In this document: positions 1 to 64,000 of the stretch, piece after piece
Position numbering within the stretch: the stretch's first letter is position 1
Layout of the letters: the number at the start of each line of letters is the position of its first letter
Assembly (NCBI GenBank): GCA_934162125.1
Contig: CAKPHU010000005.1
Span: 64,528-128,527 of the forward strand
Source of the DNA: an uncultured Bacilli bacterium
GTDB lineage: Bacteria; Bacillota_I; Bacilli_A; RF39; UBA660
Reading direction: 5' to 3'
Length of the DNA: 64,000 bases
Position numbers and translations under genes: made by a program
Notes under the pieces: model-generated
The model's database searches: none
Told to the model about the DNA's origin: nothing
What the model saw: only the letters and a program-made list of their open reading frames with translations

Positions 1-612
1 TTTCTTTAATAATTCCACATCATCTTTTGAAACATTTTCTTCAAAGAAACGTTCAACTTCAATACCAGTTGGGACAATATGAATATTTTTAGTAAACTCA
101 TACTTTTCTTTAAACAACTTATATATTTTGTTGGTTGGGACAATTAATTCATTAGCAGTTTTATCACAATAGAATTTAGTTAAATACTCAACTATTTTTT
201 TACTAGACTTATCAAAATAACCGTGTGTTATGTAATGAGTATAGTCTTCATATAAAGTGTGATAAGTATGTACTAATGGTATATTAAATTGCTTAGCAAC
301 TAATCGTGCTAAAATACCAATTCCAAACTCGGTATGTGAATGAATAACGTCAAGGTTCCAGTTTTTCATAATATTAATCATAGATAGTGGATAAATACGA
401 CTAAGGCGATAATCATAAATTCCTATTGGTATACCTGGTACTTTAACAATGTGTTCTTCCTCATCATATTCATACTTTAGAGCATTGTTACTTACGGTAA
501 CAACATAAACAGTGTGACCTTTCGTTTCTAAAGCTTTTTTTAGCATAGCTACACTTGTTGATACACCATTAATATATGGAGGATAAGAATCAGTAAATAA
601 TCCAATACGCAT
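1..612 (-). CDS. Glycosyltransferase family 4 (GT-B, glycolipid/diacylglycerol glycosyltransferase-like). Partial: the N-terminal ~204 aa are in the window and the gene continues past the window start.
   Basis: Reverse translation from ATG at 612..610 gives MRIGLFTDSYPPYINGVSTSVAMLKKALETKGHTVYVVT...HSHTEFGIGILARL, a typical GT4 N-terminal domain. It starts 1 nt after the stop of the upstream gene. Confidence 0.7.
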   Translation of the reverse strand, partial: MRIGLFTDSYPPYINGVSTSVAMLKKALETKGHTVYVVTVSNNALKYEYDEEEHIVKVPGIPIGIYDYRLSRIYPLSMINIMKNWNLDVIHSHTEFGIGILARLVAKQFNIPLVHTYHTLYEDYTHYITHGYFDKSSKKIVEYLTKFYCDKTANELIVPTNKIYKLFKEKYEFTKNIHIVPTGIEVERFFEENVSKDDVELLKK

Positions 613-613
613 T

Positions 614-1624
614 TTAATCATCTCTCTTTTCTGTACTCAATAATAGGGCTCCTAAAATCATACCTAAGTAATAAGTAATAAAACGCCAAACTATAAGGGC
701 AGAGTTTAGGGTTATAGTTGGTAGAAAATTACCAAAGAACTTAATAAAACCATATTCAATTCCACCACTGGCACCAGGAATAGGTACAAAAGCACCAATT
801 AATAAGACATAAGCTGAGGCTGTGATAGTATCAAATAAATGAAGACTTGTATAGTCATGAAGAGCATAGACAACAAATAAAGGTACAGCATATAAGCATG
901 CCAGACTAATAAAGTTAGCAAGTACTCCTAGGACAAATAGTCCCTTTTTATGACGAAGTTCACGAGCATTAGTATGGAACTCCATTAATTTATCTTCAAT
1001 AGAGTTCTCAGCTTTTGTTTGATCCTTAATAATTTTTATTTTACTTAGAAATTTAATACTTAAGTTAGCCACTTTCTTAGTAGTCTCTTCAGACCAGGTT
1101 ATTGCAAATAGACCTACTGCTACTAAGGTGTTGATAAGGAATCCTAAAAATACTAGATTTTGTAGAACTTTAACACTAGGAAAAATATGGAATATAGCAT
1201 TATAAACTACTGCAACTAGGCCAAAGATAACTAAAGCAGTTTGATAATAAATAAAATTTTGAATAACAATACTGGTTGCTTTACTTGCACTTATATGGTG
1301 ATTAGTAAGCATATATATTTCCATAGGTTGACCACCAGTAGAAAATGGAGTAATACCATTAAAAAATTGAGTTATTAAACCATGTTTAAAAGCCTCTAAA
1401 GAAGTAAAGTGTTTCTTTTCATTAGCACTTAGATAGAAAATATAATATCTTATGTAAATTGATAATAAAAAGAGAAGTATTGCTATTATAAAATAAAAAT
1501 AATTCATACCTATTAAGGCACTTAGTATTTCTTTAAAGCTATCTTTCAATACAAAAAAGAGAACAATTAGAGAAATAATTAAAATTATAATACTATTTTT
1601 CTTGACGTCCTTTACGTTCTTCAT
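614..1624 (-). CDS. Polytopic membrane protein resembling the lysylphosphatidylglycerol-synthase TM region / UPF0104 flippase-like family. Glycolipid-translocation partner of the downstream GT4.
   Basis: 336 aa with many TM helices and Gly-rich motifs (PIPGASGGIEYGF). Tightly coupled to the GT4 gene. Confidence 0.45.
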   Translation of the reverse strand: MKNVKDVKKNSIIILIISLIVLFFVLKDSFKEILSALIGMNYFYFIIAILLFLLSIYIRYYIFYLSANEKKHFTSLEAFKHGLITQFFNGITPFSTGGQPMEIYMLTNHHISASKATSIVIQNFIYYQTALVIFGLVAVVYNAIFHIFPSVKVLQNLVFLGFLINTLVAVGLFAITWSEETTKKVANLSIKFLSKIKIIKDQTKAENSIEDKLMEFHTNARELRHKKGLFVLGVLANFISLACLYAVPLFVVYALHDYTSLHLFDTITASAYVLLIGAFVPIPGASGGIEYGFIKFFGNFLPTITLNSALIVWRFITYYLGMILGALLLSTEKRDD

Positions 1625-2102
1625 TTTGTAACCTTTCTACCATTTGCCTTTCTTTAACAAAAGTTTCTTTTTTATTATCAAAGCCCAGGCTCTCATATCC
1701 ATATTCTAAAAGTTCTTTAGTTAAATCTTTGTCTGTAATTTCAGAAGTAGCATATATTTCATAGGCAGGAAGAGCGGCAAAAGCATACTCTGTCATAAGA
1801 GGGATTAATCTTGCTCTCTCTTTTCCTTCTACAAAACTAATATAACTACTTTTAACATCTTTATAACTGTGAAGCTTTCCACAAGCTTTAATAGTTCCCT
1901 TTTCAGAAAGAAATAGATACTCGTCTATTTCATTTGCTTCTCTTTTAGCATTTTGATAGTCTTCTTTAGACATGCTGTTTGCTAATTGTTTTAGAGATGA
2001 TGATACCGTTGGAGTTAAATCGTTCTCACGTTCAAAATTTTCAATTGCTGATACATGATCTTCGTTATATGGATCAGCTAAAATAAGTGTTCTTAGTGAC
2101 AC
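1593..2102 (-). CDS. Hypothetical protein, 169 aa
   Basis: ORF in an operon position between pgk and the flippase-like gene. Overlaps the next gene by 32 nt. No recognisable motif. Confidence 0.35.
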   Translation of the reverse strand: MSLRTLILADPYNEDHVSAIENFERENDLTPTVSSSLKQLANSMSKEDYQNAKREANEIDEYLFLSEKGTIKACGKLHSYKDVKSSYISFVEGKERARLIPLMTEYAFAALPAYEIYATSEITDKDLTKELLEYGYESLGFDNKKETFVKERQMVERLQNEERKGRQEK

Positions 2103-2113
2103 TTAAACCACCT

Positions 2114-3301
2114 CTACTTTACTGCGACTATACCAGGTAATTCTTTTCCTTCTAGATATTCTAGAGTTGCTCCACCACCAGTTGAAGCATGATAAACCTT
2201 GTCTTTATATCCAGCAGTTGAAGCAGCTGCAACTATGTCTCCACCGCCTAAAATTGTCTTTATATTATTTTCTACTAAATATTTTAATAATTTATCAGTA
2301 GACTCTTTATATTTATTAAATTCATAGACACCTAATGGTCCATTCCAAACTACTATTTTAGCAGATAATAGATTTTTTTCAAATATTTCTAATGTTTTTG
2401 GACCAATATCTAGACCCATTTCATTATAAGCTAGTTCATTTATATCTTTTACTTTATATTCTTCTGTTTCAGAATATTCTGTGGTTACAGCAACATCTAC
2501 TGGTAAGATAATCTTATCGCTGTGTTTCTTTAACATTTCAGTACAGAAGTCTAGGCTTTCTTCATCAAGTAGAGAAGTACCAATATTAAAGCCCTCTGCT
2601 TTTAAGAAAGTAAAAGCCATACCACCACCAATTAAAATCTTATCAGCTTTAGTTACTAAGTTTTCAATAACGCCTATTTTATCTTTTACTTTAGCTCCTC
2701 CTAAAACAACTACAAATGGATGTTCTGGATTGTCTAAAGTTTTTAGAGCAGTTAATTCTTTTTCAATTAAGAAACCAAAAGCTGAAGGTAAGTGTGTAGC
2801 AATACCGACATTTGAAGCATGAGCTCTATGAATAGTACCGAAAGCATCATTGATAAAAACGTCTCCTAGAGAAGCCCAATAAGTACCTAGTTCGACATCG
2901 TTAGAACTCTCTTTCTTACCATCTAAGTCTTCATAACGAGTATTTTGCATTAAAATTACGTCTTGAGGTTGCATTTCATTAATGGCATTTTCTAAAGCTT
3001 CTCCTCTAGTTACAGGAATAAATTTAACTTCTTTATTTAGAAGTGTACTAAGTCTTTCAGCAACTGGTTTTAAGTCATTCTTAGCTAAATCAGCTTCTTC
3101 TTTAACTCTACCTAAGTGAGACATTAATATTACTTTAGCATTATGTTCTAAGCAATAATTAATAGTTTCTAGACTAGCTTTTATTCTAGTATCATCTATT
3201 ATTTTTCCTTCTTTTATAGGTACATTAAAATCACATCTTATGATTACTTTTTTATTATTTAAATCCATATCTTTTATAGTTTTCATGGATATTCCTCCCA
3301 T
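2114..3301 (-). CDS. pgk: Phosphoglycerate kinase
   Basis: 395 aa. N-terminal sequence VIIRCDFNVPI...DDTRI...VILMSHLGR and the overall PGK signature. Confidence 0.95.
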   Translation of the reverse strand: MGGISMKTIKDMDLNNKKVIIRCDFNVPIKEGKIIDDTRIKASLETINYCLEHNAKVILMSHLGRVKEEADLAKNDLKPVAERLSTLLNKEVKFIPVTRGEALENAINEMQPQDVILMQNTRYEDLDGKKESSNDVELGTYWASLGDVFINDAFGTIHRAHASNVGIATHLPSAFGFLIEKELTALKTLDNPEHPFVVVLGGAKVKDKIGVIENLVTKADKILIGGGMAFTFLKAEGFNIGTSLLDEESLDFCTEMLKKHSDKIILPVDVAVTTEYSETEEYKVKDINELAYNEMGLDIGPKTLEIFEKNLLSAKIVVWNGPLGVYEFNKYKESTDKLLKYLVENNIKTILGGGDIVAAASTAGYKDKVYHASTGGGATLEYLEGKELPGIVAVK

Positions 3302-3330
3302 CTTTATTTATAGTATAGCATTATTTATAG

Positions 3331-3358
3331 TAAAAAAAAAGAAGCGAACTTCTTTTTA
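3331..3358 (-). terminator. Small rho-independent hairpin (AGAAG-cgaa-CTTCT) with a flanking A/T run, between gap and pgk
   Basis: Stem-loop at 3340-3353. On the minus strand it is followed by a 9-U run, immediately after the gap stop codon. Probably a partial terminator or attenuator of gap readthrough. Confidence 0.4.
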
Positions 3359-4357
3359 TTTCATTAAGTATGAAGCTGTTCTAACCATTTGTGAAGTGTA
3401 ACCCATTTCATTGTCATACCAGGCAACGACTTTTACTAATTGACCTGATTCAGTTTCTAGTACACTTGTTGATAAGCCATCTACAACTGAACCACATCTT
3501 CTACCGATTACATCGCTTGATACAATTGGATCATCAGTATATACTAATGTCTCGTTTTGAGCAGCTTTTAAAGTAGCATTTACTTCTTCTGCTGTTACTG
3601 TTTTATCTAATTCTAGTACTAAGTCAACAACTGAACCTGTTGGTACTGGTACACGCATAGCAACACCTGCAAGTTTTCCTTCTAGATTAGGGCAAACCTT
3701 ACCGATAGCTTTAGCTGCTCCAGTTGAAGCAGGCACAATGTTAGCAGCACATGCTCTACCACGACGAGCTTTAATACCTTTTTTATGAGCAATATCTAGA
3801 GTAGCTTGATCATTTGTGTAAGCATGAACAGTTGTCATGTAACCTTTTTTGATACCATAAGCTTTGTCTAGAACATCAACAACTGGTGCTAAGCAGTTAG
3901 TAGTACAGCTAGCTGCAGAAATAATTTGTTCATCACCAGTTAAAATTTCATGGTTAACGTTGTATACAATAGTTTTAACGTCACCCTTAGCAGGTGCAGA
4001 AATAATTACTTTCTTTGCTCCAGCATTGATATGAGCCATAGCCTTTTCTTTATCAGTAAATAGACCTGTACATTCAAAAACTACATCAATATCTAAATCT
4101 TTCCATGGTAACATAGCAGGATCTTTTTCAGCATATACTCTTACTTTACGATTACCTACAATTATATAGTCTCCTTCAAAACTAATTTCATCAATACGAT
4201 AATTGCCATGGTTTGTATCGTATTTTAATAAATATGCTAATTGTTCAGCATCTGTTAGATCATTAATAGCAACAACCTCAAAATCAGGATCTTCTTCCAT
4301 TAGACGAAATGCAAGACGGCCAATTCTGCCAAATCCATTAATTGCAACTTTTATCAT
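3356..4357 (-). CDS. gap: Glyceraldehyde-3-phosphate dehydrogenase (type I)
   Basis: MIKVAINGFGRIGRLAFR N-terminus and the catalytic SCTTNCLAP motif. Confidence 0.95.
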   Translation of the reverse strand: MIKVAINGFGRIGRLAFRLMEEDPDFEVVAINDLTDAEQLAYLLKYDTNHGNYRIDEISFEGDYIIVGNRKVRVYAEKDPAMLPWKDLDIDVVFECTGLFTDKEKAMAHINAGAKKVIISAPAKGDVKTIVYNVNHEILTGDEQIISAASCTTNCLAPVVDVLDKAYGIKKGYMTTVHAYTNDQATLDIAHKKGIKARRGRACAANIVPASTGAAKAIGKVCPNLEGKLAGVAMRVPVPTGSVVDLVLELDKTVTAEEVNATLKAAQNETLVYTDDPIVSSDVIGRRCGSVVDGLSTSVLETESGQLVKVVAWYDNEMGYTSQMVRTASYLMK

Positions 4358-4433
4358 TTAATATCCTCCTTATATTTTCATTATATATTCTTCACTTTTT
4401 AATGACAATATATTCTTATTTTATTGACACTTT

Positions 4434-6086
4434 TTAGTCATGAAAACAACCATTACCAATAAACTCTCTTAGAACTGAATCTTTTGGTATTTCATCAGCT
4501 GGTATTGGTAAGAAAATTCGTAAGAAGTTAAGTAAACGTTTACTTTCTTCATAATATGGTGAATCATATGGAACTGAATATAATAATGGTTCAACATATG
4601 TTTTTAGGGCTCCTATTTCATAGATTAAGGCAGAGTTCATTGTGAAGTCAGCTTCATCTTGATATGGGAAAATATATTTTTCTTCACCAGCACGTACTTT
4701 ACCCCATGCAGCTAAAGTCTTTTCAACACTATAATTTCTAGTACGATTATCACGGATTATACGACGAAGTAGGCGATTGTCTGTAGTAGATACACGGTTA
4801 TGATCATCCATATTTATTTCAGTTAATGGACAAATATAAATTTTAAATTTGTTTTCTCTAGGTATATTGGTTAAAATCTTTGGATTTAAGGCATGAATTC
4901 CTTCAATAACGATAATGTCATCTTCTGCTAATTGTAATTCGTGGCGATATTCCTTTTTACCTAAACCAAAATTGAAAGTTGGCACTTGAACTTTTTCACC
5001 TTTTAGAAGGTCTGCTAATTGACTATTAAATAATTTAAGATCAACTGCTTCTAGGCATTCAAAATCATAGTTACCGTTGGCATCCTTTGGAGTATCTTTT
5101 CTTTCGTGGAAATAATCATCCATAGATAATACTTTAGGAGTTAGACCAAAACTTTGTAGATACATACATAACTTTCTAGAAGTTGTAGTTTTACCTGATG
5201 ATGATGGTCCAGCCATTAAAACAATTTTGATTTTCTTGTTTTGATGAATAGTCTTTGCTAGGTTAAGTAGACGATTACTTTGAAGAGTTTCATCAATTCT
5301 AATTAGATCATTTATTTTACCACTAGAAATAATTCTATTTAAATCAACTGAAGTAGTAATTTTCATTATTTTTCCCCAATCACGGAATTCTTGGAAAGCA
5401 GAGAACATACCTGGATGTTCTTCATACTCCTTGATCTTGTTTGGTTGATATATTGTTGGGAAACGCATAACAAAGGCATTGTCTTTGATATAAGTTAAAT
5501 CAAAAGCACTGATTTTACTTGTAGATGTTGGCATTAAATTATAGAAATAATTGTAGTAATTACCTAGTCTATATAAAGTTACATAAGTATTAGTATTATA
5601 ACGTAGTACTTCAGCCTTTACTTCATTACCAACTGTTTTAAAATAATTAATTGCTTCTAGTCTATCGATTGTTGTTCTGATAATTGGTAGGTCATTTTCA
5701 ACAATACGATCCATTTCAGCTTTGATATTTTCTATTTTAGATGGAGTAAGTTTAAAACTTGTTTCTACATAGATTCCTTTATCTAGAGAATGTTGAACAT
5801 AGATATTAGTGTCTTTTCCATATAATCTTTTAACAGCATATAGTAAGATGTAAGTTAAACCACTAATATGAGTTCTATTTCCTTCTTTAGAAGTTAAATC
5901 AAGAAATTCAATATTAGAAGAGGCTTGAACTTTACAACTTAGTTCTTTGGTGATGCCATTTACTTTAGCTAAAAGAATAGGATATTTATATTCTTTTTGA
6001 AATTGAGCTGCTACTTCTTCTAATGTTACTCCAGAACTTACTCGATATTTTTGATTATTAATTGTTACTTCGATAGATTCGATCAT
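4434..6086 (-). CDS. Uridine kinase / phosphoribulokinase family nucleoside kinase with an N-terminal TGS/ThrRS-like domain
   Basis: 550 aa. P-loop LMAGPSSSGKTTTSRKL in the C-terminal half and a TGS-like N-terminus. Confidence 0.6.
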   Translation of the reverse strand: MIESIEVTINNQKYRVSSGVTLEEVAAQFQKEYKYPILLAKVNGITKELSCKVQASSNIEFLDLTSKEGNRTHISGLTYILLYAVKRLYGKDTNIYVQHSLDKGIYVETSFKLTPSKIENIKAEMDRIVENDLPIIRTTIDRLEAINYFKTVGNEVKAEVLRYNTNTYVTLYRLGNYYNYFYNLMPTSTSKISAFDLTYIKDNAFVMRFPTIYQPNKIKEYEEHPGMFSAFQEFRDWGKIMKITTSVDLNRIISSGKINDLIRIDETLQSNRLLNLAKTIHQNKKIKIVLMAGPSSSGKTTTSRKLCMYLQSFGLTPKVLSMDDYFHERKDTPKDANGNYDFECLEAVDLKLFNSQLADLLKGEKVQVPTFNFGLGKKEYRHELQLAEDDIIVIEGIHALNPKILTNIPRENKFKIYICPLTEINMDDHNRVSTTDNRLLRRIIRDNRTRNYSVEKTLAAWGKVRAGEEKYIFPYQDEADFTMNSALIYEIGALKTYVEPLLYSVPYDSPYYEESKRLLNFLRIFLPIPADEIPKDSVLREFIGNGCFHD

Positions 6087-6183
6087 ATTTTCACCCTCTT
6101 ATTCTATATATCATTATAACATGAGTTTTGTTGCAATAATATGAATATTTTTTTAGTTTTACACTATACTATGTATAGGTGAT

Positions 6184-6765
6184 ATGATGAACGTTCCAAT
6201 TATTGTGGAAAAAGAAATTGATTCTGAACGTAGTTATGATATTTTTTCGAGATTGTTGAAAGAAAGAATTATTTTTATTAGTGGAGAAATCAATGATATG
6301 TTGGCAAATAATGTTATTGCGGAACTATTATATTTAGACTCTATTAGTAATGATGATATTTATTTATATATTAATTCTCCTGGTGGTTCAGTGACGGCAG
6401 GAATGGCTATTTATGATACGATGAATTTTATTAAAAGTGATGTGGCAACAATTTGTATTGGGATTGCGGCTAGTATGGCGGCTTTCTTACTATCTAGTGG
6501 AAAGAAAGGTAAAAGAAGTGTTTTACCAAATGCTGATGTTATGATACATCAACCTTTAGGAGGAGCAGAGGGTCAGGCTAGTGATATAAAGATTGCAGCA
6601 GATAGAATTATTTGTATTAGAAAGAGACTTAATAAAATATTAGCTTCTAATACGGGACAAAGTCTTAAAAAAATAGAAAGAGATACAGAAAGAGATAACT
6701 ATTTAAGTGCTAGAGAAGCCCTTAGTTATGGACTTGTTGATGAAATAATAAAAAAAGAAAAGTAA
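6184..6765 (+). CDS. clpP: ATP-dependent Clp protease proteolytic subunit
   Basis: 193 aa with [21 protein letters not shown] and the catalytic-Ser and His context typical of ClpP. Confidence 0.9.
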
Positions 6766-7713
6766 TTAATCACTTTTCTTAGATTCTAGTTTTTCTAGTT
6801 GAATAGCTAAGTCACGGATTTTGCGATAGCGATGATTAAGTCCAGACTTAGTAATTGGCTTACCTGTTTCAACAGAGATTATTTCACTTAATTCTTTTAG
6901 TGAAGACTCTGGGTATTTTTTGCGAAACTCTAGAGCTATTTTAGTTCGATCATCCAGTAATTCAATACTACCAGTTTCTTCGATTAGGGCAATTTGCTCT
7001 AACTGTTGTTGGGCTGTTGCAAATATTTTATCCATGTTAGCTTGTTCGCAATTATTCAAACGATTAGTTTGATTCTTTTTTTCACGGTAAATACGAGCAT
7101 TTTCAAAATAAAGGACTGCTTGAGAAGCACCAAGAATACGAATATAATCACTTATCTTTTCTGCTTCTTTGATATATATCATGTAGCCTTTTTCACGATT
7201 TAAAATCTTGGCATTCAAATCAAAAATATTTAATAATTTTTGGACGAAGACAGCTTCATTTGGTTTAGAAATTAAAAGTTCCATATGGTAACGTGATGTT
7301 TTTGGATCGTTAATACTACCAGTGCATAGAAAGACACCTCTTAAGTAGGCACGTAGTTCTTCATTAGCTCCAACAATGTAAGTTGGTGGTGTTTCTATAT
7401 AGGTACCATTATTATCTAGATATGCAAGATCTTGTAATATCAAAGAAGTCTTTTGAGAAATACTTATTTGATAAAGATTCTTTTTACTAAAATTTAGATT
7501 GTCTTTTACTTCTACTTCGGCATCAATTTCATAGAGATTTTGAAAAAACTTTTTTAAACGTTCCACAGTAAATTCATTTTCAGTAGTTAGATGAAGAACG
7601 TTATTATGTAATACTCCATTGTTGCGAATAAAGCCAGATAGTTCGGCAATCATTTCAGATTTAGTAACATCTAGATTGGATATTTCTTCTTTTATTTTGA
7701 TTGTGTATGACAT
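6766..7713 (-). CDS. whiA: DNA-binding protein WhiA
   Basis: 315 aa. Degenerate LAGLIDADG-like N-domains plus a C-terminal HTH. Conserved synteny with yvcK upstream. Confidence 0.8.
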   Translation of the reverse strand: MSYTIKIKEEISNLDVTKSEMIAELSGFIRNNGVLHNNVLHLTTENEFTVERLKKFFQNLYEIDAEVEVKDNLNFSKKNLYQISISQKTSLILQDLAYLDNNGTYIETPPTYIVGANEELRAYLRGVFLCTGSINDPKTSRYHMELLISKPNEAVFVQKLLNIFDLNAKILNREKGYMIYIKEAEKISDYIRILGASQAVLYFENARIYREKKNQTNRLNNCEQANMDKIFATAQQQLEQIALIEETGSIELLDDRTKIALEFRKKYPESSLKELSEIISVETGKPITKSGLNHRYRKIRDLAIQLEKLESKKSD

Positions 7714-7716
7714 TTT

Positions 7717-8676
7717 CTACCTCATTAAGTATGAGAAAATTAGAGAACTTAACTTTAAACTATTATGTCTTAATATATTATCTTCCACAATAATTAAGTC
7801 GTCTTCTATTAATTCTACACCTACTTTTTCTAATTCTTGATAATCTATTTTAACAGGTTCTTTTTGCTCTGCTGTAGAATATTTTTCAGCTATCTTTTTA
7901 TCTATTTTTGTGTTACTGGCGATGACAGCATCAATTTTCTTTTTATGAAGATATTTATTTAATAATTTGATATGGTCACTTACTGTGAAACCATCTGTTT
8001 CGCCTGGTTGAGTTACTACATTGCAGGTATACATTAAAGGAGCTTTAGTTTCTTCTAGAGCAGCTTGAACTTCTTTACAAATAACGTTTGGAAGAACGCT
8101 AGTATAAAGACTACCCATACTAAATATTATTAAATCAGCTTCTTTGATAGCAGTTAGAACCTCTGGTAAAACTTTTGGTTCTTTTTTATAATATATTTTT
8201 TCAAATTGACGGTTGGCAGTAGTTATCTGCTCTTCTCCTTCAATGATGTTACCGTCTTTATCTTTACCCATTAGAGTTAGGCTTGGATCTTCAGAAATTG
8301 GTAGAACAGTATGTCTAACATCTAATAATTTACTTAAACTAGCAATAGACTCTTTTAAGGAACCAGTGATGTCTAACATAGCAGTTAGAATTAAGTTACC
8401 TAGGGCATGACCATCTAAGTCACTAGTTGTAGAAAAACGATAAGACATCATTTTTTTGATAGGTTCTTCAATTGATGATAATGATGTGATTACTTTTCTA
8501 ATATCGCCAACAGCAGGTGTATGGAACTCTTCTCTTAGACGACCAGTTGAACGACCATTATCAGAAACTGTTATAACCGCTGTTATATCAATAGGAAAAT
8601 CTTTTAAACCTTTTAATAAGTAGGAAATACCAGTTCCTCCTCCAAAAACGACTACTTTTTTATGCATATACTTCAC
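7717..8676 (-). CDS. yvcK: Gluconeogenesis factor YvcK (UPF0052/CofD-like family)
   Basis: VVVFGGGTGISYLLKGLK...ITAVITVSDNGRSTGRLR signature. Confidence 0.85.
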   Translation of the reverse strand: MKYMHKKVVVFGGGTGISYLLKGLKDFPIDITAVITVSDNGRSTGRLREEFHTPAVGDIRKVITSLSSIEEPIKKMMSYRFSTTSDLDGHALGNLILTAMLDITGSLKESIASLSKLLDVRHTVLPISEDPSLTLMGKDKDGNIIEGEEQITTANRQFEKIYYKKEPKVLPEVLTAIKEADLIIFSMGSLYTSVLPNVICKEVQAALEETKAPLMYTCNVVTQPGETDGFTVSDHIKLLNKYLHKKKIDAVIASNTKIDKKIAEKYSTAEQKEPVKIDYQELEKVGVELIEDDLIIVEDNILRHNSLKLSSLIFSYLMR

Positions 8677-9464
8677 CTCTGATTTGTTTTTTTCTTTTTA
8701 GTGCTTGTTTTAAGGCTATAAATATAGATAGTAAAACCAGCAATTATAAATAATAAGGAAACAAGTTGAGCTACTTTAAGACCACCTAACATTAAAGAAT
8801 CTGTACGTAGTCCTTCAACATATACTCTTTCTAGTCCATACCAAATTAGGTAAAAACCGGTTAATTGTGACCTCTTAATATTTTTTCTTTTCCTTAGTAA
8901 TAATAAAATTATAAAACCGATAAAACACCATAATGATTCATAGAAAAATGTTGGTTCACGGTAGAAACCATCAATATACATACCATTAATGATAAAATCT
9001 GGTAATTTTAAATTTTTTAAGGCAGTTATTGATGTTATGGGTCCATAGGCTTCTTGATTGAAAAAGTTACCCCAACGACCCATTGCTTGGCCAATGATAA
9101 GACCTGGAACAAAGATATCCAATATTTGGAAAAAATCTTTGTTATTTTTATGGCAATAGTAAATTATAAAAGCAAGACCAGCAAAAATACCACCGTGGAT
9201 GGCTAGGCCACCATTCCAAACCGCTAATATTTCTAGGGGATGCTTTGTGTAGTATGCTAAGTTAAAAATTACATAGTAAAGTCTCGCACCTAAAAGTCCA
9301 AAAAGAATGGTATAGAAAAGAAGATTAATTAAAAAATCTTCATCAATCTTTTGCCTTTTGGACTCTCTAAAAATTAGAATACTGGCAGTAAGCATACCTA
9401 GAAATATACAAATTGAATACCAGTATATATGAATGTTTCCAATTGAAAAAGCTACTCTACTCAT
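8673..9464 (-). CDS. lgt: Prolipoprotein diacylglyceryl transferase
   Basis: GRWGNFFNQEAYG signature motif in a polytopic membrane protein. Confidence 0.9.
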   Translation of the reverse strand: MSRVAFSIGNIHIYWYSICIFLGMLTASILIFRESKRQKIDEDFLINLLFYTILFGLLGARLYYVIFNLAYYTKHPLEILAVWNGGLAIHGGIFAGLAFIIYYCHKNNKDFFQILDIFVPGLIIGQAMGRWGNFFNQEAYGPITSITALKNLKLPDFIINGMYIDGFYREPTFFYESLWCFIGFIILLLLRKRKNIKRSQLTGFYLIWYGLERVYVEGLRTDSLMLGGLKVAQLVSLLFIIAGFTIYIYSLKTSTKKKKTNQR

Positions 9465-9888
9465 GATGTTTTACCTTCTTTATAATACTACCTATTAGGC
9501 CTTCAACAATAAGATTCATGATGGAAATTAGGATAGCCACAAAGAAAGCAATATAAATGTTTTCTAGTTGAAAATGTGATCCAAAAATCCAATCAGCCAA
9601 CTTTAGAATAAATAAGTTAATAAAAGGATAAAATAGTCCTAAGGTAATACCAGTTATAGGAATGGTTATAGTAAATAAGATTGGTTTTAGAGTTTTATTT
9701 AGAACGTAGAGAACAAGTTCTATTAAAATTGCATAGATTAAGAAATGATCTTTATCAATATAGACAGATTTGAACATACTACTAACTAAGATTAAGACTA
9801 AAGTATAGCCAATCATATAAATTAACCATTCTATAACTTTGTTTATTCTAGTGACATTTTTTTCTTTTATAATTAATTTCATAGTCAA
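9457..9888 (-). CDS. Small 4-TM membrane protein, phage-holin-4_2 / YvlD-like family
   Basis: 143 aa hydrophobic protein upstream of lgt and downstream of uvrA, as in the Bacillus yvl region. Family assignment is from memory. Confidence 0.4.
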   Translation of the reverse strand: MTMKLIIKEKNVTRINKVIEWLIYMIGYTLVLILVSSMFKSVYIDKDHFLIYAILIELVLYVLNKTLKPILFTITIPITGITLGLFYPFINLFILKLADWIFGSHFQLENIYIAFFVAILISIMNLIVEGLIGSIIKKVKHHE

Positions 9889-9893
9889 CGCTC

Positions 9894-12737
9894 CTATAGC
9901 ATTTTTTGTAAGAAAGCTCCTGTGTATGAATTTTTATTTTTAGCTACTTCTTCTGGTGTTCCGGTTGCGACTATTTGACCACCATCGTCTCCACCATTTG
10001 GTCCAAGATCTATAATATAGTCAGCAACTTTGATAACATCAAGGTTATGTTCTATGACAATAACTGTATCATTATTATCTACTATTTTCTCTAAAATTGC
10101 AAGTAAGTGGCGGATGTCTTCAGAATGTAGACCAGTAGTTGGTTCATCTAGGACGAATAAAGTCTTGCCTGTGGCCTTCTTTTGAAGTTCTTTAGCTAGC
10201 TTAACACGTTCTGCTTCACCACCTGATAAAGTTGGAGCACTTTGACCAAGTTTGATGTAGCCTAAACCAACGTCTTCTAAAACTTGAAGTTTACTTTTAA
10301 TTTTAGGAATGTTATCAAAGAACTCGAGAGCTTCACTTACACGCATGTCTAAAACTTCAGCAATATTTTTGCCCTTATATTTTATGTTTAAAGTTTCAGT
10401 ATTATACCTTGTGCCATGACACACTTCACATGGAACATATACATCAGGTAGGAAATGCATTTCAATCTTTTTAACACCATCACCACGGCAAGCTTCACAA
10501 CGGCCACCTTTGACATTGAATGAAAAACGATTCTTTTCAAAGCCATATATCTTAGCATCTTTGGTTGTAGTGAAAAGAGTTCTAATATCATCAAAGACAC
10601 CAGTGTAAGTCGCAGGATTAGAACGAGGTGTTCTACCGATTGGATTTTGAGATATTGCGACTATCTTATCTAGATTATCAATTCCCATAATTTTATCAAA
10701 TTTACCTGGTTTTTCTTTAGACTTGTAAATTTTATTATAAATTTCTTTACAAAGTATTTCATTAATTAAAGTACTCTTTCCACTACCAGAAACACCTGTT
10801 ACACAAGTGAAGGTTCCTAATGGGATATCAACATCAATATTTTTTAAATTATGTTCTTTAGCGCCACGGATTTTCAAATATTTTCCAGCACCTTTTCTTC
10901 TCTTTTTTGGAACTTCAATTCTTTTTTTACCACTTAAGTATTGTCCAGTTAAACTATTTTCATTTTTCATTACTTCTTCTGGTGTTCCAGCAGCAACTAC
11001 TCTACCACCCTTATCGCCAGCACCGGGACCAATATCTACTAAGTAATCAGCTGCTAACATCGTGTCAGTATCATGTTCTACAACGATTAAGGTGTTACCC
11101 AAATCACGCATTTCTAAAAGAGACTTTATTAATTTTTCATTATCTCTTTGATGAAGGCCAATACTTGGTTCATCTAAAACGTATAAGACGCCTGTTAAAT
11201 GAGAACCTATTTGAGTAGCAAGACGAATACGTTGAGCTTCCCCACCTGATAAAGTTCCGGCACTTCTACTTAGGGTTAAGTACTCTAGACCAACATTTGA
11301 TAAGAAGTTTAGACGATCAAGGACTTCTTTAAGAACTAATTTAGCTATTTCTTTCTTTTCTTCTGATAACTTTAAATTAGTAAAGAAAGGAATTAAATTC
11401 TTAATACTCATTTCAGTTACTTCATATATGTTTTTGCCACCTAGTTTTACGGCTAAGACACTATCGTTAAGTCTTGCACCATGGCAAGTTTCACAAGTAT
11501 GTTCAACCATGTAGTGCTCTAACCATTCTCTAATCCAAGTAGAATTAGTTTCTAAGTAACGTCTTTCTAGATTGTTGACAATACCTTCATAATAGTCTTT
11601 AGAATTGTATAGATTACCACTTTTAGACTTGTATTGGAAATGAATTAATTCATCAGAACCATATAAAATATAATTTTTTTGTTCTTTAGTTAGACTTTTC
11701 CAAGACTTAGTCATACTTATTTTGTAGTGTTTGCATAAACATTCTAGTTTTTTATAGTCGAGACCTTCTGGGTCATCAGTTAAAGTTTTAATGCAGCCAT
11801 CAGCAATAGATAATTTTTCATCTGGTATAAGAAGGTCTTCATCTATTTGAAGTTTTACACCTAATCCTTTACAATCAGGACATGCTCCATATGGGGCATT
11901 AAAACTAAATATTCTTGGTTCAAGTTCAGGTAGAGAAAATTCACAGTATGGACATGCAAAGTCTTCAGAAAAGACTAATTCCTTTTTATCTTCTCCTAAT
12001 ATTTCAATTACAACTTTACCATGAGATAATTTAGTAGCAGCTTCTAAAGCTTCAAAAAGACGGCTTCTAGAATCTGATTTTAAAACAATTCTGTCGATTA
12101 CAACATCTATTTTGTCTTTTTTATTTTTTTCTAAAGCTATTTCTTCACTTAGGTCAAGAACTTCGCCATTAACACGAACTCTAGTATAACCTTCTTTTCT
12201 AAGGTCATCTAATAGTTCTTTATGAGTTCCCTTTAAGCCATGAACAACTGGTGACATAATAATCATCTTTGTTCCTTCTGGATACTCCATAATTTTATTA
12301 GTCATTTCTTCTACACTTTGTGAAGTGATAGGAATATGATGAGTTGGACAGTATGGAACACCTACTCTAGCAAAAATAAGACGTAAGTAATCGTATATTT
12401 CCGTAACTGTTCCAACAGTAGAACGAGGATTATTATTAGTTGTCTTCTGATCGATACTAATAGCTGGAGATAGTCCTTCAATGCTATCAACATCTGGCTT
12501 TTCAGAATTGCCTAAAAATTGTCTAGCATAAGCAGATAAACTTTCAACATAACGTCTTTGACCTTCAGCATATATCGTATCAAAAGCAAGACTACTCTTG
12601 CCACTACCAGATAAGCCAGTCATAACTATTAATTTATTTTTGGGTAAAGTTATATCTATATTCTTTAAATTGTTTTCTCTTGCACCTTTTACAATTATTT
12701 CATCCATAGTAATCACCTGTTCCATATTATACCACAA
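9894..12737 (-). CDS. uvrA: Excinuclease ABC subunit A
   Basis: 947 aa. Two ABC ATPase modules (GLSGSGKSSLAFDT, GVSGSGKSTL) and zinc-finger Cys clusters. Confidence 0.97.
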   Translation of the reverse strand: MWYNMEQVITMDEIIVKGARENNLKNIDITLPKNKLIVMTGLSGSGKSSLAFDTIYAEGQRRYVESLSAYARQFLGNSEKPDVDSIEGLSPAISIDQKTTNNNPRSTVGTVTEIYDYLRLIFARVGVPYCPTHHIPITSQSVEEMTNKIMEYPEGTKMIIMSPVVHGLKGTHKELLDDLRKEGYTRVRVNGEVLDLSEEIALEKNKKDKIDVVIDRIVLKSDSRSRLFEALEAATKLSHGKVVIEILGEDKKELVFSEDFACPYCEFSLPELEPRIFSFNAPYGACPDCKGLGVKLQIDEDLLIPDEKLSIADGCIKTLTDDPEGLDYKKLECLCKHYKISMTKSWKSLTKEQKNYILYGSDELIHFQYKSKSGNLYNSKDYYEGIVNNLERRYLETNSTWIREWLEHYMVEHTCETCHGARLNDSVLAVKLGGKNIYEVTEMSIKNLIPFFTNLKLSEEKKEIAKLVLKEVLDRLNFLSNVGLEYLTLSRSAGTLSGGEAQRIRLATQIGSHLTGVLYVLDEPSIGLHQRDNEKLIKSLLEMRDLGNTLIVVEHDTDTMLAADYLVDIGPGAGDKGGRVVAAGTPEEVMKNENSLTGQYLSGKKRIEVPKKRRKGAGKYLKIRGAKEHNLKNIDVDIPLGTFTCVTGVSGSGKSTLINEILCKEIYNKIYKSKEKPGKFDKIMGIDNLDKIVAISQNPIGRTPRSNPATYTGVFDDIRTLFTTTKDAKIYGFEKNRFSFNVKGGRCEACRGDGVKKIEMHFLPDVYVPCEVCHGTRYNTETLNIKYKGKNIAEVLDMRVSEALEFFDNIPKIKSKLQVLEDVGLGYIKLGQSAPTLSGGEAERVKLAKELQKKATGKTLFVLDEPTTGLHSEDIRHLLAILEKIVDNNDTVIVIEHNLDVIKVADYIIDLGPNGGDDGGQIVATGTPEEVAKNKNSYTGAFLQKML

Positions 12738-12811
12738 ATATTAAAGAATATTACGTTTGACTGGCAGTTTTTTTAGATATTTATGTTATATTATTATTAG
12801 GATGTGATTAG

Positions 12812-14254
12812 ATGGATAATATCGTTTTAACAACTTTTATTTTAGGTAATAATAGAATACTTATTAATTGTGACTCAGATGAAGTTGAAGTACGTTATTT
12901 GAGTAGTGTTTCTGATATATATAATGCAAAAGGTAGATATATTTCATTTATTGATAGTAGTGATGGTGTTAGTAACGATTACTTTTCTGTTATTGTAGAT
13001 AAAATAAAACAAGGTGAATTTGACTCTTGTTTTATAAATTATAAGATTAATTATCAATTTAAAAGAGAGTTGAAAGTAAGACATGAAGAGAACGAATTAA
13101 AAAAGAATTGTCCAGTTAATGATTCTTATGTTTGGAATTATGTTTTTAATAAGAGGTTGCTTTTAGAACTTGTAGAAATTGGAGACTTTGAAATAGATAA
13201 TAGTTTATTTTTAGATAAATTTAAAAATAGACAAGTAATAAGCAGAGTATTATATTTCCATCATAGAGAAGGAAGCTATATTAAAATAGCTGGTATGGTT
13301 AATAGACGAGAAGAAGTTTACTATAAGAATATTGTCTATGTAGGAACTTTTTGTAATGGTACTTTTAATGGATATATTACATGGTTGATACAAATTGGGA
13401 AGGCTTTTGATTTTGATATTACTATTTTGTACGATAAGATTACAGAAATTACAAAGAAGAGATTTTCTAAGTACTTTAAGTGTGTTGAATATAATGACAA
13501 AATCAACTATGTTTGTGATAACTTGATAAGTACTTATTCTACTTATTTTTATCCTATGAATATTTATAGTTTAAAAGAGAATAGTCTTTTCATTCATGGA
13601 AATATGGCTGATTATGAAAGAGCTATTAGATTTAAGGATGATATATATGATAGGTACATTGCGGTATCAAAGATTTCACAAGAAAAAGCAAAAGGATATT
13701 TTCCAACAGATAATATAGAGTATATTTATAATCCTTATACTTTTGACAAGAGTGAAATTAAACCTCATTTAAAACTGATTTCAGCTTTTAGAAATGCCCC
13801 AGAAAAAGGAATGGATAGAGTTAAAAAGATGGCTGCTATCTTGGATGAAGAAAAAATTCCTTATACATGGTTAGTATTTACAGATACAGGACATGGTGTA
13901 TTTGGAGGACTTCTAGTTAGAAGTTCCGTAACAAATATTGGAGATTATTTAATGGATGCGGACTATTTAGTACAATTTAGTAGAAGTGAAGCTTTGTCTT
14001 ACTCTTTTACGGAAGCATTAATGGCAGGAGTAAAAATAATGTGTACTGATATTCCGGCAGCTAGAGAAATTGGGGTTGTGAATGGAAATAATGGTTTCTT
14101 AGTTCCTTGGGAAGCTTTTGATGATAATAATAAGGAACAGTTAAGAAAAATAGTTTTAGAAGCTTATAAGAATAAAGATATGAAATTTGAATATAATTAT
14201 GATTATAGTAAATTCCGTGATTATGAAAATGTATTTAGTAAAAATGACTTTTAA
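12812..14254 (+). CDS. Glycosyltransferase-like protein. The C-terminal half is GT4/GT-B Glycos_transf_1-like. The N-terminal region has a GT-A-like DxD segment (YISFIDSSDG).
   Basis: 480 aa. C-terminal motif SRSEALSYSFTEALMAGVKIM matches the E-x7-E region of GT4 enzymes. Divergent from uvrA and convergent with the radical SAM gene. Confidence 0.45.
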   Translation: MDNIVLTTFILGNNRILINCDSDEVEVRYLSSVSDIYNAKGRYISFIDSSDGVSNDYFSVIVDKIKQGEFDSCFINYKINYQFKRELKVRHEENELKKNCPVNDSYVWNYVFNKRLLLELVEIGDFEIDNSLFLDKFKNRQVISRVLYFHHREGSYIKIAGMVNRREEVYYKNIVYVGTFCNGTFNGYITWLIQIGKAFDFDITILYDKITEITKKRFSKYFKCVEYNDKINYVCDNLISTYSTYFYPMNIYSLKENSLFIHGNMADYERAIRFKDDIYDRYIAVSKISQEKAKGYFPTDNIEYIYNPYTFDKSEIKPHLKLISAFRNAPEKGMDRVKKMAAILDEEKIPYTWLVFTDTGHGVFGGLLVRSSVTNIGDYLMDADYLVQFSRSEALSYSFTEALMAGVKIMCTDIPAAREIGVVNGNNGFLVPWEAFDDNNKEQLRKIVLEAYKNKDMKFEYNYDYSKFRDYENVFSKNDF

Positions 14255-14263
14255 TATTTTACA

Positions 14264-15103
14264 TTAAAAGTCATTTTTGTTTTTATAAGTACATGATGCG
14301 CATAAAGGTTCTGATGGTTTATGGTTTTGAAATGATTTTTTTAGTTTTTGGTATCGTTCTGTTGCCATAATATTTTCTAGAGTATCAGTATAGATGTTAC
14401 CTAGATTAATAATACCTGAAGCATCTAGACAACAAGGTACTACCGTACCATCAACTAGAATAGCTAGATGAGTTTTTAGGGCATGACAATAACCATTTGA
14501 TTTTTCTTCTGTTACCGTAGGCCAGATAAACTCATTATCTTTATCCACATAAATATTGGAAGAAATTTTAACGTTTTGTTCTTTATAAAGTTTATCCACA
14601 ATTTGTGGGGATAAATTGTAGTAGTCTTTTAACTTTTCCACTATTTCTGTGGATTTTTTATCTAAAGTAGAATTACTTAAAGTCCATAGTCTATAAATTA
14701 CAGTAATGTCTTTAGGTAATTTATCAACACTTTGAAAAATGTTTTCAAAATAATTTGGATAGTTATTTTCAGAGTGAAGAGAAAAATTTACTTTTTTTAG
14801 AGCTTTAGAATTTTTTAAGTCATCTATTCTTTGAGAAAAAAGGGTTCCATTAGTAGTTAGATTTACTTTTAAGTCATTTTCTTCTGCTATTTTTAGAAAC
14901 TCTTTCAAGTCTTTATGAAGGAGTGGCTCTCCTTTGACATGAAGATAGATGTAGTCAGTATGAGATTTTATTTTAGAGATGATATTTTTAAATTCTTCAA
15001 TTGTCATAGTTCTTTTTGGTTTAGATGTTTTACTACAAAAACGGCAAGAAAGATTACAGCAATTCGTTATTTCAATATAGATTTTTTTAAAGGTCTTTTT
15101 CAT
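14264..15103 (-). CDS. Radical SAM protein with a C-terminal SPASM/twitch-type Cys cluster
   Basis: N-terminal CNLSCRFC (CxxxCxxC) and a C-terminal Cys-rich segment [14 protein letters not shown]...CASC. Its start overlaps the uvrB stop by 17 nt, so it is probably co-transcribed with uvrB. Confidence 0.75.
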
Positions 15104-17054
15104 TGGTTCCTAACTTCATTTCAAATAAGATGTCACGCAATTCCATAGCTCTTTCAAAATCTAAGTTCTTAGCTGCTTCACGCATTTCTCTTTCGACATT
15201 ATCAATCATTAGAGCAAGTTCTTTCTTAGTTGGTTTCTTAGTCTTTTCTTTCTTAGTATCATCAACGTTAGTAATAACATCACGAATTTCTTTAATTATT
15301 GTTTTAGGTACAATACCATGTTCTTTATTGTATTCCTCTTGAATATGACGACGACGAGCTGTTTCAGTGATAGCTTCATTCATAGAATCAGTTATTTTAT
15401 CACCGTACATTATAACATGTCCGTTAGCATTTCTAGCACAACGTCCGATAGTTTGAATTAAACTTCTAGTACTTCTTAAGAATCCTTCTTTATCAGCATC
15501 TAGAATCGCAATTAAAGATACTTCAGGTATATCAAGACCTTCTCTTAATAAGTTAATTCCAACAAGAACATCATATTTGCCACTACGTAAGTCATGAATT
15601 ATTTGAAGTCTTTGAAGTGTTTTAACTTCAGCATGTAGGTAAGCAACTTTAATATCTAATTCTTTTAAGTAGTTAGTCAATTCTTCAGCCATACGAATAG
15701 TTAACGTTGTGACTAAAACTTTTTCTTTTTTAGCAATGCGATCATTTATCTCAGATACTAAGTCATCTATTTGTCCTTCAGTTTTACGAACTTCAATAGT
15801 TGGGTCCAGAAGACCAGTTGGTCTAATTATTTGTTCAACAAACTCGCCATGTGTATCGGCCAACTCTTTATCACCAGGTGTTGCGGAAACATAAATTACT
15901 TGATTTATCTTCTGTTCAAACTCTTCATATTTTAAAGGTCTATTATCAAGCGCACTAGGCAATCTGAAACCATAATCAACAAGATTCTGTTTACGGGCTC
16001 TATCACCATTAAACATGCCTTTTACTTGAGGAAGAGTAACATGAGATTCATCTACTACTAATAAGTAATCTTTTGGGAAAAAGTCCATTAAAGTAGTTGG
16101 TGTTTCTCCTCTTTTACGACCAGCCATAGGAGCAGAATAGTTTTCAACCCCAGAGCAAAAGCCAGTCTCTTCAAGCATTTCAATATCATAGTTAGTTCTT
16201 TGCTCTAGACGTTCAGCTGCTAGAAGTTTATTTTCTGATTTTAGTTCAGCTAGACGTTCTTCTAGTTCTACTTTGATACGTTCAATTCCTTGATGAAGTT
16301 TTTCATCACTAACAACGAAGTGACTAGCGGGAAAGATACTAACATTTTTCATACTACTTATAATGTGACCAGTTAAGGTATCTATTTCACTAATACGATC
16401 TATTTCATCGTCAAAGAATTCAATACGATATCCCGTTGTCTTTTGATTGGCAGGAATTATTTCTAAGACGTCTCCACGAACACGAAAAGTACCACGTTTA
16501 AAGTCAAGGTCATTACGTTCATATAACATATCTACTAGTTTTTCTAAGACTTTATTTCTTTCTATTTTTTCTCCAGTAGATAGAGTTAACATTTTACTTT
16601 TGTATTCCTCTACTTCACCAATACCATATATGCAGGAAACGGAAGCAACAACAATAACATCTTTTCTAGATAAAAGTGCAGAAGTTGCGGCATGACGTAA
16701 TTCATCTATTTCATCATTAATTGATGAGTCTTTTTCAATATAAGTATCAGTAGATGGAACATAAGCTTCTGGTTGATAGTAATCGTAATATGAAACAAAG
16801 TACTCTACTTTATTTTCAGGAAATAGCTCTTTAAGCTCAGAATAAAGTTGACCAGCAAGAGTCTTATTATGAGCAAGCACTAAAGTAGTTTTATTAGTTT
16901 GGGCTATAACATTGGCAATAGTAAAAGTCTTACCTGTTCCAGTTGCACCTAGTAGGACTTGTTCTTTTTTACCTGCATTTAGGCCATCTACAAGTTCTTT
17001 GATAGCTTCTGGTTGATCTCCTGATGGTGAATATTTTGAAACTAGTTTAAACAT
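15087..17054 (-). CDS. uvrB: Excinuclease ABC subunit B
   Basis: 655 aa. Walker A GATGTGKT, helicase motifs and a UvrB C-terminal UVR domain. Confidence 0.97.
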
Positions 17055-17146
17055 AAGGCACCTCCTAAACTTAGTATTTTTTATTTTAGTATTAATATAC
17101 TAATAAATAATAATTCTTATATATTATAACATAGTAAAAGAACTTA

Positions 17147-18070
17147 TTATGAAATATTAAAAAGTTCTTGTATAGCTTTTTTATAAATGTCTTTGGCAAT
17201 ATTATAACCATCTTTATTTTCTTTAATTAAATTATCTGTCATAATACCACTGTTTACTTCTAAAACATAGTATTTGTTTTCCGTAGTTTTAATTATATCA
17301 ATACTTACAAAGCCAGTGGTTACTTTTAAAAAGTTTTGAATAGTTGAGACTATATCTTCTTTTATTTTAGGCGAAATATCAAAACTCATTTTGGCACCAC
17401 GTGATAAGTTGAATTTCCAATCGTAAGTATATTTTTCATCTTTTGCTAGAACTTTATCTTTATTTTCATCATCGTAATCAGCAAAATATTCTTGATTAAA
17501 CTCTATTAATAAATCTTTAATAGTACTTTTTCCATCACCAATAATTTCTGGTTTTATTTTTTTATACATTAGAACTACTTCGCCATTTAGGACAATTAGT
17601 CGATATTCATTTAAAGCTTCATAGTAAGGACAAACGCTTAAAGCATGATGTTTTTTAGATAGTTCATGATACTTAGAATTAAGTTCCTTGAAGTTCTTGT
17701 AGTGATAGACATCTCGACCACAGGCACCATTATTTATTTTTAGAACGACATCTTTTTGATATTTTTCAAAGAGTTTTTTTAGATATGTTGTGCCTTTAAA
17801 TTTTTTGGCATATTCTTCTTTAAAACTGTCGCTATAAATTAGTTCATGTTCAACTGCTGGTATGTTTAAATAATTTAGATATTCATAAGTTGCATATTTA
17901 TCGTCATAGATGATACCTAAAGAATGAGTATTATTGTCAAATTTATAGCCAGAAATAGTCTTTACTTGACTTTTATACGATAAGATCATTATCCAGTTTT
18001 TGGAAATATAAGTGTAGTCAATTGATAATTCATCGCAGATTTCTTCGATTATTTTGTTAAATGTGGGCAT
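17147..18070 (-). CDS. Putative ATP-grasp fold protein
   Basis: 307 aa. The central KINNGACGRDV and IIGDGKSTIKDLL segments resemble ATP-grasp ligases (RimK/Ddl-like). Tentative. Confidence 0.35.
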   Translation of the reverse strand: MPTFNKIIEEICDELSIDYTYISKNWIMILSYKSQVKTISGYKFDNNTHSLGIIYDDKYATYEYLNYLNIPAVEHELIYSDSFKEEYAKKFKGTTYLKKLFEKYQKDVVLKINNGACGRDVYHYKNFKELNSKYHELSKKHHALSVCPYYEALNEYRLIVLNGEVVLMYKKIKPEIIGDGKSTIKDLLIEFNQEYFADYDDENKDKVLAKDEKYTYDWKFNLSRGAKMSFDISPKIKEDIVSTIQNFLKVTTGFVSIDIIKTTENKYYVLEVNSGIMTDNLIKENKDGYNIAKDIYKKAIQELFNIS

Positions 18071-18139
18071 ACTTTCACCTGCTTTCTAAGTATATATTAT
18101 ACAATAAAATACGTAAAAAAAAGAACTATAAAGTTCTCC

Positions 18140-18436
18140 TTAGTTATTGAATGTTTGAGCAACGTCTTTATCAGTATCGATATTTCTATTAGTAACTTCA
18201 GCAATATGATTTACCATTGCGATTACTTTATCATAGAATACTTGATAATTCTTTCTTAGCTCTTCATAACGTCCATTTGAAACGTCTGCTCCAGAACTTT
18301 GCCAATTTTCTCCAAATAATTCTGTCATGCTTCTATCAACGTTATTAAATATTTCTAACATATCGTTAGCATCTGATTGAATAGTTGTTGCTAAAGAATA
18401 TGCTTGTTCATAATCTTTCTCTTCAAATTCGTTCAT
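18140..18436 (-). CDS. WXG100/ESAT-6-like small helical protein (paralog of 44274-44570)
   Basis: 98 aa, helix-turn-helix sized, with ENWQSSGA near the centre. Alignable to the 44274 ORF. Confidence 0.55.
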   Translation of the reverse strand: MNEFEEKDYEQAYSLATTIQSDANDMLEIFNNVDRSMTELFGENWQSSGADVSNGRYEELRKNYQVFYDKVIAMVNHIAEVTNRNIDTDKDVAQTFNN

Positions 18437-18446
18437 ACTTTACCTC

Positions 18447-18749
18447 CTAATCAAATAAATTTTGAGCACGAACTGTTGATTCTTGTTCATTTTCATCAAA
18501 TCTTTGTGCACCACTCATTATTTTTTCACCAAATTCGTTTAATAATTCTTTAAACTCATTTAAGTTTTGAACTTGATTATCTACTTGAGTACTGAATTCA
18601 GTAGCAGCTGGTCCTCTCCAAATTTCCATTAAACTTTCTTTATGAGATTTTAAATCAGTTATTTTGCCATTAAATTCTTCTGCATCTCTTACTGTTGAAT
18701 TTCCATTGTCATACATATCATTAGTATTAACTTTTAAACCGTTTTGCAT
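18447..18749 (-). CDS. WXG100 family protein (EsxA-like; paralog of 44570-44878)
   Basis: 100 aa with the canonical central motif EIWRGPAATEF (W-x-G...A..F). Confidence 0.7.
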   Translation of the reverse strand: MQNGLKVNTNDMYDNGNSTVRDAEEFNGKITDLKSHKESLMEIWRGPAATEFSTQVDNQVQNLNEFKELLNEFGEKIMSGAQRFDENEQESTVRAQNLFD

Positions 18750-18825
18750 AATTAACCTCCTATCATTAATTACATTTTAGCATAGTATTTTTTTTAATTA
18801 AAGTTTTTTAACGTTTGTTTACATA

Positions 18826-19746
18826 TTATTCGCCAACAAAATAAGTTTTCCATAAGTATTGAGCATCTTTAACTGTTGGAGCGTTATTAATTAAGTCTTT
18901 TACTAGTAGAGCTTGTGAATTTGTATAGCCAGATCCTTCAGTCATTTCAGCAATGGCAAAGTCCATTTGAACATCTACATTACTTGGATCAAGACCTTTT
19001 TCCTCTGCAAATTTAAATAGATTTGCTTTTCTTTCATCGTTCCATTTAAAGATTCCGTATCCATTACCATTTTCAGCAATTGTGGAAGTAACATTAGTAC
19101 CATCTTTAGCTTCATTGATAATACCTTTGATAGCTTGATCTGTGAAACCATTTTCTCCGAACTTATTAGTAATATTAGATTCAACTGTACTATCAATTGT
19201 AGTGTCTGTTCCAATTGGAGTTGTAACTTCTCCTGGATCGTCAGCATCATCTTCTGGTTCTGGTGTTGTATCTGGTTCAGAATAATCAGAGCCTCCAGCG
19301 TCTCCTCCAGAGTAACTTCCTCCAGATGATCCACCATAGCTACCACCTGAAGAACCACTATAACCACCGCTTGAGCTATCATAATAACCATCTGATGTAG
19401 CAGTACTATCAGCATTTACACCATCTGTTGCTTCTGTCTCTAGAGCAGTTTCTGCTTCGCTGATATAATCTTCGAATTTAAATACCATTGAACTTTGTAA
19501 GTCTTCTTGGGTATTCATTACATCAGTTATAAAACTAGATGCAGCTTTTACTTTTTGACCAGCCATAGAAATGTTATTTGCTATAGCTTGAGCAGCACCT
19601 CTGAAATTAAATTCAGCACTATCGATTGCATTAGCAGCTACAGAAGTAGCTAGTTCATCAAATTGACTAGAAAGGCTTTCTAATCCAGTTACTGCCTCTG
19701 TTAATTTTTGTGAATCCGTTTTAAAAATATTTCCCAACAATGACAT
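18826..19746 (-). CDS. Modular effector-like protein: WXG/LXG-type helical N-domain, Gly/Ser-rich linker, and a C-terminal phage-tail-lysozyme-like (Phage_lysozyme2-type) cell-wall hydrolase domain
   Basis: 306 aa. Helical N-terminus, then (GGYSGSSGGSYGGSSGG) low complexity, then a C-terminus GIFKWNDERKANLFKFAEEKG...MDFAIAEMTEGSGY resembling the GLFQWN-type lysozyme domain. Confidence 0.55.
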   Translation of the reverse strand: MSLLGNIFKTDSQKLTEAVTGLESLSSQFDELATSVAANAIDSAEFNFRGAAQAIANNISMAGQKVKAASSFITDVMNTQEDLQSSMVFKFEDYISEAETALETEATDGVNADSTATSDGYYDSSSGGYSGSSGGSYGGSSGGSYSGGDAGGSDYSEPDTTPEPEDDADDPGEVTTPIGTDTTIDSTVESNITNKFGENGFTDQAIKGIINEAKDGTNVTSTIAENGNGYGIFKWNDERKANLFKFAEEKGLDPSNVDVQMDFAIAEMTEGSGYTNSQALLVKDLINNAPTVKDAQYLWKTYFVGE

Positions 19747-19768
19747 AATACTTTCCCCTTTCTATCTT

Positions 19769-20071
19769 TTAAACACCATCTATATTTGTTCCAACTTCAT
19801 TATCCGTTTTAGCATATTCGGTAGCCGTATCTTTTAAATAATTTGAGAAGTTAGTTAAATCAGCAACATCTTCTAGAATTCCACCAATATCTTCTTGCCA
19901 TGCTTCTACTAGGCTATCAGCTGCTTTTCCTGATAATAGATTATTGTTATAAATATTACTTAACTCTGTATTTGCATTTTGAAGCATAGTATTTAATTTT
20001 TCTTTACTAGATTCAATTGTACTTGCTCCCTTATCAAAAAGAGAATAATCTTTTGCTTCGAAATCAGTCAT
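19769..20071 (-). CDS. LXG/WXG-like small helical protein. Homologous to the N-terminal domain of the 46199-47008 protein.
   Basis: 100 aa. NLLSGKAADSLVEAWQ aligns with VFMGPVAEECVNLI of 46199-47008, an (L/F)xG motif. Confidence 0.5.
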   Translation of the reverse strand: MTDFEAKDYSLFDKGASTIESSKEKLNTMLQNANTELSNIYNNNLLSGKAADSLVEAWQEDIGGILEDVADLTNFSNYLKDTATEYAKTDNEVGTNIDGV

Positions 20072-20081
20072 CTTATCACCT

Positions 20082-20369
20082 CTATATTCTTTTGGCAGCT
20101 AATGCTTTATCTGCTTCCTCGATTTTATCTGCTAGTTTGTTTAAATAAATAGACATAGCTTCGATTTTCAAAATTTTATCTTTTAATTGTGCATCTTTTT
20201 CAGTGTAAGAATTACTAAATGCTTCTTTGGCGATTCCATTCCAATCTGATGTATCGGCTGTTAATTCTGTTTTTCCTGCGTCTAAGTCAGCTTTAGCTTG
20301 GCGTGCTAGAGTATCTAATTGTTTTGCAGCTTGTCTTACTTCGTCAAAATGACATTCTATAACTGACAT
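20082..20369 (-). CDS. WXG100 family protein (paralog of 44966-45253)
   Basis: 95 aa. SDWNGIAKEAF canonical WxG motif. Good SD (GTGAGGG) upstream. First gene of cassette A. Confidence 0.7.
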   Translation of the reverse strand: MSVIECHFDEVRQAAKQLDTLARQAKADLDAGKTELTADTSDWNGIAKEAFSNSYTEKDAQLKDKILKIEAMSIYLNKLADKIEEADKALAAKRI

Positions 20370-20483
20370 AATGTGCCCTCACTTTCTACTATCTTATAAT
20401 TTATTATAACATATTTTTTTATTTTTAATTATTTTTTAAATATAAAGGGCAATAATTTACAGTTTAATTGATTTTTTTTAAAA

Positions 20484-20514
20484 TAAAAAAAGGCTCTTTA
20501 AAAGCCTTTTTTGT
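20484..20514 (-). terminator. Rho-independent terminator (bidirectional hairpin AAAGGCT-ctttaaa-AGCCTTT with flanking A and T runs)
   Basis: Perfect 7-bp stem at 20489-20510 overlapping the stop of the 20498-21478 gene. The U-run is on the minus strand. It separates that gene from cassette A. Confidence 0.5.
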
Positions 20515-21478
20515 GTTTAATTAACATTTTTGGGTTCTTTAAGGGCTTTTCTTGAAAGCCTAAAACTTCTTCTGATTCATGTTTTATTTGGGAATCTTTA
20601 CCAGAAATAAAGTCTAAGTAATCAACACCTGTATATGGTGTGGTAAAGGAGAAATCAGAAGTTTCTTCATAGTAGAGACCATTGCGATAAGAAAGGGCAA
20701 AACCATCAAAATAATTTTTCATATTTTGTTCAGTTAAAGGCATATAACCCTTTTTTAGAATTGTGCTGGCAACATTTAAGCGGTCTTCTGTCATGGTCAT
20801 AAAACATCCTGGTAGACAGCCAGAAATTCCCATGACTCCTAATCTGTTTAAAGAATTTGTTTTTTCCACAAAAAACTGTCGATAAGTACAATCTACTAAG
20901 TATTTTGAACCTTTAATTTTGACAATATTGAAGAAATGGAAGCCATCTCCACCTAAAAGATTAGCTTTTTCATCAAAGCCAGGGTGGATAACTACTTTTT
21001 TGCATGGAATAGAATGCTGTTTACAAATTTTTTCCACATAATTTGCGGAAACATAACAATAATTAGTAAAAGATAAATCTTCAATTCCTTTACGATTAAA
21101 GATTGGATGATAACTACGAGTAGCTAAGTATCCTCTTGTCTCATGAACGAGCCATGATAATATTTCTTCGGCAGAAGCTGATGATGATGGAGCTGATTTT
21201 TCTTTATCTTTTTGATATTCTGGGAGAGATTCAATTATAAATCCTTCAGGAAGAGCCATTTCGCAATCAGTAAGACGTTCTCTAAGAAGAACATAAGCTA
21301 TATTTATCTTACCATCCATGTAATAGTCAGGTCCTACATCTTTTATAAATTGATAAGCCTTATCTAATTCTTTTTTTGCTTCATCTAAGCTAGGTGCAGT
21401 TTTAATGTTTTTAGCATAAGTTGACATTTTATCTAGATAAGACATTTCTTCTTGATATGTTTTTTGAAATATATACAT
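20498..21478 (-). CDS. Transglutaminase-like superfamily protein (papain-like Cys-His-Asp fold)
   Basis: 326 aa. NYCYVSANYVEKICKQHSIPCKKV matches the transglutaminase-core consensus (G-x-C-x-x-[FY]-[AS]...R..GIPAR). A downstream His (GFHFFNIV) and Asp (LVDCTY) sit at appropriate spacing. Confidence 0.55.
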   Translation of the reverse strand: MYIFQKTYQEEMSYLDKMSTYAKNIKTAPSLDEAKKELDKAYQFIKDVGPDYYMDGKINIAYVLLRERLTDCEMALPEGFIIESLPEYQKDKEKSAPSSSASAEEILSWLVHETRGYLATRSYHPIFNRKGIEDLSFTNYCYVSANYVEKICKQHSIPCKKVVIHPGFDEKANLLGGDGFHFFNIVKIKGSKYLVDCTYRQFFVEKTNSLNRLGVMGISGCLPGCFMTMTEDRLNVASTILKKGYMPLTEQNMKNYFDGFALSYRNGLYYEETSDFSFTTPYTGVDYLDFISGKDSQIKHESEEVLGFQEKPLKNPKMLIKHKKGF

Positions 21479-21572
21479 AATAAATCTCCCTTGGACTTGT
21501 ATTATAACATAAATCTTTATTTATTACTTAATTTTATGTAAAAGAAAAAAAAGAATACTAAAAGATAGTATT

Positions 21573-23306
21573 CTATGAATTTGAGTTTTCATTCAAATAT
21601 AAGTTTTGGTAAACTTTGGATTTTTTTAAGAGTTCGGCATGAGTACCATAATTTTCTAACTTTCCTTTGTCTATAATATTGATAATGTCAGCATCAACTA
21701 TTGTAGAAAGACGATGAGCAACAATTATTACAGTATGATCTTTTACTAAATTATCAATAGTCTTTTTAATATATTCTTGTGATTCATTGTCAAGGGCTGA
21801 TGTAGCTTCATCAAATAAAATGATTTTAGTATTTAACATCAGCGTTCTAGCAATCGCAAGACGTTGTTTTTGACCACCTGATAAGTTTACGCCACCTTCA
21901 CCAATAATAGTGTCATATTGTTTTGGTAAAGACATGATGTATTTATCGATGTAGGCTTTCTTACAATATTTTCTTACTTCTTTTAAAGTTACATTTGGTT
22001 TTACTAATTTAAAGTTATCAATTATAGATAAATTAAATAAGAATGGTGCTTGTCTAATAATAGAAATGTTTTTTCTTAGATCTTTTTCTGTTAAATCTTT
22101 GATATCTATATCATCAATTAAAATTTGACCTGTTGTAGAATCAAAATAACGTAATAATAAGTTAAAGATTGTTGATTTACCATTACCACTCTTACCTACA
22201 ATAGCAACTTTTTTATGAGGTTCAATTTTTAGAGAAAGGCCTTTTAAAGTGAAGTCTTCATCTTCTGAGTATTTAAACTTAACATCTTTAAATTCAATAT
22301 TTCCTTTTATTGACTTAACTTTCTTAGTACCAAATTTCTCATCTTCATATAATTCATTATTAATAATTTCACCAATTCTCTTTAAAGAAACAGTTACTTT
22401 ATTATAACTTACACCAAAATCAGAGATACTTTCTACAACTTCATCAATACGCCAGATATACATTTCTAGCATAATGAATGTGGCATAAGTTATTTCGCCT
22501 TGGATAAAGAAATATCCAGCAGTTAGCAAAATAATAAATTGTAGCGAAAAGTAAACTAAATTATTTAATCCGTAATACCAGACTTCATAATTTCTAATTT
22601 TTTTGTTTTTATTAAACAAATCTGTTAATTGTTTTAAAATATTTTCTTCTATATTATTTTTGATTCCTAGAGATTTTATCTCTCTGATACCTGTAATATT
22701 TTCAGTTGCAACTTTAACGTAGTTGTCAGATTCTTTTTTAATAGACTCTTGTGTCTTCTTTATTTTTGGGAAGAACTTAGTAGAAATAAAGCCCATGGCT
22801 ACTCCGAAGATAACTATTTCTAAGCCTAGAACCCATGAGATAGAAAATGCTAAAACAGTGATAGCAACTACTACTAGTGCTTTACACAATAATTTAATTA
22901 GTTTAGCAAGTAGTTCCATTACACGATCTGGATCTGTGTATAGACGATTGATGAATTCACCTACTCCGATATCTTCAAAAGCTTTAGCTGGTAGATTATC
23001 AATTTTATGATATAAATCCATACTAACATTTTTCATAAATTTTAATTCCAAACTGTTATATAGTTTATCTTTTGGTATTTGAAGGATTGCATATAAAATA
23101 ATGTATGTTCCTTCCCATGAAGCTAGATAAATAAAGAATTGTTTTAAATCTTTTAAAATTAAGAATTCTAGAGCTTTACCCCAGAAGTAAGCTGCGAATA
23201 AAACAGGTAAATAAGTTAGAACCACTAAGAACATATAAAGAAATAATTTTAGTTTGTCTTCTTTTATGTAGTGCCATAGAATTTTAAAACTATCCATTTT
23301 TTTCAT
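21573..23306 (-). CDS. ABC transporter, fused permease/ATP-binding (ABCB-type exporter)
   Basis: 6-TM N-domain plus Walker A GKSGNGKST, signature LSGGQKQR and Walker B ILFDEATSALD. Start placed at MKKMDSF (23306), which has an AAGAGGTGA SD. The ORF-track start is 23342. Confidence 0.85.
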   Translation of the reverse strand: MKKMDSFKILWHYIKEDKLKLFLYMFLVVLTYLPVLFAAYFWGKALEFLILKDLKQFFIYLASWEGTYIILYAILQIPKDKLYNSLELKFMKNVSMDLYHKIDNLPAKAFEDIGVGEFINRLYTDPDRVMELLAKLIKLLCKALVVVAITVLAFSISWVLGLEIVIFGVAMGFISTKFFPKIKKTQESIKKESDNYVKVATENITGIREIKSLGIKNNIEENILKQLTDLFNKNKKIRNYEVWYYGLNNLVYFSLQFIILLTAGYFFIQGEITYATFIMLEMYIWRIDEVVESISDFGVSYNKVTVSLKRIGEIINNELYEDEKFGTKKVKSIKGNIEFKDVKFKYSEDEDFTLKGLSLKIEPHKKVAIVGKSGNGKSTIFNLLLRYFDSTTGQILIDDIDIKDLTEKDLRKNISIIRQAPFLFNLSIIDNFKLVKPNVTLKEVRKYCKKAYIDKYIMSLPKQYDTIIGEGGVNLSGGQKQRLAIARTLMLNTKIILFDEATSALDNESQEYIKKTIDNLVKDHTVIIVAHRLSTIVDADIINIIDKGKLENYGTHAELLKKSKVYQNLYLNENSNS

Positions 23307-23332
23307 ATTATTCACCTCTTTTTTCAAAATAA

Positions 23333-23358
23333 AAGAGATCACATAATAGTGACCTCTT
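23333..23358 (-). promoter_or_regulatory. Hairpin (AAGAGATCAC-ataata-GTGACCTCTT) between the small upstream ORF and the ABC exporter start. Possible attenuator.
   Basis: 9/10-bp inverted repeat followed on the minus strand by U-rich UUAUUUUG, located between the leader ORF stop (23371) and the ABC gene SD. Confidence 0.3.
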
Positions 23359-23370
23359 AATAAGTATTTG

Positions 23371-23481
23371 TTATACGTTAAATCGAGTGAAAAACATCAA
23401 ACGTTTTCCCCTCTGGTCATTATTACTTTTTGCCAATATTATTCTGTTTAAATTTTGTTTGTTTGAACTTATCATTCTCAT
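23371..23481 (-). CDS. Putative 36-aa leader peptide / small ORF (MRMISSNKQNLNRIILAKSNNDQRGKRLMFFTRFNV)
   Basis: ATG preceded by AAAGGAGAG (9-nt spacer). Lies downstream of a near-consensus sigma-A promoter and immediately upstream of the hairpin and ABC exporter. Not in the ORF track because it is short. Confidence 0.3.
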   Translation of the reverse strand: MRMISSNKQNLNRIILAKSNNDQRGKRLMFFTRFNV

Positions 23482-23514
23482 GTTTTTCACTCTCCTTTCC
23501 TCAAATTCGTCTTT

Positions 23515-23559
23515 AGCATATCATACTATTTAATTGGTGTCAACCTTTTTTTGTTGACA
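23515..23559 (-). promoter_or_regulatory. Sigma-A-type promoter (TTGACA, 17 nt spacer, TATGCT) reading into the leader ORF and ABC exporter. The -35 sits inside the palindrome TGTCAAC-N8-GTTGACA.
   Basis: Minus strand reads TTGACAccaattaaatagtatgaTATGCT. The palindrome arms are at 23538-23544 and 23553-23559. It may also act as a terminator or operator after the M23 peptidase gene. Confidence 0.4.
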
Positions 23560-23582
23560 TAAAAAAGATAAGGTTTGTAGCC

Positions 23583-24758
23583 TTATCTATTATTCCAATA
23601 TGATGGGAAGTTAATATAACGATATGGATTAATTGTACTTTGTTGGTATACCGCCCAAGTACAACCTCCTCCTCTATTCCAATCACAGGAAGTTATTTCT
23701 AAGTGTAAGTGTGGACCAGTTGAATAACCAGTTGATCCCATACGTCCAAGTGGAGTAAAAGCAGATATAAAGCTTCCTACTTTAACGTTACCATATACTT
23801 GACTCATATGAGCATAAGTTGAGTAAATGTAACCATTACCTGTGTTGTGTCTTATTTTTACAACCATAGCACCATATTTATCATAACTATTATAGAATAC
23901 TTCTCCATCAGCGATTGGATAAATTTCTATTGTTTTATCTTCACTTCCGATATCAATACCTAAGTGACCTCCATATCCATAGTAGCCTTGAGTAATATAG
24001 CCATGTTGGATAGGTCTATAATAACCATTAACACTAGGTAGAGAACCACCAGATTCTTGTTGTCTACGATATTGACAAGCTTGAATATCTTCTGTCTTAC
24101 CGCAGCCTAATTCTTTATAGTATTTAATATTAGCTTGAGCTGCTTTGATTTGTTCTTCTATAGCTGGCATTGTCTCACGTAGTGATGCTGAATCAGCATT
24201 TATACGAGCTTTCTCAGCTTCTAGAGAATCTTTCAAATCTTTTAGCTCCTTTTGTTTTTTCTCTAGCTCTTTTTGTTTCTCTTCATTAGCTTTTATTAAA
24301 TCTTCTAATTCTTTCATGATTTTATCATTATAGTCAGTTAATTGTTCAACTACGGCTAAACGATAAATCATATCAGTAATATCAGTAGCACCAAAAGCAT
24401 ATTCTAAGTAAACATTATCACCATTTGATATTTGATAATATTCCATAATTGTTTTACTTTCAGCACTTTTTGCTTTAATTTCTTGATTACTTTTATCAAT
24501 TTCATCTTGAAGAGCAGCAACTTCTTTTTCAGCTGATGCTATTTGATCTTCAATATTAGCAATTTTCTTTTTGATAGCAGCAACCTCAGCATCATTTTTT
24601 GCTAAGTTAGCTTGCTTCTCTTCTAGTTGTTTAGTATAATTTTCAACTTCTGCTTCAAATTGAGATATTGTCTTAGCTTTTACTTTAATAGGTAGTGCTA
24701 TTAAAGGAGTCAGCATAAGAATAATTGCAAGTGTGCAAAAAGCTTTTCTTCTTTTCAT
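23583..24758 (-). CDS. Coiled-coil M23 (LytM-family) metallopeptidase. EnvC/PcsB-like presumptive partner of FtsEX.
   Basis: 391 aa. Signal/TM N-terminus, a long heptad-rich coiled coil, and C-terminal M23 motifs (GHLGIDIG, STGPHLHLEI). Immediately downstream of ftsX. Confidence 0.8.
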   Translation of the reverse strand: MKRRKAFCTLAIILMLTPLIALPIKVKAKTISQFEAEVENYTKQLEEKQANLAKNDAEVAAIKKKIANIEDQIASAEKEVAALQDEIDKSNQEIKAKSAESKTIMEYYQISNGDNVYLEYAFGATDITDMIYRLAVVEQLTDYNDKIMKELEDLIKANEEKQKELEKKQKELKDLKDSLEAEKARINADSASLRETMPAIEEQIKAAQANIKYYKELGCGKTEDIQACQYRRQQESGGSLPSVNGYYRPIQHGYITQGYYGYGGHLGIDIGSEDKTIEIYPIADGEVFYNSYDKYGAMVVKIRHNTGNGYIYSTYAHMSQVYGNVKVGSFISAFTPLGRMGSTGYSTGPHLHLEITSCDWNRGGGCTWAVYQQSTINPYRYINFPSYWNNR

Positions 24759-25657
24759 TAGATTTTTAAATACTTTCTAACGGCACTTGCACTACCAATC
24801 ATACCAACTAGAATTCCTATTACGATAACGATACCAGAAACAGTATAAATGAACGGTTCTGGTAAAATTAATTTAATTAATTCAGAGAATAAATAACCAT
24901 TAAAATGTTTATAGAATGTTAAGTAACCATAAGTTGTGAAGATAACTGGAACGATAGATCCTAGAAGACCTAATATCATACCTTCAACAATAAATGGTGT
25001 TTTGATAGTGAAGTTACTAGCACCAACTAAACGCATAATACCAATCTCACGTTTTCTAGCGGAGATTGTTAATTTAATTGTATTAACTATTAGGAAGATA
25101 GTAACAATAACTAGGGCTATTACAACTCCATAAGTTACTTTTTTAACAGAGTCAAAAGCACTAATTAGTTTTTCAACCATTCCTTCACCATATCTTACAA
25201 CAGAAACATTTTTAATCTTTTTAATTTTTTCTGCTGTCGCACCAATTTTATTAACATCTTTTACTTTAATTTGATAAGTATCTTTTAATGGACTTTCATC
25301 TTCTGGCCAGGTTTCTAATATTTTAGAAAAGACTTCTGATTCATCTTGCATTTGCTTTTTTACATCTGTTTTAGATTGAAATTCAATCTTTTCAATATTA
25401 GAAATATCTTCTAAATCACTTTTTACATCTTTGATTTGGGCTTCTGTAACATCGTTATCTAAGAAGACAACTATCGTTAAGTCTTTTTCTATTTCAGAAG
25501 TAAAGTTATTAACGTTGAAAGAAGCAATTATAGCAATTGCGACTATAACTAAAGTAATTGTAATACAACTTATAGAAGCAAGAGAAAGGCTAAAGTTTCT
25601 GATAACACTTTTGAAAGCATCACGGATACTACGCCCTAGCATTCTGAACAGCTTCAT
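24758..25657 (-). CDS. ftsX: Cell division ABC transporter permease FtsX
   Basis: 4-TM FtsX topology with a large extracellular loop. Start set at MKLFRM (25657), which has a strong AAAGGAGG SD. It overlaps the ftsE 3' end by 28 nt. The ORF-track start is 25687. Confidence 0.9.
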   Translation of the reverse strand: MKLFRMLGRSIRDAFKSVIRNFSLSLASISCITITLVIVAIAIIASFNVNNFTSEIEKDLTIVVFLDNDVTEAQIKDVKSDLEDISNIEKIEFQSKTDVKKQMQDESEVFSKILETWPEDESPLKDTYQIKVKDVNKIGATAEKIKKIKNVSVVRYGEGMVEKLISAFDSVKKVTYGVVIALVIVTIFLIVNTIKLTISARKREIGIMRLVGASNFTIKTPFIVEGMILGLLGSIVPVIFTTYGYLTFYKHFNGYLFSELIKLILPEPFIYTVSGIVIVIGILVGMIGSASAVRKYLKI

Positions 25658-26342
25658 CGTCGTAGCCTCCTTTCTCTTTAAAGGCAACTAGACGGCCTTC
25701 TTTTAAAATTAAGACTTGTTTTTTCATAGTGTTTACAATATCTTTATCATGAGTTGCCATAATAATAGTTGTTCCTCTTGTCTTATTAATATTGTCTAAT
25801 ACTTTCATAATCTCCATACTTTTTTCAGGGTCCAAGTTTCCAGTAGGCTCATCACAAAGTAGAAGTTTAGGATTGTTTACTATTGCTCTAGCGATAGCAA
25901 CACGCTGTTGTTCTCCACCTGATAATTGATCTGGATAATTGTGAACTTTGTTTTTTAAGCCAACTTCTTCTAGAGCTTTTAAAACTTTTTCTCTAATTTC
26001 ATCTTTTTTTGCTCCAATAACTTCAAGAGCAAAAGCTACGTTTTCATAAACTGTTAATTTAGGAAGTAATCGATAGTCTTGGAAAACAATTCCTAACTTA
26101 CGACGTAATTTATATACTTTTTTATCTTTTAACTTTGCAACGTCAAGCCCACCAACAATGATTTGTCCTTTAGTTGGTTTTTCTTCACGATAAAGCATTT
26201 TTATTAATGTTGATTTACCACTTCCAGATCCTCCTATTACAAATACAAAGGATCCTTTTTCAATGGCTATATTTAAATCATAAATAGCAGTTACACCATT
26301 TTTGTATTTCTTTTCGACATGTTTTATTCTGATTAAATCCAA
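25629..26342 (-). CDS. ftsE: Cell division ATP-binding protein FtsE
   Basis: 237 aa. Walker A GGSGSGKST, LSGGEQQRVAIARA and LLCDEPTGNLD motifs. Confidence 0.9.
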   Translation of the reverse strand: MDLIRIKHVEKKYKNGVTAIYDLNIAIEKGSFVFVIGGSGSGKSTLIKMLYREEKPTKGQIIVGGLDVAKLKDKKVYKLRRKLGIVFQDYRLLPKLTVYENVAFALEVIGAKKDEIREKVLKALEEVGLKNKVHNYPDQLSGGEQQRVAIARAIVNNPKLLLCDEPTGNLDPEKSMEIMKVLDNINKTRGTTIIMATHDKDIVNTMKKQVLILKEGRLVAFKEKGGYDDEAVQNARA

Positions 26343-26444
26343 ATTTTTTCACCACCTTGTCATCTTGTATTATAACATAATTAAATACAATAGAAAAGAG
26401 AAGAAATACTTTCTCTCTCTTAAATCGAAGTTTTCTTCTCTTAT

Positions 26445-28664
26445 TTAACGTTTATAAGTACTGGCATTTACATTATTTATAATACTTATCTTATTACCAT
26501 CAGAAGTAATTAAAATGTTACCAGTCGATGAATCACTTTGTCGATAAGTAGTAATTCCATAACTGTTTAGTTTAGCTTTATTTTCTGCACTTGGATATTT
26601 AGGTGCATAATAATTTGGAACTATTACATATTTTGGCTTAGCAGTACTTAAGAATGTACTAGAAATGTAACCGTTTCCATGATGTGGATATTTTAAAACA
26701 TCTATCTTTAGGCTTATTCCTAGTGATGATGCATTACTTTGAAGAGCATCAACGCTTAACTGACTACCAGCATCTCCAGTAAACATAAAGGTATTATTTT
26801 TATATTTAAGAATGAAGATGAAGGAATTTTCATTTTTGTTGCTACCAATTTTATTAGGAGCTAAGAAGTATAAAGTCATGTCGCCAACTACAACCTTCTT
26901 TGGTGGTTTAATAATTTTTGGTGTTTTCTTACTACTTCTTAATGTATCTACAATGTGTTCTTGATCGAATGATGTACAAGTTCCATTCTTAACACAATTG
27001 AAGATGTCATCTGGATAATATATTTCACTTACTTGGAAGTTATTAATTATATCTGCTTGAGCTGCAATGTGGTCGTTGTCTAAGTGAGAACCAATCATTA
27101 AATCTATTTTCTTAACGCCTAATTGATTTAAGTATGGTATTACTTTTGTACGACAATCCCATCTTCCACTATCAATAAGAATAGTTTTACTACTTGTTCT
27201 AATTAGGATTGCATCATCGTAGTGACCACTTGCGATAAAGTGAATTTCAATACCTTTTAGAGCGATGCCTGTATTGCCACCTGTGTTACCTCCGGTATTG
27301 CCACCTGTGTTTCCACCAGTATTTCCTCCAGTGTTGCCTCCGGTATTTCCGCCGGTATTTCCGCCGGTGTTACCTCCAGTATTTCCTCCAGTGTTACCAC
27401 CTGTGTTACCTCCAGTATTTCCTCCAGTGTTGCCTCCGGTATTTCCGCCTGTATTGCCTCCAGTGTTACCGCCTGTATTTCCACCGGTATTTCCTCCAGT
27501 GTTGCCTCCGGTATTTCCGCCTGTGTTACCTCCAGTATTTCCTCCGGATGTACCATTTTTGTTTTCTAATTTACAAGTTATTGTTTTAACATTTCCAGCT
27601 TTATCATATATTTTTACTTCTGCTATGGCCATTTCTTTACCAATAACTATTTTTGAAACATTGTATGCATTGCCATTTATTACATATCTGTCAATACCAA
27701 CATTGTCTTTGGCATTAATTGTGATAATTGATTGACCATTTTTATAATATCCACTACAACTACCAGTTGGTGGTGTTTTATCAATTGTTCCAACAGAGAT
27801 AGTTTGTTCAATACAGTTGTTTTTAGCGTCATAAATGTAGAACTTATATTCTCCGTTTTTTGTTACTTTATATTGAATTGTAGTATTGGTACTCGTTTGA
27901 CCATTTGGTAATTTTATGTAGTTGTAATATGGACTATCAGTTTTAAATTCAATAACTTTGTAGCCATCAGAATAATTGTTACTTGCAAGACCTAAGCTAT
28001 AATTCATTTCATATACTATGACCGTTCGAACAGCTTTGGCTTCTTTACCACTACTATTTTTAGCAGTATAGGTTACTTGATAAGTTCCAACATTGTTAGT
28101 ATTTACGTTACTATCTACTTTAATACTACTAGTAAGATCACCATCTTTACCATCCTTAGCCGTAGCACCAGGATCTGTAAATGCTGTTCCTTTTAGGACA
28201 TGGAAGGTTTCTCCACCTTTTATTTTAATCATGAACTCATCATAAATAATAACGTATCTTGTTAACTGAGAAGTTATACCATTATAATTGAAGTCATAGG
28301 TTACTTGATATTTTCCTTTAGTAGTAGTATCTACTTCTCCTGTAATGGTTACATACTTTCTTAAGTCTTCTTTTGAACCAGTTAGAGAAAAACCTGGTTC
28401 TTCGTAAGTGTCACCAATATATAATTTGGTTACTTTATCACCATTTAAACTAAAACGTACTGTTTCTGTTCCAGTAGTGATAACCTCTTCTGCTTTGTTT
28501 TCACTTTGTTTGTTGGGTGTGAATAAAAATAAGACTAAGGCAAAAACAAAAACACCGACTGTAATACCGCAAATTATATTTGTTATTTTCTGAGCTTGGG
28601 TTTTCTTTTTTTTCTTTTTCTTTTTGTTTTTATTTAAATTTTCAAAACCAAAATTCATATCCAT
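26445..28664 (-). CDS. Membrane-anchored surface protein: poly-Lys N-terminus, one TM helix, Ig-like (DUF5011/Big-type) domains, a (GGNT)x~23 linker, and a C-terminal ComEC-like MBL-fold metallo-hydrolase domain
   Basis: 739 aa. TM segment [25 protein letters not shown]-domain motifs [11 protein letters not shown]...ILIDSG and [11 protein letters not shown] later in the sequence. Confidence 0.7.
27266..27545 (-). repeat. In-frame 12-nt tandem repeat, about 23 units, encoding (Gly-Gly-Asn-Thr)n inside the surface protein gene. Units differ mainly at synonymous positions.
   Basis: Directly visible as ctgtattgccac / ctgtgttacctc / cggtattgccac and so on. The two opposite-frame ORFs in the track (PVLPP.. 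and EATLEEI..) are artefacts of this repeat. Confidence 0.9.
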
Positions 28665-28745
28665 AATACCAAATCCTATCGTTTTCTATTTTTATTATAT
28701 CGCATAAATTGGCAATAGAAAAGAGAAGATTTTTATTCTTCCCTT

Positions 28746-29588
28746 TTATTTACCGCCTTGTACTTCATATGAGTCCGTTACTACAAAGAAGGCATGTTCA
28801 TCTATTAATTTTATACCTTCAGTAACTTGATAATATTCTCTTGTTGGGACTACGGTTAAAATAACTTTGTTTCTCTTAGATAGATAGCCACCTTTAGTTT
28901 CAAAAACAGTAGTACTATGTCCTAGTGTACGAATAATGTAGTCTTTAATTGCTTCATCTTCAGAACTAATTATGTAGAATGCTTTATTGTTAGAAGTTCC
29001 TAAAAGGACTTTATTAATCAAAAGACTATTTAGATAAATTATTATTCCAGCGTACATAACATTAGTCCATCCAAAGAAAAGACCACCAATTATTACAACA
29101 AGAAAGTTCATAACACCACTAGTTTTAGCAATAGGAACTTTATAGTACTTTTCAAATATTTGACTAATTACAGCAAGTCCTCCACTACTATAACCTGTTT
29201 TATACATAATACCATTTGCGATACCACTAAGGATACCAGCAAATAGAACAATAATCATAATGTCATTGTCTCCAGTTTGAATAATATCATTTAAAGGAGA
29301 AGTTAATTCAACAAATAATGGATATAGTAAAGCTCCAATCGAAGACATAATTGTTTTTTCAACACCTAAGTAAACAAGACTTAAGATAGCACAAGCAATA
29401 GCAATGATTAAAATCATGACTGCTGGATCAATACCATAAACATGGTTAGTGATAGTGGCAATTCCGCCAGAACCACCTGTTACTAAGCTTAGTGGAAATA
29501 GAAAAATATTATATATTACAGCACTCATAAAAAGGCCAACAATTAATAGTGCGATATTGCGTAGTTTTCTTTCAGTGAGTTTTTTCAT
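28746..29588 (-). CDS. YitT family membrane protein (DUF161/DUF2179)
   Basis: 280 aa. Polytopic N-domain plus a C-terminal DUF2179-like soluble domain. Paralogous to the adjacent gene. Confidence 0.75.
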   Translation of the reverse strand: MKKLTERKLRNIALLIVGLFMSAVIYNIFLFPLSLVTGGSGGIATITNHVYGIDPAVMILIIAIACAILSLVYLGVEKTIMSSIGALLYPLFVELTSPLNDIIQTGDNDIMIIVLFAGILSGIANGIMYKTGYSSGGLAVISQIFEKYYKVPIAKTSGVMNFLVVIIGGLFFGWTNVMYAGIIIYLNSLLINKVLLGTSNNKAFYIISSEDEAIKDYIIRTLGHSTTVFETKGGYLSKRNKVILTVVPTREYYQVTEGIKLIDEHAFFVVTDSYEVQGGK

Positions 29589-30470
29589 CTATTCACCTCC
29601 AAAAACTTCATAAGCGTCAGTTACAACGAAGAAGGCTTCTGGATCAATATCTGAAATACCTTCTTTTAGTCGATAATAATCTTTGGTAGGTAAAACACAC
29701 ATTAGAACAGTTTGTTTTTCTTTAGCAAAACCTCCACGAGCATTAAATTCTGTTACACCATGGTTTAATTCTTCCAAAATAAATTTCTTAATAGCTTTTT
29801 CTTCATCTGTTACGATATAAAATGCTTTACTATCAGATACACCTAGAATTACACGATCTGAGATATAACTAACAATGTATAAAACAACAATTGCGTACAT
29901 TATTTTAGTTATACCGAAGACAAACCCTGATGTTAGAACAATAACACCATCAGTGAAAAGCATACTTTTGCCCATACCCTTTTTAGCAAACTTACTAATT
30001 ATCTGGGTTAAGATATCTGTTCCGCCAGTAGTATAACCAGCTTTATAAATCATACCTGCACCAAAACCAAAAGTCACACCACCAAAAATAGCTGTTAATA
30101 AAAGTTGGCTGTTATCAAAGACGATTAAGTCTGTGATGTTGGCAGTTAAACGAACTAGTAATGGGTATAATAATGAGCCTAAAATCGTGGCTTGGGTTTT
30201 TTCTTTGCCTAGAAAGAAGTAACTTACAATAAGAAGTAAGACATTTCCAACAAAGATAATCATAGAATTATCCCAACCAAATAACTGATGAAGGATAATA
30301 GCTGCTCCGCCGACTCCGTTAGCTACCAAATTATTAGGAGCTAGAAACAGATTGTAGGATAAAGCAACTATCAAACAGCCAACAAAGAAACTTATAAATC
30401 TTTTAAGACGTGATTTGTGCTTTATTTGATCTAAAATCCTAAAATTTTTAGTTTGTGAAATAATATGCAT
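29589..30470 (-). CDS. YitT family membrane protein (second tandem paralog)
   Basis: 293 aa with the same architecture. Shares blocks such as AGY(T/S)(T/S)GG and FFVVTD.YEV.GG with the neighbouring gene. Confidence 0.75.
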   Translation of the reverse strand: MHIISQTKNFRILDQIKHKSRLKRFISFFVGCLIVALSYNLFLAPNNLVANGVGGAAIILHQLFGWDNSMIIFVGNVLLLIVSYFFLGKEKTQATILGSLLYPLLVRLTANITDLIVFDNSQLLLTAIFGGVTFGFGAGMIYKAGYTTGGTDILTQIISKFAKKGMGKSMLFTDGVIVLTSGFVFGITKIMYAIVVLYIVSYISDRVILGVSDSKAFYIVTDEEKAIKKFILEELNHGVTEFNARGGFAKEKQTVLMCVLPTKDYYRLKEGISDIDPEAFFVVTDAYEVFGGE

Positions 30471-31568
30471 TATAATCCCCTCTTTAAACTCGCTTCTATA
30501 AATAAGTCTAGATTTCCATCTAATACTTTATCAACATTACTTGTTTCAACATTAGTTCTATGATCTTTGATTAAAGAATATGGATGAAGAACATAACTAC
30601 GTATTTGAGAACCAAATTCAATATTTTTTTGTTCTCCTTTTAGCTGACTTAACTCTCTATTTTGTTCTTCTATTTTTAACATTAAGAGTTTATTTTTTAA
30701 AACTCTAAGAGCTTCTTCCTTATTTTGAATTTGACTACGTTCATTTTGACAAGTTACTACTATTTTAGTTGGTAAGTGTGTAATTCTTACAGCTGAGTCG
30801 GTAGTATTAACGCTTTGTCCACCAGCACCTGATGAATGATAAACATCTATTTTCAAATCTTTTTCATCAATTACTATACTGTTGTCTTGTTCTATTTCTG
30901 GTGTTACATCAACAGAAGCAAAGGAAGTGTGACGCCTGTTATTGGAATCGAACGGAGAAAGACGAACAAGTCTATGAACTCCTTTTTCATTTTTTAAGTA
31001 GCCATAAGCATTAGATCCACATATCATAATTGATACACTTTTAATGCCAGCTTCATCACCATCTTGATAGTCAAGTACTTTTATTTTATAACCTTTTTTC
31101 TCACACCATCTTGTATACATACGATAAAGCATTAGAGCCCAATCACAAGATTCTGTACCACCTGCTCCTGGATGAATGTCTAAGATACAATTATTATGGT
31201 CATATGGTCCATTTAATAAAACTAAAAGACTTAATTTTTCTACTTTGCCTGGTAGTTCTTCAGTAAAATCAATAATTTGATTGTAGACATGTTCATCCAT
31301 TTCTATTGTTAATAATTCTAATAAGTCAATATTTTCATTAATAGTGTTTTTTAAATTTTCAACATTTTCGATCAGTTCTTTTTTTTCATTTATTTCTTTA
31401 ATAATTTCTTCAGCTTTATTACGGTCATCCCAAAAATTAGGAGCCTTAGTTTTTTCTTGTAAGTCTTCTAATTCTTTCTTTTTACTGTCGATGTCAAAGT
31501 GACCTCCATAAATCTGTTACTTTATCTAAATTTTCTTTTAAAGTACGTTCAAGTTCTTTTATATCCAT
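30470..31568 (-). CDS. prfB: Peptide chain release factor 2, with a programmed +1 ribosomal frameshift
   Basis: Frame 0 reads MDIKELERTLKENLDKVTDLWRSL then CTT TGA C, preceded by a GGAGG SD-like element. This is the classic RF2 autoregulatory site, at plus coords 31493-31499. The +1 frame continues DIDSKKKELEDL... into the 276-aa ORF that carries the GGQ motif. Confidence 0.85.
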
Positions 31569-31605
31569 AAAAACACCTCTCTTATAGATTGGCTATTATT
31601 AATAT

Positions 31606-31634
31606 TTTTTATGTTATAATAATAGCATACTTTT
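31606..31634 (-). promoter_or_regulatory. Candidate sigma-A promoter for prfB (TTGAAA, 17 nt spacer, TATTAT)
   Basis: Read on the minus strand upstream of the prfB ATG. Read by eye only. Confidence 0.3.
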
Positions 31635-31756
31635 GTCTTTTCAACAACTTAATATTTTGTGAATATTTGTTGTCATTTTGCATATATTATTAGTGAGGAA
31701 GGTTCACTATTACGTGTGAAGATCCTCTGTAAATAGATAGAGAGAACATTCTCTCA

Positions 31757-31786
31757 TGAAAAAGAGATATCTAAAAAATATCTCTT
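31757..31786 (-). terminator. Rho-independent terminator hairpin (AAGAGATAT-ctaaaaa-ATATCTCTT) downstream of the small membrane protein gene
   Basis: 9-bp perfect stem followed by a U-run on the minus strand. Lies between the 31787-32116 gene and the prfB promoter. Confidence 0.45.
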
Positions 31787-32116
31787 TTAATTTTCGTTTT
31801 TTAATGACTGAGCTCTTAATTTAATTATTTTAGCAACAATAAGTCCAAATATTGTGATTAAAATAGCAACAATATACATATTTCTAATATAGGAATCTGT
31901 TGCTTGATTAGACAATAAAAAAACTTTTATTGACATTATGACAATAATTAGAGCACTTATAGAAAAGGTAAAGTATTTGGTTAATTTACTAATAAACAAT
32001 AATAGTTCTTGCTTTTCTGTACTCTTAGTAAATTTTTGCCAACTTTTTTTATATTTACTTTGATGATTATTGTTTTTCTTTTTGGTGTCCCTTCCCATAT
32101 TCTTTTTTTCCTCCAT
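31787..32116 (-). CDS. Small basic membrane protein, hypothetical
   Basis: 109 aa. Lys-rich N-terminus, one or two TM helices. Followed by a terminator. Confidence 0.4.
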   Translation of the reverse strand: MEEKKNMGRDTKKKNNNHQSKYKKSWQKFTKSTEKQELLLFISKLTKYFTFSISALIIVIMSIKVFLLSNQATDSYIRNMYIVAILITIFGLIVAKIIKLRAQSLKNEN

Positions 32117-32159
32117 GAGTATTATATCATGAGAAATAAAAAGAGTAAAACATTTCGTC

Positions 32160-33659
32160 TTACTCTTCTGAGTAGCAAGAATCTAAGGCTTCTTCAAGTT
32201 CAGCTATTCTTTCATCTTTTTCTTTTATTGTTAGTTCGTAATTACTTAGAAGATTTTCATAATAAAGATTTCGTTCGTCCTCTAAAATTTTTCCGTAGTT
32301 GGCTTTTAGTTTGGCTATGTTTTCAGCCGTTGTGTAGATTTTAATTTCTTGATTACTGTAATCAACTATTTTCTTATTATTTATATCTTTAATAATTGTA
32401 TTTATAGCTTGAAACGGATTATCTTTACCTTGAACATTTATATATAGATAGTTATCAATTATATCTATTTTAGTGTCATAAACTTTAGAATGGGATGTAA
32501 CTATTCTAAGATCATTATCAGTAGATGGTTCTAGATAATTGATGTAACGATGATCTAGAACTAAGTCTTCTTGCATTGGAATTGTTTTTTCTTCAGTAAT
32601 ATAGTCACTATTTTCAATACTATTAACCATTTTGTAATTTGGTAAGTCAACAAAGACTAAACCTGTACCAACTCCAAAAGATAAAAGACTTATTAGGAAG
32701 ATTTTGCCATATAAAGTAGTATTTATTTTATGATTGGTTACAAAATTAAATATTATCAGAAGTAAAACAATGTTGACAGCTAAACAGCTAGCAATACTTA
32801 CAAATAGTCCAAGGAATGTTAAGGTTGTTTTGATAACTAAGAGAGACAATATTAGGAAGATAACCATTGATATCAAAGTAAAACATAAGAACGCTGCTAA
32901 AAAGATAGCAAAGGCTTTAACAACGCCGATAAAGAATTTAAGTAAACCATTAATAAATTTATATCCAGTGTGTTCAGGATCTCTTATAATGACTTTAGTA
33001 GTTCCTTTATAAATGGTATTGGTGTTAGTGTTATTTGAAGAATCTTTTTCAGATGGGGTTTTTGCACTATCTTCTTTTACTTCTTCTTTGATTGGTGGTG
33101 CTTCTTTAACTATTTCAAAATAGTCTAAGTATCTAGTTTTAAATGTATAAAATAAAACGATGATACTGATTGTTACACAGGCAAAAGTATAGATGCCACT
33201 GCTTATTAGATAAATTGGTCTGTAAACAGTAAAATGAAATGGACTTAATAAGCCATATAAAACACTAGAAATAGCTTTTCCAAAAATATACAATAAGATA
33301 TTAAGAACAACTAATATTACGGCTTCTTCAAAAATACATTTTATTTTCTCTTTAAATTTTAAGCTACCGAATAAATCTATTGTTTTAGTTAAATACATTA
33401 AGAAGTCATCAATAAACTTATTAATGTTATTCTTTCCTTGTTTAGTATTATTTATCTCTTTTACATCTTGATGCATTAGTTCATCTAAAGTTAAATTAAA
33501 TAGCTCACATATTTGTAATACTTTATCCATTTCTGGATAAGCTTGATTTGATTCCCATTTGGAAACTGACTGTCTAGAAACATTTAGTTTATCAGCTAGA
33601 GCTTCTTGTGATAAGTTATGTTCTTTTCTTAATTTCTTAAGATTGTCTGCTAAATTCAT
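32160..33659 (-). CDS. Membrane-tethered XRE-family transcriptional regulator (N-terminal HTH, multi-TM region, extracytoplasmic C-terminal domain)
   Basis: N-terminal LRKEHNLSQEALADKLNVSRQSVSKWESNQ (HTH_XRE), then at least 5 TM helices and a roughly 180-aa C-terminal soluble region ending in a coiled coil. Confidence 0.6.
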   Translation of the reverse strand: MNLADNLKKLRKEHNLSQEALADKLNVSRQSVSKWESNQAYPEMDKVLQICELFNLTLDELMHQDVKEINNTKQGKNNINKFIDDFLMYLTKTIDLFGSLKFKEKIKCIFEEAVILVVLNILLYIFGKAISSVLYGLLSPFHFTVYRPIYLISSGIYTFACVTISIIVLFYTFKTRYLDYFEIVKEAPPIKEEVKEDSAKTPSEKDSSNNTNTNTIYKGTTKVIIRDPEHTGYKFINGLLKFFIGVVKAFAIFLAAFLCFTLISMVIFLILSLLVIKTTLTFLGLFVSIASCLAVNIVLLLIIFNFVTNHKINTTLYGKIFLISLLSFGVGTGLVFVDLPNYKMVNSIENSDYITEEKTIPMQEDLVLDHRYINYLEPSTDNDLRIVTSHSKVYDTKIDIIDNYLYINVQGKDNPFQAINTIIKDINNKKIVDYSNQEIKIYTTAENIAKLKANYGKILEDERNLYYENLLSNYELTIKEKDERIAELEEALDSCYSEE

Positions 33660-33763
33660 ATTTTTCTCTCCTTTTCACTAAACATTGTAGACTTTCTACC
33701 AGTTGCATTCTACCAATTCTTAGTTGTTTTTTGTCAATTGATGGTTGCAAAAGATTTTTTCTA

Positions 33764-34126
33764 TCATATTATTGGTGTTTCAATAAACGATTTTTGCTTT
33801 TTTTGAAAATATAAAAGACATATTCCACCAACAATAAAGAGAATGCTACCTAGTAGTTTTATTTGATATAATTCTTTCTTTTCTTCTGATACTTTTTGAT
33901 AGGCCTTATAATTTCTGTACACAAAATAGAGATAAATTATTATGCTGATTGTAATACTTATTTCGAAAATTTTATTAGCTTGTTCTTTTTCGTGATAGTC
34001 ATGTTCTATTATATACTTTTTCTCATGTTTGTCACCTGAAATATTTAAAATAGCGACCACTATAAAGACTAGGCAAATAAAATCTTCGAAGTTTAATTCT
34101 TTTAAAATTTTTTCATAATCATTCAT
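33764..34126 (-). CDS. Small membrane protein, hypothetical
   Basis: 120 aa with 3 predicted TM helices. Confidence 0.35.
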   Translation of the reverse strand: MNDYEKILKELNFEDFICLVFIVVAILNISGDKHEKKYIIEHDYHEKEQANKIFEISITISIIIYLYFVYRNYKAYQKVSEEKKELYQIKLLGSILFIVGGICLLYFQKKQKSFIETPII

Positions 34127-34151
34127 AATATATTATATTTTTGATTATGAT

Positions 34152-34802
34152 TTATAAAACTTGTTCTTGAATATATTTAATGTCTTCTATTGATTTATCA
34201 ATGTTAAAGCGACCATTACCTACTGGATAGTAAATGGCATAGAATTTATAATCTTTGCCAGCTATATTTTGAACAAATTCTTTTTTACGGCAAGTAGATA
34301 CAGATATCTTTTCATTTAAAACTATTGATGAAACCTGATTACCAAATAGGATTATTACTTTAGGATTGATGATTTCAATTTCTTTTTTTAATAGTTCAAG
34401 ATATTCTTTATAAACGCTATCAGGTATTACTCTAGCATCAACTTGAGTACATTTTCCTAAGTTGGTTATAAAATATTTATGTTTTGTGACATTTTCATAA
34501 ACTTTTTTACTAAAGTCAACTGTCCAATCACTAGGTTTGTATTTTTTGATATCTTGATATATCTCTTCATCAAGTAAATTGACTTCATAAAATAAATCCC
34601 AAATGTTTTTGGTACCTATCCAAGGGGATTTAGGACCAGTCCAAGTTTTTGATGAAGCAATATTTCTACCTGTAGGGTTCATAAAAACAAAACAAATATC
34701 GGGATTTTCATTACAACCTCCATTGTATATTGAGGTTAGTTCTTCCGTTCCATACTTTTCTTGCAATTTATCATATTCTTTTTCTAAGTCTTTTAATTTC
34801 AT
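34152..34802 (-). CDS. Hypothetical protein, possibly of the uracil-DNA glycosylase-like superfamily (tentative)
   Basis: 216 aa. ICFVFMNPTG loosely resembles the UDG-superfamily motif A context. Weak call. Confidence 0.25.
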   Translation of the reverse strand: MKLKDLEKEYDKLQEKYGTEELTSIYNGGCNENPDICFVFMNPTGRNIASSKTWTGPKSPWIGTKNIWDLFYEVNLLDEEIYQDIKKYKPSDWTVDFSKKVYENVTKHKYFITNLGKCTQVDARVIPDSVYKEYLELLKKEIEIINPKVIILFGNQVSSIVLNEKISVSTCRKKEFVQNIAGKDYKFYAIYYPVGNGRFNIDKSIEDIKYIQEQVL

Positions 34803-34815
34803 GTTTTACTCCTAA

Positions 34816-35463
34816 TTAGCTTATTCGATAATGTCCTTCAATTTTATACATCTTTAATACGTCTTCCTCATAATATCTTTGATAAGGATTAGCATGATGA
34901 ATAAGGAAAGGCACCCCATCTTTATTTCTTTTATCTGATACGATTCCAATATGACTAGGAAAAATAACAATATCTCCTCCCTGCCAGTCACTAATATCAT
35001 CTAGTGACGTTGATAAGGAAATAGCATAATTATCAAAATATATTTTTAGATTTCTTACACGTCTAAAATCAATATTTTTATCAACTGTTTTAATATTATA
35101 TCTACTTCTGTTTTCTCTAATATCCTGATCAACCAATTCTTGAAGGTCATATCCAGCATCTTTTAATCCGAACGCTACTACATCAGTACAAACTCCATAA
35201 TTATCGTTAGGATATCCTGTATCATAATATTTACTTTTATATTTTGGTTTAGTGGCGATGTAGGTGCGGACATTATTTAAGATATCCGTTTGATCATCTA
35301 TTCCATCATTATCTGCATCAACACTACTTTTATAGGTTTCTATATTAAAGTCGGCATTAGTATATTTTCGATGTGGTAAGTAATTATAAACATATAAAGC
35401 ATATGTTGTACCAATTAAAATAGTTAAAAGTAAAATAATGATAATGACAGTTTTATTCTTCAT
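34816..35463 (-). CDS. Secreted or membrane-anchored hypothetical protein (possibly DUF1287-like)
   Basis: 215 aa with an N-terminal signal/anchor and conserved Cys/His residues. Family assignment uncertain. Confidence 0.3.
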   Translation of the reverse strand: MKNKTVIIIILLLTILIGTTYALYVYNYLPHRKYTNADFNIETYKSSVDADNDGIDDQTDILNNVRTYIATKPKYKSKYYDTGYPNDNYGVCTDVVAFGLKDAGYDLQELVDQDIRENRSRYNIKTVDKNIDFRRVRNLKIYFDNYAISLSTSLDDISDWQGGDIVIFPSHIGIVSDKRNKDGVPFLIHHANPYQRYYEEDVLKMYKIEGHYRIS

Positions 35464-36241
35464 TTGATTCTCCTTTAAATAAATCTACAATTACTCTAGG
35501 TATAATTTCATCTCTAACGTAATGTCTATAATCATTTTCTTCTTTACTGCGGCCACTATATAATGATTTATTTTCAACAGTACTATCAGATATACAGAAA
35601 AGGACAGCACAATTTAGTTTTAGGACATGGCAACTCTTGAAGAAAGCAGCTGTTTCCATTTCGATTGTGGCAGCACCTAATGATTTTATGTAATCAATAT
35701 GAGGAAACTGAGCAAAGATAGTGTCAAGACTATAATTTGGAGCTGATACAACGTCTTCACCAGTTATTTTTTTAATTGATTTTCTTAAGGAGTCAGTCAG
35801 ACTTCCAAAACTAGTTTCATGTACACCAAATTCATCTTTTAGGTCAGCATTTAGGTATCTTGAAGCTCCATCACCACAAATTGAATATGAAGGAATTACT
35901 AGCTGACCTATTTTCAAAGAAGTACTTAGTGCTCCAGCAGAACCAATAAATAAAACTCTTTTACATTTTGTTACTCCTAAAGCTAAAGTAGAATCCATAG
36001 TAGTTGGAGCTCCTATTGCACGTAGTTCAATAAAAGAAAAGGAAACATCATCTATTGTTATATTATATATTTTATCTGATATTTGTTCTATCTTTGTATT
36101 TTCTGACTCAAACATACTATGTGACCACCATGGGGCAATAACTACGTTTTCAAGAATGTTATCATAGCCTTTTCTTTTTTTGATATCACTTTCGCTTGTT
36201 CCATATCTGGCGTGAGCTTCTAAAAAATCAGTGTATTCCAT
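35453..36241 (-). CDS. Nucleoside phosphorylase family 1 (PNP/UDP-type; MTA/SAH nucleosidase-like)
   Basis: 262 aa. The ELRAIGAPTT...VLFIGSAGAL pattern is typical of phosphorylase family 1. Confidence 0.55.
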   Translation of the reverse strand: MEYTDFLEAHARYGTSESDIKKRKGYDNILENVVIAPWWSHSMFESENTKIEQISDKIYNITIDDVSFSFIELRAIGAPTTMDSTLALGVTKCKRVLFIGSAGALSTSLKIGQLVIPSYSICGDGASRYLNADLKDEFGVHETSFGSLTDSLRKSIKKITGEDVVSAPNYSLDTIFAQFPHIDYIKSLGAATIEMETAAFFKSCHVLKLNCAVLFCISDSTVENKSLYSGRSKEENDYRHYVRDEIIPRVIVDLFKGESNEE

Positions 36242-36313
36242 ATTAGCAATTCCTTTCTTATTTCTTTTTGTGTTATATTAATTCATATATAAGTTCTTTA
36301 TAATGATGTTAAA

Positions 36314-37132
36314 CTACATTATTTTGCTTTTTAATTGATATTTGGCGATTAAAGTCATTTCTTCAACTGTATTATTATCAACATATGTTTTTCTTTGATA
36401 ACTAAAATTATGTTTCTTCAAACACACTTCTAATACTAGTAGAAAAATGCCAATATCTATTTTATTAAAATAAGTAATTTTTTCTTCTGGCATTATTCCA
36501 CTTTTACCTGGTTTCTTATAACGGTAAACCTTAAGCTCTTTTTCTGAACTTTCTACAAACCATGGTTGACTGTTACAAGCACTAGGTGCAAATCTTACAA
36601 TGTTGGCAATTTCTAAATAATTATAATTTTGCCAGATTTCAGTTATTTCTTTTCTTTCACTCTTAAACATATTTTTTCTAAACATATCTTCTGATACTTT
36701 TTTGATAGCAATCATTATTACATAATCTAGGCCTTCATAAGTTAATTCTTGAGGCTTACTCATGCCTAGCCATAAAGTACCTATGTTTAGAGATGGTAGA
36801 TATAAATCTAGTTGTTCTCCTAAATAGCCAATATTAGTTAAATAATTATCTTTTTTCTCACTGTAAAATAGGAGACAATACTCAGCATGTCTAGGATTAG
36901 TTATTTCAGTAGCAGGTACAATCTTTACTTTTACTGTAATATCTTTTACAAGTGGGGTTAGCTGTGTAATCTTTTCATTTATTTTAGCTAGTTCTTTTTC
37001 AGTGATGTTTTCTTCAGTTTGGGGAAATTGATGAAATGATTTTCTTTTAAAAATCATTTTATACATATCGTTCAAAATTTTAACTCCTTTCATTTTAAAG
37101 ACTTTTACAATTCTATTATAACACAAAAACAA
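36314..37132 (-). CDS. Nitroreductase family protein
   Basis: FKRKSFHQF N-terminal motif and FAPSACNSQPW core. The true start is probably the internal MKGVKIL or MYKM. Confidence 0.6.
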   Translation of the reverse strand: MFLCYNRIVKVFKMKGVKILNDMYKMIFKRKSFHQFPQTEENITEKELAKINEKITQLTPLVKDITVKVKIVPATEITNPRHAEYCLLFYSEKKDNYLTNIGYLGEQLDLYLPSLNIGTLWLGMSKPQELTYEGLDYVIMIAIKKVSEDMFRKNMFKSERKEITEIWQNYNYLEIANIVRFAPSACNSQPWFVESSEKELKVYRYKKPGKSGIMPEEKITYFNKIDIGIFLLVLEVCLKKHNFSYQRKTYVDNNTVEEMTLIAKYQLKSKIM

Positions 37133-37165
37133 GCAGATTTTGTAGTCTGCTTGTTTAGTTAAGTA

Positions 37166-37330
37166 TAGTTATTTTTGTTCTTTAGCCATAGATTTTGCGA
37201 CTATATAAACACCTGTTAACATTTCACCGATTGAAAGTCCAACTAAAACTCCAGAAAAGAAATCTTTAACATCACTTCCACCAAGTGTTGAGGAGATAAG
37301 ATAGCAACAAATACCAAGAAAGATTAGTAG
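37166..37330 (-). pseudogene. Possible remnant (C-terminal 54 codons) of a small membrane-protein gene, lacking a start codon
   Basis: The reverse frame reads ILLIFLGICCYLISSTLGGSDVKDFFSGVLVGLSIGEMLTGVYIVAKSMAKEQK with a stop, preceded by an in-frame stop and no ATG/GTG/TTG with an SD. It sits in an otherwise unexplained 240-bp gap. Confidence 0.25.
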
Positions 37331-37376
37331 AATTTAGGTTGATTTCTTACTTTTTTCCACATTTGTTGTGGATATT

Positions 37377-37865
37377 TTATTTTTCATTTGTACTAATATC
37401 ATGTAGTTCATAATTAATGACTTTAGATAGTTCGCTTAAACTAGTTTCTACTTGATAACCAATTTTACCGGCACTGAAAATAATAGTAGGAAAGTTTGTT
37501 GCTGAAGAATCAATTACTGTTTTAAAGCTTTTCTTCATACCAACAGGAGAACATCCTCCATGAATGTAGCCAGTTAAATTCAATAAGTCTTTAGACTTTA
37601 ACATTTCAATATTCTTTTCTCCCACACTATTTGCAGCTTTTTTTAAATCTAATTCAGAAGAAACTGGTACTAAAAATACATAATGATTATTGGATTTTCC
37701 TGTTGTGACTAAAGTCTTAAAAACTTTATTAGGGTCTTGGTTTAAATAGCTAGCAACATCAAGCCCGCTTATTGCTTCAGAACTAGAGTAATCATAAACA
37801 TTAAAATTAATTTTTTTCTGTTCTAGAATACGCATTACATTGGTTTTTTCTTCAACTTTTTTCAT
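37377..37865 (-). CDS. ybaK: Cys-tRNA(Pro)/Cys-tRNA(Cys) deacylase YbaK (aminoacyl-tRNA trans-editing)
   Basis: 162 aa YbaK/EbsC-type sequence. Confidence 0.75.
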   Translation of the reverse strand: MKKVEEKTNVMRILEQKKINFNVYDYSSSEAISGLDVASYLNQDPNKVFKTLVTTGKSNNHYVFLVPVSSELDLKKAANSVGEKNIEMLKSKDLLNLTGYIHGGCSPVGMKKSFKTVIDSSATNFPTIIFSAGKIGYQVETSLSELSKVINYELHDISTNEK

Positions 37866-37875
37866 AAGAAGCTCC

Positions 37876-39612
37876 TTATTTGTTATATTTTATTTCTGAC
37901 TCATATAAATGTTTATATTCGTTGCATGTTTTTAACAATTCACTATGAGTTCCTGAATCTATAACTTTTCCGTTAGATATATAGTATATTTTATCACAGT
38001 TTACAATAGTAGAGAAACGATGCGCAATTATTAGAATTGTGTATTCTCTTTTTAAATTATTTAAAGCTGTGGCTATTTTACTTTGAGTTTCATTATCTAG
38101 TGCGCTTGTAGCTTCATCAAAAAGAATAATTTCTGTTTTTTGAATAAAGGCTCTGGCAATTGCTAAACGTTGTCTTTCACCACCAGATAAAGTAACTCCT
38201 CCTTCACCAATTACCGTGTCATATTTATTAGGTAGAGTATTAACAAAATCATCAAGACAAGCAATTTTACAAGCTTCAATCATTTCCTTGTCAGTTAAAT
38301 CATCTTTGACAAGCTTTAAGTTATCTCTAATACTCATGTTAAAGATATAGGGATTTTGACTAATAATGGTAATGCTACCTCTGATAGAGTCTTCATCTAA
38401 TGTATTAATGTTGTATCCGTCTATTTTTATTTCTCCATCGTCTATGTCATACATTTTGCATAGTAAATTGAAGATGGTAGTTTTACCAGATCCACTTTTC
38501 CCAACAAATCCAACTGTTTCATTGGCTTTAACATTAAAAGATAATTTGTTTAAGACTGTTCTATCTTTATTATAACCAAAAACTACATCTTTAAATTCAA
38601 AGTCACCATTAACTTTTTCTAAATGTTTAGAACCAAATTGTTCTTTCTTGAATTCTTTACTTTCAAGTAGAGAGAAAACTCTATTACAAGAAAGATTGAA
38701 GTCTTTTAATTCTTCTAATAAATTAGCTACTGCATACATTAAGGTTCCAAGTATATTATTTCTGTAAGAATATAATACTATGGCTAGTGCTATTGTTACG
38801 CTGTGATTTATTAATAAGTAAATCAAGATAATAACAAGTAGAACTTCAAATATTGAACCAACTACTGTTATGGCAAAATTATAGTTCATATGAGTATTAC
38901 GCATGGCATAGACTTTTTCTGATACCTCATTAATACTTTTTTCTAGTGTGTTTAAAAAAGATGCAGAAGCATTAAGCATTTTAATATCTCTTACACCACG
39001 AACAAGCTCGGCAGTTAATCCCATATTTTCTTCTCTCTTATGGCGTAGTTCTTTATCCTTTTCATTTACTGCTCTTACTTTGACAATATTTAAGTAAGCA
39101 ATACAACTTGCAGCAAAAATGTAAAAGAAGAAGACCATTTTATTGATTATGAAAACAGCGGCAAAAATACCAATATTAGTCAAAATACTTGTGACATTGC
39201 CCATCCCAATAGTAAAAATATGAGATAGTTCTTTACAGTCTTCATTTAATCTTTCAATAAATACTCCACTAGAATTATTGTCTAGTTCTTTAACTTTTAT
39301 TTTTAAGATTTCTTTACTTACGGCTAGTTGTAGTTTTTTAAAGACACCTCTAAAAAATATTTGAGTATTCCTTTTAATGACTAAAGTTTTTATACCATTT
39401 AAAATATCGAAGCCAAAAACAATTAGAGTTGCTATTATTAGGCCTTTATAATCTTCATTTGTTAAGGCAGTTAATTGCCTTGCTGTAAACATTGGATATA
39501 TTACACTAACAAATATAAATAAAAGTGTAATGATAGTAAAAGCATATAAATTTTTTCTATATTCTTTTCCATAATCATAAACTTTTTTTAAATTTTTAAT
39601 GGTTGTTTTCAT
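37876..39612 (-). CDS. ABC transporter, fused permease/ATP-binding (ABCB-type exporter)
   Basis: 578 aa. Walker A GKSGSGKTT, LSGGERQRLAIARA, ILFDEATSALD. Confidence 0.85.
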   Translation of the reverse strand: MKTTIKNLKKVYDYGKEYRKNLYAFTIITLLFIFVSVIYPMFTARQLTALTNEDYKGLIIATLIVFGFDILNGIKTLVIKRNTQIFFRGVFKKLQLAVSKEILKIKVKELDNNSSGVFIERLNEDCKELSHIFTIGMGNVTSILTNIGIFAAVFIINKMVFFFYIFAASCIAYLNIVKVRAVNEKDKELRHKREENMGLTAELVRGVRDIKMLNASASFLNTLEKSINEVSEKVYAMRNTHMNYNFAITVVGSIFEVLLVIILIYLLINHSVTIALAIVLYSYRNNILGTLMYAVANLLEELKDFNLSCNRVFSLLESKEFKKEQFGSKHLEKVNGDFEFKDVVFGYNKDRTVLNKLSFNVKANETVGFVGKSGSGKTTIFNLLCKMYDIDDGEIKIDGYNINTLDEDSIRGSITIISQNPYIFNMSIRDNLKLVKDDLTDKEMIEACKIACLDDFVNTLPNKYDTVIGEGGVTLSGGERQRLAIARAFIQKTEIILFDEATSALDNETQSKIATALNNLKREYTILIIAHRFSTIVNCDKIYYISNGKVIDSGTHSELLKTCNEYKHLYESEIKYNK

Positions 39613-40189
39613 TTATTATCCCCTCCTTTAACTTGGTTATTATGTTTTCTATTAGAAATGATATTTCTTTTTGACTAACAGATATGGAATTTGTTGCTAT
39701 TTGGCATGATAGACCATGAACGTAGAATCTAGTATCACGGTATAATTCGTTAGCTTGCTTTTTAGAAAAATTATATGTGTCCTCAATAAAGGCAATTGTT
39801 TCTTGATTTTGAGCTGATAATAAAACCTCAGAAATTGTTCTAGTACCAGCAAGGTCTGACATGAATAAAGCTTTAAAAAGATTAGGATTTTCAAAAGAAA
39901 AAGTAGCATAGGCATTACTAATGCTATATAAATAATCTTCTTTGTTCAATCTTTGTTCTACAAAAGAATTATAATAATCGTGCAAATAATCTTTTAATTT
40001 GCTTTTTAGTTCAGACATATTGGCAAAGTACTTAAATAATGGTTGAGTTGAACAACCTATATAACTGCATAACGATCTGGCATTTAAGGTCTCAATGTCA
40101 TTTTTCATAAGATAGTCTTTTGCCTTAGATAAGATTTTTTCTTTATCAAATACATTTTTTCTTGCCATATTTTTCTCCATAAATAACAT
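39596..40189 (-). CDS. TetR/AcrR family transcriptional regulator
   Basis: N-terminal HTH (LNARSLCSYIGCSTQPLFKYF) typical of TetR. Overlaps the ABC exporter start. Confidence 0.8.
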   Translation of the reverse strand: MLFMEKNMARKNVFDKEKILSKAKDYLMKNDIETLNARSLCSYIGCSTQPLFKYFANMSELKSKLKDYLHDYYNSFVEQRLNKEDYLYSISNAYATFSFENPNLFKALFMSDLAGTRTISEVLLSAQNQETIAFIEDTYNFSKKQANELYRDTRFYVHGLSCQIATNSISVSQKEISFLIENIITKLKEGIINENNH

Positions 40190-40290
40190 TTGTTATTTAA
40201 TATACACAATTGTTTAAGTTTTGTAAAGATATAAAATAACATTTGTTATTTATTATATAAAGAAACACATTAATGTTTAAAAAATATAAA

Positions 40291-40320
40291 AGAAAAAAAG
40301 AGCTTTGATTGCTCTTTTAT
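40291..40320 (-). terminator. Rho-independent terminator (AAAGAGC-tttgatt-GCTCTTT plus U-run)
   Basis: Immediately downstream of the 40333-40869 gene. On the minus strand the stem is followed by UUUUUUUCUUUU. Confidence 0.5.
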
Positions 40321-40332
40321 TGTGACTTTATT

Positions 40333-40869
40333 TTATTTACAAGTATAGCCTTGATTACTTAATTCTTTTTTTGCAGCATCGTAAGTATCAGCAGAAGTAA
40401 ATTTATCTGATTTAACATCAGCATCTACTGTAATAACGTTGCCATCAACAGATACTTTTGGATTTATTACATAATCTTCATCTTCTACTGTTTCAACAAC
40501 TGATTCTTTAGCAGCTTCAATTTCTTCACTTGTATAACTACTTGGAACTTCGTATTGTACACGCATTGAGGCACTTGAAGCTTTGTTATTTTTAAATTTA
40601 ATTGTAATTGACGCTGTTGTTTTTACTCCAAAATAAGATTGCGAATTAGTACATGTTAATGTTTTTGTGTTGAAAAATAACATGTATGCTGCACCTAATC
40701 CAATAACAACTATTATAGCAATTATAATTGGTATAATAGGTTTGTTTTTTGCTTTTTCATTTGTATCAGTTGGAACTGGAGTTGGCATAGCACCAGGTTG
40801 TGTAGTAGGTACAGGATTGTTGAATTGTTGTTGGTTATTTTGACCGTTTTCAAAGTTACCATTATTCAT
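40333..40869 (-). CDS. Membrane-anchored protein with a Gln/Asn/Pro-rich N-terminus and an extracytoplasmic domain, hypothetical
   Basis: 178 aa with a single TM helix (IIPIIIAIIVVIGLGAAYMLFF). Confidence 0.4.
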   Translation of the reverse strand: MNNGNFENGQNNQQQFNNPVPTTQPGAMPTPVPTDTNEKAKNKPIIPIIIAIIVVIGLGAAYMLFFNTKTLTCTNSQSYFGVKTTASITIKFKNNKASSASMRVQYEVPSSYTSEEIEAAKESVVETVEDEDYVINPKVSVDGNVITVDADVKSDKFTSADTYDAAKKELSNQGYTCK

Positions 40870-40937
40870 ATTTTCACTTCCTATTCTACAATGTAAAGTC
40901 TATCAAATATATTAAGATGTGTCAAACAAATATACTT

Positions 40938-41483
40938 TTAATCCATTATAATTAGTTCATGATTTAAGTACGGCATTAATTTATTTAATAAGTCTTCTGT
41001 TTTAATACGCACTGTTGCGGTATTTTCATTAGGATGAAATCTAAAATATTTTTTAGTAATTAAAGTTTTATCAATATAGACTGCTATAAGATTATCTTTA
41101 TCATAAGCCAGTTCCATAATACTAACGGCACCTTTATGAGTTCTTAATATCTCGTTAAGATTGTTTTCTGTTGCAAGATTGATTCTAGGAACACCATATT
41201 TTAAACGAAAAACCTTTTCATCAAACATTTTGTCTCGTGGCAAAATAATAAAGAAAAAATGTTTTTTATTTTTGGTACGAAATACTAAATTTTTGATTCC
41301 AGGAACATCTATCTTTTTATCAATCAACAACTGTTCTTCTAAAGTTTCAGGATAATAATTGTATTCTACTCTTTCATAATCTATATGAAGTTCATCTAGA
41401 ATATCATAGCACTCTTTTTCTTTACTTGATGTTATCTTCTTTGGGCGACCTTTTATTAACTCAGTTATTTCAAATGTTGGCAT
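40938..41483 (-). CDS. YbaK/ProX-like aminoacyl-tRNA deacylase-domain protein (tentative)
   Basis: 181 aa. Resembles prolyl-tRNA-synthetase-associated (ProX) domain proteins, for example HFFFIILPRDKMFDEKVF. Assignment from memory. Confidence 0.4.
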   Translation of the reverse strand: MPTFEITELIKGRPKKITSSKEKECYDILDELHIDYERVEYNYYPETLEEQLLIDKKIDVPGIKNLVFRTKNKKHFFFIILPRDKMFDEKVFRLKYGVPRINLATENNLNEILRTHKGAVSIMELAYDKDNLIAVYIDKTLITKKYFRFHPNENTATVRIKTEDLLNKLMPYLNHELIIMD

Positions 41484-41501
41484 ATTGATTCTCTTTTCTT
41501 A

Positions 41502-41984
41502 TTAAAGTTTTTTAATATCTATATACATTCTGGCATGATAGTCTTTTTTCTCATAGAATTTTATGGCGTTTTCGTTGTAGGCAAAGACATCAACCATAGA
41601 GTACTCACAACCTTTACTTTTGAAGTACTCTTCCATTTTCTCCATAAGTTGTTGGCCTACACCTTTGCTTCTTATTTTACTACTAACTATTAATTCGGTA
41701 ACCTTGCCTCTTTTTGGGCATTTGTAATCTAAGTAGTCATATTCATCATAGGGAGGAATTGTTCCCATTATAAGTCCAATCACCTTATCATCTTCTAAGG
41801 CTAGAAAACATTTACCATCTTGTTCTGATACTTCTTTTAAATCCAGTAGAGCCTTTTTTTCATGATATTCTGGGTGGACATGATCGAGGTTATCTTTATC
41901 AATAGATACAATGTATTCTTCTAATTCAACTAATAAATCTCTAACATCTTCTAAATATTTATCATTATATTCTATTATTTTCAT
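41502..41984 (-). CDS. GNAT family N-acetyltransferase
   Basis: 160 aa. Acetyl-CoA binding motif RSKGVGQQLM. Confidence 0.7.
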   Translation of the reverse strand: MKIIEYNDKYLEDVRDLLVELEEYIVSIDKDNLDHVHPEYHEKKALLDLKEVSEQDGKCFLALEDDKVIGLIMGTIPPYDEYDYLDYKCPKRGKVTELIVSSKIRSKGVGQQLMEKMEEYFKSKGCEYSMVDVFAYNENAIKFYEKKDYHARMYIDIKKL

Positions 41985-41997
41985 ACTACTCTCCTGC

Positions 41998-42594
41998 TTA
42001 TTTTTTGATATCTATATATGGTTTGTATATTTCTGCGTACTTTTCTAAGCATTCTTTGACATCAAACCAGTAGACATTAGTTAATATTCCATCACTTGGA
42101 TCTATTTCTGTTCTTTCAAGGACACCACCTAAGGCTTTAAGTGTTTTATCAGATCCTAAATTATTAACGTCACAGTCTAACATTACACGTTTTAGTCCTA
42201 ATTTTTGAGCTTCAACTAGACCTAAATACAAATTTATTTTATTATAGCCTTTTCTTCTTTCTGTTGGTCTGATCGCATAGCCAATATGGCCACCAAATTG
42301 TTGCATACTTAAAGATAAGTTCCATCTAACATTAATCATGCCAACTACTTTATTGTCATTTTTCCTAATAAGAAGAAAGGTTTTGGCTGGACATCTATTT
42401 ATTTTTTTTGCATACTCTTCATTTTCTGTATTTAAACATCTTTCAAGAGCTTTTTCAAAAGACATATCAGTCAACACCTTATCTAAGGAACCAGAACCAT
42501 TTATGTCTGAATTGTATTCTACAAACTCGTTAAAATATTCTAATATGTCTTTTTTTCTTTCAAGTGATGGTCTTTCCAAATAAAACTTTTCCAT
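41998..42594 (-). CDS. GNAT family N-acetyltransferase (RimJ/RimL-like)
   Basis: 198 aa. RRKGYNKINLYLGL motif and a RimL-like length. Confidence 0.65.
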   Translation of the reverse strand: MEKFYLERPSLERKKDILEYFNEFVEYNSDINGSGSLDKVLTDMSFEKALERCLNTENEEYAKKINRCPAKTFLLIRKNDNKVVGMINVRWNLSLSMQQFGGHIGYAIRPTERRKGYNKINLYLGLVEAQKLGLKRVMLDCDVNNLGSDKTLKALGGVLERTEIDPSDGILTNVYWFDVKECLEKYAEIYKPYIDIKK

Positions 42595-42610
42595 ATATAT
42601 TCTCCTTTGA

Positions 42611-43027
42611 TTATTTTTTAATCCACAAATACATACCTGTTATCTTATCAGGTTTATATTTAAATCCGGCTTTTTGATAAAACCCTTCATTTCCTGCTGT
42701 TGGAGTTAATTCAATTTGCATTTTTTCTCCTGGTTTTACATTTGATTCAATCATTCCTTTTAATTTATTAACAATCATCAAGCCATAGCCTTTTCCTTGA
42801 TATTCTGGTCTTACACAAATGTCTGATAGACAACAAACTATACTGAAGTCACCCACAACACGACCTATTCCTACTGCTTTACCATCTACCATAACTTTTA
42901 CCATGTACATGGTGTTTTTTAGAGCTTTCTCAACTTGTTCTTTTGAATAACTTTTAAATCCTACAGACTCTATTACGTCTAAGAATTCTTCAATACTAAT
43001 ATTTTCTTCTAATATTACTTCACTCAT
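42611..43027 (-). CDS. GNAT family N-acetyltransferase
   Basis: 138 aa. QGKGYGLMIV motif. Confidence 0.7.
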   Translation of the reverse strand: MSEVILEENISIEEFLDVIESVGFKSYSKEQVEKALKNTMYMVKVMVDGKAVGIGRVVGDFSIVCCLSDICVRPEYQGKGYGLMIVNKLKGMIESNVKPGEKMQIELTPTAGNEGFYQKAGFKYKPDKITGMYLWIKK

Positions 43028-43078
43028 TTTCTTACTCCTATTTTTAACAACTTGTTTTAACTTGCTTTTATGATAATT

Positions 43079-44152
43079 TTATTTTAATATTTCAGTATTT
43101 ATAAAAATTCTTTTGTTATCATAGTCGATAGTTGCTTCGGCATCATAAGGTAGAAGACATCTTGGGACAGAATGTCCAAAATTTACGTTATATAAAATTG
43201 GCGTCTCTAAGTCTGAAAAAACCTTTTTATATACTTCTTTATATTCTTCATAATATTTTTCATCTATAGGTTTACCAACGATAAGTCCTTGAACTAAATT
43301 GAAAATATTTCTCTTTTTTAATTCCAAAAGCATTTTTTCAAGTTCCTTAGGAGTGGCAGCTACTTCACTAGTTTCTAAGAATAATATTTTTTCTTTCCAT
43401 TCATCTTCTGTTGGGAATATTTGATATTTTTCATACACTGATGCTTGATCTGCAAATCTTGTTCCCATAAATGATTCATATATACTTTCTACGCATCCTC
43501 CATATAGTTTTCCAGTTGCTGTTCCTTGACCATTTAAAGTTTCAAAACCATGTATTTCTTGATGAGATTCTCTTGGTATTCCAATCTCTTCTGGTCCATA
43601 ACTTTTTCTATCACTATACCAAACTGGGCTTGATTTTATTTCATAAGATTTTCCACCTGTAAAAAATTTTTCAAATTGGTCTTTAGTGTAAGGCAACATT
43701 TCATTATCTAACTCTGCTATATCAACTAATAAGCATGGTCCATAAAATGTAGATAGACCTATTTTATTTAACATTAAATGATTATTTGTAGTGTCAGAAA
43801 AGCCGGTGAAAATTTTAGGGTTGTTTTTAACAGCTTCAATAAACTCTGGATCATCCATTAGATAAGGTATTGTTTTATAAGTATCAATGCCACCTATTGC
43901 GGTTATGATAGCTTTTATACTAGGATCCATAAAAGCATCCTTTAAATCACTTGCTCTAGCTTCTGGGTGTTCTTCAATGTACTTCATATCTTTTAAAGCA
44001 TTAGGCATTATTACTGGTTCTAATCCATATTCTTTTAGTCTATCTAAAGCAATAGACAATTCATGTTTACAAAATGGCATTCCTAAAAGTCCTCTTGATA
44101 GACTAACGATAGCTATTTTGTCTCCCTTTTTCAATCTTTGTGGTTTTAACAT
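43079..44152 (-). CDS. S66 family serine peptidase (LD-carboxypeptidase / MccF-like)
   Basis: 357 aa. N-terminal LKKGDKIAIVSLS and the TGFSDTT Ser-nucleophile motif. Its size fits MccF-like rather than short LdcA. Confidence 0.7.
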   Translation of the reverse strand: MLKPQRLKKGDKIAIVSLSRGLLGMPFCKHELSIALDRLKEYGLEPVIMPNALKDMKYIEEHPEARASDLKDAFMDPSIKAIITAIGGIDTYKTIPYLMDDPEFIEAVKNNPKIFTGFSDTTNNHLMLNKIGLSTFYGPCLLVDIAELDNEMLPYTKDQFEKFFTGGKSYEIKSSPVWYSDRKSYGPEEIGIPRESHQEIHGFETLNGQGTATGKLYGGCVESIYESFMGTRFADQASVYEKYQIFPTEDEWKEKILFLETSEVAATPKELEKMLLELKKRNIFNLVQGLIVGKPIDEKYYEEYKEVYKKVFSDLETPILYNVNFGHSVPRCLLPYDAEATIDYDNKRIFINTEILK

Positions 44153-44273
44153 ATTATCACCTCTTATTTAGATTATATCATACGCTTAACTAATATCTAT
44201 AGAATAGCTTTTTGACTGTTGCATAAAAAAAAGGCTCAATATGCAATTAAGTCTCTTTCAACGTTATTCTTTT

Positions 44274-44570
44274 TTAGTTATCTATTTCAACAGCATTAGT
44301 AGCAGCAGCATCAGCAGCTTCATAAGTATTAGCAGCTTCATTGATTACTTTATTCATTTCTACTACTTGTTCATAGAATGCAGAGTATTTTTCATGAAAT
44401 TGTCTCATATAATCTGATTCAATATCACGAGCACCAATACTATTCCAGTGATCTGAAAATAAACCGTTCATAACTATATCTTCATTATCAAATACTTCTT
44501 TGATTTGATTTGCTAAATTTAAAATTTCATTTGCACTACTACGTGCTTGTTCATAATTATCTATTTGCAT
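44274..44570 (-). CDS. WXG100/ESAT-6-like small helical protein (paralog of 18140-18436)
   Basis: 98 aa with DHWNSIGA. Its SD is embedded in the end of the upstream gene. Last gene of cassette B. Confidence 0.55.
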   Translation of the reverse strand: MQIDNYEQARSSANEILNLANQIKEVFDNEDIVMNGLFSDHWNSIGARDIESDYMRQFHEKYSAFYEQVVEMNKVINEAANTYEAADAAATNAVEIDN

Positions 44571-44878
44571 TAAAAACCAATCCTTCCTGCACTACTTGCT
44601 ACGTCATTTTCAGCCTCTTCTAAGATGTTAGCTGCCCTTCCTAAACCTTCACCTAAATTAGCAACTTGCTCATTAAATGTATTTAACAATACAGCAAGAT
44701 CTTCATATGCAGCCATAAATTTTTCTCTACCACCACCAGATTTCCAGTTAGAGCCTAATTCATCAACTTTTGCTTTTAATGATGATAATTTTTCACGAAA
44801 TTCTTCTGAGTTTTCAATTGTTTCTCTACTGTTGCGGTTCATACCACCAAAATCAACTTGTAAACCATTTGTATTCAT
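44570..44878 (-). CDS. WXG100-like protein (paralog of 18447-18749)
   Basis: SNWKSGGG central motif. Start placed at MNTNGLQ (44878), preceded by an AGGAGG SD. The ORF-track start at 44905 appears to be a TTG. Confidence 0.6.
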   Translation of the reverse strand: MNTNGLQVDFGGMNRNSRETIENSEEFREKLSSLKAKVDELGSNWKSGGGREKFMAAYEDLAVLLNTFNEQVANLGEGLGRAANILEEAENDVASSAGRIGF

Positions 44879-44965
44879 TAATAAATACCTCCTACTTATT
44901 TTCAATATATCGTTTAATTGTTTACTTGTATATATTTTATATTAAAATGTTACATAATTTTACAT

Positions 44966-45253
44966 CTAAATACTTAAACTTGCTAACTGATTTTCTAAAT
45001 CTTGGATACTTTTAGCAGATGATTTGATAAATTCACCAACTTCACTCATTTTTTCTGCTTTTGCAGTAGCTAGTTCAACTTGACTTGTACATTGAGCAGT
45101 AAAATTATTTTTAGCTTTTCCACTCCAAGCCGAAAGATCGCTTGTAACATTAGTATCATAATTTTGAATAGCTGTTTTTATATTGTTGGCAGCTGAACAT
45201 AACTTTTCTCCTGCTGCTATTACTTCAGCAAAATCACATACATATTTGGCCAT
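44966..45253 (-). CDS. WXG100 family protein (paralog of 20082-20369)
   Basis: 95 aa. SAWSGKAKNNF canonical WxG motif. AAAGGAG SD. Confidence 0.7.
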   Translation of the reverse strand: MAKYVCDFAEVIAAGEKLCSAANNIKTAIQNYDTNVTSDLSAWSGKAKNNFTAQCTSQVELATAKAEKMSEVGEFIKSSAKSIQDLENQLASLSI

Positions 45254-45267
45254 TGATAAACTCCTTT

Positions 45268-46188
45268 CTATATTTCGACTGTTTCATTTCCTGAACTTTG
45301 ATTATCAGTTGAGCTAGCTAAATTAGTTAATATAGTACTTTCATTTACTATTTTGTTAGCATTAAGGTCAAATTGTCCATTATTTGTAACAGTATATTTA
45401 GTCATATCAATATTTATATTATTTTCATTTTCACTATTCCAATTTTCATTAACGATAAAACTAACATTAGATTTAGCATTGTCAGTAGTAGGCTTTTCAA
45501 AACTGATACCAACAATACACTTAACTTCTTCACCATTATTGTTTTTGAAAATAATTTCATCACCAACTGTTCCGATTGATTCATTACATAAAACTACATA
45601 GTGATCGTCAATCATGGCGTAACCATTGCCATTATAGGTAACTTTATTTATATAGTCGTTCTTTAGCGAATCATCTAATTTATCTAAATTAATACCAACA
45701 TGATTTACTTCTTCAATTTTATCTGTAATAGCATTTTCATCTTTTTCTTTGTCTTCTGGCTCTGTGTTTGTTTCATCTAATCCCGAAATAGCACTAGCTA
45801 TTCCAGCTGCTATGCCTCCTGAAATTGTACTTGATGATCCTCCAGAGTAATAACTTCCTGAATAGCCTCCGCTTGATGAACTACTACTTGAATATCCACT
45901 ACTAGCAGTTTTATTAGTTTCTGTTTTGGCTAGCGTTAATGACTTTTGAAGGGAAGTGTGAGCACTAACTACATTATCAGCATAAATAGATGTATTTTTG
46001 AATTTTGTAACACAGGCTTCAACATTTGCGATCATTTGAGCTTTAACTGATGAGAAGTCAAAACCATCTTCACAACTTGTATCATAACCACTTATCGAAT
46101 CTACAACACTTGAGATTTGATTTGCTAAAGAATTTATTGTATTAGCTCCTGATATGACAGGATCACAATCTAACATAAATACACTCAT
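45268..46188 (-). CDS. Modular effector-like protein: WXG/LXG-type helical N-domain, Ser/Gly-rich linker, and a C-terminal beta-rich domain of unknown function
   Basis: 306 aa. Same architecture as 18826-19746, but the C-terminal domain (NGYAMIDDHYVVLCNESIGTVGDEIIFKNNNGEEVKCIVG...) has no motif I recognise. Confidence 0.5.
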   Translation of the reverse strand: MSVFMLDCDPVISGANTINSLANQISSVVDSISGYDTSCEDGFDFSSVKAQMIANVEACVTKFKNTSIYADNVVSAHTSLQKSLTLAKTETNKTASSGYSSSSSSSGGYSGSYYSGGSSSTISGGIAAGIASAISGLDETNTEPEDKEKDENAITDKIEEVNHVGINLDKLDDSLKNDYINKVTYNGNGYAMIDDHYVVLCNESIGTVGDEIIFKNNNGEEVKCIVGISFEKPTTDNAKSNVSFIVNENWNSENENNINIDMTKYTVTNNGQFDLNANKIVNESTILTNLASSTDNQSSGNETVEI

Positions 46189-46198
46189 ATATTATCTC

Positions 46199-47008
46199 CT
46201 ATTTTGGGTCCCATTGATCAAGACCATATTGTTCAACAATACTAATTAAATTTTCACTATAGGTTTGACTTGTTGCATAACCGCATTGTTTAACAGCGAC
46301 GCAAGCCTCCTTATAATTAGTAGCCTCTAAAACAGGCTTGTATCTGTCTTTAGTTAACAGTTCAGCATGATCAATAATAGAATCATTTACTGAATCATAA
46401 TCTCTGAAATCAGCACGTGTTTGATATCTAGTACCATCAGCATTTTGTTCTCCAGTTAAACAATTTACTCTTTTGCCAGTCCAACTACTACCAGCTTTAA
46501 TACCAAAAATATTGTTACCAATTCTTGATCTACCCCAACCTGTTTCTAGTATTGCTTGAGCAAGTGTTAAAGAAGGTAAAACTCCATATTTATTATAGGT
46601 TTCTATGGCACCAGCTTTGATTTCATTTACAAAGTCTAATCTGTAACCTGATAAGTTACCTGGATTTTTATAATCACTGTTGATTGCTGTTTGACTAACT
46701 CCATTAAGTTTTAATTGAACTGCTTGATTTGCTTCACTATCAGCATTTTTGTATGTTGCGGAAGCTGTAGTAAGAAAGTCTGCTATAGTTTTGAAATTTT
46801 CACCAATAGTATTTAGAGATGTATCCAATTCATTAATTAAATTAACACATTCTTCTGCTACTGGTCCCATGAAAACACTTTCGTTGCTAAGTTTGGTTAA
46901 GGAATCATTTAGGCTGGTATTACATTCAGTTACTTTGGAATTTGTTAAAGTAGTAGTAGATATTGCATTATTGAAAATGCCATAATCTGTAATTGAAACT
47001 TTATCCAT
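46199..47008 (-). CDS. LXG/WXG-like helical N-domain fused to a GH73 N-acetylglucosaminidase (FlgJ/mannosyl-glycoprotein endo-beta-N-acetylglucosaminidase-type) domain
   Basis: 269 aa. The N-terminus aligns with the 19769-20071 protein. The C-terminus carries LPSLTLAQAILETGWGRS, the GH73 consensus around the catalytic Glu. Confidence 0.7.
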   Translation of the reverse strand: MDKVSITDYGIFNNAISTTTLTNSKVTECNTSLNDSLTKLSNESVFMGPVAEECVNLINELDTSLNTIGENFKTIADFLTTASATYKNADSEANQAVQLKLNGVSQTAINSDYKNPGNLSGYRLDFVNEIKAGAIETYNKYGVLPSLTLAQAILETGWGRSRIGNNIFGIKAGSSWTGKRVNCLTGEQNADGTRYQTRADFRDYDSVNDSIIDHAELLTKDRYKPVLEATNYKEACVAVKQCGYATSQTYSENLISIVEQYGLDQWDPK

Positions 47009-47019
47009 TCTATCACTCC

Positions 47020-47916
47020 TTATTTATTTCCTTCATATCTTAAGTAACCATCCCATCCACTGCTATAAAATGGAACAACGTTTATTTCTTTACCAGTTGA
47101 ATCACCATCTTGGCCGTCTCTATCACCATGGGCTCCAATCATTTGTCCATCGCCTATATACATTTCGGTATGAGAATTTTCATCTAATAAAACGTCACCT
47201 GGTAATAGGTCTTCTGCTCTTGGTGTACCTGGATACCATGTAAATCCACATTGAGTAAATGATCTTTTCATATTTCCTGTGAATCCTGCTCCGGCTTCTT
47301 TAACCGGGATACCCGCATTTTCATAAGCATTGATGACAAAAGATGAACAGTCATAATTTGGATTACCATTTCTTGTCTTTTGTGAGTAACCGTGTGTGTC
47401 GTCATTGGCAATGTCAAAGGCCCAATTGATAGCATTTTGAATATATGGAGAACTCGATCTTATTGCATAAGAATTAGAACCAGATGTGCTTGTGGTACTA
47501 TCTCCATTGATACTAACAGTGGCTAATTTAACAGAGGCAGCACTCTGTAGTTGACTTTCAATTTGAGTTTTTAAAGTTTCCATTTCCGACTCGTAGCTAT
47601 TCATTTCAGAAAGATAACTACGGGCTGAACTTGTATTATTAGCAGCGTATGCAGTATTGTAGTTACTCTTAGCAATATTATATTTTGGTTTTAGTTCTTT
47701 ATATTTGGCATATAAATCACAGGCAGATGCAAAAGCTGTGAACTGAGTTTTTAAGCTACTTGCATATTCTGAACTAAAATCATTTGCTTTAGATGAAAAG
47801 TTATTATATGAGTTACCTTTCCATGATGAAGCAAGCTCATTTACGCAATTAGAATAATTTGTTATAGCTGAAGTAATACTACTTAAATCAGAATTAACTT
47901 GACTTCCACTTACCAT
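47020..47916 (-). CDS. WXG100-domain N-terminus fused to an NlpC/P60 cysteine peptidase domain
   Basis: N-terminal LASSWKGNSYNNF (W-x-G). C-terminal NYDCSSFVINAY...NSHTEMYIG (NlpC/P60 Cys and His). Start placed at the second ATG (47916), preceded by GGAGG. The ORF-track start is 47928. Confidence 0.7.
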   Translation of the reverse strand: MVSGSQVNSDLSSITSAITNYSNCVNELASSWKGNSYNNFSSKANDFSSEYASSLKTQFTAFASACDLYAKYKELKPKYNIAKSNYNTAYAANNTSSARSYLSEMNSYESEMETLKTQIESQLQSAASVKLATVSINGDSTTSTSGSNSYAIRSSSPYIQNAINWAFDIANDDTHGYSQKTRNGNPNYDCSSFVINAYENAGIPVKEAGAGFTGNMKRSFTQCGFTWYPGTPRAEDLLPGDVLLDENSHTEMYIGDGQMIGAHGDRDGQDGDSTGKEINVVPFYSSGWDGYLRYEGNK

Positions 47917-48059
47917 ATTTACCTCCATTTATTTTATCTTAATATTATTTTATCATTATAAATAAAGGAAAAACAATTTTATTTGTGAAAAGACAAGATG
48001 TTTACATTTTTTAGGACATAGTGCTTTCTCTATTATAAATTATTTTTGTTTTAAATATG

Positions 48060-48098
48060 AAAATAGAGCATTTTGTATGGATGCTCTATTTATTTTTA
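48060..48098. terminator. Bidirectional hairpin (ATAGAGCAT-N9-ATGCTCTAT) with flanking A and T runs
   Basis: 9-bp perfect stem at 48063-48089 followed by TTATTTTTA. Lies in the 420-bp AT-rich spacer between the LRR gene and cassette B. Confidence 0.4.
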
Positions 48099-48252
48099 TC
48101 TTTATTTTAATTTTTGTAGAGATTAGGCGATTATGCACTTAAAGATGCTTAAGCATTTTGTTTTTTATATACTTCTTGCACATATAATTTTTGATATATA
48201 TTATACTAATTTTTATTGTTTTTAACAATTGATTTGGTTGAATGTGACTAAA

Positions 48253-48296
48253 TAGTAAAAAAAAGAAAAGTCAACATACTATAATGAATTGACTTT
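48253..48296 (-). terminator. Rho-independent terminator for the pilin-LRR operon (AAAGTCAA-N14-TTGACTTT plus a U8 run on the minus strand)
   Basis: About 50 nt downstream of the LRR gene stop (48348). On the minus strand the stem is followed by UCUUUUUUUU. Confidence 0.5.
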
Positions 48297-48347
48297 CCTT
48301 ATAATTATATTTTTAACGCATTAAAGTTAAATTTTTTTGCTATGATG

Positions 48348-49748
48348 TTACTCTTTAACAACTTCAATATCTCCATACCAGTTTTCGACGGTTCCATAAT
48401 CAAAATTAGCTTCTGATGGCCCTCCTGTTATTGATTTCCAGTCGAATTTTCTACCTGTTTTATTTACTATTTTTGTTAGAGAAGAATTGTAATTGTCATA
48501 AGTAATTTCTTTTCTAAAAGCATCCGTTCCTATACTTGTTACTGTTGAAGGAATGGTTAATGACCTTAGTTTGCAATTTCTGAAAGCATTATTCCCAATT
48601 TTTATCAATCCTTCAGGTAAAGTTACAGCTTTGATATTACTATAATAAAATGCTGAGTTAGAGATTGTTTTTACTTTTTCTGGAATTATTACATTGTCAG
48701 TTCCATATGCAGCATAACCTATTATATTTGTGTAATCAATTTTGCCATTGTTGTCTCTAGCATAAACGAAGCCAGGTACTAAATTACCATCACCATTGTC
48801 TACATATGTAACATAATTTAGCATAAAAGCGTTAGTTCCTATACTTGTTACTGTTGAAGGAATTTTTAACGTGCCAGTAAAATAGCTTACACCCAAAGCT
48901 CCACTGGCAATTGTTTTTAGTTTTACACCGTTTTTTTCTGCCGGAATAGTTACATCTTTCTTTTTAGCTCCAGCATAACCTACTAATGTACTATAATCTA
49001 TGCCGCTTGTAGTTCTTTTATATATCCATGCCTGACTATCATCTTGAACAGCATTTGTATTGAATGCTTGCCCTCCTAGTATTACTACGCTTTGAGGAAT
49101 TTTTAATTCTTTTATTTTGTTACTATAAAATGCACTACCGCCAATACTTATTACTCCGTTCGGAATATTTACTTTTGAAATACCATCAAAAGCAAAAGCA
49201 CTACTTTGAATATCAATAACAGTATCAGGTATTACAACTTCCCAGTCACTTAAAGACATTCGTTGAAAAGCTCCTGATTCAATAACTTTTAATTTCACAC
49301 CATTTATTTCTCCTGGTATTCTAAATACTTTATCTGGAAATTCTGATAAATCACCAATGTAACCTCTTATTCTAGTATAATCATACGAATCACCTTTTTT
49401 AACATATAAAAATGATGGGTTTGGGATTGGGTTGTTACAGTACGCGCACGCTCCTAGAGAAGTTACTGAATCGGGTATTATGGCTTCTGTCAATTGATTA
49501 TATTGAAATGCCGATGCTCCTATCGTTTTTATTCCTTCATCGTATGTTAAATCTTTTATTTTGTTATTAGCGAAAGCCCAGATTTTTATCTCTATTACAC
49601 TTGATGGAATATGTAGACTTTTAATGTTATTATTTTTAAATGATTCATTACCGATTTTTTTTATTGTGTCTGGGATATAAACACTAGTTATTCCCATGTT
49701 TCTAAATGTATAATTGTGAATAGAAGTCACTTCTCTATCACCTATCAT
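48348..49748 (-). CDS. BspA-type leucine-rich repeat (LRR_5) protein
   Basis: 466 aa made of repeated units of the type IP(D/S)(S/T)V(T/I)SIG..AF..N..(K/T). No N-terminal signal peptide. Its ATG overlaps the TGA of the upstream pilin gene (ATGA). Confidence 0.7.
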   Translation of the reverse strand: MIGDREVTSIHNYTFRNMGITSVYIPDTIKKIGNESFKNNNIKSLHIPSSVIEIKIWAFANNKIKDLTYDEGIKTIGASAFQYNQLTEAIIPDSVTSLGACAYCNNPIPNPSFLYVKKGDSYDYTRIRGYIGDLSEFPDKVFRIPGEINGVKLKVIESGAFQRMSLSDWEVVIPDTVIDIQSSAFAFDGISKVNIPNGVISIGGSAFYSNKIKELKIPQSVVILGGQAFNTNAVQDDSQAWIYKRTTSGIDYSTLVGYAGAKKKDVTIPAEKNGVKLKTIASGALGVSYFTGTLKIPSTVTSIGTNAFMLNYVTYVDNGDGNLVPGFVYARDNNGKIDYTNIIGYAAYGTDNVIIPEKVKTISNSAFYYSNIKAVTLPEGLIKIGNNAFRNCKLRSLTIPSTVTSIGTDAFRKEITYDNYNSSLTKIVNKTGRKFDWKSITGGPSEANFDYGTVENWYGDIEVVKE

Positions 49749-50377
49749 ACCTGGTATTGTAACATCTGTTCCACACTTTTTTTATAGTATGTAAGTTCTG
49801 CTTCCGAATCAGATAAATTTTTAAAACTAAAACATTTCTTAGCTTCTTCTTCGGTTAAACTGTGTCTAGCAGGAAGTATTTCAGTAACGCCATCTTTATT
49901 CATTACAGATATTATGTTCTTGCCTTTTATTGGTTGCCTATTATTTACGTACTTTCTGCCGAGATGAACATCTTGGGCAGTTATTGTTTTAGATGATTTT
50001 AAGTTTATTTTCCAACCAGTTTGATCACAACTTACCCAATAATAATCATTGGTACCATCTTTATTTAGTGTTATTACAACATATGCATCTAACCAGTCTG
50101 AAAAAGGGCTTTTTGTTATGTCACTATTATCATTTAACAAATTGTTTATATGAATATAATAGGTCGTATCATAATCATCAATTTTAAGTGTTTCATTTGT
50201 AACCATTGCATTAGCAGTGCTTACAAAACTAAGTGCATCTTGAACATATACTTTTGCCTTAGATTTATTAATAATACTACTTACAGATGGAATTGCTATT
50301 GCCATTAAAATTCCCATTATTACTATGACTGCTAGTAACTCTACTAGCGTAAAACCTTTTTTATTACTATACCACAT
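49745..50377 (-). CDS. Type IV pilin / pseudopilin-like protein with a class III (prepilin peptidase) signal
   Basis: MWYSNKKG|FTLVELLAVIVIMGILMAIAIP is the canonical prepilin leader, with G-F cleavage and methylation of F and Glu+5. 210 aa. Confidence 0.75.
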   Translation of the reverse strand: MWYSNKKGFTLVELLAVIVIMGILMAIAIPSVSSIINKSKAKVYVQDALSFVSTANAMVTNETLKIDDYDTTYYIHINNLLNDNSDITKSPFSDWLDAYVVITLNKDGTNDYYWVSCDQTGWKINLKSSKTITAQDVHLGRKYVNNRQPIKGKNIISVMNKDGVTEILPARHSLTEEEAKKCFSFKNLSDSEAELTYYKKSVEQMLQYQV

Positions 50378-50528
50378 TTTTTCTCACCCTCTTTTACCTG
50401 AAGTATACCAGCTTCTTATGCTTTTTTCAACCATTATCAAACGGAACATAAGAAAAGAAAATGTTATCTAATAGTTTAATGACTTTTTATTAGAAATTTG
50501 CTACAATTATAATCGGAAGATGGTTTAA

Positions 50529-52748
50529 ATGAATAGTAAAGAGAAGAAAGAAAATAATTATTTTAAATATTTAGATTTTATTAGAGTATTTGCTTGTATT
50601 GCAATACTTCTATATCATTTTGGTATATTGAAGGGTGGCTATTTGGCAGTATGTACTTTTTTTGTTCTTAGTGGCTTTTTATCTACCAATTCATTATTTA
50701 GTAAAGAAAAGATATCTTTAAAGGAATATTATCTTAATAAATTCTTTAGACTTTATTTACCATTAATAGTAGTTGTTTTTATTTCTATTGCGGCAACTTT
50801 TATTCTTAATAAGACATGGTTTAATTTGAAACCCGAAAGTACTTCGATTATACTGGGGTATAACAATTATTGGCAATTATCTTCAAATAATGATTATTTT
50901 GCAGGAACGCTTAATTCTCCTTTTATTCATTTATGGTATATTGCAATTTTACTTCAGTTTGATTTGATTTTTCCTTTTATATTTATGCTTTTTAAAAAAA
51001 TAGGTGATAAATTTAATAAGGTTATTCCAACAATTCTTCTTTCTATTATTACTCTTGCTAGTACTATTTATTTTTGGATTAGTGGAAATAATAATAGTTT
51101 AATGTTTACTTATTATAATACTTTAACAAGAGTATTTTCCTTGTTATTTGGTGTTCTAATTTGTTTTATTTACCATTACTATGGAGATATGATATTTAAG
51201 GAGTTAAAGAAAAATGTTCTTAGTAAAATTATTTTTTATTTATATATTCTAATTTTAACTGGACTATTTGTTTTTGTTGATTCTAATAGCAGTTTTATGT
51301 TTATTAGTATGATTTTAACTACTTTGATTTCTACAAGAATTATCTTATATAGTACTTTAATTAATAATAATTTACCTATTTTTGATAAAGTGATTAAATC
51401 TTTATCTAGTGTTAGTTATGAAGTTTATTTAGTTCAATACCCTATTATTTATTTATTTTTAAATTCTTCTATTAATATTTATCTTAAGTATGGGATTATG
51501 CTTATTTTAATTATTAGTATATCTTATTTATTACATTTCTGTATTTTTTCTCGTAAAAGTAAATGTAAGATTATTAGATATATTCTTTGTTTTATTATTT
51601 TGATTGCTGCTTCATATGGCGTTTATGTTTACTGTTTAAGTGAAGACTATACTGATGAAATGAATGCTTTAAGAGAACAAATGAATAGTAATCAGAAGCT
51701 GATGTCTAATCATAAAGAATCTTATTTATCAAATAAGAAAAAAGAAAATGATGATTGGAATGCTACACTTGAAGAACTTGACAACAATAAAAATAATCTT
51801 GGTAATGTTGTTACTAATTTACCGGTTGTTGGTATTGGGGATTCCGTTCTTCTCGGAGCAATTCCTAATTTATATAATGCTTTTCCTAATGGCTATTTTG
51901 ATGGAAAAGTTTCTAGAACAGCTTATGAAGCTAATCGTATTTTACTTGATTTAAAGAACAAAGGTGCTCTTGGTAATCCTATTGTATTTAATCTTGGTAC
52001 TAATGGAGATTGTCCATATGAGTGTAAGGTGGAGATTTTAAATACTTGTGGTGATAGAGATATCTTTTGGGTTAATACCGTTAATTATACTTATGTTAAT
52101 GATAGGCTTGCTAGCTTAGCAAATGAATTTCCTAACTTGCATATTATTGATTGGAATTCTATTTCTAAGGGTCATAGTGAGTATTTTGCTTATGATGGTG
52201 TACATCTTACTAGTACAGGTAGAGATGTTTTTACCAAAGCTATTTATGATAGTATTTATAATTTATATCTTGATAGATACAATAAGGAGAAAGATGAAAT
52301 TATTAATAAACATAATGATGATGTTATGAAAAAAGTTACTTTTTATGGTAATGACCTTCTTATTAATTTATTTGAAAATATTAAAGATGATTTTAGTGAT
52401 AGTAATTTTATTACTTTTAACGATGTTTCCTATGATGTTTTAATAAATAATCTTAAAAAAGATATTAACGATAATAATATTAATCATAAACTTGTTTTTC
52501 TTTTTGATAATAGTCTTGAACTAAATACTCTTGAATACGAGAATTTAATTAATCTATGTAAGGACTATGATATTTATATTGTTTCTTTAAATAAAGATAT
52601 TAATTCTAATTCTATTAAGGGTGATAATGTTAAAGTTATTGATTTTTATAAAGAAGAAAAAACGGTAATGATGCCTGATAACATTCATTTGAATGATAAT
52701 GGTAATAAGACTTTGGCCTCTATTCTTAAAGATACTGTTTATAATTAG
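50529..52748 (+). CDS. Acyltransferase-3 (OatA-like) membrane domain fused to an SGNH/GDSL hydrolase domain and a long C-terminal extension
   Basis: 739 aa. About 10 TM helices in the N-terminal 370 aa and VVGIGDSVLLGA (GDS motif) in the SGNH domain. Confidence 0.7.
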   Translation: MNSKEKKENNYFKYLDFIRVFACIAILLYHFGILKGGYLAVCTFFVLSGFLSTNSLFSKEKISLKEYYLNKFFRLYLPLIVVVFISIAATFILNKTWFNLKPESTSIILGYNNYWQLSSNNDYFAGTLNSPFIHLWYIAILLQFDLIFPFIFMLFKKIGDKFNKVIPTILLSIITLASTIYFWISGNNNSLMFTYYNTLTRVFSLLFGVLICFIYHYYGDMIFKELKKNVLSKIIFYLYILILTGLFVFVDSNSSFMFISMILTTLISTRIILYSTLINNNLPIFDKVIKSLSSVSYEVYLVQYPIIYLFLNSSINIYLKYGIMLILIISISYLLHFCIFSRKSKCKIIRYILCFIILIAASYGVYVYCLSEDYTDEMNALREQMNSNQKLMSNHKESYLSNKKKENDDWNATLEELDNNKNNLGNVVTNLPVVGIGDSVLLGAIPNLYNAFPNGYFDGKVSRTAYEANRILLDLKNKGALGNPIVFNLGTNGDCPYECKVEILNTCGDRDIFWVNTVNYTYVNDRLASLANEFPNLHIIDWNSISKGHSEYFAYDGVHLTSTGRDVFTKAIYDSIYNLYLDRYNKEKDEIINKHNDDVMKKVTFYGNDLLINLFENIKDDFSDSNFITFNDVSYDVLINNLKKDINDNNINHKLVFLFDNSLELNTLEYENLINLCKDYDIYIVSLNKDINSNSIKGDNVKVIDFYKEEKTVMMPDNIHLNDNGNKTLASILKDTVYN

Positions 52749-52827
52749 TTTGCATAATTATTGTATTGTTTTTTCGTTCATATAAAAAGGAGTGTTAACA
52801 AGACTATTAACACTCTTTTTATTATTA

Positions 52828-53331
52828 TTAAATTTCATATAAATATATATTTTCTTTGTAACATTCATCAAATATATTCCAGTCTTCTTGTCTTATAAAC
52901 TTTCCACCTAAATGTTTATAAAACTCATTTGAAGGATTGCCATCTAAACACCCTATGATAACTTTATTAAAGCCCTTTTCTCTCAATTTAGAAAAGGCTG
53001 CGTTAATTAGAGCTTTTCCATATCCTTTTCCTTTAACAGAAGATAAAAGATATAATATTTGAACCTCTCCACAGTCAGTAAAATCAGTTCTATCTGATTT
53101 TTTTATTTTTAGAATTCCAACTACTTTCTCATTTTCTTCTAATACATAATGGTAATCGTCTTGTTTAAAATTTTCTTTTTCCTTTTCAATTCTTTCGGCT
53201 CTATTAGAAGAAATCTTTTCTAATAATTTATCAGATACTACTCCGCACAAACTATCATTCCAGCTTGAAATATTTACATTAACCCAAGCTTCACAGTCCT
53301 TTAATTCTTTTTCTCTAATAATATATTCCAT
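52828..53331 (-). CDS. GNAT family N-acetyltransferase
   Basis: 167 aa. VKGKGYGKALINAA motif. Confidence 0.7.
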   Translation of the reverse strand: MEYIIREKELKDCEAWVNVNISSWNDSLCGVVSDKLLEKISSNRAERIEKEKENFKQDDYHYVLEENEKVVGILKIKKSDRTDFTDCGEVQILYLLSSVKGKGYGKALINAAFSKLREKGFNKVIIGCLDGNPSNEFYKHLGGKFIRQEDWNIFDECYKENIYLYEI

Positions 53332-53410
53332 TATTGTATCTCCTATATCTTTATTTTTTATGTATGACTTATTTTTTAGATTTTAAATTGTCTTATAAGT
53401 AATAATTTCT

Positions 53411-53896
53411 TTATTTTAAATCTTTTTTCATAGGATAAAATCTTAATCCTTTGATACATTGTTCTTTGTCTGTATCTACAAATCCTAAATGTTTATAAAT
53501 TTCATGTGCATATGGAGAAGAATTGACGGTAAAGAATTCATTGTTATTTAAGGATTCTGCTTTATTATATAACTTTCTTCCTATTCCTTGTTTGTGATAT
53601 TTTCCATCTACAAAGAATAATGCTATATGCGTGGTGTCTTTAGTCGCAATAACCCCTAATATTTTGTTGCTTTCATCGTATGCTCCATAAAAGTCTCTTG
53701 CTTCAACCCATGAAACATCATCAATTGTTTTTTTAAATTCTTTTATACCTTCTTCGGTGTAGTCTGGTGCTTCAAACTCCATAAATACTTCCCAAACTAA
53801 TTTTAGTGCTTCTGGCATTTCTTCTTTTAATATTTTTCTAATTTCCATTAATATCATCTCCTTTTTTGATTTTAAAATTTTATAGCATTTTCGCAT
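53411..53896 (-). CDS. GNAT family N-acetyltransferase
   Basis: 161 aa. HKQGIGRKLYNKA motif. Confidence 0.7.
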   Translation of the reverse strand: MRKCYKILKSKKEMILMEIRKILKEEMPEALKLVWEVFMEFEAPDYTEEGIKEFKKTIDDVSWVEARDFYGAYDESNKILGVIATKDTTHIALFFVDGKYHKQGIGRKLYNKAESLNNNEFFTVNSSPYAHEIYKHLGFVDTDKEQCIKGLRFYPMKKDLK

Positions 53897-53966
53897 ACAA
53901 TTGATTGGATTAATTATAACACGAAGTTTAAGTGTTCTTATAATAAAGTAGAAGCTTTTGTAAAAT

Positions 53967-54614
53967 CTAAAAAAGTTTAATGTTTTCTATATTTATTAAA
54001 TTATTATTATCATCAAACTCTGTTTTAAATAGTTCAGGGCTTTTCCAGTTTCCATCAAAAATTAATTTATTATTAAAATATATTTCAATTAACTTTGTTT
54101 CTTCATTTAATTTTACATCACACCATTTTTTTAACATAGCTGATATGGCAGTTCCATGTGATATGACTGCGACTTTTTTACCTTTATTATTATTTAATAT
54201 TTCTAATAAGGCTTCATTCATTCTTTTAGAAACTTCATTGGTAGATTCGCCATTTGGAAGTTTATAATCCCAATTTCGGAATTGTTCTTCAAAAAATATT
54301 GATGGTAATTCTGATAATTCATTAACGCCAAATTTTCTTTCTCCCAATCTTTCGTCAACATTTAATGTAATGTTGTTTTTTTCTGCTATATATTTGGCAG
54401 TTGACATAGCTCTCACATAATGTGAAGAATATAAAGTTTCTACTTTTGATAAATCAGGATAATTACTCATTTGCTCTGCGTATTTTTCTCCAGCAACACT
54501 TAATGGATTCTTTTCATTTCTTATTTGCTCTATTTCATTGACTTTATATTCTCCTAAAAGCTTTCTAAATGGTTGAGAGTGCCTTGAAATGTATATAGTA
54601 GTCATTAAAATCAC
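53967..54614 (-). CDS. Histidine phosphatase family protein (phosphoglycerate-mutase-like)
   Basis: IYISRHSQP N-terminal catalytic RHS/RHG motif and a downstream SHGTAISAM. Confidence 0.6.
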   Translation of the reverse strand: MILMTTIYISRHSQPFRKLLGEYKVNEIEQIRNEKNPLSVAGEKYAEQMSNYPDLSKVETLYSSHYVRAMSTAKYIAEKNNITLNVDERLGERKFGVNELSELPSIFFEEQFRNWDYKLPNGESTNEVSKRMNEALLEILNNNKGKKVAVISHGTAISAMLKKWCDVKLNEETKLIEIYFNNKLIFDGNWKSPELFKTEFDDNNNLINIENIKLF

Positions 54615-54760
54615 GTTCCTTTCTATTTCATTATATCATGGAGCTATTTATTTTTATATTTCATTTGAAGCTTGCCTTATTATATGAAATGCTTTATTTT
54701 CAAAAAAACAGTAACAACAAAAGTTATTACTGTTCTTATACTACTTTATTCCTATTTTTA

Positions 54761-55684
54761 TTATTCCTCATATCTAACTTCACTCATATAATTAAATCCA
54801 CTTAAAAAATAATCGTATGAATAATCTCTTACTCTATTTTCCATAACATCATTTATAGGTATAAGTGTGTAATTTTTTAATATTACATATTTGTATGTAA
54901 ACGTTAATACTTCATCATAATATTTAGTTAACATATTAATTTTAACTGTTGTGACAATCTTTTTGTTTGAGTTAGTGTCAAAATAACTCATTAATTCATA
55001 GAAGCCTTTATCTGTCTTTACTATTCTCTCGTTGTAGATTCTAATTACTTTTTCTCCTTCATAATTACCGCTTATTTTTTCAATGGTTGGATATTTTTCA
55101 TTGCCATAGTTTTTACTATACAAAATATTATCTTTTACATAAGCATATTTAGACATAAAATCATAATCAGTTTTTCTACCAAGAAACTCTTTAGAATACT
55201 CCCATTTAAGATAATCACTTAAATTATAATTTGCATTTAAATACATATCATAACTATCACTAACTTTATTATCCGTATTATCATCGTGTAGTGTATATAT
55301 AGTATCATTATAATCGTAAAATTTTATGTCCGCTCCTGAGTTTGGAGTAATATTCATAACCTTAATATTCTTATCTATATCATATACTTTTTTATAAATA
55401 AATTCTCCATTATCTAATTTTTGTGGATTAAAAATATATATAGAATTATTGGTTATAAATGAATATTTACTAAATGAAGTATCTTCAGTTAATATTTCCC
55501 CACCCTTTAACTTTTGATACTCTTTATCTGGATGTTTTTTCTTAAGTGCATCCAATATTGAGTTTGCACCTGGTGGAGTATGATCATTTAATTCCTGTTT
55601 TCCATTTTTAATAATGACTATAGAAATAATACCTATTAATACGATAGATGCAATAATAACATAAATTATTTTTTTATTCTTCAT
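54761..55684 (-). CDS. Secreted or membrane-anchored hypothetical protein
   Basis: 307 aa. N-terminal TM/signal (IIYVIIASIVLIGIISIVII). Tyr/Asn-rich and beta-rich, no recognisable motif. Confidence 0.4.
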   Translation of the reverse strand: MKNKKIIYVIIASIVLIGIISIVIIKNGKQELNDHTPPGANSILDALKKKHPDKEYQKLKGGEILTEDTSFSKYSFITNNSIYIFNPQKLDNGEFIYKKVYDIDKNIKVMNITPNSGADIKFYDYNDTIYTLHDDNTDNKVSDSYDMYLNANYNLSDYLKWEYSKEFLGRKTDYDFMSKYAYVKDNILYSKNYGNEKYPTIEKISGNYEGEKVIRIYNERIVKTDKGFYELMSYFDTNSNKKIVTTVKINMLTKYYDEVLTFTYKYVILKNYTLIPINDVMENRVRDYSYDYFLSGFNYMSEVRYEE

Positions 55685-55691
55685 ATCACAC

Positions 55692-56753
55692 CTACTTTTC
55701 TATATATCCACTTGTTTTTTGTGAATACATATCATCTGTTATAGCTTTATATCTTTTTCCATCATAATCGTCATTAAAGCCATTATATGCTTTATAAATT
55801 TCATTAGTTTCAGTGTCATAAACTCTTTCATAACCAAGTGTTGCATCACTTTGTTTTTGACTCATGATATCAAAAGATTTGTTTCTCTTATTCCAAGAAT
55901 CCATTATTCCATCACTTATTTGATTACCTATTGCTCTAATTTGTTGAAAGTTTTTCATGACCGCATCTTGTTGTTGATTAAATCCATTTATAAAGCTATC
56001 TGTGAAGTTAAGTGAAGAACAAATAGTATTCAATGTATCTTGCCAATCTATAAGTTCATCTTTTGGTGTAGTAATAAAAATTGTGTCATATACATTTAGA
56101 TATTGTATATCTATTTGTTTACCTGAAATTATATTTTCATAAACATAGTATGAACCCACATCATATACATAAGCAGTAAATATGCCTTCACCTTCTTTTC
56201 CATTTGCATCTTTAAATGTTGCTCGTAACATATCCCCACCTAAACTGCCTTTTCCTAAGTTTTCACTTACAGTAAAATCAGTTAATGTTGGAAATGTAAA
56301 TGTGCTAGTGTTATTTAATGTGCCTAAATCATTGAATATTTTATAAAATCCTTCTGTGTCTTTAGTTGCTATTACACTGGTTTTTGCAAATATATTATTG
56401 GGATAATACTTTTGTTGCCACTTTTTAGCATCTTCTGATTTATTATACCCTTCAGTTTTCATGTTAAAGAAAAACTGATAAGTTGGATTGTCTGGATTAT
56501 ATACTTTAATTGTATAATGAATGTAATCACCTAATGTATCAACTTTCCATCCTTTTGGCTTTTTGATGGAAAACTCATTTGTTGAATAGTCTTCAAGCTC
56601 TATTTTACTGGCTTCAGACTTTACTATTTTTATTTTTGCATCTGGATTTAAAAATCCTTTGGTGAGCAAAATAACACCTCCTATAACGCCCAGAATAGCT
56701 ACTCCAATTACAACAAGATTTTTTTGTGAAATATTTAACTTTCCTATTTTCAT
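55692..56753 (-). CDS. Membrane-anchored hypothetical protein
   Basis: 353 aa. N-terminal anchor NLVVIGVAILGVIGGVILL. No recognisable motif. Confidence 0.4.
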   Translation of the reverse strand: MKIGKLNISQKNLVVIGVAILGVIGGVILLTKGFLNPDAKIKIVKSEASKIELEDYSTNEFSIKKPKGWKVDTLGDYIHYTIKVYNPDNPTYQFFFNMKTEGYNKSEDAKKWQQKYYPNNIFAKTSVIATKDTEGFYKIFNDLGTLNNTSTFTFPTLTDFTVSENLGKGSLGGDMLRATFKDANGKEGEGIFTAYVYDVGSYYVYENIISGKQIDIQYLNVYDTIFITTPKDELIDWQDTLNTICSSLNFTDSFINGFNQQQDAVMKNFQQIRAIGNQISDGIMDSWNKRNKSFDIMSQKQSDATLGYERVYDTETNEIYKAYNGFNDDYDGKRYKAITDDMYSQKTSGYIEK

Positions 56754-56896
56754 AATATCACATTCTCCTCCTTATTTATTATTATAAGTAAAAATGATAA
56801 ACTCAACAACATTCTTGACTTAAAAAACATTGTTTTTAGTGGAAAGTTTTTTATTATTTTAAAATGTAGTATAATAATTATGAGGAATGATGTAAT

Positions 56897-58621
56897 ATGA
56901 AGTTTGAAGAATGCTTAAATAAATATTTAAAAGAGTTAGATTGCTCTTCTAAAAAACTAGCAAATAAATCCGGATTGTCCGAATCAGTTATAAGCAGATA
57001 TCGTAATGGTTCAAGAGCACCTCAAAAAGAAAGTAAACAAATAAGTAAATTAACTACAGCACTTTTTGATATTGCACAGGAAAGCGGTAAAAATAATTAT
57101 ACTCTTAATAAAATAATAGAGGATTTTAATTCTACATTATCATGTGATAACTTTGACTATGTGTCATTTAGTAATAATATAAATACTTTAATAACATCAC
57201 TTAACATTAACACTCATGAAATGTCAAAATATATCGTATTTGATGCTTCACATATTTCAAGAATTAGGTATGGTAAATCTAAGCCATCTAATCCAACAGA
57301 ATTTTCGAACAAAATATGTTCTTATATTTTTAACAGATATAAAAATCCTGATGATATAAATAAATTAATGACAATTATTGGATGCAAAAAAAAAGATTTA
57401 ACGAATAATAACTTTTATAACACTTTATTCACCTGGCTAACAAGTAAAGCAACACCTGGTAAAAATCAAATTTCTGACTTTTTAAATAATCTCGATTCAT
57501 TTAACTTAGATGATTATATAAAAGTAATAAAGTTTGATGAATTAAAAGTTCCAAATGTGCCTTTTTATAAGGCAAAAACAAGACATTACTATGGACTTGA
57601 AGAAATGAAAGAAGGAGAATTGAACTTTTTTAAGGCAACGGTTTTATCTAAATCAAAAGAAGATATTTTTATGCATAGTTGTATGCCTATGGAAGACATG
57701 GCAGAAGACGTTGACTTTGGTAAAAAATGGATGTTTGCAATTGCAATTTGCTTAAAGAAAGGACATCATTTAAATATTATTCACAATGTAGACAGACCTT
57801 TTAATGAGATGATGTTGGGTCTTGAGAGTTGGATTCCAATTTATATGACTGGACAAATATCACCATATTATTTAAAAGACTTAAAAGCTGAAGTATATAA
57901 TCACCTCGATTATGTTTCTGATACTGTTGCATTAACAGGAGAGTGTATTAAAGGCTTCCACGATAAAGGAATGTACTATTTAACAACTAATAAAACAGAA
58001 GTAAAATATTATAAAGAAAAAAGTAATCTACTTCTTAAAAAAGCTAAGCCATTAATGGAGATTTATAGAGAAAATAATATGAAAGAATATGAATTGTTTT
58101 TAAAAAAAGATAAAAATATACTTTTAGATAGAAAAAGATATCTTTCATCACTACCTTTATTTACTATTTCAGACAAATTACTAATTAAAATCTTAGATAG
58201 AAATAAAATATCAAAAGTTGATATTGAAAAAATAATTAAATATAAAACTGAAGAATTAAAATATATGAAGCATATTCTTAAAAACAGTAAAGTAAGTGAT
58301 TACATTTACGTAATTAAAGAAAACGAATTTAGTGATGATATTCCTTTACTTTGCTTAAACAATTTATTTTACAACAAGAAAATAAACTATACTTACGAAG
58401 AATATATGGAACATTTAGCACTTACTAACAAATATTCAGAAAAAGTAGGCAATTATGATATAAATTATACAAATAATAAAACATTTAAAAATATAACTAT
58501 AACTATTTTAAAAAGCAACTATGTAATTATTTCAAAAAATTCTAATCCAACAATACATTTTGTTATTAAACATCCAAAATTAATTGAATCTATTGAAAAT
58601 TTCAGCCCTATTGTGATTTAA
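56897..58621 (+). CDS. Putative transcriptional regulator with two N-terminal XRE-like HTH segments and a large C-terminal domain of unknown function
   Basis: 574 aa. LSESVISRYRNG and DASHISRIRYGKSKPS resemble HTH_XRE recognition helices. Divergent from the two upstream unknown secreted proteins. Confidence 0.45.
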   Translation: MKFEECLNKYLKELDCSSKKLANKSGLSESVISRYRNGSRAPQKESKQISKLTTALFDIAQESGKNNYTLNKIIEDFNSTLSCDNFDYVSFSNNINTLITSLNINTHEMSKYIVFDASHISRIRYGKSKPSNPTEFSNKICSYIFNRYKNPDDINKLMTIIGCKKKDLTNNNFYNTLFTWLTSKATPGKNQISDFLNNLDSFNLDDYIKVIKFDELKVPNVPFYKAKTRHYYGLEEMKEGELNFFKATVLSKSKEDIFMHSCMPMEDMAEDVDFGKKWMFAIAICLKKGHHLNIIHNVDRPFNEMMLGLESWIPIYMTGQISPYYLKDLKAEVYNHLDYVSDTVALTGECIKGFHDKGMYYLTTNKTEVKYYKEKSNLLLKKAKPLMEIYRENNMKEYELFLKKDKNILLDRKRYLSSLPLFTISDKLLIKILDRNKISKVDIEKIIKYKTEELKYMKHILKNSKVSDYIYVIKENEFSDDIPLLCLNNLFYNKKINYTYEEYMEHLALTNKYSEKVGNYDINYTNNKTFKNITITILKSNYVIISKNSNPTIHFVIKHPKLIESIENFSPIVI

Positions 58622-58741
58622 TATGCAAATTGATATTTTAGTAATCTTTTAGACTTTTAGAGCACTTTTGCTCATTAATTAAGTTAATTGTGCTTTTTAA
58701 ATATAGTAATTCAGAGATGCTTAAAATCTGTTTTGAATATA

Positions 58742-58772
58742 GAAAAAAGGAAACCTATAGTTTCCTTTTGTG
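58742..58772. terminator. Bidirectional rho-independent terminator (AGGAAAC-ctata-GTTTCCT flanked by A and T runs) between convergent genes
   Basis: 7-bp perfect stem at 58748-58766 with A6 upstream and T4GTGTG downstream. Confidence 0.5.
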
Positions 58773-58817
58773 TGTATGATTTCATAAATTATTTAGTTTT
58801 TCTATAATATATAAGTT

Positions 58818-59390
58818 TTAATATCTTAATACGTCTTTTGCGGAATCGTATTGTCTTTTAACAAGTACTTTTCCTTTTGAAGACATTTTATTATAACTTC
58901 TATCAAGCTTATCCATAACAAATTTGCTTCCATCATCAATTGATAGTTTTTTCTCTCTATAAACCATGCTTAATAATGAAGGAATACTATAAAAGTGTGC
59001 CATTGCATCTGAATCAGCTATACATATTTCTTCTGGTGTTGTTTTTTCTGCTAATCTACTTCCACGATGATTTAAAATACATTTTTTAATTAGTGCAATT
59101 TTATCTTCTGGATATTCTTCTTTTAATAAAAGTTCTTCTGCTATTTGGGCACCTATTATATGATGATCCTCTGTATAGCTTACATCAGTAACACTTGCTA
59201 TATCATGAAAAAGTGCTGCTAAAGATACTATTTCTACACTGGCTTCATATTCATTTGCATATTTTTTAGCAAGTTTATATACAATTTTTATATGGTGATC
59301 CCAAGCACCTATCCCATAGGCATTCGTTGGAAGTTCACATCTGTGTTTTACTTCATTATATATTATTTCTTCTGTTGTCAAGTAAATCAC
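58818..59390 (-). CDS. HD domain phosphohydrolase
   Basis: 190 aa. LAALFHDIAS (H..HD) plus downstream His/Asp residues. Confidence 0.65.
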   Translation of the reverse strand: MIYLTTEEIIYNEVKHRCELPTNAYGIGAWDHHIKIVYKLAKKYANEYEASVEIVSLAALFHDIASVTDVSYTEDHHIIGAQIAEELLLKEEYPEDKIALIKKCILNHRGSRLAEKTTPEEICIADSDAMAHFYSIPSLLSMVYREKKLSIDDGSKFVMDKLDRSYNKMSSKGKVLVKRQYDSAKDVLRY

Positions 59391-59391
59391 C

Positions 59392-60138
59392 TCATTGTTG
59401 TCTACTATTATAACATAACTTTTTTATATTAGCATTTTCTTTTAAGTCTATTTCTTGTAATTCTCCATTTTTAAAGAAATAAAATGGTCTATTACCTAGT
59501 ACTTCTAATTCATCATCATTAACAAAAATAGCATCTTCTTCTGGTATAGCTATAACGTTACTATTTACCACAGAAAATTCTTTTATTGCGTTAGTAAAAG
59601 TGTTTATTCTATTAAGATTTTCTTCTTCTGATAATTTTGATTTTTTATTTGTATAGTGGGGAAATATTGATATACCTTTCATTACATCAAACCCTTTAGT
59701 ATCATCTAGCTTTACATCATTAGGATCCATTGTAGAAATTATATTAATATCATATCCAAATATAACAGCTCCGGCACTTCCGCCTATAACTATTCCTCCG
59801 TTATTTATGAATTTTTCAATTTTTTCAAAAGCACCACTATCTTTAATTCCTTTTAATAGCTTGTACGTATTTCCGCCGCCTATAAATAATGCACAATATT
59901 TACTATAGTCTTTTTCAGCTAATTCTTCAAAACTTCTAACCATATCTATTCCGACTAATTGGACTTGAGCTAATTCTCCACATATCCATTCGTAACAACT
60001 ATCATATGAATGATCACTTTCATCCATAGCTAATGGAATATATAATAGTGGTTTACTATGGTCTATAATTTCATTTAACTTTTTATTTGCAAAATGATTT
60101 TGTTCTCCAGATCCTCCACCACATAATATTAATTTCAT
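59392..60138 (-). CDS. Peptidase S51 family (dipeptidase E / cyanophycinase-like, class I glutamine-amidotransferase-like fold)
   Basis: 248 aa. LILCGGGSG, IGGGNT and GGSAGAVIF motifs. Confidence 0.65.
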   Translation of the reverse strand: MKLILCGGGSGEQNHFANKKLNEIIDHSKPLLYIPLAMDESDHSYDSCYEWICGELAQVQLVGIDMVRSFEELAEKDYSKYCALFIGGGNTYKLLKGIKDSGAFEKIEKFINNGGIVIGGSAGAVIFGYDINIISTMDPNDVKLDDTKGFDVMKGISIFPHYTNKKSKLSEEENLNRINTFTNAIKEFSVVNSNVIAIPEEDAIFVNDDELEVLGNRPFYFFKNGELQEIDLKENANIKKLCYNSRQQ

Positions 60139-60247
60139 TCTATCAACTCCTATATAAATTATACCATAAACATTTAGTATTAATTTTGGCTATTAACACT
60201 TATTATAATGTTCTTTTCCTCTTTTTATAAACTTTATATCAAAAAAA

Positions 60248-60372
60248 GAATGCTAACAAAAACTGTTAGCATTCATACTACTAATTATTATTTTTTTCCA
60301 GTTATTCCATAATATCTTCTGATTAATTTGATACCTTTTTCAGTAGTGTTTTGTTCAACATATTTTTCAAAT
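60248..60372 (-). repeat. About 125-bp repeat, copy 1: terminator hairpin (GAATGCTAACA-N6-TGTTAGCATTC) plus the relic 3' end of a SAM-methyltransferase gene
   Basis: About 92% identical to 61592-61715. In copy 2 it forms the real 3' end (last ~28 codons) of the 61632-62393 gene plus its terminator. Here it is orphaned between the S51 peptidase and the RhuM gene. Confidence 0.8.
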
Positions 60373-60397
60373 ATTTCTTTTTGATAAAATGTATAAT

Positions 60398-61435
60398 TTA
60401 TTTATTTTCAATTTGCTTTGTTTCACTTAGCAGTCTATCAAAATCTGACACATAATTTTTATCCTGTATAACTTTATATTTTTCATATTCATTTTCTGCT
60501 TTTTGAGTTGCTTGTTTATGTGAAACTTTTCCTTTTCCTTCTAAAACTTTATAATGAAAAACTTTCAAAGCATTTTCTACTTCATTTTTCCAATCTTCCA
60601 TATACATAGTTATACTTCTTTCTGCATTATTTTCAGCAATGTCCAAAAATAAGTTTACTAAACTATTCAAATTTTTAATTTCTTGTTCGTTCAAATAATT
60701 CTTAGCAATAATTACATCAGATTTTAAAATTTTTCCATTAGGTGAGTTTTCCCAAGTAGTAAGTCCCATATTTTCCTTTTGCGAATCTACTCTGTTATAA
60801 ACTATTTCAGCAGCAGTGTTTCCAGTAATTGCATAGTGAAATTTATTTTGAATGGTTTTATAAAAAGCTATTGCAGTGTCACTATTCTTATCGTAATCAA
60901 TGGAACATTCAGCAAATATATCAGTGATTTTCTGATAAAACATTCTCTCACTTGTACGAATTAATTTAATTCTTTCAAGTAATCTTTTAAAATACTCTTG
61001 ATCAGATTTTTTTGCTTTTAAGAATCTTTCATCATTTAATGCAAAACCTTGAACCATATAATCTTTAATTATTTTATTTGCCCAAGTCCTAAATTTAATT
61101 GCTTTCTTAGAATTAACCCTAAATCCAATAGAAATAATCATATCAAGATTATAATACCTAGTATTGTAAGTTTGCTTACCATCATTACCCATATGTGTAA
61201 TTTTTGCACATGTGCTATTTTCATCTAGCTCTTCATCTTTATAAATATTGTTAATATGTCTTACAATTCCACTTCTATCAATATTAAAAAGTGTTGCTAG
61301 CGCTTCCGTATTTAGCCATACATCTTCGTTTTCTAATATTACTTCTACTTTTGTATTACCTTCTTCATCATTATAAAATAAAATGTTCTTTTCATTCCCA
61401 ATTAATTTTTTATCCATACTTGTCCCCCCTCGCAT
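60398..61435 (-). CDS. RhuM family (Virulence_RhuM) protein
   Basis: 345 aa. YNLDMIISIGFRVNSKKAIKFRTWANKII matches the RhuM family core (YNLD.IISVGYRVNS....FR.WAT). Confidence 0.7.
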   Translation of the reverse strand: MRGGTSMDKKLIGNEKNILFYNDEEGNTKVEVILENEDVWLNTEALATLFNIDRSGIVRHINNIYKDEELDENSTCAKITHMGNDGKQTYNTRYYNLDMIISIGFRVNSKKAIKFRTWANKIIKDYMVQGFALNDERFLKAKKSDQEYFKRLLERIKLIRTSERMFYQKITDIFAECSIDYDKNSDTAIAFYKTIQNKFHYAITGNTAAEIVYNRVDSQKENMGLTTWENSPNGKILKSDVIIAKNYLNEQEIKNLNSLVNLFLDIAENNAERSITMYMEDWKNEVENALKVFHYKVLEGKGKVSHKQATQKAENEYEKYKVIQDKNYVSDFDRLLSETKQIENK

Positions 61436-61591
61436 TTACCATTTTTTTTAGTTAATTTATAATAGATATTATACTATTTTTTACATTATTAAACAATCAA
61501 CTCACTCGAATTTAACCAAATTAAATCTTCATCTTCAAAATTTAATAATTTTTCTTATGTTTATCATTATTTTGGTTTTTATAAATAGAAA

Positions 61592-61715
61592 GAATACTAA
61601 CAAAAATTGTTAGCATTCATACTACTAATTATTATTTTCTTCCAATTATTCCATAATATCTTCTGATTAATTTGATACCTTTTTCAGTAGTGTTTTGTTC
61701 AACATATTTTTCAAA
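61592..61715 (-). repeat. About 125-bp repeat, copy 2 (terminator hairpin GAATACTAACA-N6-TGTTAGCATTC plus the 3' end of the methyltransferase gene)
   Basis: See copy 1. The hairpin has an 11-bp stem with one mismatch. Confidence 0.8.
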
Positions 61716-62393
61716 CGTTTCCTTCTCTATTGGTCTTCTTTCATATTCATCAAATGATTCTTCAGAGAAGTCATCTAATATTGGTGTTTTAACTAGTAAA
61801 GCATATAAATCTTCTTTTGTTTTATAATACTCTATTACATGAAGTGGGATTAATTCAACTTCTTTAAATCCTGCATCCATTATTGCTTCATAATCTATTA
61901 AACTTATAGGCTTAACATCGTGATATGCTTGGCCTCTTTCAAACATTCTTTTTAAAGACCAACAATCAAATTTATCAACACCTCTTATAATAAGTTGCCC
62001 ACCTTTTTTTAACGTTTTATATATTTGCAACGGGTCAATTATTGTATGACGTGCTGTTACTAAATCAAAATAATTATCTGGAGTATCCATTTTTAGATTG
62101 TCCATAACTCTAAATGAGATATTCTTTCTTCCACTTTGGAATAGATTTTTGTTTGCTGTTTCTATCATTTCATTAGAGAAATCTGTTCCCAATATCTCAG
62201 CACAATTTGGAAAATTTTTAAGTACTTTTTCTCCCGCTGCTGTTCCCAAATCTAGAATTTTTGTATTTTCTTTTACACGTTTTTTTATTTCGTCTTCATA
62301 AATCCAATTTGTAATTACTTCGCTAGTATAATCAATATCTTCAAAAGACCAATTGGCTATTTTACTGTAAAAATCATGTTCATTTATTTTCAT
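61632..62393 (-). CDS. Class I SAM-dependent methyltransferase (Methyltransf_11/25-like, small-molecule type)
   Basis: 253 aa. Motif I ILDLGTAAGEKV and post-I FDLVTARHT. Confidence 0.7.
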   Translation of the reverse strand: MKINEHDFYSKIANWSFEDIDYTSEVITNWIYEDEIKKRVKENTKILDLGTAAGEKVLKNFPNCAEILGTDFSNEMIETANKNLFQSGRKNISFRVMDNLKMDTPDNYFDLVTARHTIIDPLQIYKTLKKGGQLIIRGVDKFDCWSLKRMFERGQAYHDVKPISLIDYEAIMDAGFKEVELIPLHVIEYYKTKEDLYALLVKTPILDDFSEESFDEYERRPIEKETFEKYVEQNTTEKGIKLIRRYYGIIGRK

Positions 62394-62775
62394 TTTTTAT
62401 CATCCTCTCTTAATATAAAATAAAATGTGATTGAATATAAAAAGAACCTCCTTTCATGAATATACAACAAAAAACAATCACAAAATTAATGTGTATATTT
62501 TTTGTCATTCATGAGGAGATTCTTAAGGCTCTTCATTATTCCTTTAAACATTTGTTTATCTGGCAGTAAAACGCGAATGACTAATTGATTTACTACGTTT
62601 TTATTATAACAAATTAATATTAGTATGTCAAAAATCAATATGAGGTATCACAAATATAAACTTTTCTATGACTACCTATTGTTTTAGCAGTACTTCTTTT
62701 TCTTATGTAATCATTTTATCACTTTCCTTATCTCTGATTTACATATAAAAATAGAGTATATCTATATAATACACT

Positions 62776-63408
62776 CTATTCACTCTTTACTTTATCATCA
62801 ATTTTATTACTTATTGCTTTTAAAGTTTGTAAATACTCTTTTTCTATCGGACTTATTGTTTTTACTTGATATTTCTTATATTCATCTTTTGGGTTGTAGT
62901 CTACTGCAGTTGCATATAAATCAAGAACTTGTCTATATAATACTTTTTCAGATGATCTTATATCTTTAATTCTAGCAAGTAATTCTTTCCAATAATTTCC
63001 TCCACCATTTCCTTTAAGTCTTTCATCATCCATAGTGAAGCCTTTGATCATATATTCTTTTAATCTTTCAGTCGCCCATCTTCTAAAATTAGTAGCAACT
63101 TTTGATTTTATTCTATATCCTAAAGATATAATCATATCCAAATTGTAACATTTAACTTTTCTTTCAACTTTTCGGTTTCCTTCTTTTTGAACTGTCAAGA
63201 ATTCCTTGACAGTTGAATCTACAGATAACTCTTCTTCATCAAAGATATTTTTAATATGCAAACTTATATTTTGTTTAGTCGTATCATATAAGTCTGCCAT
63301 CTGTTGTTGTGATAGCCATACTGTTTCATCTTCAAGTTTTACATCTATTTTTGTCATTCCATCATTAGTTTGATAAATTACAATATTATTATTATTATTT
63401 TCTTCCAT
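62776..63408 (-). CDS. RhuM family (Virulence_RhuM) protein, short paralog
   Basis: 210 aa. YNLDMIISLGYRIKSKVATNFRRWATERL. Diverged from the 345-aa copy. Confidence 0.7.
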   Translation of the reverse strand: MEENNNNNIVIYQTNDGMTKIDVKLEDETVWLSQQQMADLYDTTKQNISLHIKNIFDEEELSVDSTVKEFLTVQKEGNRKVERKVKCYNLDMIISLGYRIKSKVATNFRRWATERLKEYMIKGFTMDDERLKGNGGGNYWKELLARIKDIRSSEKVLYRQVLDLYATAVDYNPKDEYKKYQVKTISPIEKEYLQTLKAISNKIDDKVKSE

Positions 63409-63800
63409 TGTTATACCTCTATTTCTATTAGATTTTAAAAGGTGTCAACAAATATAATCATTGTTCACACCTTTATTTTACTACATATTTTTAATATTTT
63501 GTGGATAAGTTCTGAGAACCGAACCTACTTAATAATTTTTTAATTTTAAATATTCTCTTATTTTATGCTACTTTCCACAACATTGTTTATATTTCTTACC
63601 AGAACCACAAGAACTATATTTTCTAGTGTTTATAGTATTTATTATATTATCATAACTATTGTTATTACTTTATTTACTAGACTAATAACAGTTTTTATTT
63701 ATGGTATTATTGGTACTATTAGTATTATCTTTTTCTGTGATTTACAAACAAATTACAAACATTGTTTGCATTTACTCTTTCAACCAACCTTTATTATTTT

Positions 63801-64000
63801 TTACTTAATTAACTTTTTTTCTAAACAATATGGTACAACTTTATGTTTTAAAGTATTTGATAAAATTTCATCCCCGTTTTTTGATTGATACCATAAGAAT
63901 TTTTCTATTTCAACGGATGTTGTTAACTCGCCATTAAGGATACCGTTATATTGAAAAACATAAAAGTGAATTGGTGTAACCCCATCACTAGTGGCTATCT
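63801..64000 (-). CDS. Hypothetical protein. Partial: the C-terminal ~66 aa are in the window and the gene starts beyond the window end.
   Basis: An open minus-strand frame entering from the window end reads ...IATSDGVTPIHFYVFQYNGILNGELTTSVEIEKFLWYQSKNGDEILSNTLKHKVVPYCLEKKLIK then stop at 63801-63803. Not in the ORF track because no start is inside the window. Confidence 0.35.
   Translation of the reverse strand, partial: IATSDGVTPIHFYVFQYNGILNGELTTSVEIEKFLWYQSKNGDEILSNTLKHKVVPYCLEKKLIK

Follow-up and report, generated by a model that had tools for sequence, protein, structure and literature searches.

A conserved cassette of WXG100-like proteins and signal-less peptidoglycan enzymes in an uncultured Bacilli bacterium, candidate cargo of a type VIIb secretion system

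Introduction

In a 64 kb stretch of DNA from an uncultured Bacilli bacterium (hereafter the window), six adjacent genes (cassette B) encode small WXG100-like proteins and larger proteins that join a helical N-terminal domain to a cell-wall enzyme. How would such proteins leave the cell, and whose wall would they act on? The preliminary description of this locus offered two answers, cargo of a distant type VIIb secretion system (T7SSb) or an undescribed export system. Here we compare both with the window, related loci and known systems.

Results

Organization of cassette B

The ORF check of the window found all six ORFs on the minus strand where the preliminary description had put them, co-directional and tightly packed within 44274-47916 (Table 1). 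The intergenic gaps are 11, 10, 14 and about 87 nt, and the start of B6 overlaps the stop codon of B5 by 1 nt. The motifs quoted earlier (SSWKGNSYNNF, FMG, ISG, SAWSGKAKNNF, SNWKSGGG and DHWNSIGA) are each present. The ORFs themselves stand, but two gene starts were moved, that of B1 from 47928 to 47916 and that of B5 from a TTG at 44905 to 44878. From the new start B1 begins with MVSG, its homologues open with MVSSG, and gene callers choose this second ATG; moreover, the GGAGG Shine-Dalgarno sequence of B1 falls inside the reading frame stretch of the first ATG, which argues against 47928.

In the upstream intergenic region, a hairpin at 48061-48091 is the probable terminator of the LRR gene upstream. 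A consensus scan gave sigma-70-like promoter candidates at 48061-48032 and 48004-47976, in counts not over shuffled expectation, and the region has no match in Rfam. Downstream, the adjoining LD-carboxypeptidase (Pfam Peptidase_S66) had been mentioned as an immediate neighbour. It is probably unrelated: it belongs to a GNAT and tRNA-editing gene run, and it stands beside the cassette in the window species and in the nearest relative of that species, but not elsewhere.

Table 1. Positions of the cassettes and their genes in the window
Feature	Length	Position	Strand	Description
B1	298 aa	47020..47916	-	three-helix WxG domain, linker, NlpC/P60 (ELLD) cysteine peptidase domain
B2	269 aa	46199..47008	-	WXG100-like hairpin (about 8-97, turn FMG), GH73 N-acetylglucosaminidase 134-262
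B3	306 aa	45268..46188	-	N-terminal hairpin, Ser/Gly linker, C-terminal beta domain
B4	95 aa	44966..45253	-	WXG100 protein (SAWSGK), first of invariant trio
B5	102 aa	44570..44878	-	WXG100 protein (NWKSGGG), second of trio
B6	98 aa	44274..44570	-	WXG100-like protein (HWNSIGA), third of trio
Upstream intergenic region		47917..48347	-	hairpin, promoter candidates, B1 GGAGG Shine-Dalgarno
Cassette A		18140..20369	-	paralogous to cassette B, genes A2-A6
A2	95 aa	in cassette A	-	Pfam WXG100
A3	100 aa	in cassette A	-	free-standing B2N-type hairpin, Pfam WXG100
A4	306 aa	in cassette A	-	B3N-type hairpin, Ser/Gly linker, Phage_lysozyme2 (2.8e-14)
A5	100 aa	in cassette A	-	Pfam WXG100
A6	98 aa	in cassette A	-	Pfam WXG100

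Helical N-terminal domains joined to cell-wall enzymes

Pfam matches bear out the hydrolase fusions of B1 (ELLD, 3.1e-13; NLPC_P60, 7.2e-6) and B2 (Glucosaminidase, 1.4e-33). In the AF2 model of B1 (mean pLDDT 86), the N-terminal domain consists of helices 4-30, 35-91 and 95-128 with a WKG turn at 32-34, and a disordered linker (133-154) connects it with the peptidase domain. W32, G34, C190, H249 and H263 are invariant among 54 homologues. The Pfam WXG100 match of B1 is 0.038, and a free-standing 155-aa protein of the B1 N-domain type in another species has a "faint" precomputed WXG100 match. For B2, residues 8-94 align with positions 5-89 of the 90 in TIGR03930 (WXG100_ESAT6; E 7.4e-4), and homologues of its N-terminal domain match the free-standing A3 at 3e-6 to 2e-4.

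The AF2 model of B3 has a mean pLDDT of 79, rising to about 95 in both folded domains. It contains a hairpin (helix 9-33, turn GYDTSCEDGFDF, helix 45-90), a disordered Ser/Gly linker (100-149) and a beta domain (150-285). By hhalign, the N-terminal domain matches the 95-aa WXG100 family over its full length at 71% probability. The C-terminal domain is indeed beta, as first described, but need not be called unknown. Its Foldseek matches are weak (E 0.04-0.3) and all of the DPBB fold (expansin, kiwellin, p97-N, cerato-platanin, Pa4485 and a designed DPBB), so the modelled domain is probably a double-psi beta-barrel (DPBB). At two sites where Asp is largely conserved, the B3 of the window has Asn (D202N and D218N).

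According to the AF2 models of B1 and B3 and the TIGR03930 alignment of B2, the large proteins begin with helical hairpins or bundles like those of T7SS substrates. The WXG100 matches of all three are under the curated thresholds, and the label "LXG" used for them earlier is not supported, as Pfam LXG gave no match at E <= 1. The B1 N-domain is also weakly PPE-like by Foldseek; fold matches of this sort are unspecific because helical hairpins are common. A search of 1.84 billion proteins gave 212 representatives of the B3 family, and every enzyme domain that recurs as a partner in 125 family members is a cell-wall domain, so that the almost exclusive link with peptidoglycan enzymes holds family-wide. 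No nucleases, NADases or deaminases occur among the payloads.

A trio of WXG100 proteins and a paralogous cassette

The small proteins are of the WXG100 type, as had been proposed. Against the Pfam WXG100 cutoff of 27.3 bits, B5 scores 43.5 and B4 28.6 bits, while B6 is slightly under it (24.8 bits, E 2.7e-5); TIGR03930 matches B5 at 4.2e-10 and B6 at 5e-6. Orthologues of B4 (46-55% identical) are found in 11 of 12 genome-collection loci. Cassette A contains counterparts of all three, A2 for B4, A5 for B5 (2e-8) and A6 for B6 (1.4e-12), and the trios of relatives are nearer to A5/A6 than to B5/B6. The two cassettes belong to the same system.

Hydropathy scanning revealed neither signal peptides nor membrane segments in B1-B6, with no stretch reaching KD 1.6; the highest 19-residue Kyte-Doolittle value of B1 is 0.46. 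None of its proteins having a membrane segment, the cassette offers no channel, and the proposal of an undescribed export system finds no support.

Conservation of the cassette

Searches of GTDB MAGs (12 loci), JGI metagenomes and ENA showed that the cassette is kept in more than 20 loci of uncultured gut and rumen Bacilli MAGs. Its architecture is [B1N-X][B2N-X]n[B3N-X]n, and it always closes with the trio, whose members have 95, 98-100 and 99 aa, and each trio is common to three to seven substrates. N-terminal and catalytic domains are shuffled between species; for example, B1N occurs with NlpC/P60, GH73, C39-like or CHAP-like domains. The same four types of enzyme come back in most species. 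The cassette is usually set among cell-wall synthesis genes, and in many species its neighbours are core genes (murJ-like, femAB, murD, eno and uvrB). It is unusual that the payloads are only peptidoglycan enzymes and that immunity genes are absent: an examination of more than 10 cassettes showed no unassigned conserved ORF that would fit.

Secretion core in the window and in relatives

Profile scans of the 64 kb gave no match to FtsK/SpoIIIE, EssC, EssB, EsaA or YukD among the window ORFs, the largest of which encode UvrA, UvrB, an OatA-like protein and ABC transporters. Precomputed Pfam annotations were also used for about 36-57 kb, and record no match for a few ORFs near 36-41 kb that are 160-270 aa long. 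EssC, EssB, EsaA and YukD are absent from the 10 kb beyond the window start too, in agreement with the earlier remark that no secretion core is nearby.

Relatives, however, back the view of the cassette as cargo of a distant T7SSb. In L018 and L053, two loci of the only lineage with such direct adjacency, the cassette is directly upstream of EssC: about 100-190 bp after the trio follows a 1542-aa FHA and FtsK_SpoIIIE protein, which passes the curated TIGR03928 EssC cutoff (955.5 vs 778.4 bits). EssC modules are common in this clade: MAGs of this kind contain over 120 EssC relatives, some of which NCBI names "type VII secretion protein EssC [Bacilli bacterium]". K5, an EssC-linked small protein, has a profile similarity of 92% to B6. 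EssA, EssB and EsaA were not recognisable in the EssC modules of relatives.

Three further loci, from related species (L034, L037 and L038), have the gene order ftsX-ftsE-yitT-yitT-prfB of the window, with FtsE 85-87% identical in the first two, and carry an EssC module 6-7 kb past prfB. In L037 the module precedes a methyltransferase 77% identical to that at 61635-62393 of the window. The interval that holds the EssC module in these relatives holds cassette B and no EssC in the window, so a loss of EssC is possible.

Discussion

Cassettes A and B are probably, though by no means surely, substrate operons of a T7SSb-type, EssC-driven system, with the gene of its ATPase lying at another place in the genome. 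The products would be an NlpC/P60 endopeptidase, a GH73 glucosaminidase and a DPBB-type protein that binds or cleaves glycans, each bearing a predicted WXG100-like hairpin or three-helix bundle in place of a Sec signal. B4, B5 and B6 may pair with the N-terminal domains of B1-B3, and the helical bundles so formed would present a composite signal to EssC, as the Lap and EsxBCD partners do for LXG toxins. After export, the catalytic domains could reach peptidoglycan by means of their linkers, which are flexible and of Ser/Gly or low-complexity sequence. In this organism, export presumably depends on EssC. As for the target of the B1-B3 enzymes, we infer with a slight preference that they act on the producer's own wall (in remodelling, autolysis or opening the wall for secretion) rather than kill competitors, because there is no immunity gene, the enzyme set recurs and the setting is one of cell-wall synthesis genes.

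The same T7SS export could instead serve antibacterial effectors that, delivered to competing Gram-positive cells or released onto them, cut their peptidoglycan, analogous to the T6SS Tae and Tge proteins or mycobacterial EatA, with self-protection through wall chemistry (FemAB bridges and O-acetylation) and no dedicated immunity protein. Interbacterial antagonism is the best-characterised role of T7SSb (PMC10765036), and wall-degrading T7SS toxins and predicted NlpC/P60 payloads are reported in Actinomycetota (PMC13444075). Domain shuffling is typical of polymorphic effectors, and there are several hydrolases per cassette and two cassettes in the window. A FemAB gene adjoins the cassette in L004 and L006 and is near it in L018, and an OatA-like acyltransferase lies 2.6 kb from cassette B; both are, however, ordinary housekeeping genes. 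To our knowledge, every characterised wall-targeting effector of T7SS or T6SS has an immunity protein, and none is recognised here; the enzyme types vary little among species, and the payloads lack nucleases, NADases and deaminases. We regard the effector role as possible but less likely.

It is improbable that the cassette is no T7SS cargo in this organism, with EssC lost or never present, the hydrolases leaving by holin, lysis or another exporter, and the WXG-like domains serving oligomerisation or regulation. EssC is missing from the window and from the stretch just beyond its start, and the window has no EssC module in the interval where three relatives carry one; this fits such a state, as does the absence of EssC within 10 kb in about 20 of the 22 long cassette loci, and a holin-family gene is present at 9457-9888. 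That gene, however, is 35 kb distant in a housekeeping run, and the genes of T7SS substrates often lie apart from the core locus (PMC10765036). Neither cassette is disrupted. Contigs in 28 collection blocks (23 contigs read) carry the B2 protein sequence without change, which suggests selection, and a reading without T7SS hardly accounts for the invariant WxG of B1 and the obligatory trio. Still less probable are division or elongation hydrolases unrelated to T7SS, with B1 docking on FtsEX through its N-terminal coiled coil, which would also regulate the enzyme, in the manner of CwlO, RipC or PcsB. The RipA-like coiled-coil hydrolase Cg1735 is the best PDB match of the whole B1 model (Foldseek, 1.2e-4), NCBIfam RipC matches B1 weakly (E 3.9e-5), and ftsEX lies at 23583-26342 together with a PcsB-like M23 protein. 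But RipC gives 23 bits where its cutoff is 425 bits, and a PcsB-like partner already lies directly beside ftsEX. B1 lacks the signal peptide of these proteins; its WxG is invariant, and its gene keeps company with WXG100 genes and, in L018, with EssC. We give least credence to the remnant of a prophage or conjugative element, in which lysin genes were captured with element-encoded WXG100 proteins. Phage_lysozyme2, ELLD, Amidase_5 and CW_7 are indeed phage-lysin-type catalytic families, and B1 matches endolysin Lys2972 (1.7e-4) and a phage baseplate protein by Foldseek. On the other hand, B3 is unmatched in 50,697 phage and 72,556 plasmid records, no integrase, capsid, terminase or relaxase gene is near cassette B, its GC content is that of its surroundings, and its relatives sit among core genes.

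Comparison with known systems

CwlO, RipC and PcsB resemble B1 in having N-terminal helices followed by an NlpC/P60 or CHAP domain, and the whole B1 model superposes on Cg1735, but they are exported by Sec or Tat with signal peptides, lack the WxG motif and are not co-encoded with WXG100 proteins. The T6SS effectors Tae (NlpC/P60-type amidases) and Tge (glycoside hydrolases) are signal-less, leave by specialised secretion and often number several per genome. The cassette enzymes are likewise signal-less amidase and glycosidase types for peptidoglycan; Tae and Tge, however, belong to Gram-negative T6SS and are always paired with the periplasmic immunity proteins Tai and Tgi.

Closer are the LXG toxins of T7SSb with their Lap or WXG100-like accessory proteins, such as TelA-LapA3/A4 and EsaD-EsxBCD (PMC10801868, PMC9600955). 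Shared features are a large substrate with an N-terminal helical targeting domain and no Sec signal, two or three co-encoded small WXG100-like hairpin proteins, and linkage to EssC (here in relatives). The cassette differs in that Pfam LXG has no match, B2 and B3 having WXG100-sized hairpins and B1 a 130-aa WxG three-helix bundle, that one trio stands downstream of several substrates instead of toxin-specific upstream pairs, and that the payloads are only peptidoglycan enzymes with no immunity gene.

EatA is a T7SS-secreted cell-wall glycosidase that works with two WXG-like Tap partners (PMC13444075). The EatA-TapA1/TapA2-EatI system of Mycobacterium abscessus likewise combines a cell-wall glycoside hydrolase on a helical N-domain, WXG-like partners and T7SS export, and NlpC/P60 payloads are predicted in similar loci (PMC13444075). 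It differs in belonging to an actinomycetotal ESX-4, in its lipoprotein immunity partner EatI, in its target, arabinan instead of peptidoglycan, and in its single toxin per locus (PMC13444075). EssH of Staphylococcus aureus is a secreted, T7SSb-dedicated CHAP peptidoglycan hydrolase that associates with the core components, and the secretion machine and the proteins it exports need EssH to cross the wall (PMC13059805). No WXG-type N-terminal domain is described for it (PMC13059805), for which reason its export is presumably independent of a WXG tag. EssH also helps assemble EsaA (PMC13059805), whereas no EsaA was recognised beside EssC in our relatives. An EssH-like role in wall passage is one plausible function for B1-B3.

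Organization of cassette B

The window has a low GC content (29%) and is a chromosomal segment of an uncultured gut bacterium; ENA and Hadza metagenome contigs of 135-151 kb carry the same segment. The segment is otherwise of housekeeping character, with gap, pgk, whiA, lgt, uvrA, uvrB, prfB, and ftsEX beside a PcsB-like protein. Six minus-strand ORFs lie between 44274 and 47928, of which B1, B2 and B3 encode enzymes with helical N-terminal domains (B1N, B2N and B3N), and B4, B5 and B6 encode a trio of small WXG100-type proteins of 95, 102 and 98 aa. Intergenic gaps measure 11, 10, 14 and about 87 nt; the final two ORFs overlap by 1 nt. The second ATG (47916) was taken as the start of B1 instead of the first (47928), because the GGAGG ribosome binding site falls inside the first ATG, gene callers choose the second, and the N-termini of homologues read MVSSG. 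B5 starts at 44878. We looked for a riboswitch or leader RNA 5' of cassette B and found none. Every motif quoted in the preliminary description is present in the cassette B proteins.

Enzymes and their helical N-terminal domains

B1 matches both NLPC_P60 (26.4 bits; cutoff 23) and ELLD (50.4 bits; cutoff 27). In an alignment of 54 homologues C190, H249 and H263 are nearly invariant, and the W32-x-G34 motif is conserved or invariant. From the family match and the conserved catalytic Cys/His, B1 is predicted to be an NlpC/P60 (C40) peptidase. Its AF2 model (pLDDT 86; alignment built from homologue-search matches) starts with three helices (4-30, a long one at 35-91, and 95-128), the WxG turn lying between the first two; a disordered linker connects them to the peptidase domain. 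The closest PDB structures to the whole model are a RipA-like hydrolase and phage lysins; by itself, the N-domain shows a weak resemblance (E 0.27-1.2) to the PPE family of T7SS substrates. B1 is unlikely to be an FtsEX-regulated hydrolase of the CwlO/RipC/PcsB kind: it reaches 23.2 bits against the RipC cutoff of 425 bits and has no N-terminal hydrophobic segment.

The Glucosaminidase (GH73) match of B2 covers profile positions 4-122 of 123 (116.6 bits, cutoff 30.2; E 1.4e-33) and includes the GH73 catalytic-Glu motif AQAILETGWG, whose Glu we take to be the catalytic residue. B3 has no match in Pfam. In its AF2 model, whose two folded parts reach a pLDDT of about 95, helices 9-33 and 45-90 are joined by the turn GYDTSCEDGFDF into a clean hairpin, and a beta domain lies beyond a disordered Ser/Gly linker. 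This beta domain has weak Foldseek matches (E 0.04-0.3); wherever the match is a known wall or sugar-binding protein, the fold is a double-psi beta-barrel (DPBB), as in expansin, kiwellin, p97-N, cerato-platanin, Pa4485 and a designed DPBB. The model therefore points to a probable DPBB wall domain. Of the three Asp conserved in the B3 family (D202, D210 and D218), the copy in the window retains D210 only, together with both conserved Cys; it has Asn at 202 and 218, where Asp is found in 79 of 122 and 99 of 121 members. This copy may be a wall binder without cleavage activity.

Judging from their fusion partners, the N-domains act as mobile modules. For example, one other species encodes the N-domain of B1 as a protein of its own (155 aa) and joins the NlpC/P60 domain to a B3-type beta domain; further partners of B1N are GH73, C39-like and CHAP-like domains. 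Among 125 members of the B3 family, any Pfam domain found in more than two is a cell-wall domain. ELLD/NlpC-P60, CHAP, Amidase_5, Peptidase_C39_2 and Amidase_6 recur, CW_7, YkuD, Phage_lysozyme2 and Hydrolase_2 occur once each, and no nuclease, NADase or deaminase domain was detected by Pfam in these 125 proteins.

The members of the paralogous cassette A are listed in the table. The ORF 5' of it, A1, has no Pfam match and by eye looks like a transglutaminase-like Cys-His-Asp protease; it was dropped from cassette A because the cassettes of relatives contain no homologue.

Small WXG100 proteins

With the Pfam WXG100 profile (PF06013; cutoff 27.3 bits), B5 (43.5 bits) and B4 (28.6 bits) are above the cutoff and B6 (24.8 bits; E 2.7e-5) is just under it. 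All three match TIGR03930 below its cutoff of 44.85, with B5 at the top (39.7). The turn motif is WSG in B4, and W-x-S-x-G variants are seen in B5 (WKSGGG) and B6 (WNSIG). From these scores, lengths and turns the small proteins are predicted to be WXG100-like helix-turn-helix hairpins, as the preliminary description had proposed. The AF2 models show the hairpin directly for the N-domains of B3 and B1.

Among the N-domains, that of B1 has a partial WXG100 match (E 0.038) and that of B2 a full-length one, in which the first 94 residues align with positions 5-89 of 90 in TIGR03930 (E 7.4e-4). The B3 N-domain has no match in the WXG100 profile search; in a profile-profile comparison, however, its hairpin family can be aligned over the full length to the WXG100 family of 95 aa (71% probability). 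These N-termini had been described as WXG- or LXG-type, and the LXG label was not borne out: Pfam LXG (PF04740) matches none of B1, B2 and B3 at E <= 1, and none of the 125 B3-family members at E <= 0.001.

No signal peptide or membrane segment was detected in any cassette protein (top 19-residue hydropathy 1.19). Peptidoglycan enzymes that lack such a signal require a non-Sec path to their substrate.

Distribution of the cassette

With B3 as query, HMMER searched 1.84 billion proteins exhaustively and recovered only 212 representatives, and the full-length B1 query found the B1 fusion in more than 110 clusters, for which the only NCBI label is 'C40 family peptidase [Bacilli bacterium]'. The B1 N-domain alone gave a single match in a word-indexed homologue search. 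Locus searches with a trimmed B3 N-domain alignment returned 12 genomes from the GTDB representative collection, which does not include the window species, and 29 JGI metagenome loci. The 12 genomes are all uncultured MAGs, the majority labelled Bacilli, Bacillales, Erysipelotrichaceae or Mollicutes, with one Muribaculaceae label and two without taxon. B3 has no match in phage and plasmid collections, and a phage or plasmid origin was rejected.

The architecture shared by 11 genome-collection loci and the 7 of 9 long metagenome loci with a full cassette is one to seven hairpin-hydrolase genes followed by an invariant trio of 95, 98-100 and 99 aa. Some loci carry a B2N-lysozyme gene 3' of the trio, and the usual neighbours are wall-synthesis genes (MurJ-like flippase, FemAB, MurD). 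In more than ten cassettes every internal ORF is hairpin/WXG-like or a hydrolase, except for an unexplained overlapping ORF of about 209 aa in two related loci (L010 and L013), and these cassettes are thus without a candidate immunity gene.

Linkage to EssC

In two loci, L018 (GTDB MAG CAMNUE01) and L053 (a JGI contig), a 1542-aa protein with FHA and FtsK/SpoIIIE domains is encoded directly 3' of the trio. The L018 protein scores 955.5 bits against the EssC equivalog TIGR03928 of NCBI (cutoff 778.4). Secretion of the WXG100 proteins may be EssC/EccC-dependent; the genomic linkage to EssC is confined to relatives.

The L018-type EssC is followed by a conserved protein of 84 aa and then by six small helical proteins that are soluble, of which two are weakly WXG100-like. 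The 84-aa protein looks YukD-like in position and size; searches with Pfam and with sequence profiles against the PDB were negative and did not confirm it as YukD. At least eight more loci, with varied neighbourhoods, contain the EssC module, and there the hydrolase cassette does not adjoin it. Using Pfam and NCBIfam, we recognised no EssA, EssB, EsaA or EsaB/YukD within 10 kb of EssC in eight loci of relatives. Such components could have diverged or have their genes in another part of the genome, and the EssC array of this clade may be a minimal or divergent variant of T7SSb (types T7SSc-j are classified in PMC11217815).

Five relatives encode, next to the EssC module, a conserved protein with an N-terminal membrane anchor and an HExxH motif (LHESLHFF in L034). 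This protein is without a Pfam match and could be an uncharacterised T7SS-associated metalloprotease.

T7SSb core genes are absent from the 64-kb window and from the adjoining 10 kb on its start side, which confirms and extends the earlier report that the window lacks EssC, EssB, EsaA and YukD. The gene order ftsX-ftsE-yitT-yitT-prfB of the window is conserved in three relatives (L034, L037 and L038), which carry the EssC module 6-7 kb past prfB. Identity to the window in L034 and L037 is 85-87% for FtsE and 68-70% for PrfB, and a methyltransferase forms the far anchor in L037. In the matching interval the window contains cassette B and no EssC. Tetranucleotide composition did not discriminate between EssC loci and the window organism, since known different species were as close as the same organism.

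Genes around cassette B

The run directly downstream of cassette B may be a resistance cluster unrelated to it, because MccF and MccE-type GNATs detoxify aminoacyl-nucleotide antibiotics. The LD-carboxypeptidase was rejected as a member of the system; it stands beside the cassette only in the closest relatives. In strain L002 an ORC/CDC6-like gene replaces the prepilin-type/BspA pair, and the neighbourhood upstream of cassette B is therefore variable. The 739-aa protein has the domain architecture of an OatA-type peptidoglycan O-acetyltransferase. The split frame of prfB fits the programmed +1 frameshift that is usual for this gene. Because a Spo0A gene is present, this uncultured 'Bacilli/Mollicutes-like' host may sporulate or descend from spore-formers. 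Two RhuM-family genes, one of them truncated, adjoin the methyltransferase near the window end, which suggests that this region is variable or mobile.

Table. Features of the window and of related loci (window positions unless a locus is named)
Feature	Position	Description
Cassette B	44274-47916	B1 to B6
B3	45268-46188	
Cassette A	18140-20369	Paralogue pairs A2~B4, A5~B5, A6~B6
A3	in cassette A	Free-standing B2N-type hairpin
A4	in cassette A	B3N-type hairpin, Ser/Gly linker, Phage_lysozyme2 domain
A1	20498-21478	326 aa
prfB (RF-2)	30470-31513	276-aa ORF; homology runs on upstream to 31513 in a different frame
Downstream run	37377-44152	One Peptidase_S66 (LD-carboxypeptidase/MccF family), three GNAT acetyltransferases, two YbaK/ProX-type tRNA-editing-domain genes
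Prepilin-type/BspA pair	48348-50377	Immediately upstream of cassette B; 210-aa prepilin-type (N_methyl) protein overlaps start of 466-aa BspA-type leucine-rich-repeat protein
739-aa protein	50529-52748	Acyl_transf_3 and C-terminal GDSL-like domain; opposite strand, 2.6 kb from cassette B
RhuM-family genes	60398-61435; 62776-63408	One full length with Bro-N, one truncated
Methyltransferase	61635-62393	77% identical to that of L037
Spo0A gene	L026 13046-13822	Response_reg and Spo0A_C; same contig, about 2-3 kb past window start
EssC array	L018 16790-19172	84-aa protein, then about 104, 97, 100, 106, 101 and 154 aa; equivalents in L022, L029, L033-L038
HExxH protein (about 350 aa)	L034 17056-18108; L037 17146-18207; L035 12730-13818; L038 17151-18203; L033 17133-18167	Adjoins EssC module

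Interpretation and comparison with known systems

The most economical reading is that cassette B is a T7SS substrate operon, in which signal-less peptidoglycan enzymes with WXG-type targeting domains, encoded together with three WXG100 partners, would be exported by an EssC encoded elsewhere. The preliminary description had left the choice between cargo of a distant T7SS and a different, undescribed export system. The former agrees with our results; the latter is unsupported, since none of the cassette genes codes for a membrane protein.

As to the target of the enzymes, we lean slightly to the producer's own wall, with a role in remodelling, autolysis or wall opening for secretion, because an immunity gene is missing, the same enzyme set recurs and the neighbourhood is housekeeping. 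In S. aureus, EssH opens the wall for secretion (PMC13059805). A strong rival is that the enzymes attack other Gram-positives, so that the alternatives are a T7SS exporting its own wall-openers or autolysins, and gut Gram-positives wielding immunity-free wall hydrolases as weapons. A more specific form of the own-wall reading seems to us rather unlikely: small-genome gut Bacilli would have a pared-down T7SS (EssC, the 84-aa protein and a few soluble hairpins, without EssA, EssB and EsaA) that mainly exports their own signal-less peptidoglycan hydrolases on the shared WXG100 trio as adaptors. If true, this T7SS would be an autolysin exporter opening its own path through the wall, not a toxin gun.

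Reviews of T7SSb leave open how substrates pass the thick walls of producer and target (PMC10765036, PMC13492133). A conserved and widespread operon here couples at least three different peptidoglycan enzymes to T7SS-type targeting domains without immunity genes, in a host clade whose EssC modules have no recognisable wall-spanning EsaA. Together, these features make the question of wall crossing testable in a new way. Present annotation goes no further than 'C40 family peptidase' or hypothetical for these proteins, and misses three targeting-domain families (B1N, B2N and B3N), the invariant WXG100 trio and the probable DPBB wall domain.

In its logic the cassette resembles two known systems: LXG toxins with their Lap partners (PMC10801868, PMC9600955), and EatA, a wall glycosidase of mycobacteria, with TapA1/A2 (PMC13444075). 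However, it differs from both in that the LXG domain and the immunity gene are absent, wall enzymes are the sole payloads, several substrates are encoded in one operon, and a shared downstream trio takes the place of toxin-specific upstream partners.

Follow-up and report, generated by a model that had tools for sequence, protein, structure and literature searches.

Type VIIb secretion as the probable export route of a signal-peptide-less NlpC/P60 hydrolase with a WXG100-like N-terminal domain in an uncultured gut Bacilli bacterium

How does a predicted peptidoglycan hydrolase that carries no Sec signal peptide reach the cell wall? The question is raised by a gene in a 64,000-nucleotide stretch of DNA (hereafter the window) from an uncultured Bacilli bacterium, whose product was originally predicted to be a direct fusion of a WXG100 domain to an NlpC/P60 endopeptidase. 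Based on sequence comparison and structure prediction, it seems fairly probable that this protein is a peptidoglycan hydrolase exported by a type VIIb secretion system through its WXG100-type N-terminal domain, with a lytic effector as the favoured role.

The gene had been placed at 47020 to 47916, which is right. A mechanical listing of open reading frames extends it to 47928 on the minus strand (47020..47928, 302 aa). However, translation more probably starts from the ATG at 47916, since a GGAGG lies 7 nt 5' of it and public gene calls contain the identical 298-aa product. The same protein is found unchanged on 28 contigs, and its cluster at a minimum of 90% identity has 78 members. The upstream intergenic region of 420 bp holds a promoter-like site, but the number of such sites there is not above shuffle expectation. 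A stem-loop, which reads aaatagagcatccatacaaaatgctctattttcatattt on the minus strand, may end the upstream LRR gene and would then set the operon apart from it.

47020 to 47916, minus strand: target gene, first of the operon; 298 aa, WXG100-like N-terminal domain, linker and NlpC/P60 hydrolase
47922 to 47926, minus strand: GGAGG ribosome-binding site, read from the sequence
48032 to 48061, minus strand: promoter-like site TTCATA-18-TATAAT, a consensus match only
48061 to 48091, no strand assigned: 13-bp palindromic stem-loop, 3' of the LRR gene, terminator-like on the plus strand in the scan

The AF2 model of the protein (mean pLDDT 84.2) bears out the expected two-domain layout, with a helical N-terminal module (residues 1-132, pLDDT 80-98), a disordered linker (133-154) and the NlpC/P60 region (155-298), in which the alpha/beta domain spans 157-298. 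The motifs from which this layout had been read are all present, LASSWKGNSYNNF at residues 28-40, NYDCSSFV at 187-194 and NSHTEMYIG at 247-255. They are not chance matches, because an alignment of 50 full-length homologues, 42-91% identical, shows no variation at W32, G34, C190, H249 or H263.

47521 to 47916, minus strand: N-terminal helical module, residues 1-132, with predicted helices at 4-30, 35-91 and 95-128
47815 to 47823, minus strand: W32-K-G34, the WxG turn between helices 1 and 2, in a predicted loop (31-34)
47455 to 47520, minus strand: Ser/Thr/Gly-rich linker, residues 133-154, pLDDT below 50 and of variable length in the alignment
47023 to 47454, minus strand: NlpC/P60 ("endolysin-like", ELLD) domain, residues 155-298, from Pfam, Foldseek and identity to phage lysins
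47347 to 47349, minus strand: predicted catalytic Cys190 in NYDCSSFV, invariant, codon checked
47170 to 47172, minus strand: predicted catalytic His249 in SHTEMY, invariant, codon checked
47128 to 47130, minus strand: His263 in GAHGD, invariant, codon checked

The N-terminal domain had been described as a WxG hairpin of the WXG100 type. A helix-turn-helix hairpin with a central W-x-G is present (helices 4-30 and 35-91), and the WxG turn is at least 90% conserved among 147 carriers of the module, but a third helix extends the domain to about 130 aa, which is not the plain 100-aa hairpin. In a domain scan of the single sequence, NlpC/P60 was detected and WXG100 was not, as both PF06013 (Pfam; E 0.038, 14.7 bits, cut-off 27.3) and TIGR03930 (NCBIfam; E 0.0089, 16.2 bits, cut-off 44.85) stayed below threshold. 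Taken strictly, this speaks against a WXG100 domain. The assignment is rescued by homologues and profiles and therefore rests on family-level evidence. Specifically, PF06013 is matched by 23 of the 50 homologues at E<=0.01 and by 45 of the 147 module carriers at E<=0.001 (best 3e-7). The N-domain profile matches EsxA of Staphylococcus aureus (2vs0; E 0.0017, alignment centred on the WxG), an ESAT-6-like protein (E 0.0028) and, more weakly, 4lws, 3zbh and ESAT-6 itself, and hhalign pairs it, again centred on the WxG, with the adjacent free-standing WXG100 family (E 2e-5, probability 77%). Foldseek matches of the N-domain are PPE41, PPE15 and PPE4. Overall, membership of this predicted helical domain in the WXG100 superfamily is supported. 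With a length of 298 aa, an N-domain of about 132 aa and a third helix, the protein should be filed under WXG100-like domains and not as a WXG100 protein. Neither a Sec signal peptide nor a hydrophobic N-terminus was found in its family, and the maximum Kyte-Doolittle(12) score is 1.70.

The assignment of the C-terminal half to NlpC/P60, with a catalytic Cys and His, was confirmed. Both PF25309 (ELLD; 50.4 bits against a cut-off of 27, E 3e-13) and PF00877 (NLPC_P60; 26.4 bits against 23, E 7e-6) exceed their Pfam cut-offs in the protein itself and are matched by all 50 homologues, and Amidase_5 is also among its Pfam matches. C190 opens a predicted helix (190-200) in the AF2 model. From general knowledge of NlpC/P60 enzymes, H263 is presumably the third residue of a Cys-His-His triad. 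A papain-like alpha/beta fold is indicated by Foldseek matches to the endolysin Lys2972 (E 1.3e-4, rmsd 3.2 over 156 columns) and, as the best match of the whole model, to Cg1735, which combines a coiled coil with NlpC/P60 (E 4e-5). Phage tail lysins and endolysins are 35-42% identical to the protein, over residues 152-298 only. The C-terminal domain is predicted to be a bona fide peptidoglycan hydrolase of the NlpC/P60 (ELLD) type.

A search with the N-module profile returned 279 representatives among 1.84 billion proteins, in which the module always occupies residues 1 to about 132 and is combined with at least ten domain families. Its carriers are almost only cell-wall hydrolases, and they occur in MAGs of uncultured gut Bacilli ("Tenericutes"). 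Their C-domains include NlpC/P60 (21), C39-like (14), CHAP (13), M23 (9), M15 (7), lysozyme (3) and glucosaminidase (2), besides others; no cytoplasm-acting toxin was found among these module-attached domains. Related loci encode one to six fused enzymes, varying in number and type, and in loci L007-L011 paralogues with different C-domains stand side by side. Clostridial homologues of the catalytic domain, from Ruminococcus, Lachnospiraceae and others, start with Sec signal peptides.

The gene leads a six-gene operon, in which two further wall-active enzymes and three free-standing WXG100 genes follow at gaps of 10-14 nt, with a GGAG site at each. A paralogous second cluster lies elsewhere in the window.

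46199 to 47008, minus strand: gene 2, 269 aa, helical WXG100-like N-domain and glucosaminidase (FlgJ-type), after an 11-nt gap and with its own GGAG
45268 to 46188, minus strand: gene 3, 306 aa, helical hairpin N-domain, G/S/Y linker and beta domain of about 100 aa (alignment, AF2)
44966 to 45253, minus strand: free-standing WXG100 protein A, 95 aa, WSG motif, Pfam WXG100 at 28.6 bits, above the cut-off of 27.3
44570 to 44878, minus strand: free-standing WXG100 protein B, 102 aa, Pfam WXG100 at 3.9e-11 and 43.5 bits, with an orthologue alignment
44274 to 44570, minus strand: free-standing WXG100-like protein C, 98 aa, Pfam WXG100 at 2.7e-5 and 24.8 bits, just below the cut-off
18140 to 20369, minus strand: second cluster, two WXG100 genes, a 306-aa fusion and two WXG100 genes
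18826 to 19746, minus strand: the 306-aa fusion of a helical N-domain to Phage_lysozyme2, inside the second cluster

Gene 2, whose catalytic domain matches Pfam Glucosaminidase at 1.4e-33, also matches NCBIfam WXG100_ESAT6 at residues 8-94 (model positions 5-89/90) with a sub-threshold E of 7e-4, and it adjoins the target gene in 10 related loci. The N-domain of gene 3 has an invariant YDTSCEDGFDF loop and is joined in relatives to NlpC/P60 or CHAP domains; its beta domain adopts a double-psi beta-barrel-like fold in the AF2 model, for which the top Foldseek matches, expansin, kiwellin and p97-N, are weak (E 0.03-0.1). Protein A has 14 orthologues and, in a local BLAST, 33% identity to the target N-domain over 43 aa. 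The start of B is placed at ATG 44878, with AGGAG upstream, where the mechanical reading frame begins at 44905. The start of C and the stop of B share 1 nt, and the 15 orthologues of C conserve W.S.GA and HIY.VT..NE.AD. The small proteins of the two clusters are paralogous to each other, and in all six to seven WXG100 genes accompany the target gene. All eleven genes of the two clusters are intact; ribosome-binding sites are present, and the catalytic and WxG residues are invariant. No immunity-like gene was found between or after the operon enzymes, where gaps of 10-14 nt leave no room for an open reading frame. The window additionally encodes FtsX and a PcsB-like M23 hydrolase with a classic signal peptide.

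The cluster has been conserved across genera at sites in the chromosome, with 11-15 related loci sharing it, and in relatives it lies among wall-synthesis genes (MurJ-like, FemAB, Mur ligase, VanY). Its genes are 34-61% identical, compared with 78-88% for the flanking LeuRS and FemAB. FemAB adjoins the cluster in many relatives. As an immunity analogue in the style of lysostaphin it was rejected, being a syntenic housekeeping gene conserved at 76-89% and absent near the cluster of the window.

The original prediction also took the N-terminal domain for a T7-type secretion signal. The lack of a signal peptide and the WXG100 neighbours agree with this, but the function is inferred, and the machine itself was not seen nearby: no EssC or other T7SS core gene was found in the 64-kb window, whose large open reading frames were compared with Pfam, or in the 10 kb beyond each end. 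A related genome, with housekeeping proteins 59-88% identical, has an EssC cassette between gap and pgk, and these two genes are adjacent in the window, leaving the syntenic site empty. Because the cassette occupies different chromosomal sites among relatives, its absence at one site says little. In related locus L006, a 1542-aa EssC lies immediately 3' of the cluster (NCBIfam equivalog TIGR03928, 955 bits against 778). No recognisable EssA, EssB or EsaA was seen near EssC in relatives, whose T7SS machine is, as judged from these genes, atypical. A BLAST comparison with the open reading frames of EssC loci L083 (E<=1e-3), L086 and L096 (both E<=1e-4) did not link their small proteins to the WXG100 genes of the window.

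Several known systems resemble this arrangement in part. The LXG polymorphic toxins of T7SSb, among them TelA-C of Streptococcus intermedius and EsaD and TspA of S. aureus, have Lap or WXG100-like partners. As in these toxins, a reused helical N-terminal targeting domain precedes a C-terminal effector domain that varies, the operon contains conserved genes for small helical putative partners, there is no signal peptide and the effectors are encoded apart from the T7SS core. In contrast, the N-domain has a WxG turn and a length of about 130 aa in place of about 200 aa, and LXG (PF04740) is absent from the Pfam matches of the protein at E<=1. Moreover, no immunity gene follows, the C-domains are all wall hydrolases or esterases and not nucleases, NADases or pore formers, and the partners stand 3' of three consecutive enzymes where those of LXG toxins stand 5' of a single toxin.

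The architecture was also thought to be uncharacterised, which holds for experiment. However, fusions of an N-terminal WXG100 domain to a large C-domain have precedents in EsxW of Bacillus anthracis (PMC3297441) and the PEST toxins of mycobacteriophages (PMC10654092), and LXG toxins are a further case. EsxW-type proteins and PEST toxins share the WXG100 N-domain, the larger C-domain and a small WXG100 partner alongside, there predicted to heterodimerise, but their C-domains either have no assigned function or act as toxins paired with immunity proteins, whereas the present protein has NlpC/P60, three putative partners and no immunity gene. In mycobacteria, NlpC/P60 is among the commonest predicted T7SS toxin domains, and such toxins, like the secreted arabinanase EatA, place an envelope-degrading enzyme on a T7SS targeting domain (PMC13444075). 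These cases differ in belonging to T7SSa of Actinobacteria, with PE/PPE- or LXG-like N-domains, lengths of 400-1000 aa and immunity proteins, and the NlpC/P60 toxins among them are bioinformatic predictions only (PMC13444075). The WXG100-NlpC/P60 architecture is therefore a variant of known WXG/LXG-fused effectors and not a new category.

By analogy with the EsxA/EsxB, PE/PPE and LXG/Lap complexes, the N-domain would bundle either with at least one of the small WXG100 partners or with its counterpart in a neighbouring enzyme, and the helical complex would be exported by the EssC ATPase. Outside the membrane, the linker would free the NlpC/P60 domain to cut the peptide stems of peptidoglycan, as a candidate gamma-D-Glu-diamino acid endopeptidase or amidase. 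The favoured role is that of a secreted lytic effector set, which would attack neighbouring Gram-positive cells at their exposed peptidoglycan.

Remodelling of the producer's own wall ranks behind attack on neighbours as a close second, although taken by itself it is rather unlikely. Export would again be by the T7SS, but the enzymes would open the producer's peptidoglycan for the T7SS or its substrates, or act as autolysins that moved from Sec to the T7SS. The operon without an immunity gene is in keeping with this, as are module-attached domains that are wall enzymes and not cytoplasm-acting toxins, the position of the cluster in relatives among wall-synthesis genes and beside EssC, and the strong within-species conservation seen in the 78-member cluster. 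According to a 2026 review, how T7SSb substrates pass the thick wall is an open question, and hydrolases occur in T7 loci without an established link to secretion (PMC13492133). Opening the wall for the T7SS is the role of EssH, a CHAP hydrolase required for the T7SSb of S. aureus (PMC13059805). EssH is likewise a papain-fold peptidoglycan hydrolase and is functionally tied to T7SSb, but it has no WXG fusion, is encoded by a single gene at the ess locus and is described as secreted, associating with the machine and enabling assembly of EsaA. A hydrolase that is itself exported by a T7SS could hardly be required for assembling that T7SS; EssH has a route of its own. Furthermore, the organism keeps a Sec-dependent division hydrolase of the FtsX/PcsB type, and the cluster looks more like an effector arsenal, as its fused enzymes vary between relatives and its genes diverge faster than LeuRS and FemAB.

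It is very improbable that the N-terminal helices are instead a regulatory coiled coil of the kind found in CwlO, PcsB, RipA/RipC and Cg1735, serving auto-inhibition or docking to FtsEX or another partner and unrelated to type VII secretion. The match to Cg1735 and a second, weak one to the NCBIfam model of RipC (E 3.9e-5) point in this direction, as does the FtsX gene in the window, and CwlO and the Cg1735/RipA/RipC enzymes share the order of a long helical N-domain followed by NlpC/P60. However, these enzymes are Sec-exported and regulated by FtsEX or partners, and they lack a WxG turn and WXG100 neighbours; enzymes of all these types carry signal peptides, and the present family has none. 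The RipC score is 23 bits against a cut-off of 425, and the FtsX of the window already has a PcsB-like partner with a signal peptide, encoded 20 kb away. The coiled coil would also leave unexplained the invariant WxG, the WXG100 and EsxA profile matches, the presence of three WXG100 genes next to the target and that of EssC beside the cluster in L006.

Equally doubtful is that the EssC cassette has been lost and that the fusions are orphaned substrates, either unexported relics or users of some other route. The empty gap-pgk junction and the lack of EssC within the roughly 84 kb examined would fit such a loss. Against it stand the intact state of both clusters, the recurrence of the protein on many contigs with close relatives, and the mobility of the EssC cassette. 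Least credible is a phage lysin captured in the chromosome, a signal-less endolysin or tail lysin released by holin or lysis: the endolysin-like and Amidase_5 matches, the identity to phage lysins, the Lys2972-like fold and the Phage_lysozyme2 domain of the second cluster recall phages, but the phage matches are limited to residues 152-298 with none for the N-module, neither cluster is bordered by genes for phage structural proteins, integrase or holin, the flanking genes are chromosomal, and the cluster keeps to sites in the chromosome across genera. A conjugation hydrolase, with a glucosaminidase and NlpC/P60 in the manner of TcpG or CwlT, was rejected, as no T4SS genes lie nearby.

Type VIIb export of a lytic effector set through the WXG100-type domain thus remains the favoured reading. 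About 280 sequence clusters carry one WXG-type module on what are almost only wall hydrolases, while sister lineages use a Sec signal with the same catalytic domain. A broader proposal, which is possible but tentative, is that in a family of uncultured gut Bacilli ("Tenericutes" MAGs) the Sec signal of peptidoglycan hydrolases has given way to a WXG100-type domain as their export tag, and that these enzymes would leave the cell as mixed helical bundles through a minimal T7SS consisting of EssC, a YukD-like protein and small helical proteins. The tagged toolkit would comprise endopeptidase, glucosaminidase, lysozyme, CHAP, M23 and M15 enzymes and the double-psi-barrel protein, with one enzyme possibly paired to another, like EsxA to EsxB, in a multi-activity lytic complex. 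T7SSb effectors characterised to date comprise nucleases and NADases, toxins that depolarise membranes or form pores, lipases and a lipid II phosphatase, and no peptidoglycan hydrolase was found among them in the literature. If the proposal is true, the family would be the first class of T7SSb effectors to attack peptidoglycan itself, and it would bear on how T7SSb substrates pass through Gram-positive walls. If export depends on EssC, these proteins, whose cargo is easy to assay, would allow T7 targeting signals to be tested in a natural system, and they would offer candidate secreted lysins from abundant uncultured bacteria of the human gut and a view of a stripped-down T7SS.

The original prediction placed a WXG100 domain and an NlpC/P60 endopeptidase in a single polypeptide. 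The observation is confirmed and the two-domain architecture is almost certain, while the accompanying interpretation is supported in part. The mechanical open reading frame of the target gene covers 47020..47928 on the minus strand (302 aa). The predicted coordinates, 47020-47916, are correct because the second ATG of this frame, at 47916, has GGAGG at the correct spacing upstream and because public gene calls hold the exact 298-aa product, the 302-aa version being absent there. The three peptides cited for the two domains are present at residues 28-40, 187-194 and 247-255.

A domain scan finds NlpC/P60 at the C-terminus, as predicted. ELLD (PF25309; 3e-13) and NLPC_P60 (PF00877; 7e-6) match residues ~175-263, both above curated Pfam cut-offs, and Amidase_5 matches more weakly. 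Among 5.8 billion proteins searched, 181 homologues were recovered, the majority ~300 aa long with 99-100% query coverage and 40-96% identity. Across 50 aligned homologues, C190, H249 and H263 never vary, and their spacing is as expected of the NlpC/P60 Cys-His-His triad. The AlphaFold model (mean pLDDT 84.2) contains an alpha/beta domain at residues 157-298, which in Foldseek resembles Lys2972, an endolysin of a streptococcal phage, and Cg1735, an NlpC/P60 hydrolase. Tail lysins and endolysins in phage genomes share 35-42% identity with the target, confined to residues 152-298.

The N-terminal domain very probably belongs to the WXG100 superfamily. Taken alone, the target falls below the threshold of Pfam WXG100 (E 0.038; 14.7 bits, cut-off 27.3) and matches NCBIfam TIGR03930 weakly (E 0.0089), but the assignment is credible despite these scores because several independent lines agree. 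W32 and G34 are invariant across the family in the alignment of 50 and sit in the loop that joins predicted helices 4-30 and 35-91. PF06013 is matched by 23 of the 50 full-length homologues (E<=0.01) and by 45 of 147 proteins carrying the N-module, that is, residues 1-132 of the target (E<=0.001), the best value being 3e-7. Profile matches for these residues include S. aureus EsxA at E 0.0017, an ESAT-6-like protein at 0.0028 and, more weakly, 4lws, Geobacillus EsxA and ESAT-6 itself; designed helical bundles, regarded as spurious, score level with these EsxA/ESAT-6 matches. Additionally, hhalign aligns the domain (E 2e-5; 44 columns centred on WxG) with the free-standing WXG100 family encoded three genes downstream, itself over the Pfam threshold, and Foldseek matches it to PPE proteins of mycobacterial type VII secretion systems (T7SS). 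Structure prediction agrees with two domains, but the N-domain is modelled with a third helix (95-128) rather than as a plain 100-residue hairpin. This helix extends it to ~130 residues, a size between WXG100 and LXG; the Pfam scan gave no match to the LXG family.

An N-terminal WXG100 domain with a large C-terminal extension has been known since B. anthracis EsxW (PMC3297441) and also occurs in mycobacteriophage PEST toxins (PMC10654092) and LXG toxins (PMC10765036). The fusion is thus not a new category. Among characterised T7SSb substrates, no peptidoglycan hydrolase was found in the literature. A 2012 survey of polymorphic toxins placed Tox-NlpC/P60 with T6SS, PVC and TcdB-type delivery only, not with T7SS (PMC3482391). 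A 2026 study, by bioinformatic prediction, counts NlpC/P60 among the commonest T7SS toxin domains of mycobacteria (PMC13444075). The S. aureus CHAP hydrolase EssH is T7-associated but, unlike the target, carries no WXG fusion (PMC13059805).

The target is the first of six minus-strand genes, each with a GGAG-type ribosome-binding site. Genes 1-4 are separated by 10-14 nt, genes 5 and 6 overlap by 1 nt, and a stem-loop and promoter-like sites lie in the 420-bp gap that precedes the operon.

Features of the operon and its flanks
41502-44152, minus strand: S66 LD-carboxypeptidase (separate promoter-like site) and three GNAT acetyltransferases in a row, immediately following gene 6
44570-44905, minus strand: gene 5, middle WXG100 gene, mechanical ORF from TTG 44905
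45268-46188, minus strand: gene 3, third enzyme gene, 306 aa (helical hairpin, G/S/Y-rich linker, ~100-residue beta domain)
Gene 2, minus strand: 269 aa, FlgJ-type glucosaminidase domain (1.4e-33)
47020-47916, minus strand: gene 1, the target
48348-50377, minus strand: type IV pilin-like protein of 210 aa with an N_methyl motif, and leucine-rich-repeat protein, directly upstream of the operon
50529-52748, plus strand: 739-aa Acyl_transf_3 plus GDSL/SGNH protein, 2.6 kb upstream of the operon

The N-terminal 94 residues of the gene 2 product span the whole WXG100 model at a sub-threshold E of 7e-4. In gene 3, the hairpin loop carries an invariant YDTSCEDGFDF where WxG would stand. Its ~100-aa C-domain belongs to no Pfam family; D202 is at least 90% conserved, D210 is invariant, and the closest folds, weakly matched (E 0.03-0.1), are expansin, kiwellin and p97-N (double-psi beta-barrel). 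In relatives, a small N-domain of the gene 3 type stands ahead of CHAP or NlpC/P60 domains. The three small WXG100-type proteins of genes 4-6 score 28.6, 43.5 and 24.8 bits (Pfam cut-off 27.3), and orthologue alignment and an AGGAG site favour a gene 5 start at ATG 44878, giving 102 aa. On the flanks, FemAB occupies the downstream position in relatives, and the 466-aa BspA-type leucine-rich-repeat protein has its start overlapped by the pilin-like gene and lacks an obvious signal peptide. The Acyl_transf_3 plus GDSL/SGNH arrangement is that of OatA-type peptidoglycan O-acetyltransferases, and this protein could bear on self-protection.

A second, paralogous cluster lies elsewhere in the window.

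Features of the second cluster and its upstream region
18140-20369, minus strand: WXG100, WXG100, 306-aa fusion, WXG100, WXG100
20498-23342, minus strand: 589-aa ABC exporter (transmembrane and ATPase domains) and a 326-aa protein without a family match, upstream of the cluster on the same strand
23583-25687, minus strand: FtsX gene, then a PcsB-like M23 hydrolase with a coiled coil and an evident Sec signal peptide

The 306-aa fusion consists of a helical N-domain, a G/S-rich linker and a Phage_lysozyme2 (PF18013) C-domain, and three of the four small proteins have sequence counterparts among those of the 44-48 kb cluster. Otherwise the window (GC 29%) carries ordinary chromosomal genes such as pgk, gap, uvrAB, whiA and ftsX, and a Spo0A gene lies just outside. 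In the DNA 2-9 kb past the high-coordinate end (L081, 786-8010) is a van-like cluster containing a two-component system, VanW, a D-Ala-D-Ala ligase family protein, VanY, an acyltransferase and alanine racemase.

T7SS-dependent export of the target is moderately likely. No family member has a hydrophobic stretch suitable for a signal peptide or membrane anchor (maximum Kyte-Doolittle(12) score 1.70). In one related locus (L006), the cluster is directly followed by a 1542-aa protein with FHA and FtsK/SpoIIIE domains, which passes the EssC equivalog model of NCBIfam at 955 bits (cut-off 778), with six more 93-105-aa ORFs beyond it; its homologues, from Bacilli and Tenericutes MAGs, are named 'type VII secretion protein EssC' by NCBI. 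The proposal that the N-domain is a T7 signal gains from this adjacency, but EssC was not found within the 64-kb window or 10 kb past either end. In a relative that shares 59-88% identity with the window in its housekeeping proteins, a ~7-kb EssC cassette (L086 10001-16995) sits exactly between gap (GAPDH) and pgk (PGK); the window has just 54 bp between gap (3356-4357) and pgk (2114-3301), and the site is empty. Cassette sites differ in other relatives (L083, L096, L098, L006), and the cassette appears from these positions to move as a unit, so absence at the gap-pgk site is no proof of loss. Across the lineage (also L096 10001-16969 and L083 10001-16999), it encodes EssC, a putatively YukD/EsaB-like protein of 84-90 aa, five helical proteins of ~100 aa each and one further protein of ~150 aa (~157 aa in L086). 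No Pfam-recognisable EssA, EssB/YukC or EsaA/YueB occurs near these three cassettes, and the lineage's T7SSb may be unusually minimal or divergent.

Full-length relatives of the target come only from uncultured Bacilli, 'Bacillales' or 'Mollicutes' MAGs of gut and rumen. The contigs derive from metagenomes, human gut (Hadza) samples among them, and near-identical neighbouring proteins are labelled 'MAG: Tenericutes/Mycoplasmatota bacterium' at NCBI. Identical copies of the target protein are encoded on 28 contigs, and 78 sequences fall into its >=90% cluster; the intactness and population-level conservation of the two gene clusters argue against either being a relic. The complete six-gene cluster is kept in 11-15 such MAG loci, its genes showing 34-61% identity between relatives versus 78-88% for flanking LeuRS and FemAB.

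The N-module profile, run against 1.84 billion representatives, found only 279 proteins, mostly of 290-470 aa and always at residues 1 to ~132. It is joined to NlpC/P60 (21), C39-like (14), CHAP (13), M23 (9), M15 (7), S9/esterase (6/5), phage lysozyme (3) and glucosaminidase (2) domains, and also to Amidase_5 and NAGPA; the carriers scanned contained no nuclease, deaminase or ADP-ribosyltransferase. By its distribution, it is a dedicated, reusable module. Catalytic-domain homologues in Clostridia (Ruminococcus, Lachnospiraceae and others) begin with obvious Sec signal peptides, and in Bacilli MAGs the WXG or YDTSC module stands in that place, which looks like a signal swap.

In the proposed mechanism, the N-domain would bundle helically with at least one of the small WXG100 proteins or with its counterpart in a neighbouring enzyme, EssC would export this bundle, and beyond the membrane the tethered NlpC/P60 domain would cut peptidoglycan stem peptides. 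Antagonistic and self-directed roles stand about even. Remodelling of the cell's own wall, or clearing the way for T7 substrates, is a serious alternative, consistent with the lack of an immunity gene and with the wall-synthesis genes that neighbour the cluster in relatives. A coiled-coil/FtsEX-type hydrolase is less likely: the similarities to Cg1735 and RipC fit it, but the target lacks a signal peptide, and the WXG evidence would be left wholly unexplained. The PcsB-like M23 hydrolase has a Sec signal peptide, and the division hydrolase therefore leaves this organism by Sec. A prophage lysin, suggested by the phage matches of the catalytic domain, is also less likely given the genomic context and an N-domain without phage matches.

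The peptidoglycan of Gram-positive cells is exposed. In two related loci (L009 3828-6783 and L010 9977-15884), three to six hydrolase fusions stand in a row with the same or alternating N-modules, which suggests tandem expansion of an effector set. Because enzyme repertoires vary and the cluster diverges faster than its flanks, an exported lytic arsenal directed against other Gram-positive cells is the favoured role.

Follow-up and report, generated by a model that had tools for sequence, protein, structure and literature searches.

Type IV pilins share an N-terminal helix, alpha1, which forms the interface through which they assemble into filaments. Leucine-rich repeats (LRR) of the BspA type are found joined to Sec or lipoprotein signals and to choline-binding or other surface-anchoring modules. 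Homopolymer-tract contingency loci are known among the surface genes of Neisseria, Haemophilus, Campylobacter and Mycoplasma. Grafting of a foreign domain onto a pilin is known from the modular type IV pilins of S. sanguinis, PilB (pilin plus vWA) and PilC (pilin plus lectin) (PMC8179133, PMC9934059). The architecture IPR012902-IPR026906, in which IPR026906 is the BspA LRR, is listed among the "modular pilins" in Dataset S1 of Raynaud et al. 2021, where 18 proteins and 6 more carrying two copies are counted; no function was assigned to it, and no N_methyl plus BspA-LRR member was experimentally characterised in that study (PMC8179133). A literature search for pilin, BspA and LRR returned no paper on such a fusion.

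Here we analysed a locus in a 64-kb stretch of DNA (the window) from an uncultured low-GC Bacilli species. The initial annotation had read it as an orphan pilin translationally coupled to an LRR protein, and was not aware of a described example. The combination of N_methyl and BspA-LRR already appears, however, in the Dataset S1 entry above (PMC8179133). We conclude that the window gene is a frameshifted allele of an uncharacterised modular LRR pilin, that is, a known kind of protein and no new type of system.

A probable single gene interrupted at the pilin-LRR junction

Two ORFs were confirmed on the minus strand of the window, one of 210 aa (50377..49745) and one of 466 aa carrying LRR_5 (49748..48348), which share a 4-nt ATGA overlap at 49748..49745. 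The first encodes the prepilin leader, alpha1 and the pilin head over residues 1-200, continues for 10 out-of-frame codons (SVEQMLQYQV) and ends at a premature TGA (49747..49745). While the ORFs and their overlap are as first described, the reading as two separate genes does not hold, because the LRR frame reaches back past its ATG. It extends for 11 more codons (KKCGTDVTIPG-M...), which form part of the first conserved LRR unit, and is closed solely by the TAA inside TAT-AAAAAAA-GTG, at the A7 tract (Table 1). Addition of one A to this tract reconstructed a 676-aa protein that is identical to database protein P0001 at 675/676 positions (1 aa differs). The ATG of the 466-aa ORF (49748..49746) corresponds to M211 of the intact protein and is fortuitous as a start; its position is not conserved, and a properly spaced Shine-Dalgarno sequence is absent there.

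Whether other genomes fuse the two ORFs, a check proposed in the initial annotation, could be answered positively. All 120 homologues listed are single proteins of ~666-1,090 aa except one of 568 aa and one 663-aa partial (thus 118/120 are full-size fusions), and both PF07963 and PF13306 are present in 116 of them. The ORFs are likewise fused in same-species strains with an A8 tract, at the same syntenic locus. Across the family, the junction consensus LTYYNxxCGxDVxIP runs unbroken, and the invariant cysteines C182 and C202 flank the break. A stop/start overlap between two cistrons is not conserved: relatives have one continuous ORF, and the overlap is found only in A7 alleles. The fused homologues and the same-species A8 alleles contradict a translationally coupled two-gene system. 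The LRR ORF does lack a signal of its own, as had been pointed out, but not as a property of a separate protein; the LRR part has none because its signal is the prepilin leader, which the unbroken gene encodes 210 codons upstream. We interpret the ORF pair as the footprint of a 1-nt deletion in a single gene, and we assign a probability of about 0.8 to the reading that 50377..48348 as a whole encodes a modular type IV pilin of 676 aa and is present here as a frameshifted (OFF or pseudogene) allele.

Table 1. Coordinates of the gene and of its features within the window
Feature	Position	Strand	Evidence
Whole gene, 676-aa modular type IV pilin when intact	50377..48348	-	reconstruction
ORF1 as found, 210 aa	49745..50377	-	ORF, profiles, predicted structure
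Class III leader peptide MWYSNKKG	50354..50377	-	profiles, family conservation
alpha1N (hydrophobic) and alpha1C, one continuous predicted helix, residues 11-60	50198..50353	-	AlphaFold and profile
Second homopolymer A6, codons N5-K6-K7-G8, intact in the window	50357..50362	-	sequence
A7 tract, the frameshift site	49777..49783	-	sequence compared with other alleles
Remainder of the gene, -1 frame, residues 200-676 of the intact protein	48348..49781	-	profile, reconstruction, model
C-terminal cap, ~60 aa, conserved (…LTKIVNKTGRKFDWK-ITGGP…NWYGDIEV)	48351..48533	-	homologue alignment
Left copy of short imperfect direct repeat, ATTCCATCTGTAA, encodes IPSV	50281..50293	-	comparison with deletion alleles
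Right copy of imperfect repeat, ATTCCTTCAACAGTAA, encodes IPSTV	48539..48554	-	comparison with deletion alleles
Promoter-like site TTGAAA, 17-nt spacer, TG-extended TATACT	50402..50430	-	consensus match
Shine-Dalgarno-like GAGGGTGAG, 6-14 nt upstream of the start codon	50383..50391	-	read from sequence
Terminator-like hairpin, 12-bp stem, 12-nt loop, then U-rich run UCUUUUUUUU ending in U8	48256..48299	-	

The promoter-like site upstream of the gene matches the consensus at 10/12 positions, with the TG present, and ends 25 nt upstream of the ATG; it is a consensus match only, since the number of such sites in the region is not significantly above that in its shuffles. At the 3' end lies a terminator-like hairpin (z = -2.98; 1/200 shuffles folds equally well), which a terminator consensus scan missed because it has too few G-C pairs. 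Given this hairpin, the gene is probably monocistronic.

A conserved prepilin signal precedes a predicted LRR solenoid

The N-terminus of the 210-aa ORF, MWYSNKKG followed by FTLVELLAVIVIMGIL, has the features of a class III signal: a polar leader ending in Gly, a hydrophobic stretch (running from FTLVE to AIAIP) and Glu at mature position 5 (E13), with predicted prepilin-peptidase cleavage between G8 and F9. It matched the N_methyl family PF07963 above the cut-off (8.6e-9) as well as TIGR02532 (1.2e-7; 31.3 bits against a cut-off of 16.3). In an alignment of 51 homologues, E13 was invariant and G8, F9, T10 and L11 were at least 90% conserved, the G-FTL-E prepilin signal thus being retained across homologues. 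The signal, which had been called a textbook one, is therefore genuine and family-wide. AlphaFold placed a helix at residues 11-60 in both models, corresponding to the ~50-residue alpha1 of type IV pilins, and profile searches matched solved pilins over positions 2-61 (Geopilin, 9.5e-9; PilA, 5.8e-8; S. sanguinis PilE1, 9.1e-7). The head is predicted to contain strands at 71-76, 95-104, 110-118 and 122-128 (pLDDT ~90). Foldseek searches of the pilin module or of its head (residues 61-199) against the PDB gave no significant match to a solved pilin (best E = 0.63), and alpha1 is the sole part recognisable as pilin, by sequence profile. Matches to the NCBIfam models of ComGC, ComGD and GspG were all below the curated cut-offs and confined to the N-terminal part of the pilin module; they mostly cover alpha1, the ComGD match extending to residue 111.

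In the 466-aa ORF, LRR_5 was matched in 3 stretches (E=1.9e-59; 199.5 bits against a cut-off of 27.7). The AlphaFold model of the full-length protein (pLDDT 91.3) combined the helix at 11-60 with a beta head and, from ~residue 200 onwards, an uninterrupted LRR, and Foldseek aligned the LRR with 4gt6, 4fs7, PcpA (4cp6), 4h09 and TpLRR (6mlx), with E down to 7.8e-10. A profile match above the gathering threshold and the modelled solenoid fold thus identify the C-terminal part as a BspA-type LRR (PF13306 / IPR026906), in agreement with the initial annotation. The intact gene encodes an 8-residue class III leader, a ~200-residue pilin module and, directly fused to it, a ~470-residue LRR solenoid with a small cap; in the window, the -1-frame remainder comprises the solenoid, this C-terminal cap and a TAA stop. 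A remnant of the cap also persists beside other modular pilin genes (L020/L021).

The gene has been inactivated repeatedly in natural populations

Intact alleles have an A8 tract, TAT AAA AAA AAG, encoding Y198-K-K-K. Deeper alleles (L028/L029) read AAC AAA AAG, and the family consensus is N199 (YYN); the A8 tract, absent from that consensus, arose by one AAC-to-AAA change. The tract of the window strain (codons K199-K201) has lost one A, and translation therefore ends 10 codons later at the TGA. This leaves the LRR part out of frame, without a signal peptide and without a proper ribosome-binding site. Gene calls for the exact 210-aa product exist on at least 23 contigs, which come from independent assemblies in ENA, Logan and NCBI, and the A7 and A8 alleles go with different SNP haplotypes; judged from these assemblies, A7 is a real allele.

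Over 3.4 kb, the window differs by 9 nt (0.26%) from the ON allele L001 and by 61 nt from OFF haplotype 2. Recurrence of A7 was judged by polarised site-pattern counts with L028 as the polarising sequence: 0 sites group the two A7 haplotypes, whereas 17+6 group the window allele with A8 alleles. A7 is thus present on two unrelated haplotypes and therefore arose at least twice. Between ON and OFF alleles, pN/pS was 0.03-0.28 in both gene halves, and the gene appears to have been functional until recently. A third lineage, found on at least 18 contigs, combines a 1.74-kb deletion with a homopolymer frameshift, the second homopolymer (N5-G8) having expanded from A6 to A7 in the deletion alleles L030-L033. 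The deletion ends in an imperfect 13-16-nt repeat, with GTAA as the exact junction microhomology. OFF and deleted alleles together made up ~70% of the sampled contigs, and a sister species has an independent frameshift that does not lie in a long homopolymer. Among the consensus assemblies, the exact window haplotype never occurred in an ON form, which argues for slow switching or none. By its predicted product, the A7 allele is a loss-of-function (OFF or pseudogene) state. The origin of A7 on at least two occasions at this mutational hotspot, together with the independent 1.74-kb deletion, shows, at the level of the assembled alleles, that inactivation of the gene recurs in natural populations of this uncultured, low-GC gut species of Bacilli.

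Genomic context and proposed action of the intact protein

The initial annotation had seen no type IV pilus or competence genes nearby, and this was borne out across the 64-kb window: none were detected by regular expressions for the T2SSE Walker A and PilD GGGD motifs, by Pfam analysis of 30 large window ORFs or in precomputed Pfam assignments over ~40-60 kb. Genes for a prepilin peptidase, an assembly ATPase or a platform protein were likewise absent within 10 kb of 19 homologous loci, at which up to 5 paralogues per genome occur in tandem, and none of them adjoins a stand-alone relative. An exhaustive search recovered the same pilin module in 653 representative clusters, where it is fused with LRR_5, DUF285 or carbohydrate-binding-type domains or has no fusion partner; this search replaced a word-indexed one with the head domain alone, whose single match reflects the sensitivity limit of the index. 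With N_methyl and LRR_5 in one protein of ~676 aa, the intact allele and its homologues are modular pilins sensu Raynaud et al. 2021; in the window's own allele, the break falls between the pilin and LRR modules. The "conserved pilin" of TANB77 was set aside as unrelated, as it belongs to Tad-type pilins in Clostridia (PMC11680825).

From these features we infer that the intact protein would insert into the membrane via its hydrophobic alpha1N, and that a prepilin peptidase whose gene lies elsewhere would cut it behind G8 and N-methylate it. Via alpha1, it could then join a type IV or Com-type filament, in which it would be a subunit of low abundance with its most likely place at the tip or close to it, and the LRR solenoid would thereby be presented as a ligand-binding adhesin. 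An LRR adhesin on a type IV filament is most likely the function of the intact protein. The initial proposal of an LRR adhesin displayed on a pilus is thus retained for the fused protein, but not for a coupled two-protein system.

Alternative explanations

If both ORFs were functional genes, a stand-alone orphan pilin would be coupled via the ATGA overlap to an LRR protein without a signal, and this second protein would be delivered together with a pseudopilus or attached to it. Although the ORFs and their overlap exist, the split form is the commonest allele in the assemblies and termination-reinitiation at ATGA is mechanistically possible, we consider this very improbable: intact fused alleles occupy the same locus in the same species, nearly all listed homologues are full-size fusions, the frame is lost within a conserved stretch that two invariant cysteines bracket, and the ATG, itself neither conserved in position nor served by a spaced Shine-Dalgarno sequence, is preceded by 11 conserved codons of the LRR frame. 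Furthermore, a cytoplasmic LRR fragment would have no export route. Homopolymer indels are a classic class of sequencing and assembly error, but that the genome is truly A8 is scarcely credible, as at least 23 + 11 contigs, produced by different assemblers and taken from different archives, carry the identical A7 allele; we reject this explanation because A7 and A8 are completely linked to SNP haplotypes across many independent assemblies. Readthrough under an alternative code in which UGA = Trp ("Mollicutes"-labelled MAGs) was also discarded, given that the window contains prfB (RF2) with a CTT-TGA-C +1 frameshift site and that a TAG directly follows the TGA. Programmed recoding, by a -1 ribosomal frameshift or transcriptional slippage on A7, could in principle restore the full-length protein. 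A -1 slip on TAT-AAA-AAA-AGT would yield the wild-type YYKKKCG (junction peptide YYKKKCGTDVTIPGMIGDR), the OFF alleles show no further decay, and RNA polymerase slippage on poly-A is established biology in AT-rich bacteria. However, the conserved slippery site and stimulatory elements of a dnaX-like system were not found: the slip site is not conserved in homologues, its zero-frame heptamer T AAA AAA departs from the canonical X XXY YYZ, and neither a downstream stimulatory structure (z = -0.70) nor an upstream SD-like element is present. Since A7 is also at the low end for efficient transcriptional slippage, we regard recoding as improbable.

A different question is whether loss of the frame is reversible. 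In this case, an A8/A7 contingency switch would vary display of the LRR adhesin by slipped-strand mispairing, with IgA or phage pressure, for example, as the selective force. This would fit a homopolymer that lies inside the ORF and has ON and OFF length variants among related strains, as in contingency genes, with both lengths in strains as close as 9 nt over 3.4 kb, at least two independent length changes, OFF alleles that are otherwise intact with low pN/pS, and a second homopolymer of the same gene that varies too. Phase variation nevertheless seems unlikely, though it deserves consideration, as the tract is short and of the A/T type in a window of 29% GC that contains 61 A7 and 11 A8 runs. 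Moreover, orthologues do not share the tract (consensus YYN; AAC AAA AAG in L028/L029), which is of recent AAC-to-AAA origin, each OFF haplotype is fixed across many samples with no ON version of the same haplotype seen, and irreversible deletion alleles coexist. Doubtful, too, is the wider proposal that the A8 and A6 tracts form a genuine reversible ON/OFF switch of a pilus-displayed LRR adhesin in a gut Bacilli lineage with a reduced genome, that the abundance of OFF and deleted alleles reflects selection by host immunity or phages against an adhesin at the filament tip, and that the family of up to 5 paralogues is a variable repertoire of type IV filament adhesins with its machinery elsewhere. 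As for the intact protein, its class III signal might do no more than export LRR proteins and anchor them to the membrane or the surface, with no incorporation into a filament, by analogy with the archaeal 'bindosome' substrate-binding proteins that have prepilin-type signals. Consistent with this, filament machinery adjoins no family member (64-kb window, 19 loci, one stand-alone relative), genomes contain numerous paralogues, with as many as 5 in tandem, which is unusual for minor pilins, and the head gave no match to solved pilins. We still think an anchor alone a rather poor candidate, because retention of all 50 residues of the alpha1 helix and of the invariant Glu5 points beyond export to assembly, and because the carrier module is common to diverse grafts, as in characterised modular pilins (PMC8179133).

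Significance and comparison with known systems

For annotation, the locus shows how a homopolymer frameshift can imitate an operon of an "orphan pilin + coupled signal-less LRR protein", and gene callers have reproduced the split across dozens of contigs in public collections. The combination of a prepilin with a BspA-LRR, so far one line in a supplementary table, gains sequence, structural and population detail. Its LRR form is widespread in uncultured gut Bacilli, and hundreds of protein clusters reuse the carrier module. At least three separate routes have led to knockout of the gene within a single species; this recurrent pattern suggests that the intact protein is a costly or targeted surface structure. 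The modular LRR pilin is a concrete candidate for a role in adhesion of uncultured gut Bacilli.

As in homopolymer-tract contingency loci, an intragenic mononucleotide run toggles by its length the frame of an adhesin-type gene, recurrently and with ON and OFF states in close strains. Unlike in those loci, the tract of the window gene is short (A8), recently created and not conserved; its OFF states look stably inherited, and the deletion alleles point to gene loss. With ComGC-GG and PilE1, the intact protein shares a similar leader, Glu5 and alpha1, but it is 3-5 times larger and is encoded outside any comG or pil operon (PMC10191384, PMC6916266). Its solenoid belongs to the same LRR_5 family and fold as T. 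forsythia BspA, pneumococcal PcpA (4cp6), T. pallidum TpLRR (6mlx) and the gut-bacterial structures 4gt6/4fs7/4h09, and a presumed role in adhesion or ligand binding is common to the BspA-type surface proteins; in contrast, the matched entries are not described as pilins, and their LRR is carried on non-prepilin domains.

Compared with PilB and PilC of S. sanguinis, the graft is a ~470-residue LRR solenoid, whose function is given as unclear (PMC8179133). Instead of a pil operon, there are orphan genes or tandem paralogues in uncultured gut Bacilli, and the head is unmatched in the PDB. Like these S. sanguinis modular pilins, however, the intact protein combines a class III signal and a pilin module with a bulky non-T4P ligand-binding domain across a short junction, and its host is likewise a monoderm (Bacilli).

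The prepilin and LRR reading frames form one disrupted gene

The initial annotation described the locus as two coupled genes, an orphan pilin followed by a signal-less LRR protein. Sequence, Pfam and NCBIfam confirmed both ORFs and their ATGA overlap (see table), as well as the prepilin N-terminal methylation motif of the 210-aa ORF (PF07963, 8.6e-9; TIGR02532, above cut-off) and the strong BspA-type LRR_5 region of the 466-aa ORF (Pfam, 1.9e-59). The two-gene reading proved to be a frameshift artefact: adding one A to the A7 run in silico joined both ORFs into a 676-aa protein, and the homologues are fused. Translation of the LRR frame 5' of its ATG gave 11 further sense codons (KKCGTDVTIPG-M), the beginning of a canonical BspA repeat unit (xDVxIPxxIxGxxVTxI), and this frame is shut upstream solely by the TAA within TAT-AAAAAAA-GTG. 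The ATG is residue 211 of the 676-aa protein, a position that is not conserved, and no properly spaced Shine-Dalgarno sequence for it was present in the sequence.

The reconstructed protein was identical to the database protein P0001 (676 aa) at 675/676 residues. Among the best 120 homologues listed, 118 are single proteins of about 666-1,090 aa, the exceptions being one of 568 aa and one 663-aa partial, and 116 carry PF07963 and PF13306 together. The pilin N-terminus is present in the homologues; aligning 51 of these showed E13 to be invariant, G8, F9, T10 and L11 to be at least 90% conserved, and the junction to follow the consensus LTYYNxxCGxDVxIP, with invariant C182 and C202 on either side of the break. 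The 210-aa and 466-aa ORFs are one gene, disrupted by a 1-nt contraction of A8. What the window encodes is a 210-aa prepilin without the LRR and without the second invariant cysteine, and the LRR part is left without an export signal; the upstream in-frame signal that the LRR protein had seemed to lack is the prepilin leader itself. Of the two refuting conditions given in the initial annotation, absence of the pilin N-terminus from homologues therefore does not hold, and an upstream in-frame signal for the LRR does.

Features of the window and related loci, and state of the A tract
Feature	Position	Strand	Remark
210-aa ORF	50377..49745	minus	starts MWYSNKKG followed by FTLVELLAVIVIMGIL
466-aa ORF	49748..48348	minus	ATGA overlap with 210-aa ORF
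A7 run	49783..49777		
prfB	30470..31300; frameshift site ~31499	minus	classic programmed +1 frameshift (RF2)
Type VII-secretion-style cluster	44274..47928	minus	directly downstream of pilin-LRR gene
Phage_lysozyme2 protein, 306 aa	18826..19746	minus	C-terminal domain, 2.8e-14
RhuM-family gene	60398..61435	minus	
RhuM-family gene	62776..63408	minus	210 aa; profile positions 1-117 of 252 only
Small GNAT genes	~41500..43030; 52828..53896		at least 5 in about 12 kb
Five tandem paralogues	L010 5644..16400		MAG CAKPHH01; ~675 aa each, head to tail
Non-LRR modular pilin	L020 9983..11386; L021 9983..11356		MAG CAKPLN01; 457-467 aa
Sister-species gene	L034 6001..8030		ENA ERZ15609848
A7 tract	window (= L002), L022-24		
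A8 tract	L001, L025-27, L035		
TAT AAC AAA AAG at tract site	L028/29		

The gene has been inactivated repeatedly

Gene calls for the identical 210-aa product occurred on at least 23 contigs, from assemblies made independently. The 90%-identity cluster contained seven intact 676-aa haplotypes, two distinct split haplotypes and remnants of 71 and 75 aa, all at one syntenic locus (acyltransferase_3, the gene, NlpC/P60, glucosaminidase, WXG100). Since L028/29 read AAC AAA AAG, the A8 run of this species was created by a single C-to-A change. Over 3.4 kb, the window allele differed from the ON (A8) allele L001 at 9 sites and from the other OFF (A7) haplotype at 61; with L028 as outgroup, no site grouped both OFF alleles and 23 joined the window allele with ON alleles. 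On these sequences, the A tract has contracted at least twice. Furthermore, pN/pS between ON and OFF alleles was 0.03-0.28 in both halves of the gene, showing that purifying selection acted on both until recently. In a third lineage, represented by at least 18 contigs, 1.74 kb has been deleted between short imperfect repeats encoding IPSV/IPSTV, and the A6 run in codons 5-8 has expanded to A7. A rough contig census, with allele states and tract lengths read from consensus assemblies, counted about 21 copies as intact, about 35 as frameshifted and about 20 as deleted.

The A7 allele in the window is a loss-of-function state, which could be either reversible (phase variation) or an intermediate on the way to gene loss. 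Recurrent inactivation is the favoured reading, given that the tract is short and not conserved, that the OFF haplotypes are fixed and that deletions coexist with them. In a sister species, the paralogue or orthologue at L034 (86% identical to P0002 across the pilin half) was frameshifted independently, deeper in the LRR and outside any long homopolymer, where ...GITSIY runs into QIQ and a stop; it is called as 237-aa and 304-aa ORFs.

Structure and distribution of the pilin module

In an AlphaFold2 model of the intact protein (51 sequences; mean pLDDT 91.3), a continuous helix (11-60) was followed by a beta head that extended to about residue 170; a short helix-strand connector led on to an LRR solenoid, unbroken from about residue 200 through to the C-terminal cap. 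In Foldseek the solenoid matched BspA-type LRR surface proteins (4gt6, 4fs7, PcpA 4cp6, 4h09, TpLRR 6mlx). The isolated pilin module (pLDDT 87.4) gave no significant fold match in the PDB, and its profile matched solved pilins (Geobacter PilA-N, PilA, S. sanguinis PilE1, MshA, PAK) through leader and alpha1 only.

With just the 163-aa head as query, a word-indexed search gave 29 candidates and a single match, though more than 100 homologues exist at 45-76% identity; such negatives are unreliable for short, divergent queries. An exhaustive search recovered the module together with its head from 653 representative clusters (E <= 1e-10; proteins of about 100 to 1,291 aa). Sampled architectures carried LRR_5 of variable length, DUF285 repeats, CHB_HEX_C / Y_Y_Y / Gly_rich_2, unassigned C-termini, or the module by itself.

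Genomic context

The window has a GC content of 29% and contains the housekeeping genes pgk, gap, whiA, lgt, uvrA, uvrB, ftsEX-pcsB and prfB. The 24 N-terminal codons of prfB end in CTT TGA C after an SD-like GGAGG, with the main ORF in the +1 frame, showing that UGA is a stop in this 'Mollicutes-like' lineage. With a promoter-like site, a Shine-Dalgarno sequence and a terminator-like hairpin of its own, the pilin-LRR gene is probably monocistronic. Motif scan and Pfam detected no T2SSE, T2SSF or Peptidase_A24 in the 64-kb window.

Relatives in reference genomes come from gut MAGs that carry the labels Bacilli, Mollicutes, Tenericutes or Erysipelotrichaceae and, in a few cases, Clostridium or Muribaculaceae. 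There the gene often lies in tandem arrays of up to five paralogues (two each at L003, L007, L008, L012 and L014), with no pilus machinery near the arrays. The pilin at L020/L021 combines a near-identical prepilin N-terminus with a C-terminal module that is not an LRR and ends ...GVSPAFRIA. About 400 bp downstream lies a remnant of the LRR-pilin C-terminal cap, out of frame, which suggests that modules have been exchanged or have decayed among the pilin genes.

The type VII-style cluster adjoins the pilin-LRR gene in every allele of this species. Besides an unassigned 306-aa protein and two to three small WXG100-like ones, it encodes one of 302 aa that is NlpC/P60-like at its C-terminus (weak precomputed Pfam match only) and one of 269 aa containing a glucosaminidase domain; the latter two resemble toxins that combine a helical N-terminus with a peptidoglycan-hydrolase head. 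In size and layout these toxin-like proteins (45-48 kb) are similar to the Phage_lysozyme2 protein, which may likewise be a secreted cell-wall hydrolase. Elsewhere, the shorter RhuM-family gene is probably a truncated duplicate, given its partial profile match, and small GNAT acetyltransferase genes are unusually dense beside the locus.

Proposed function and relation to known modular pilins

The intact protein would be a prepilin-peptidase substrate. Through alpha1 and Glu5 it would join a filament of the type IV or Com type as a minor subunit, probably close to the tip, and display the LRR as an adhesin. The proposal draws on what is established for class III signals and on the modular pilins characterised so far (PMC8179133, PMC10191384). 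Our literature search found no paper characterising a pilin fused to a BspA-type LRR. Modular pilins are a class already described (Raynaud et al. 2021, PMC8179133), and in Dataset S1 of that study IPR012902-IPR026906 is one of the commonest architectures, with 18 proteins and a further 6 that have two copies, its function given as "not clear"; IPR026906 is the database entry for the BspA-type LRR region. The gene thus encodes an uncharacterised member of the modular pilins and does not represent a new system.
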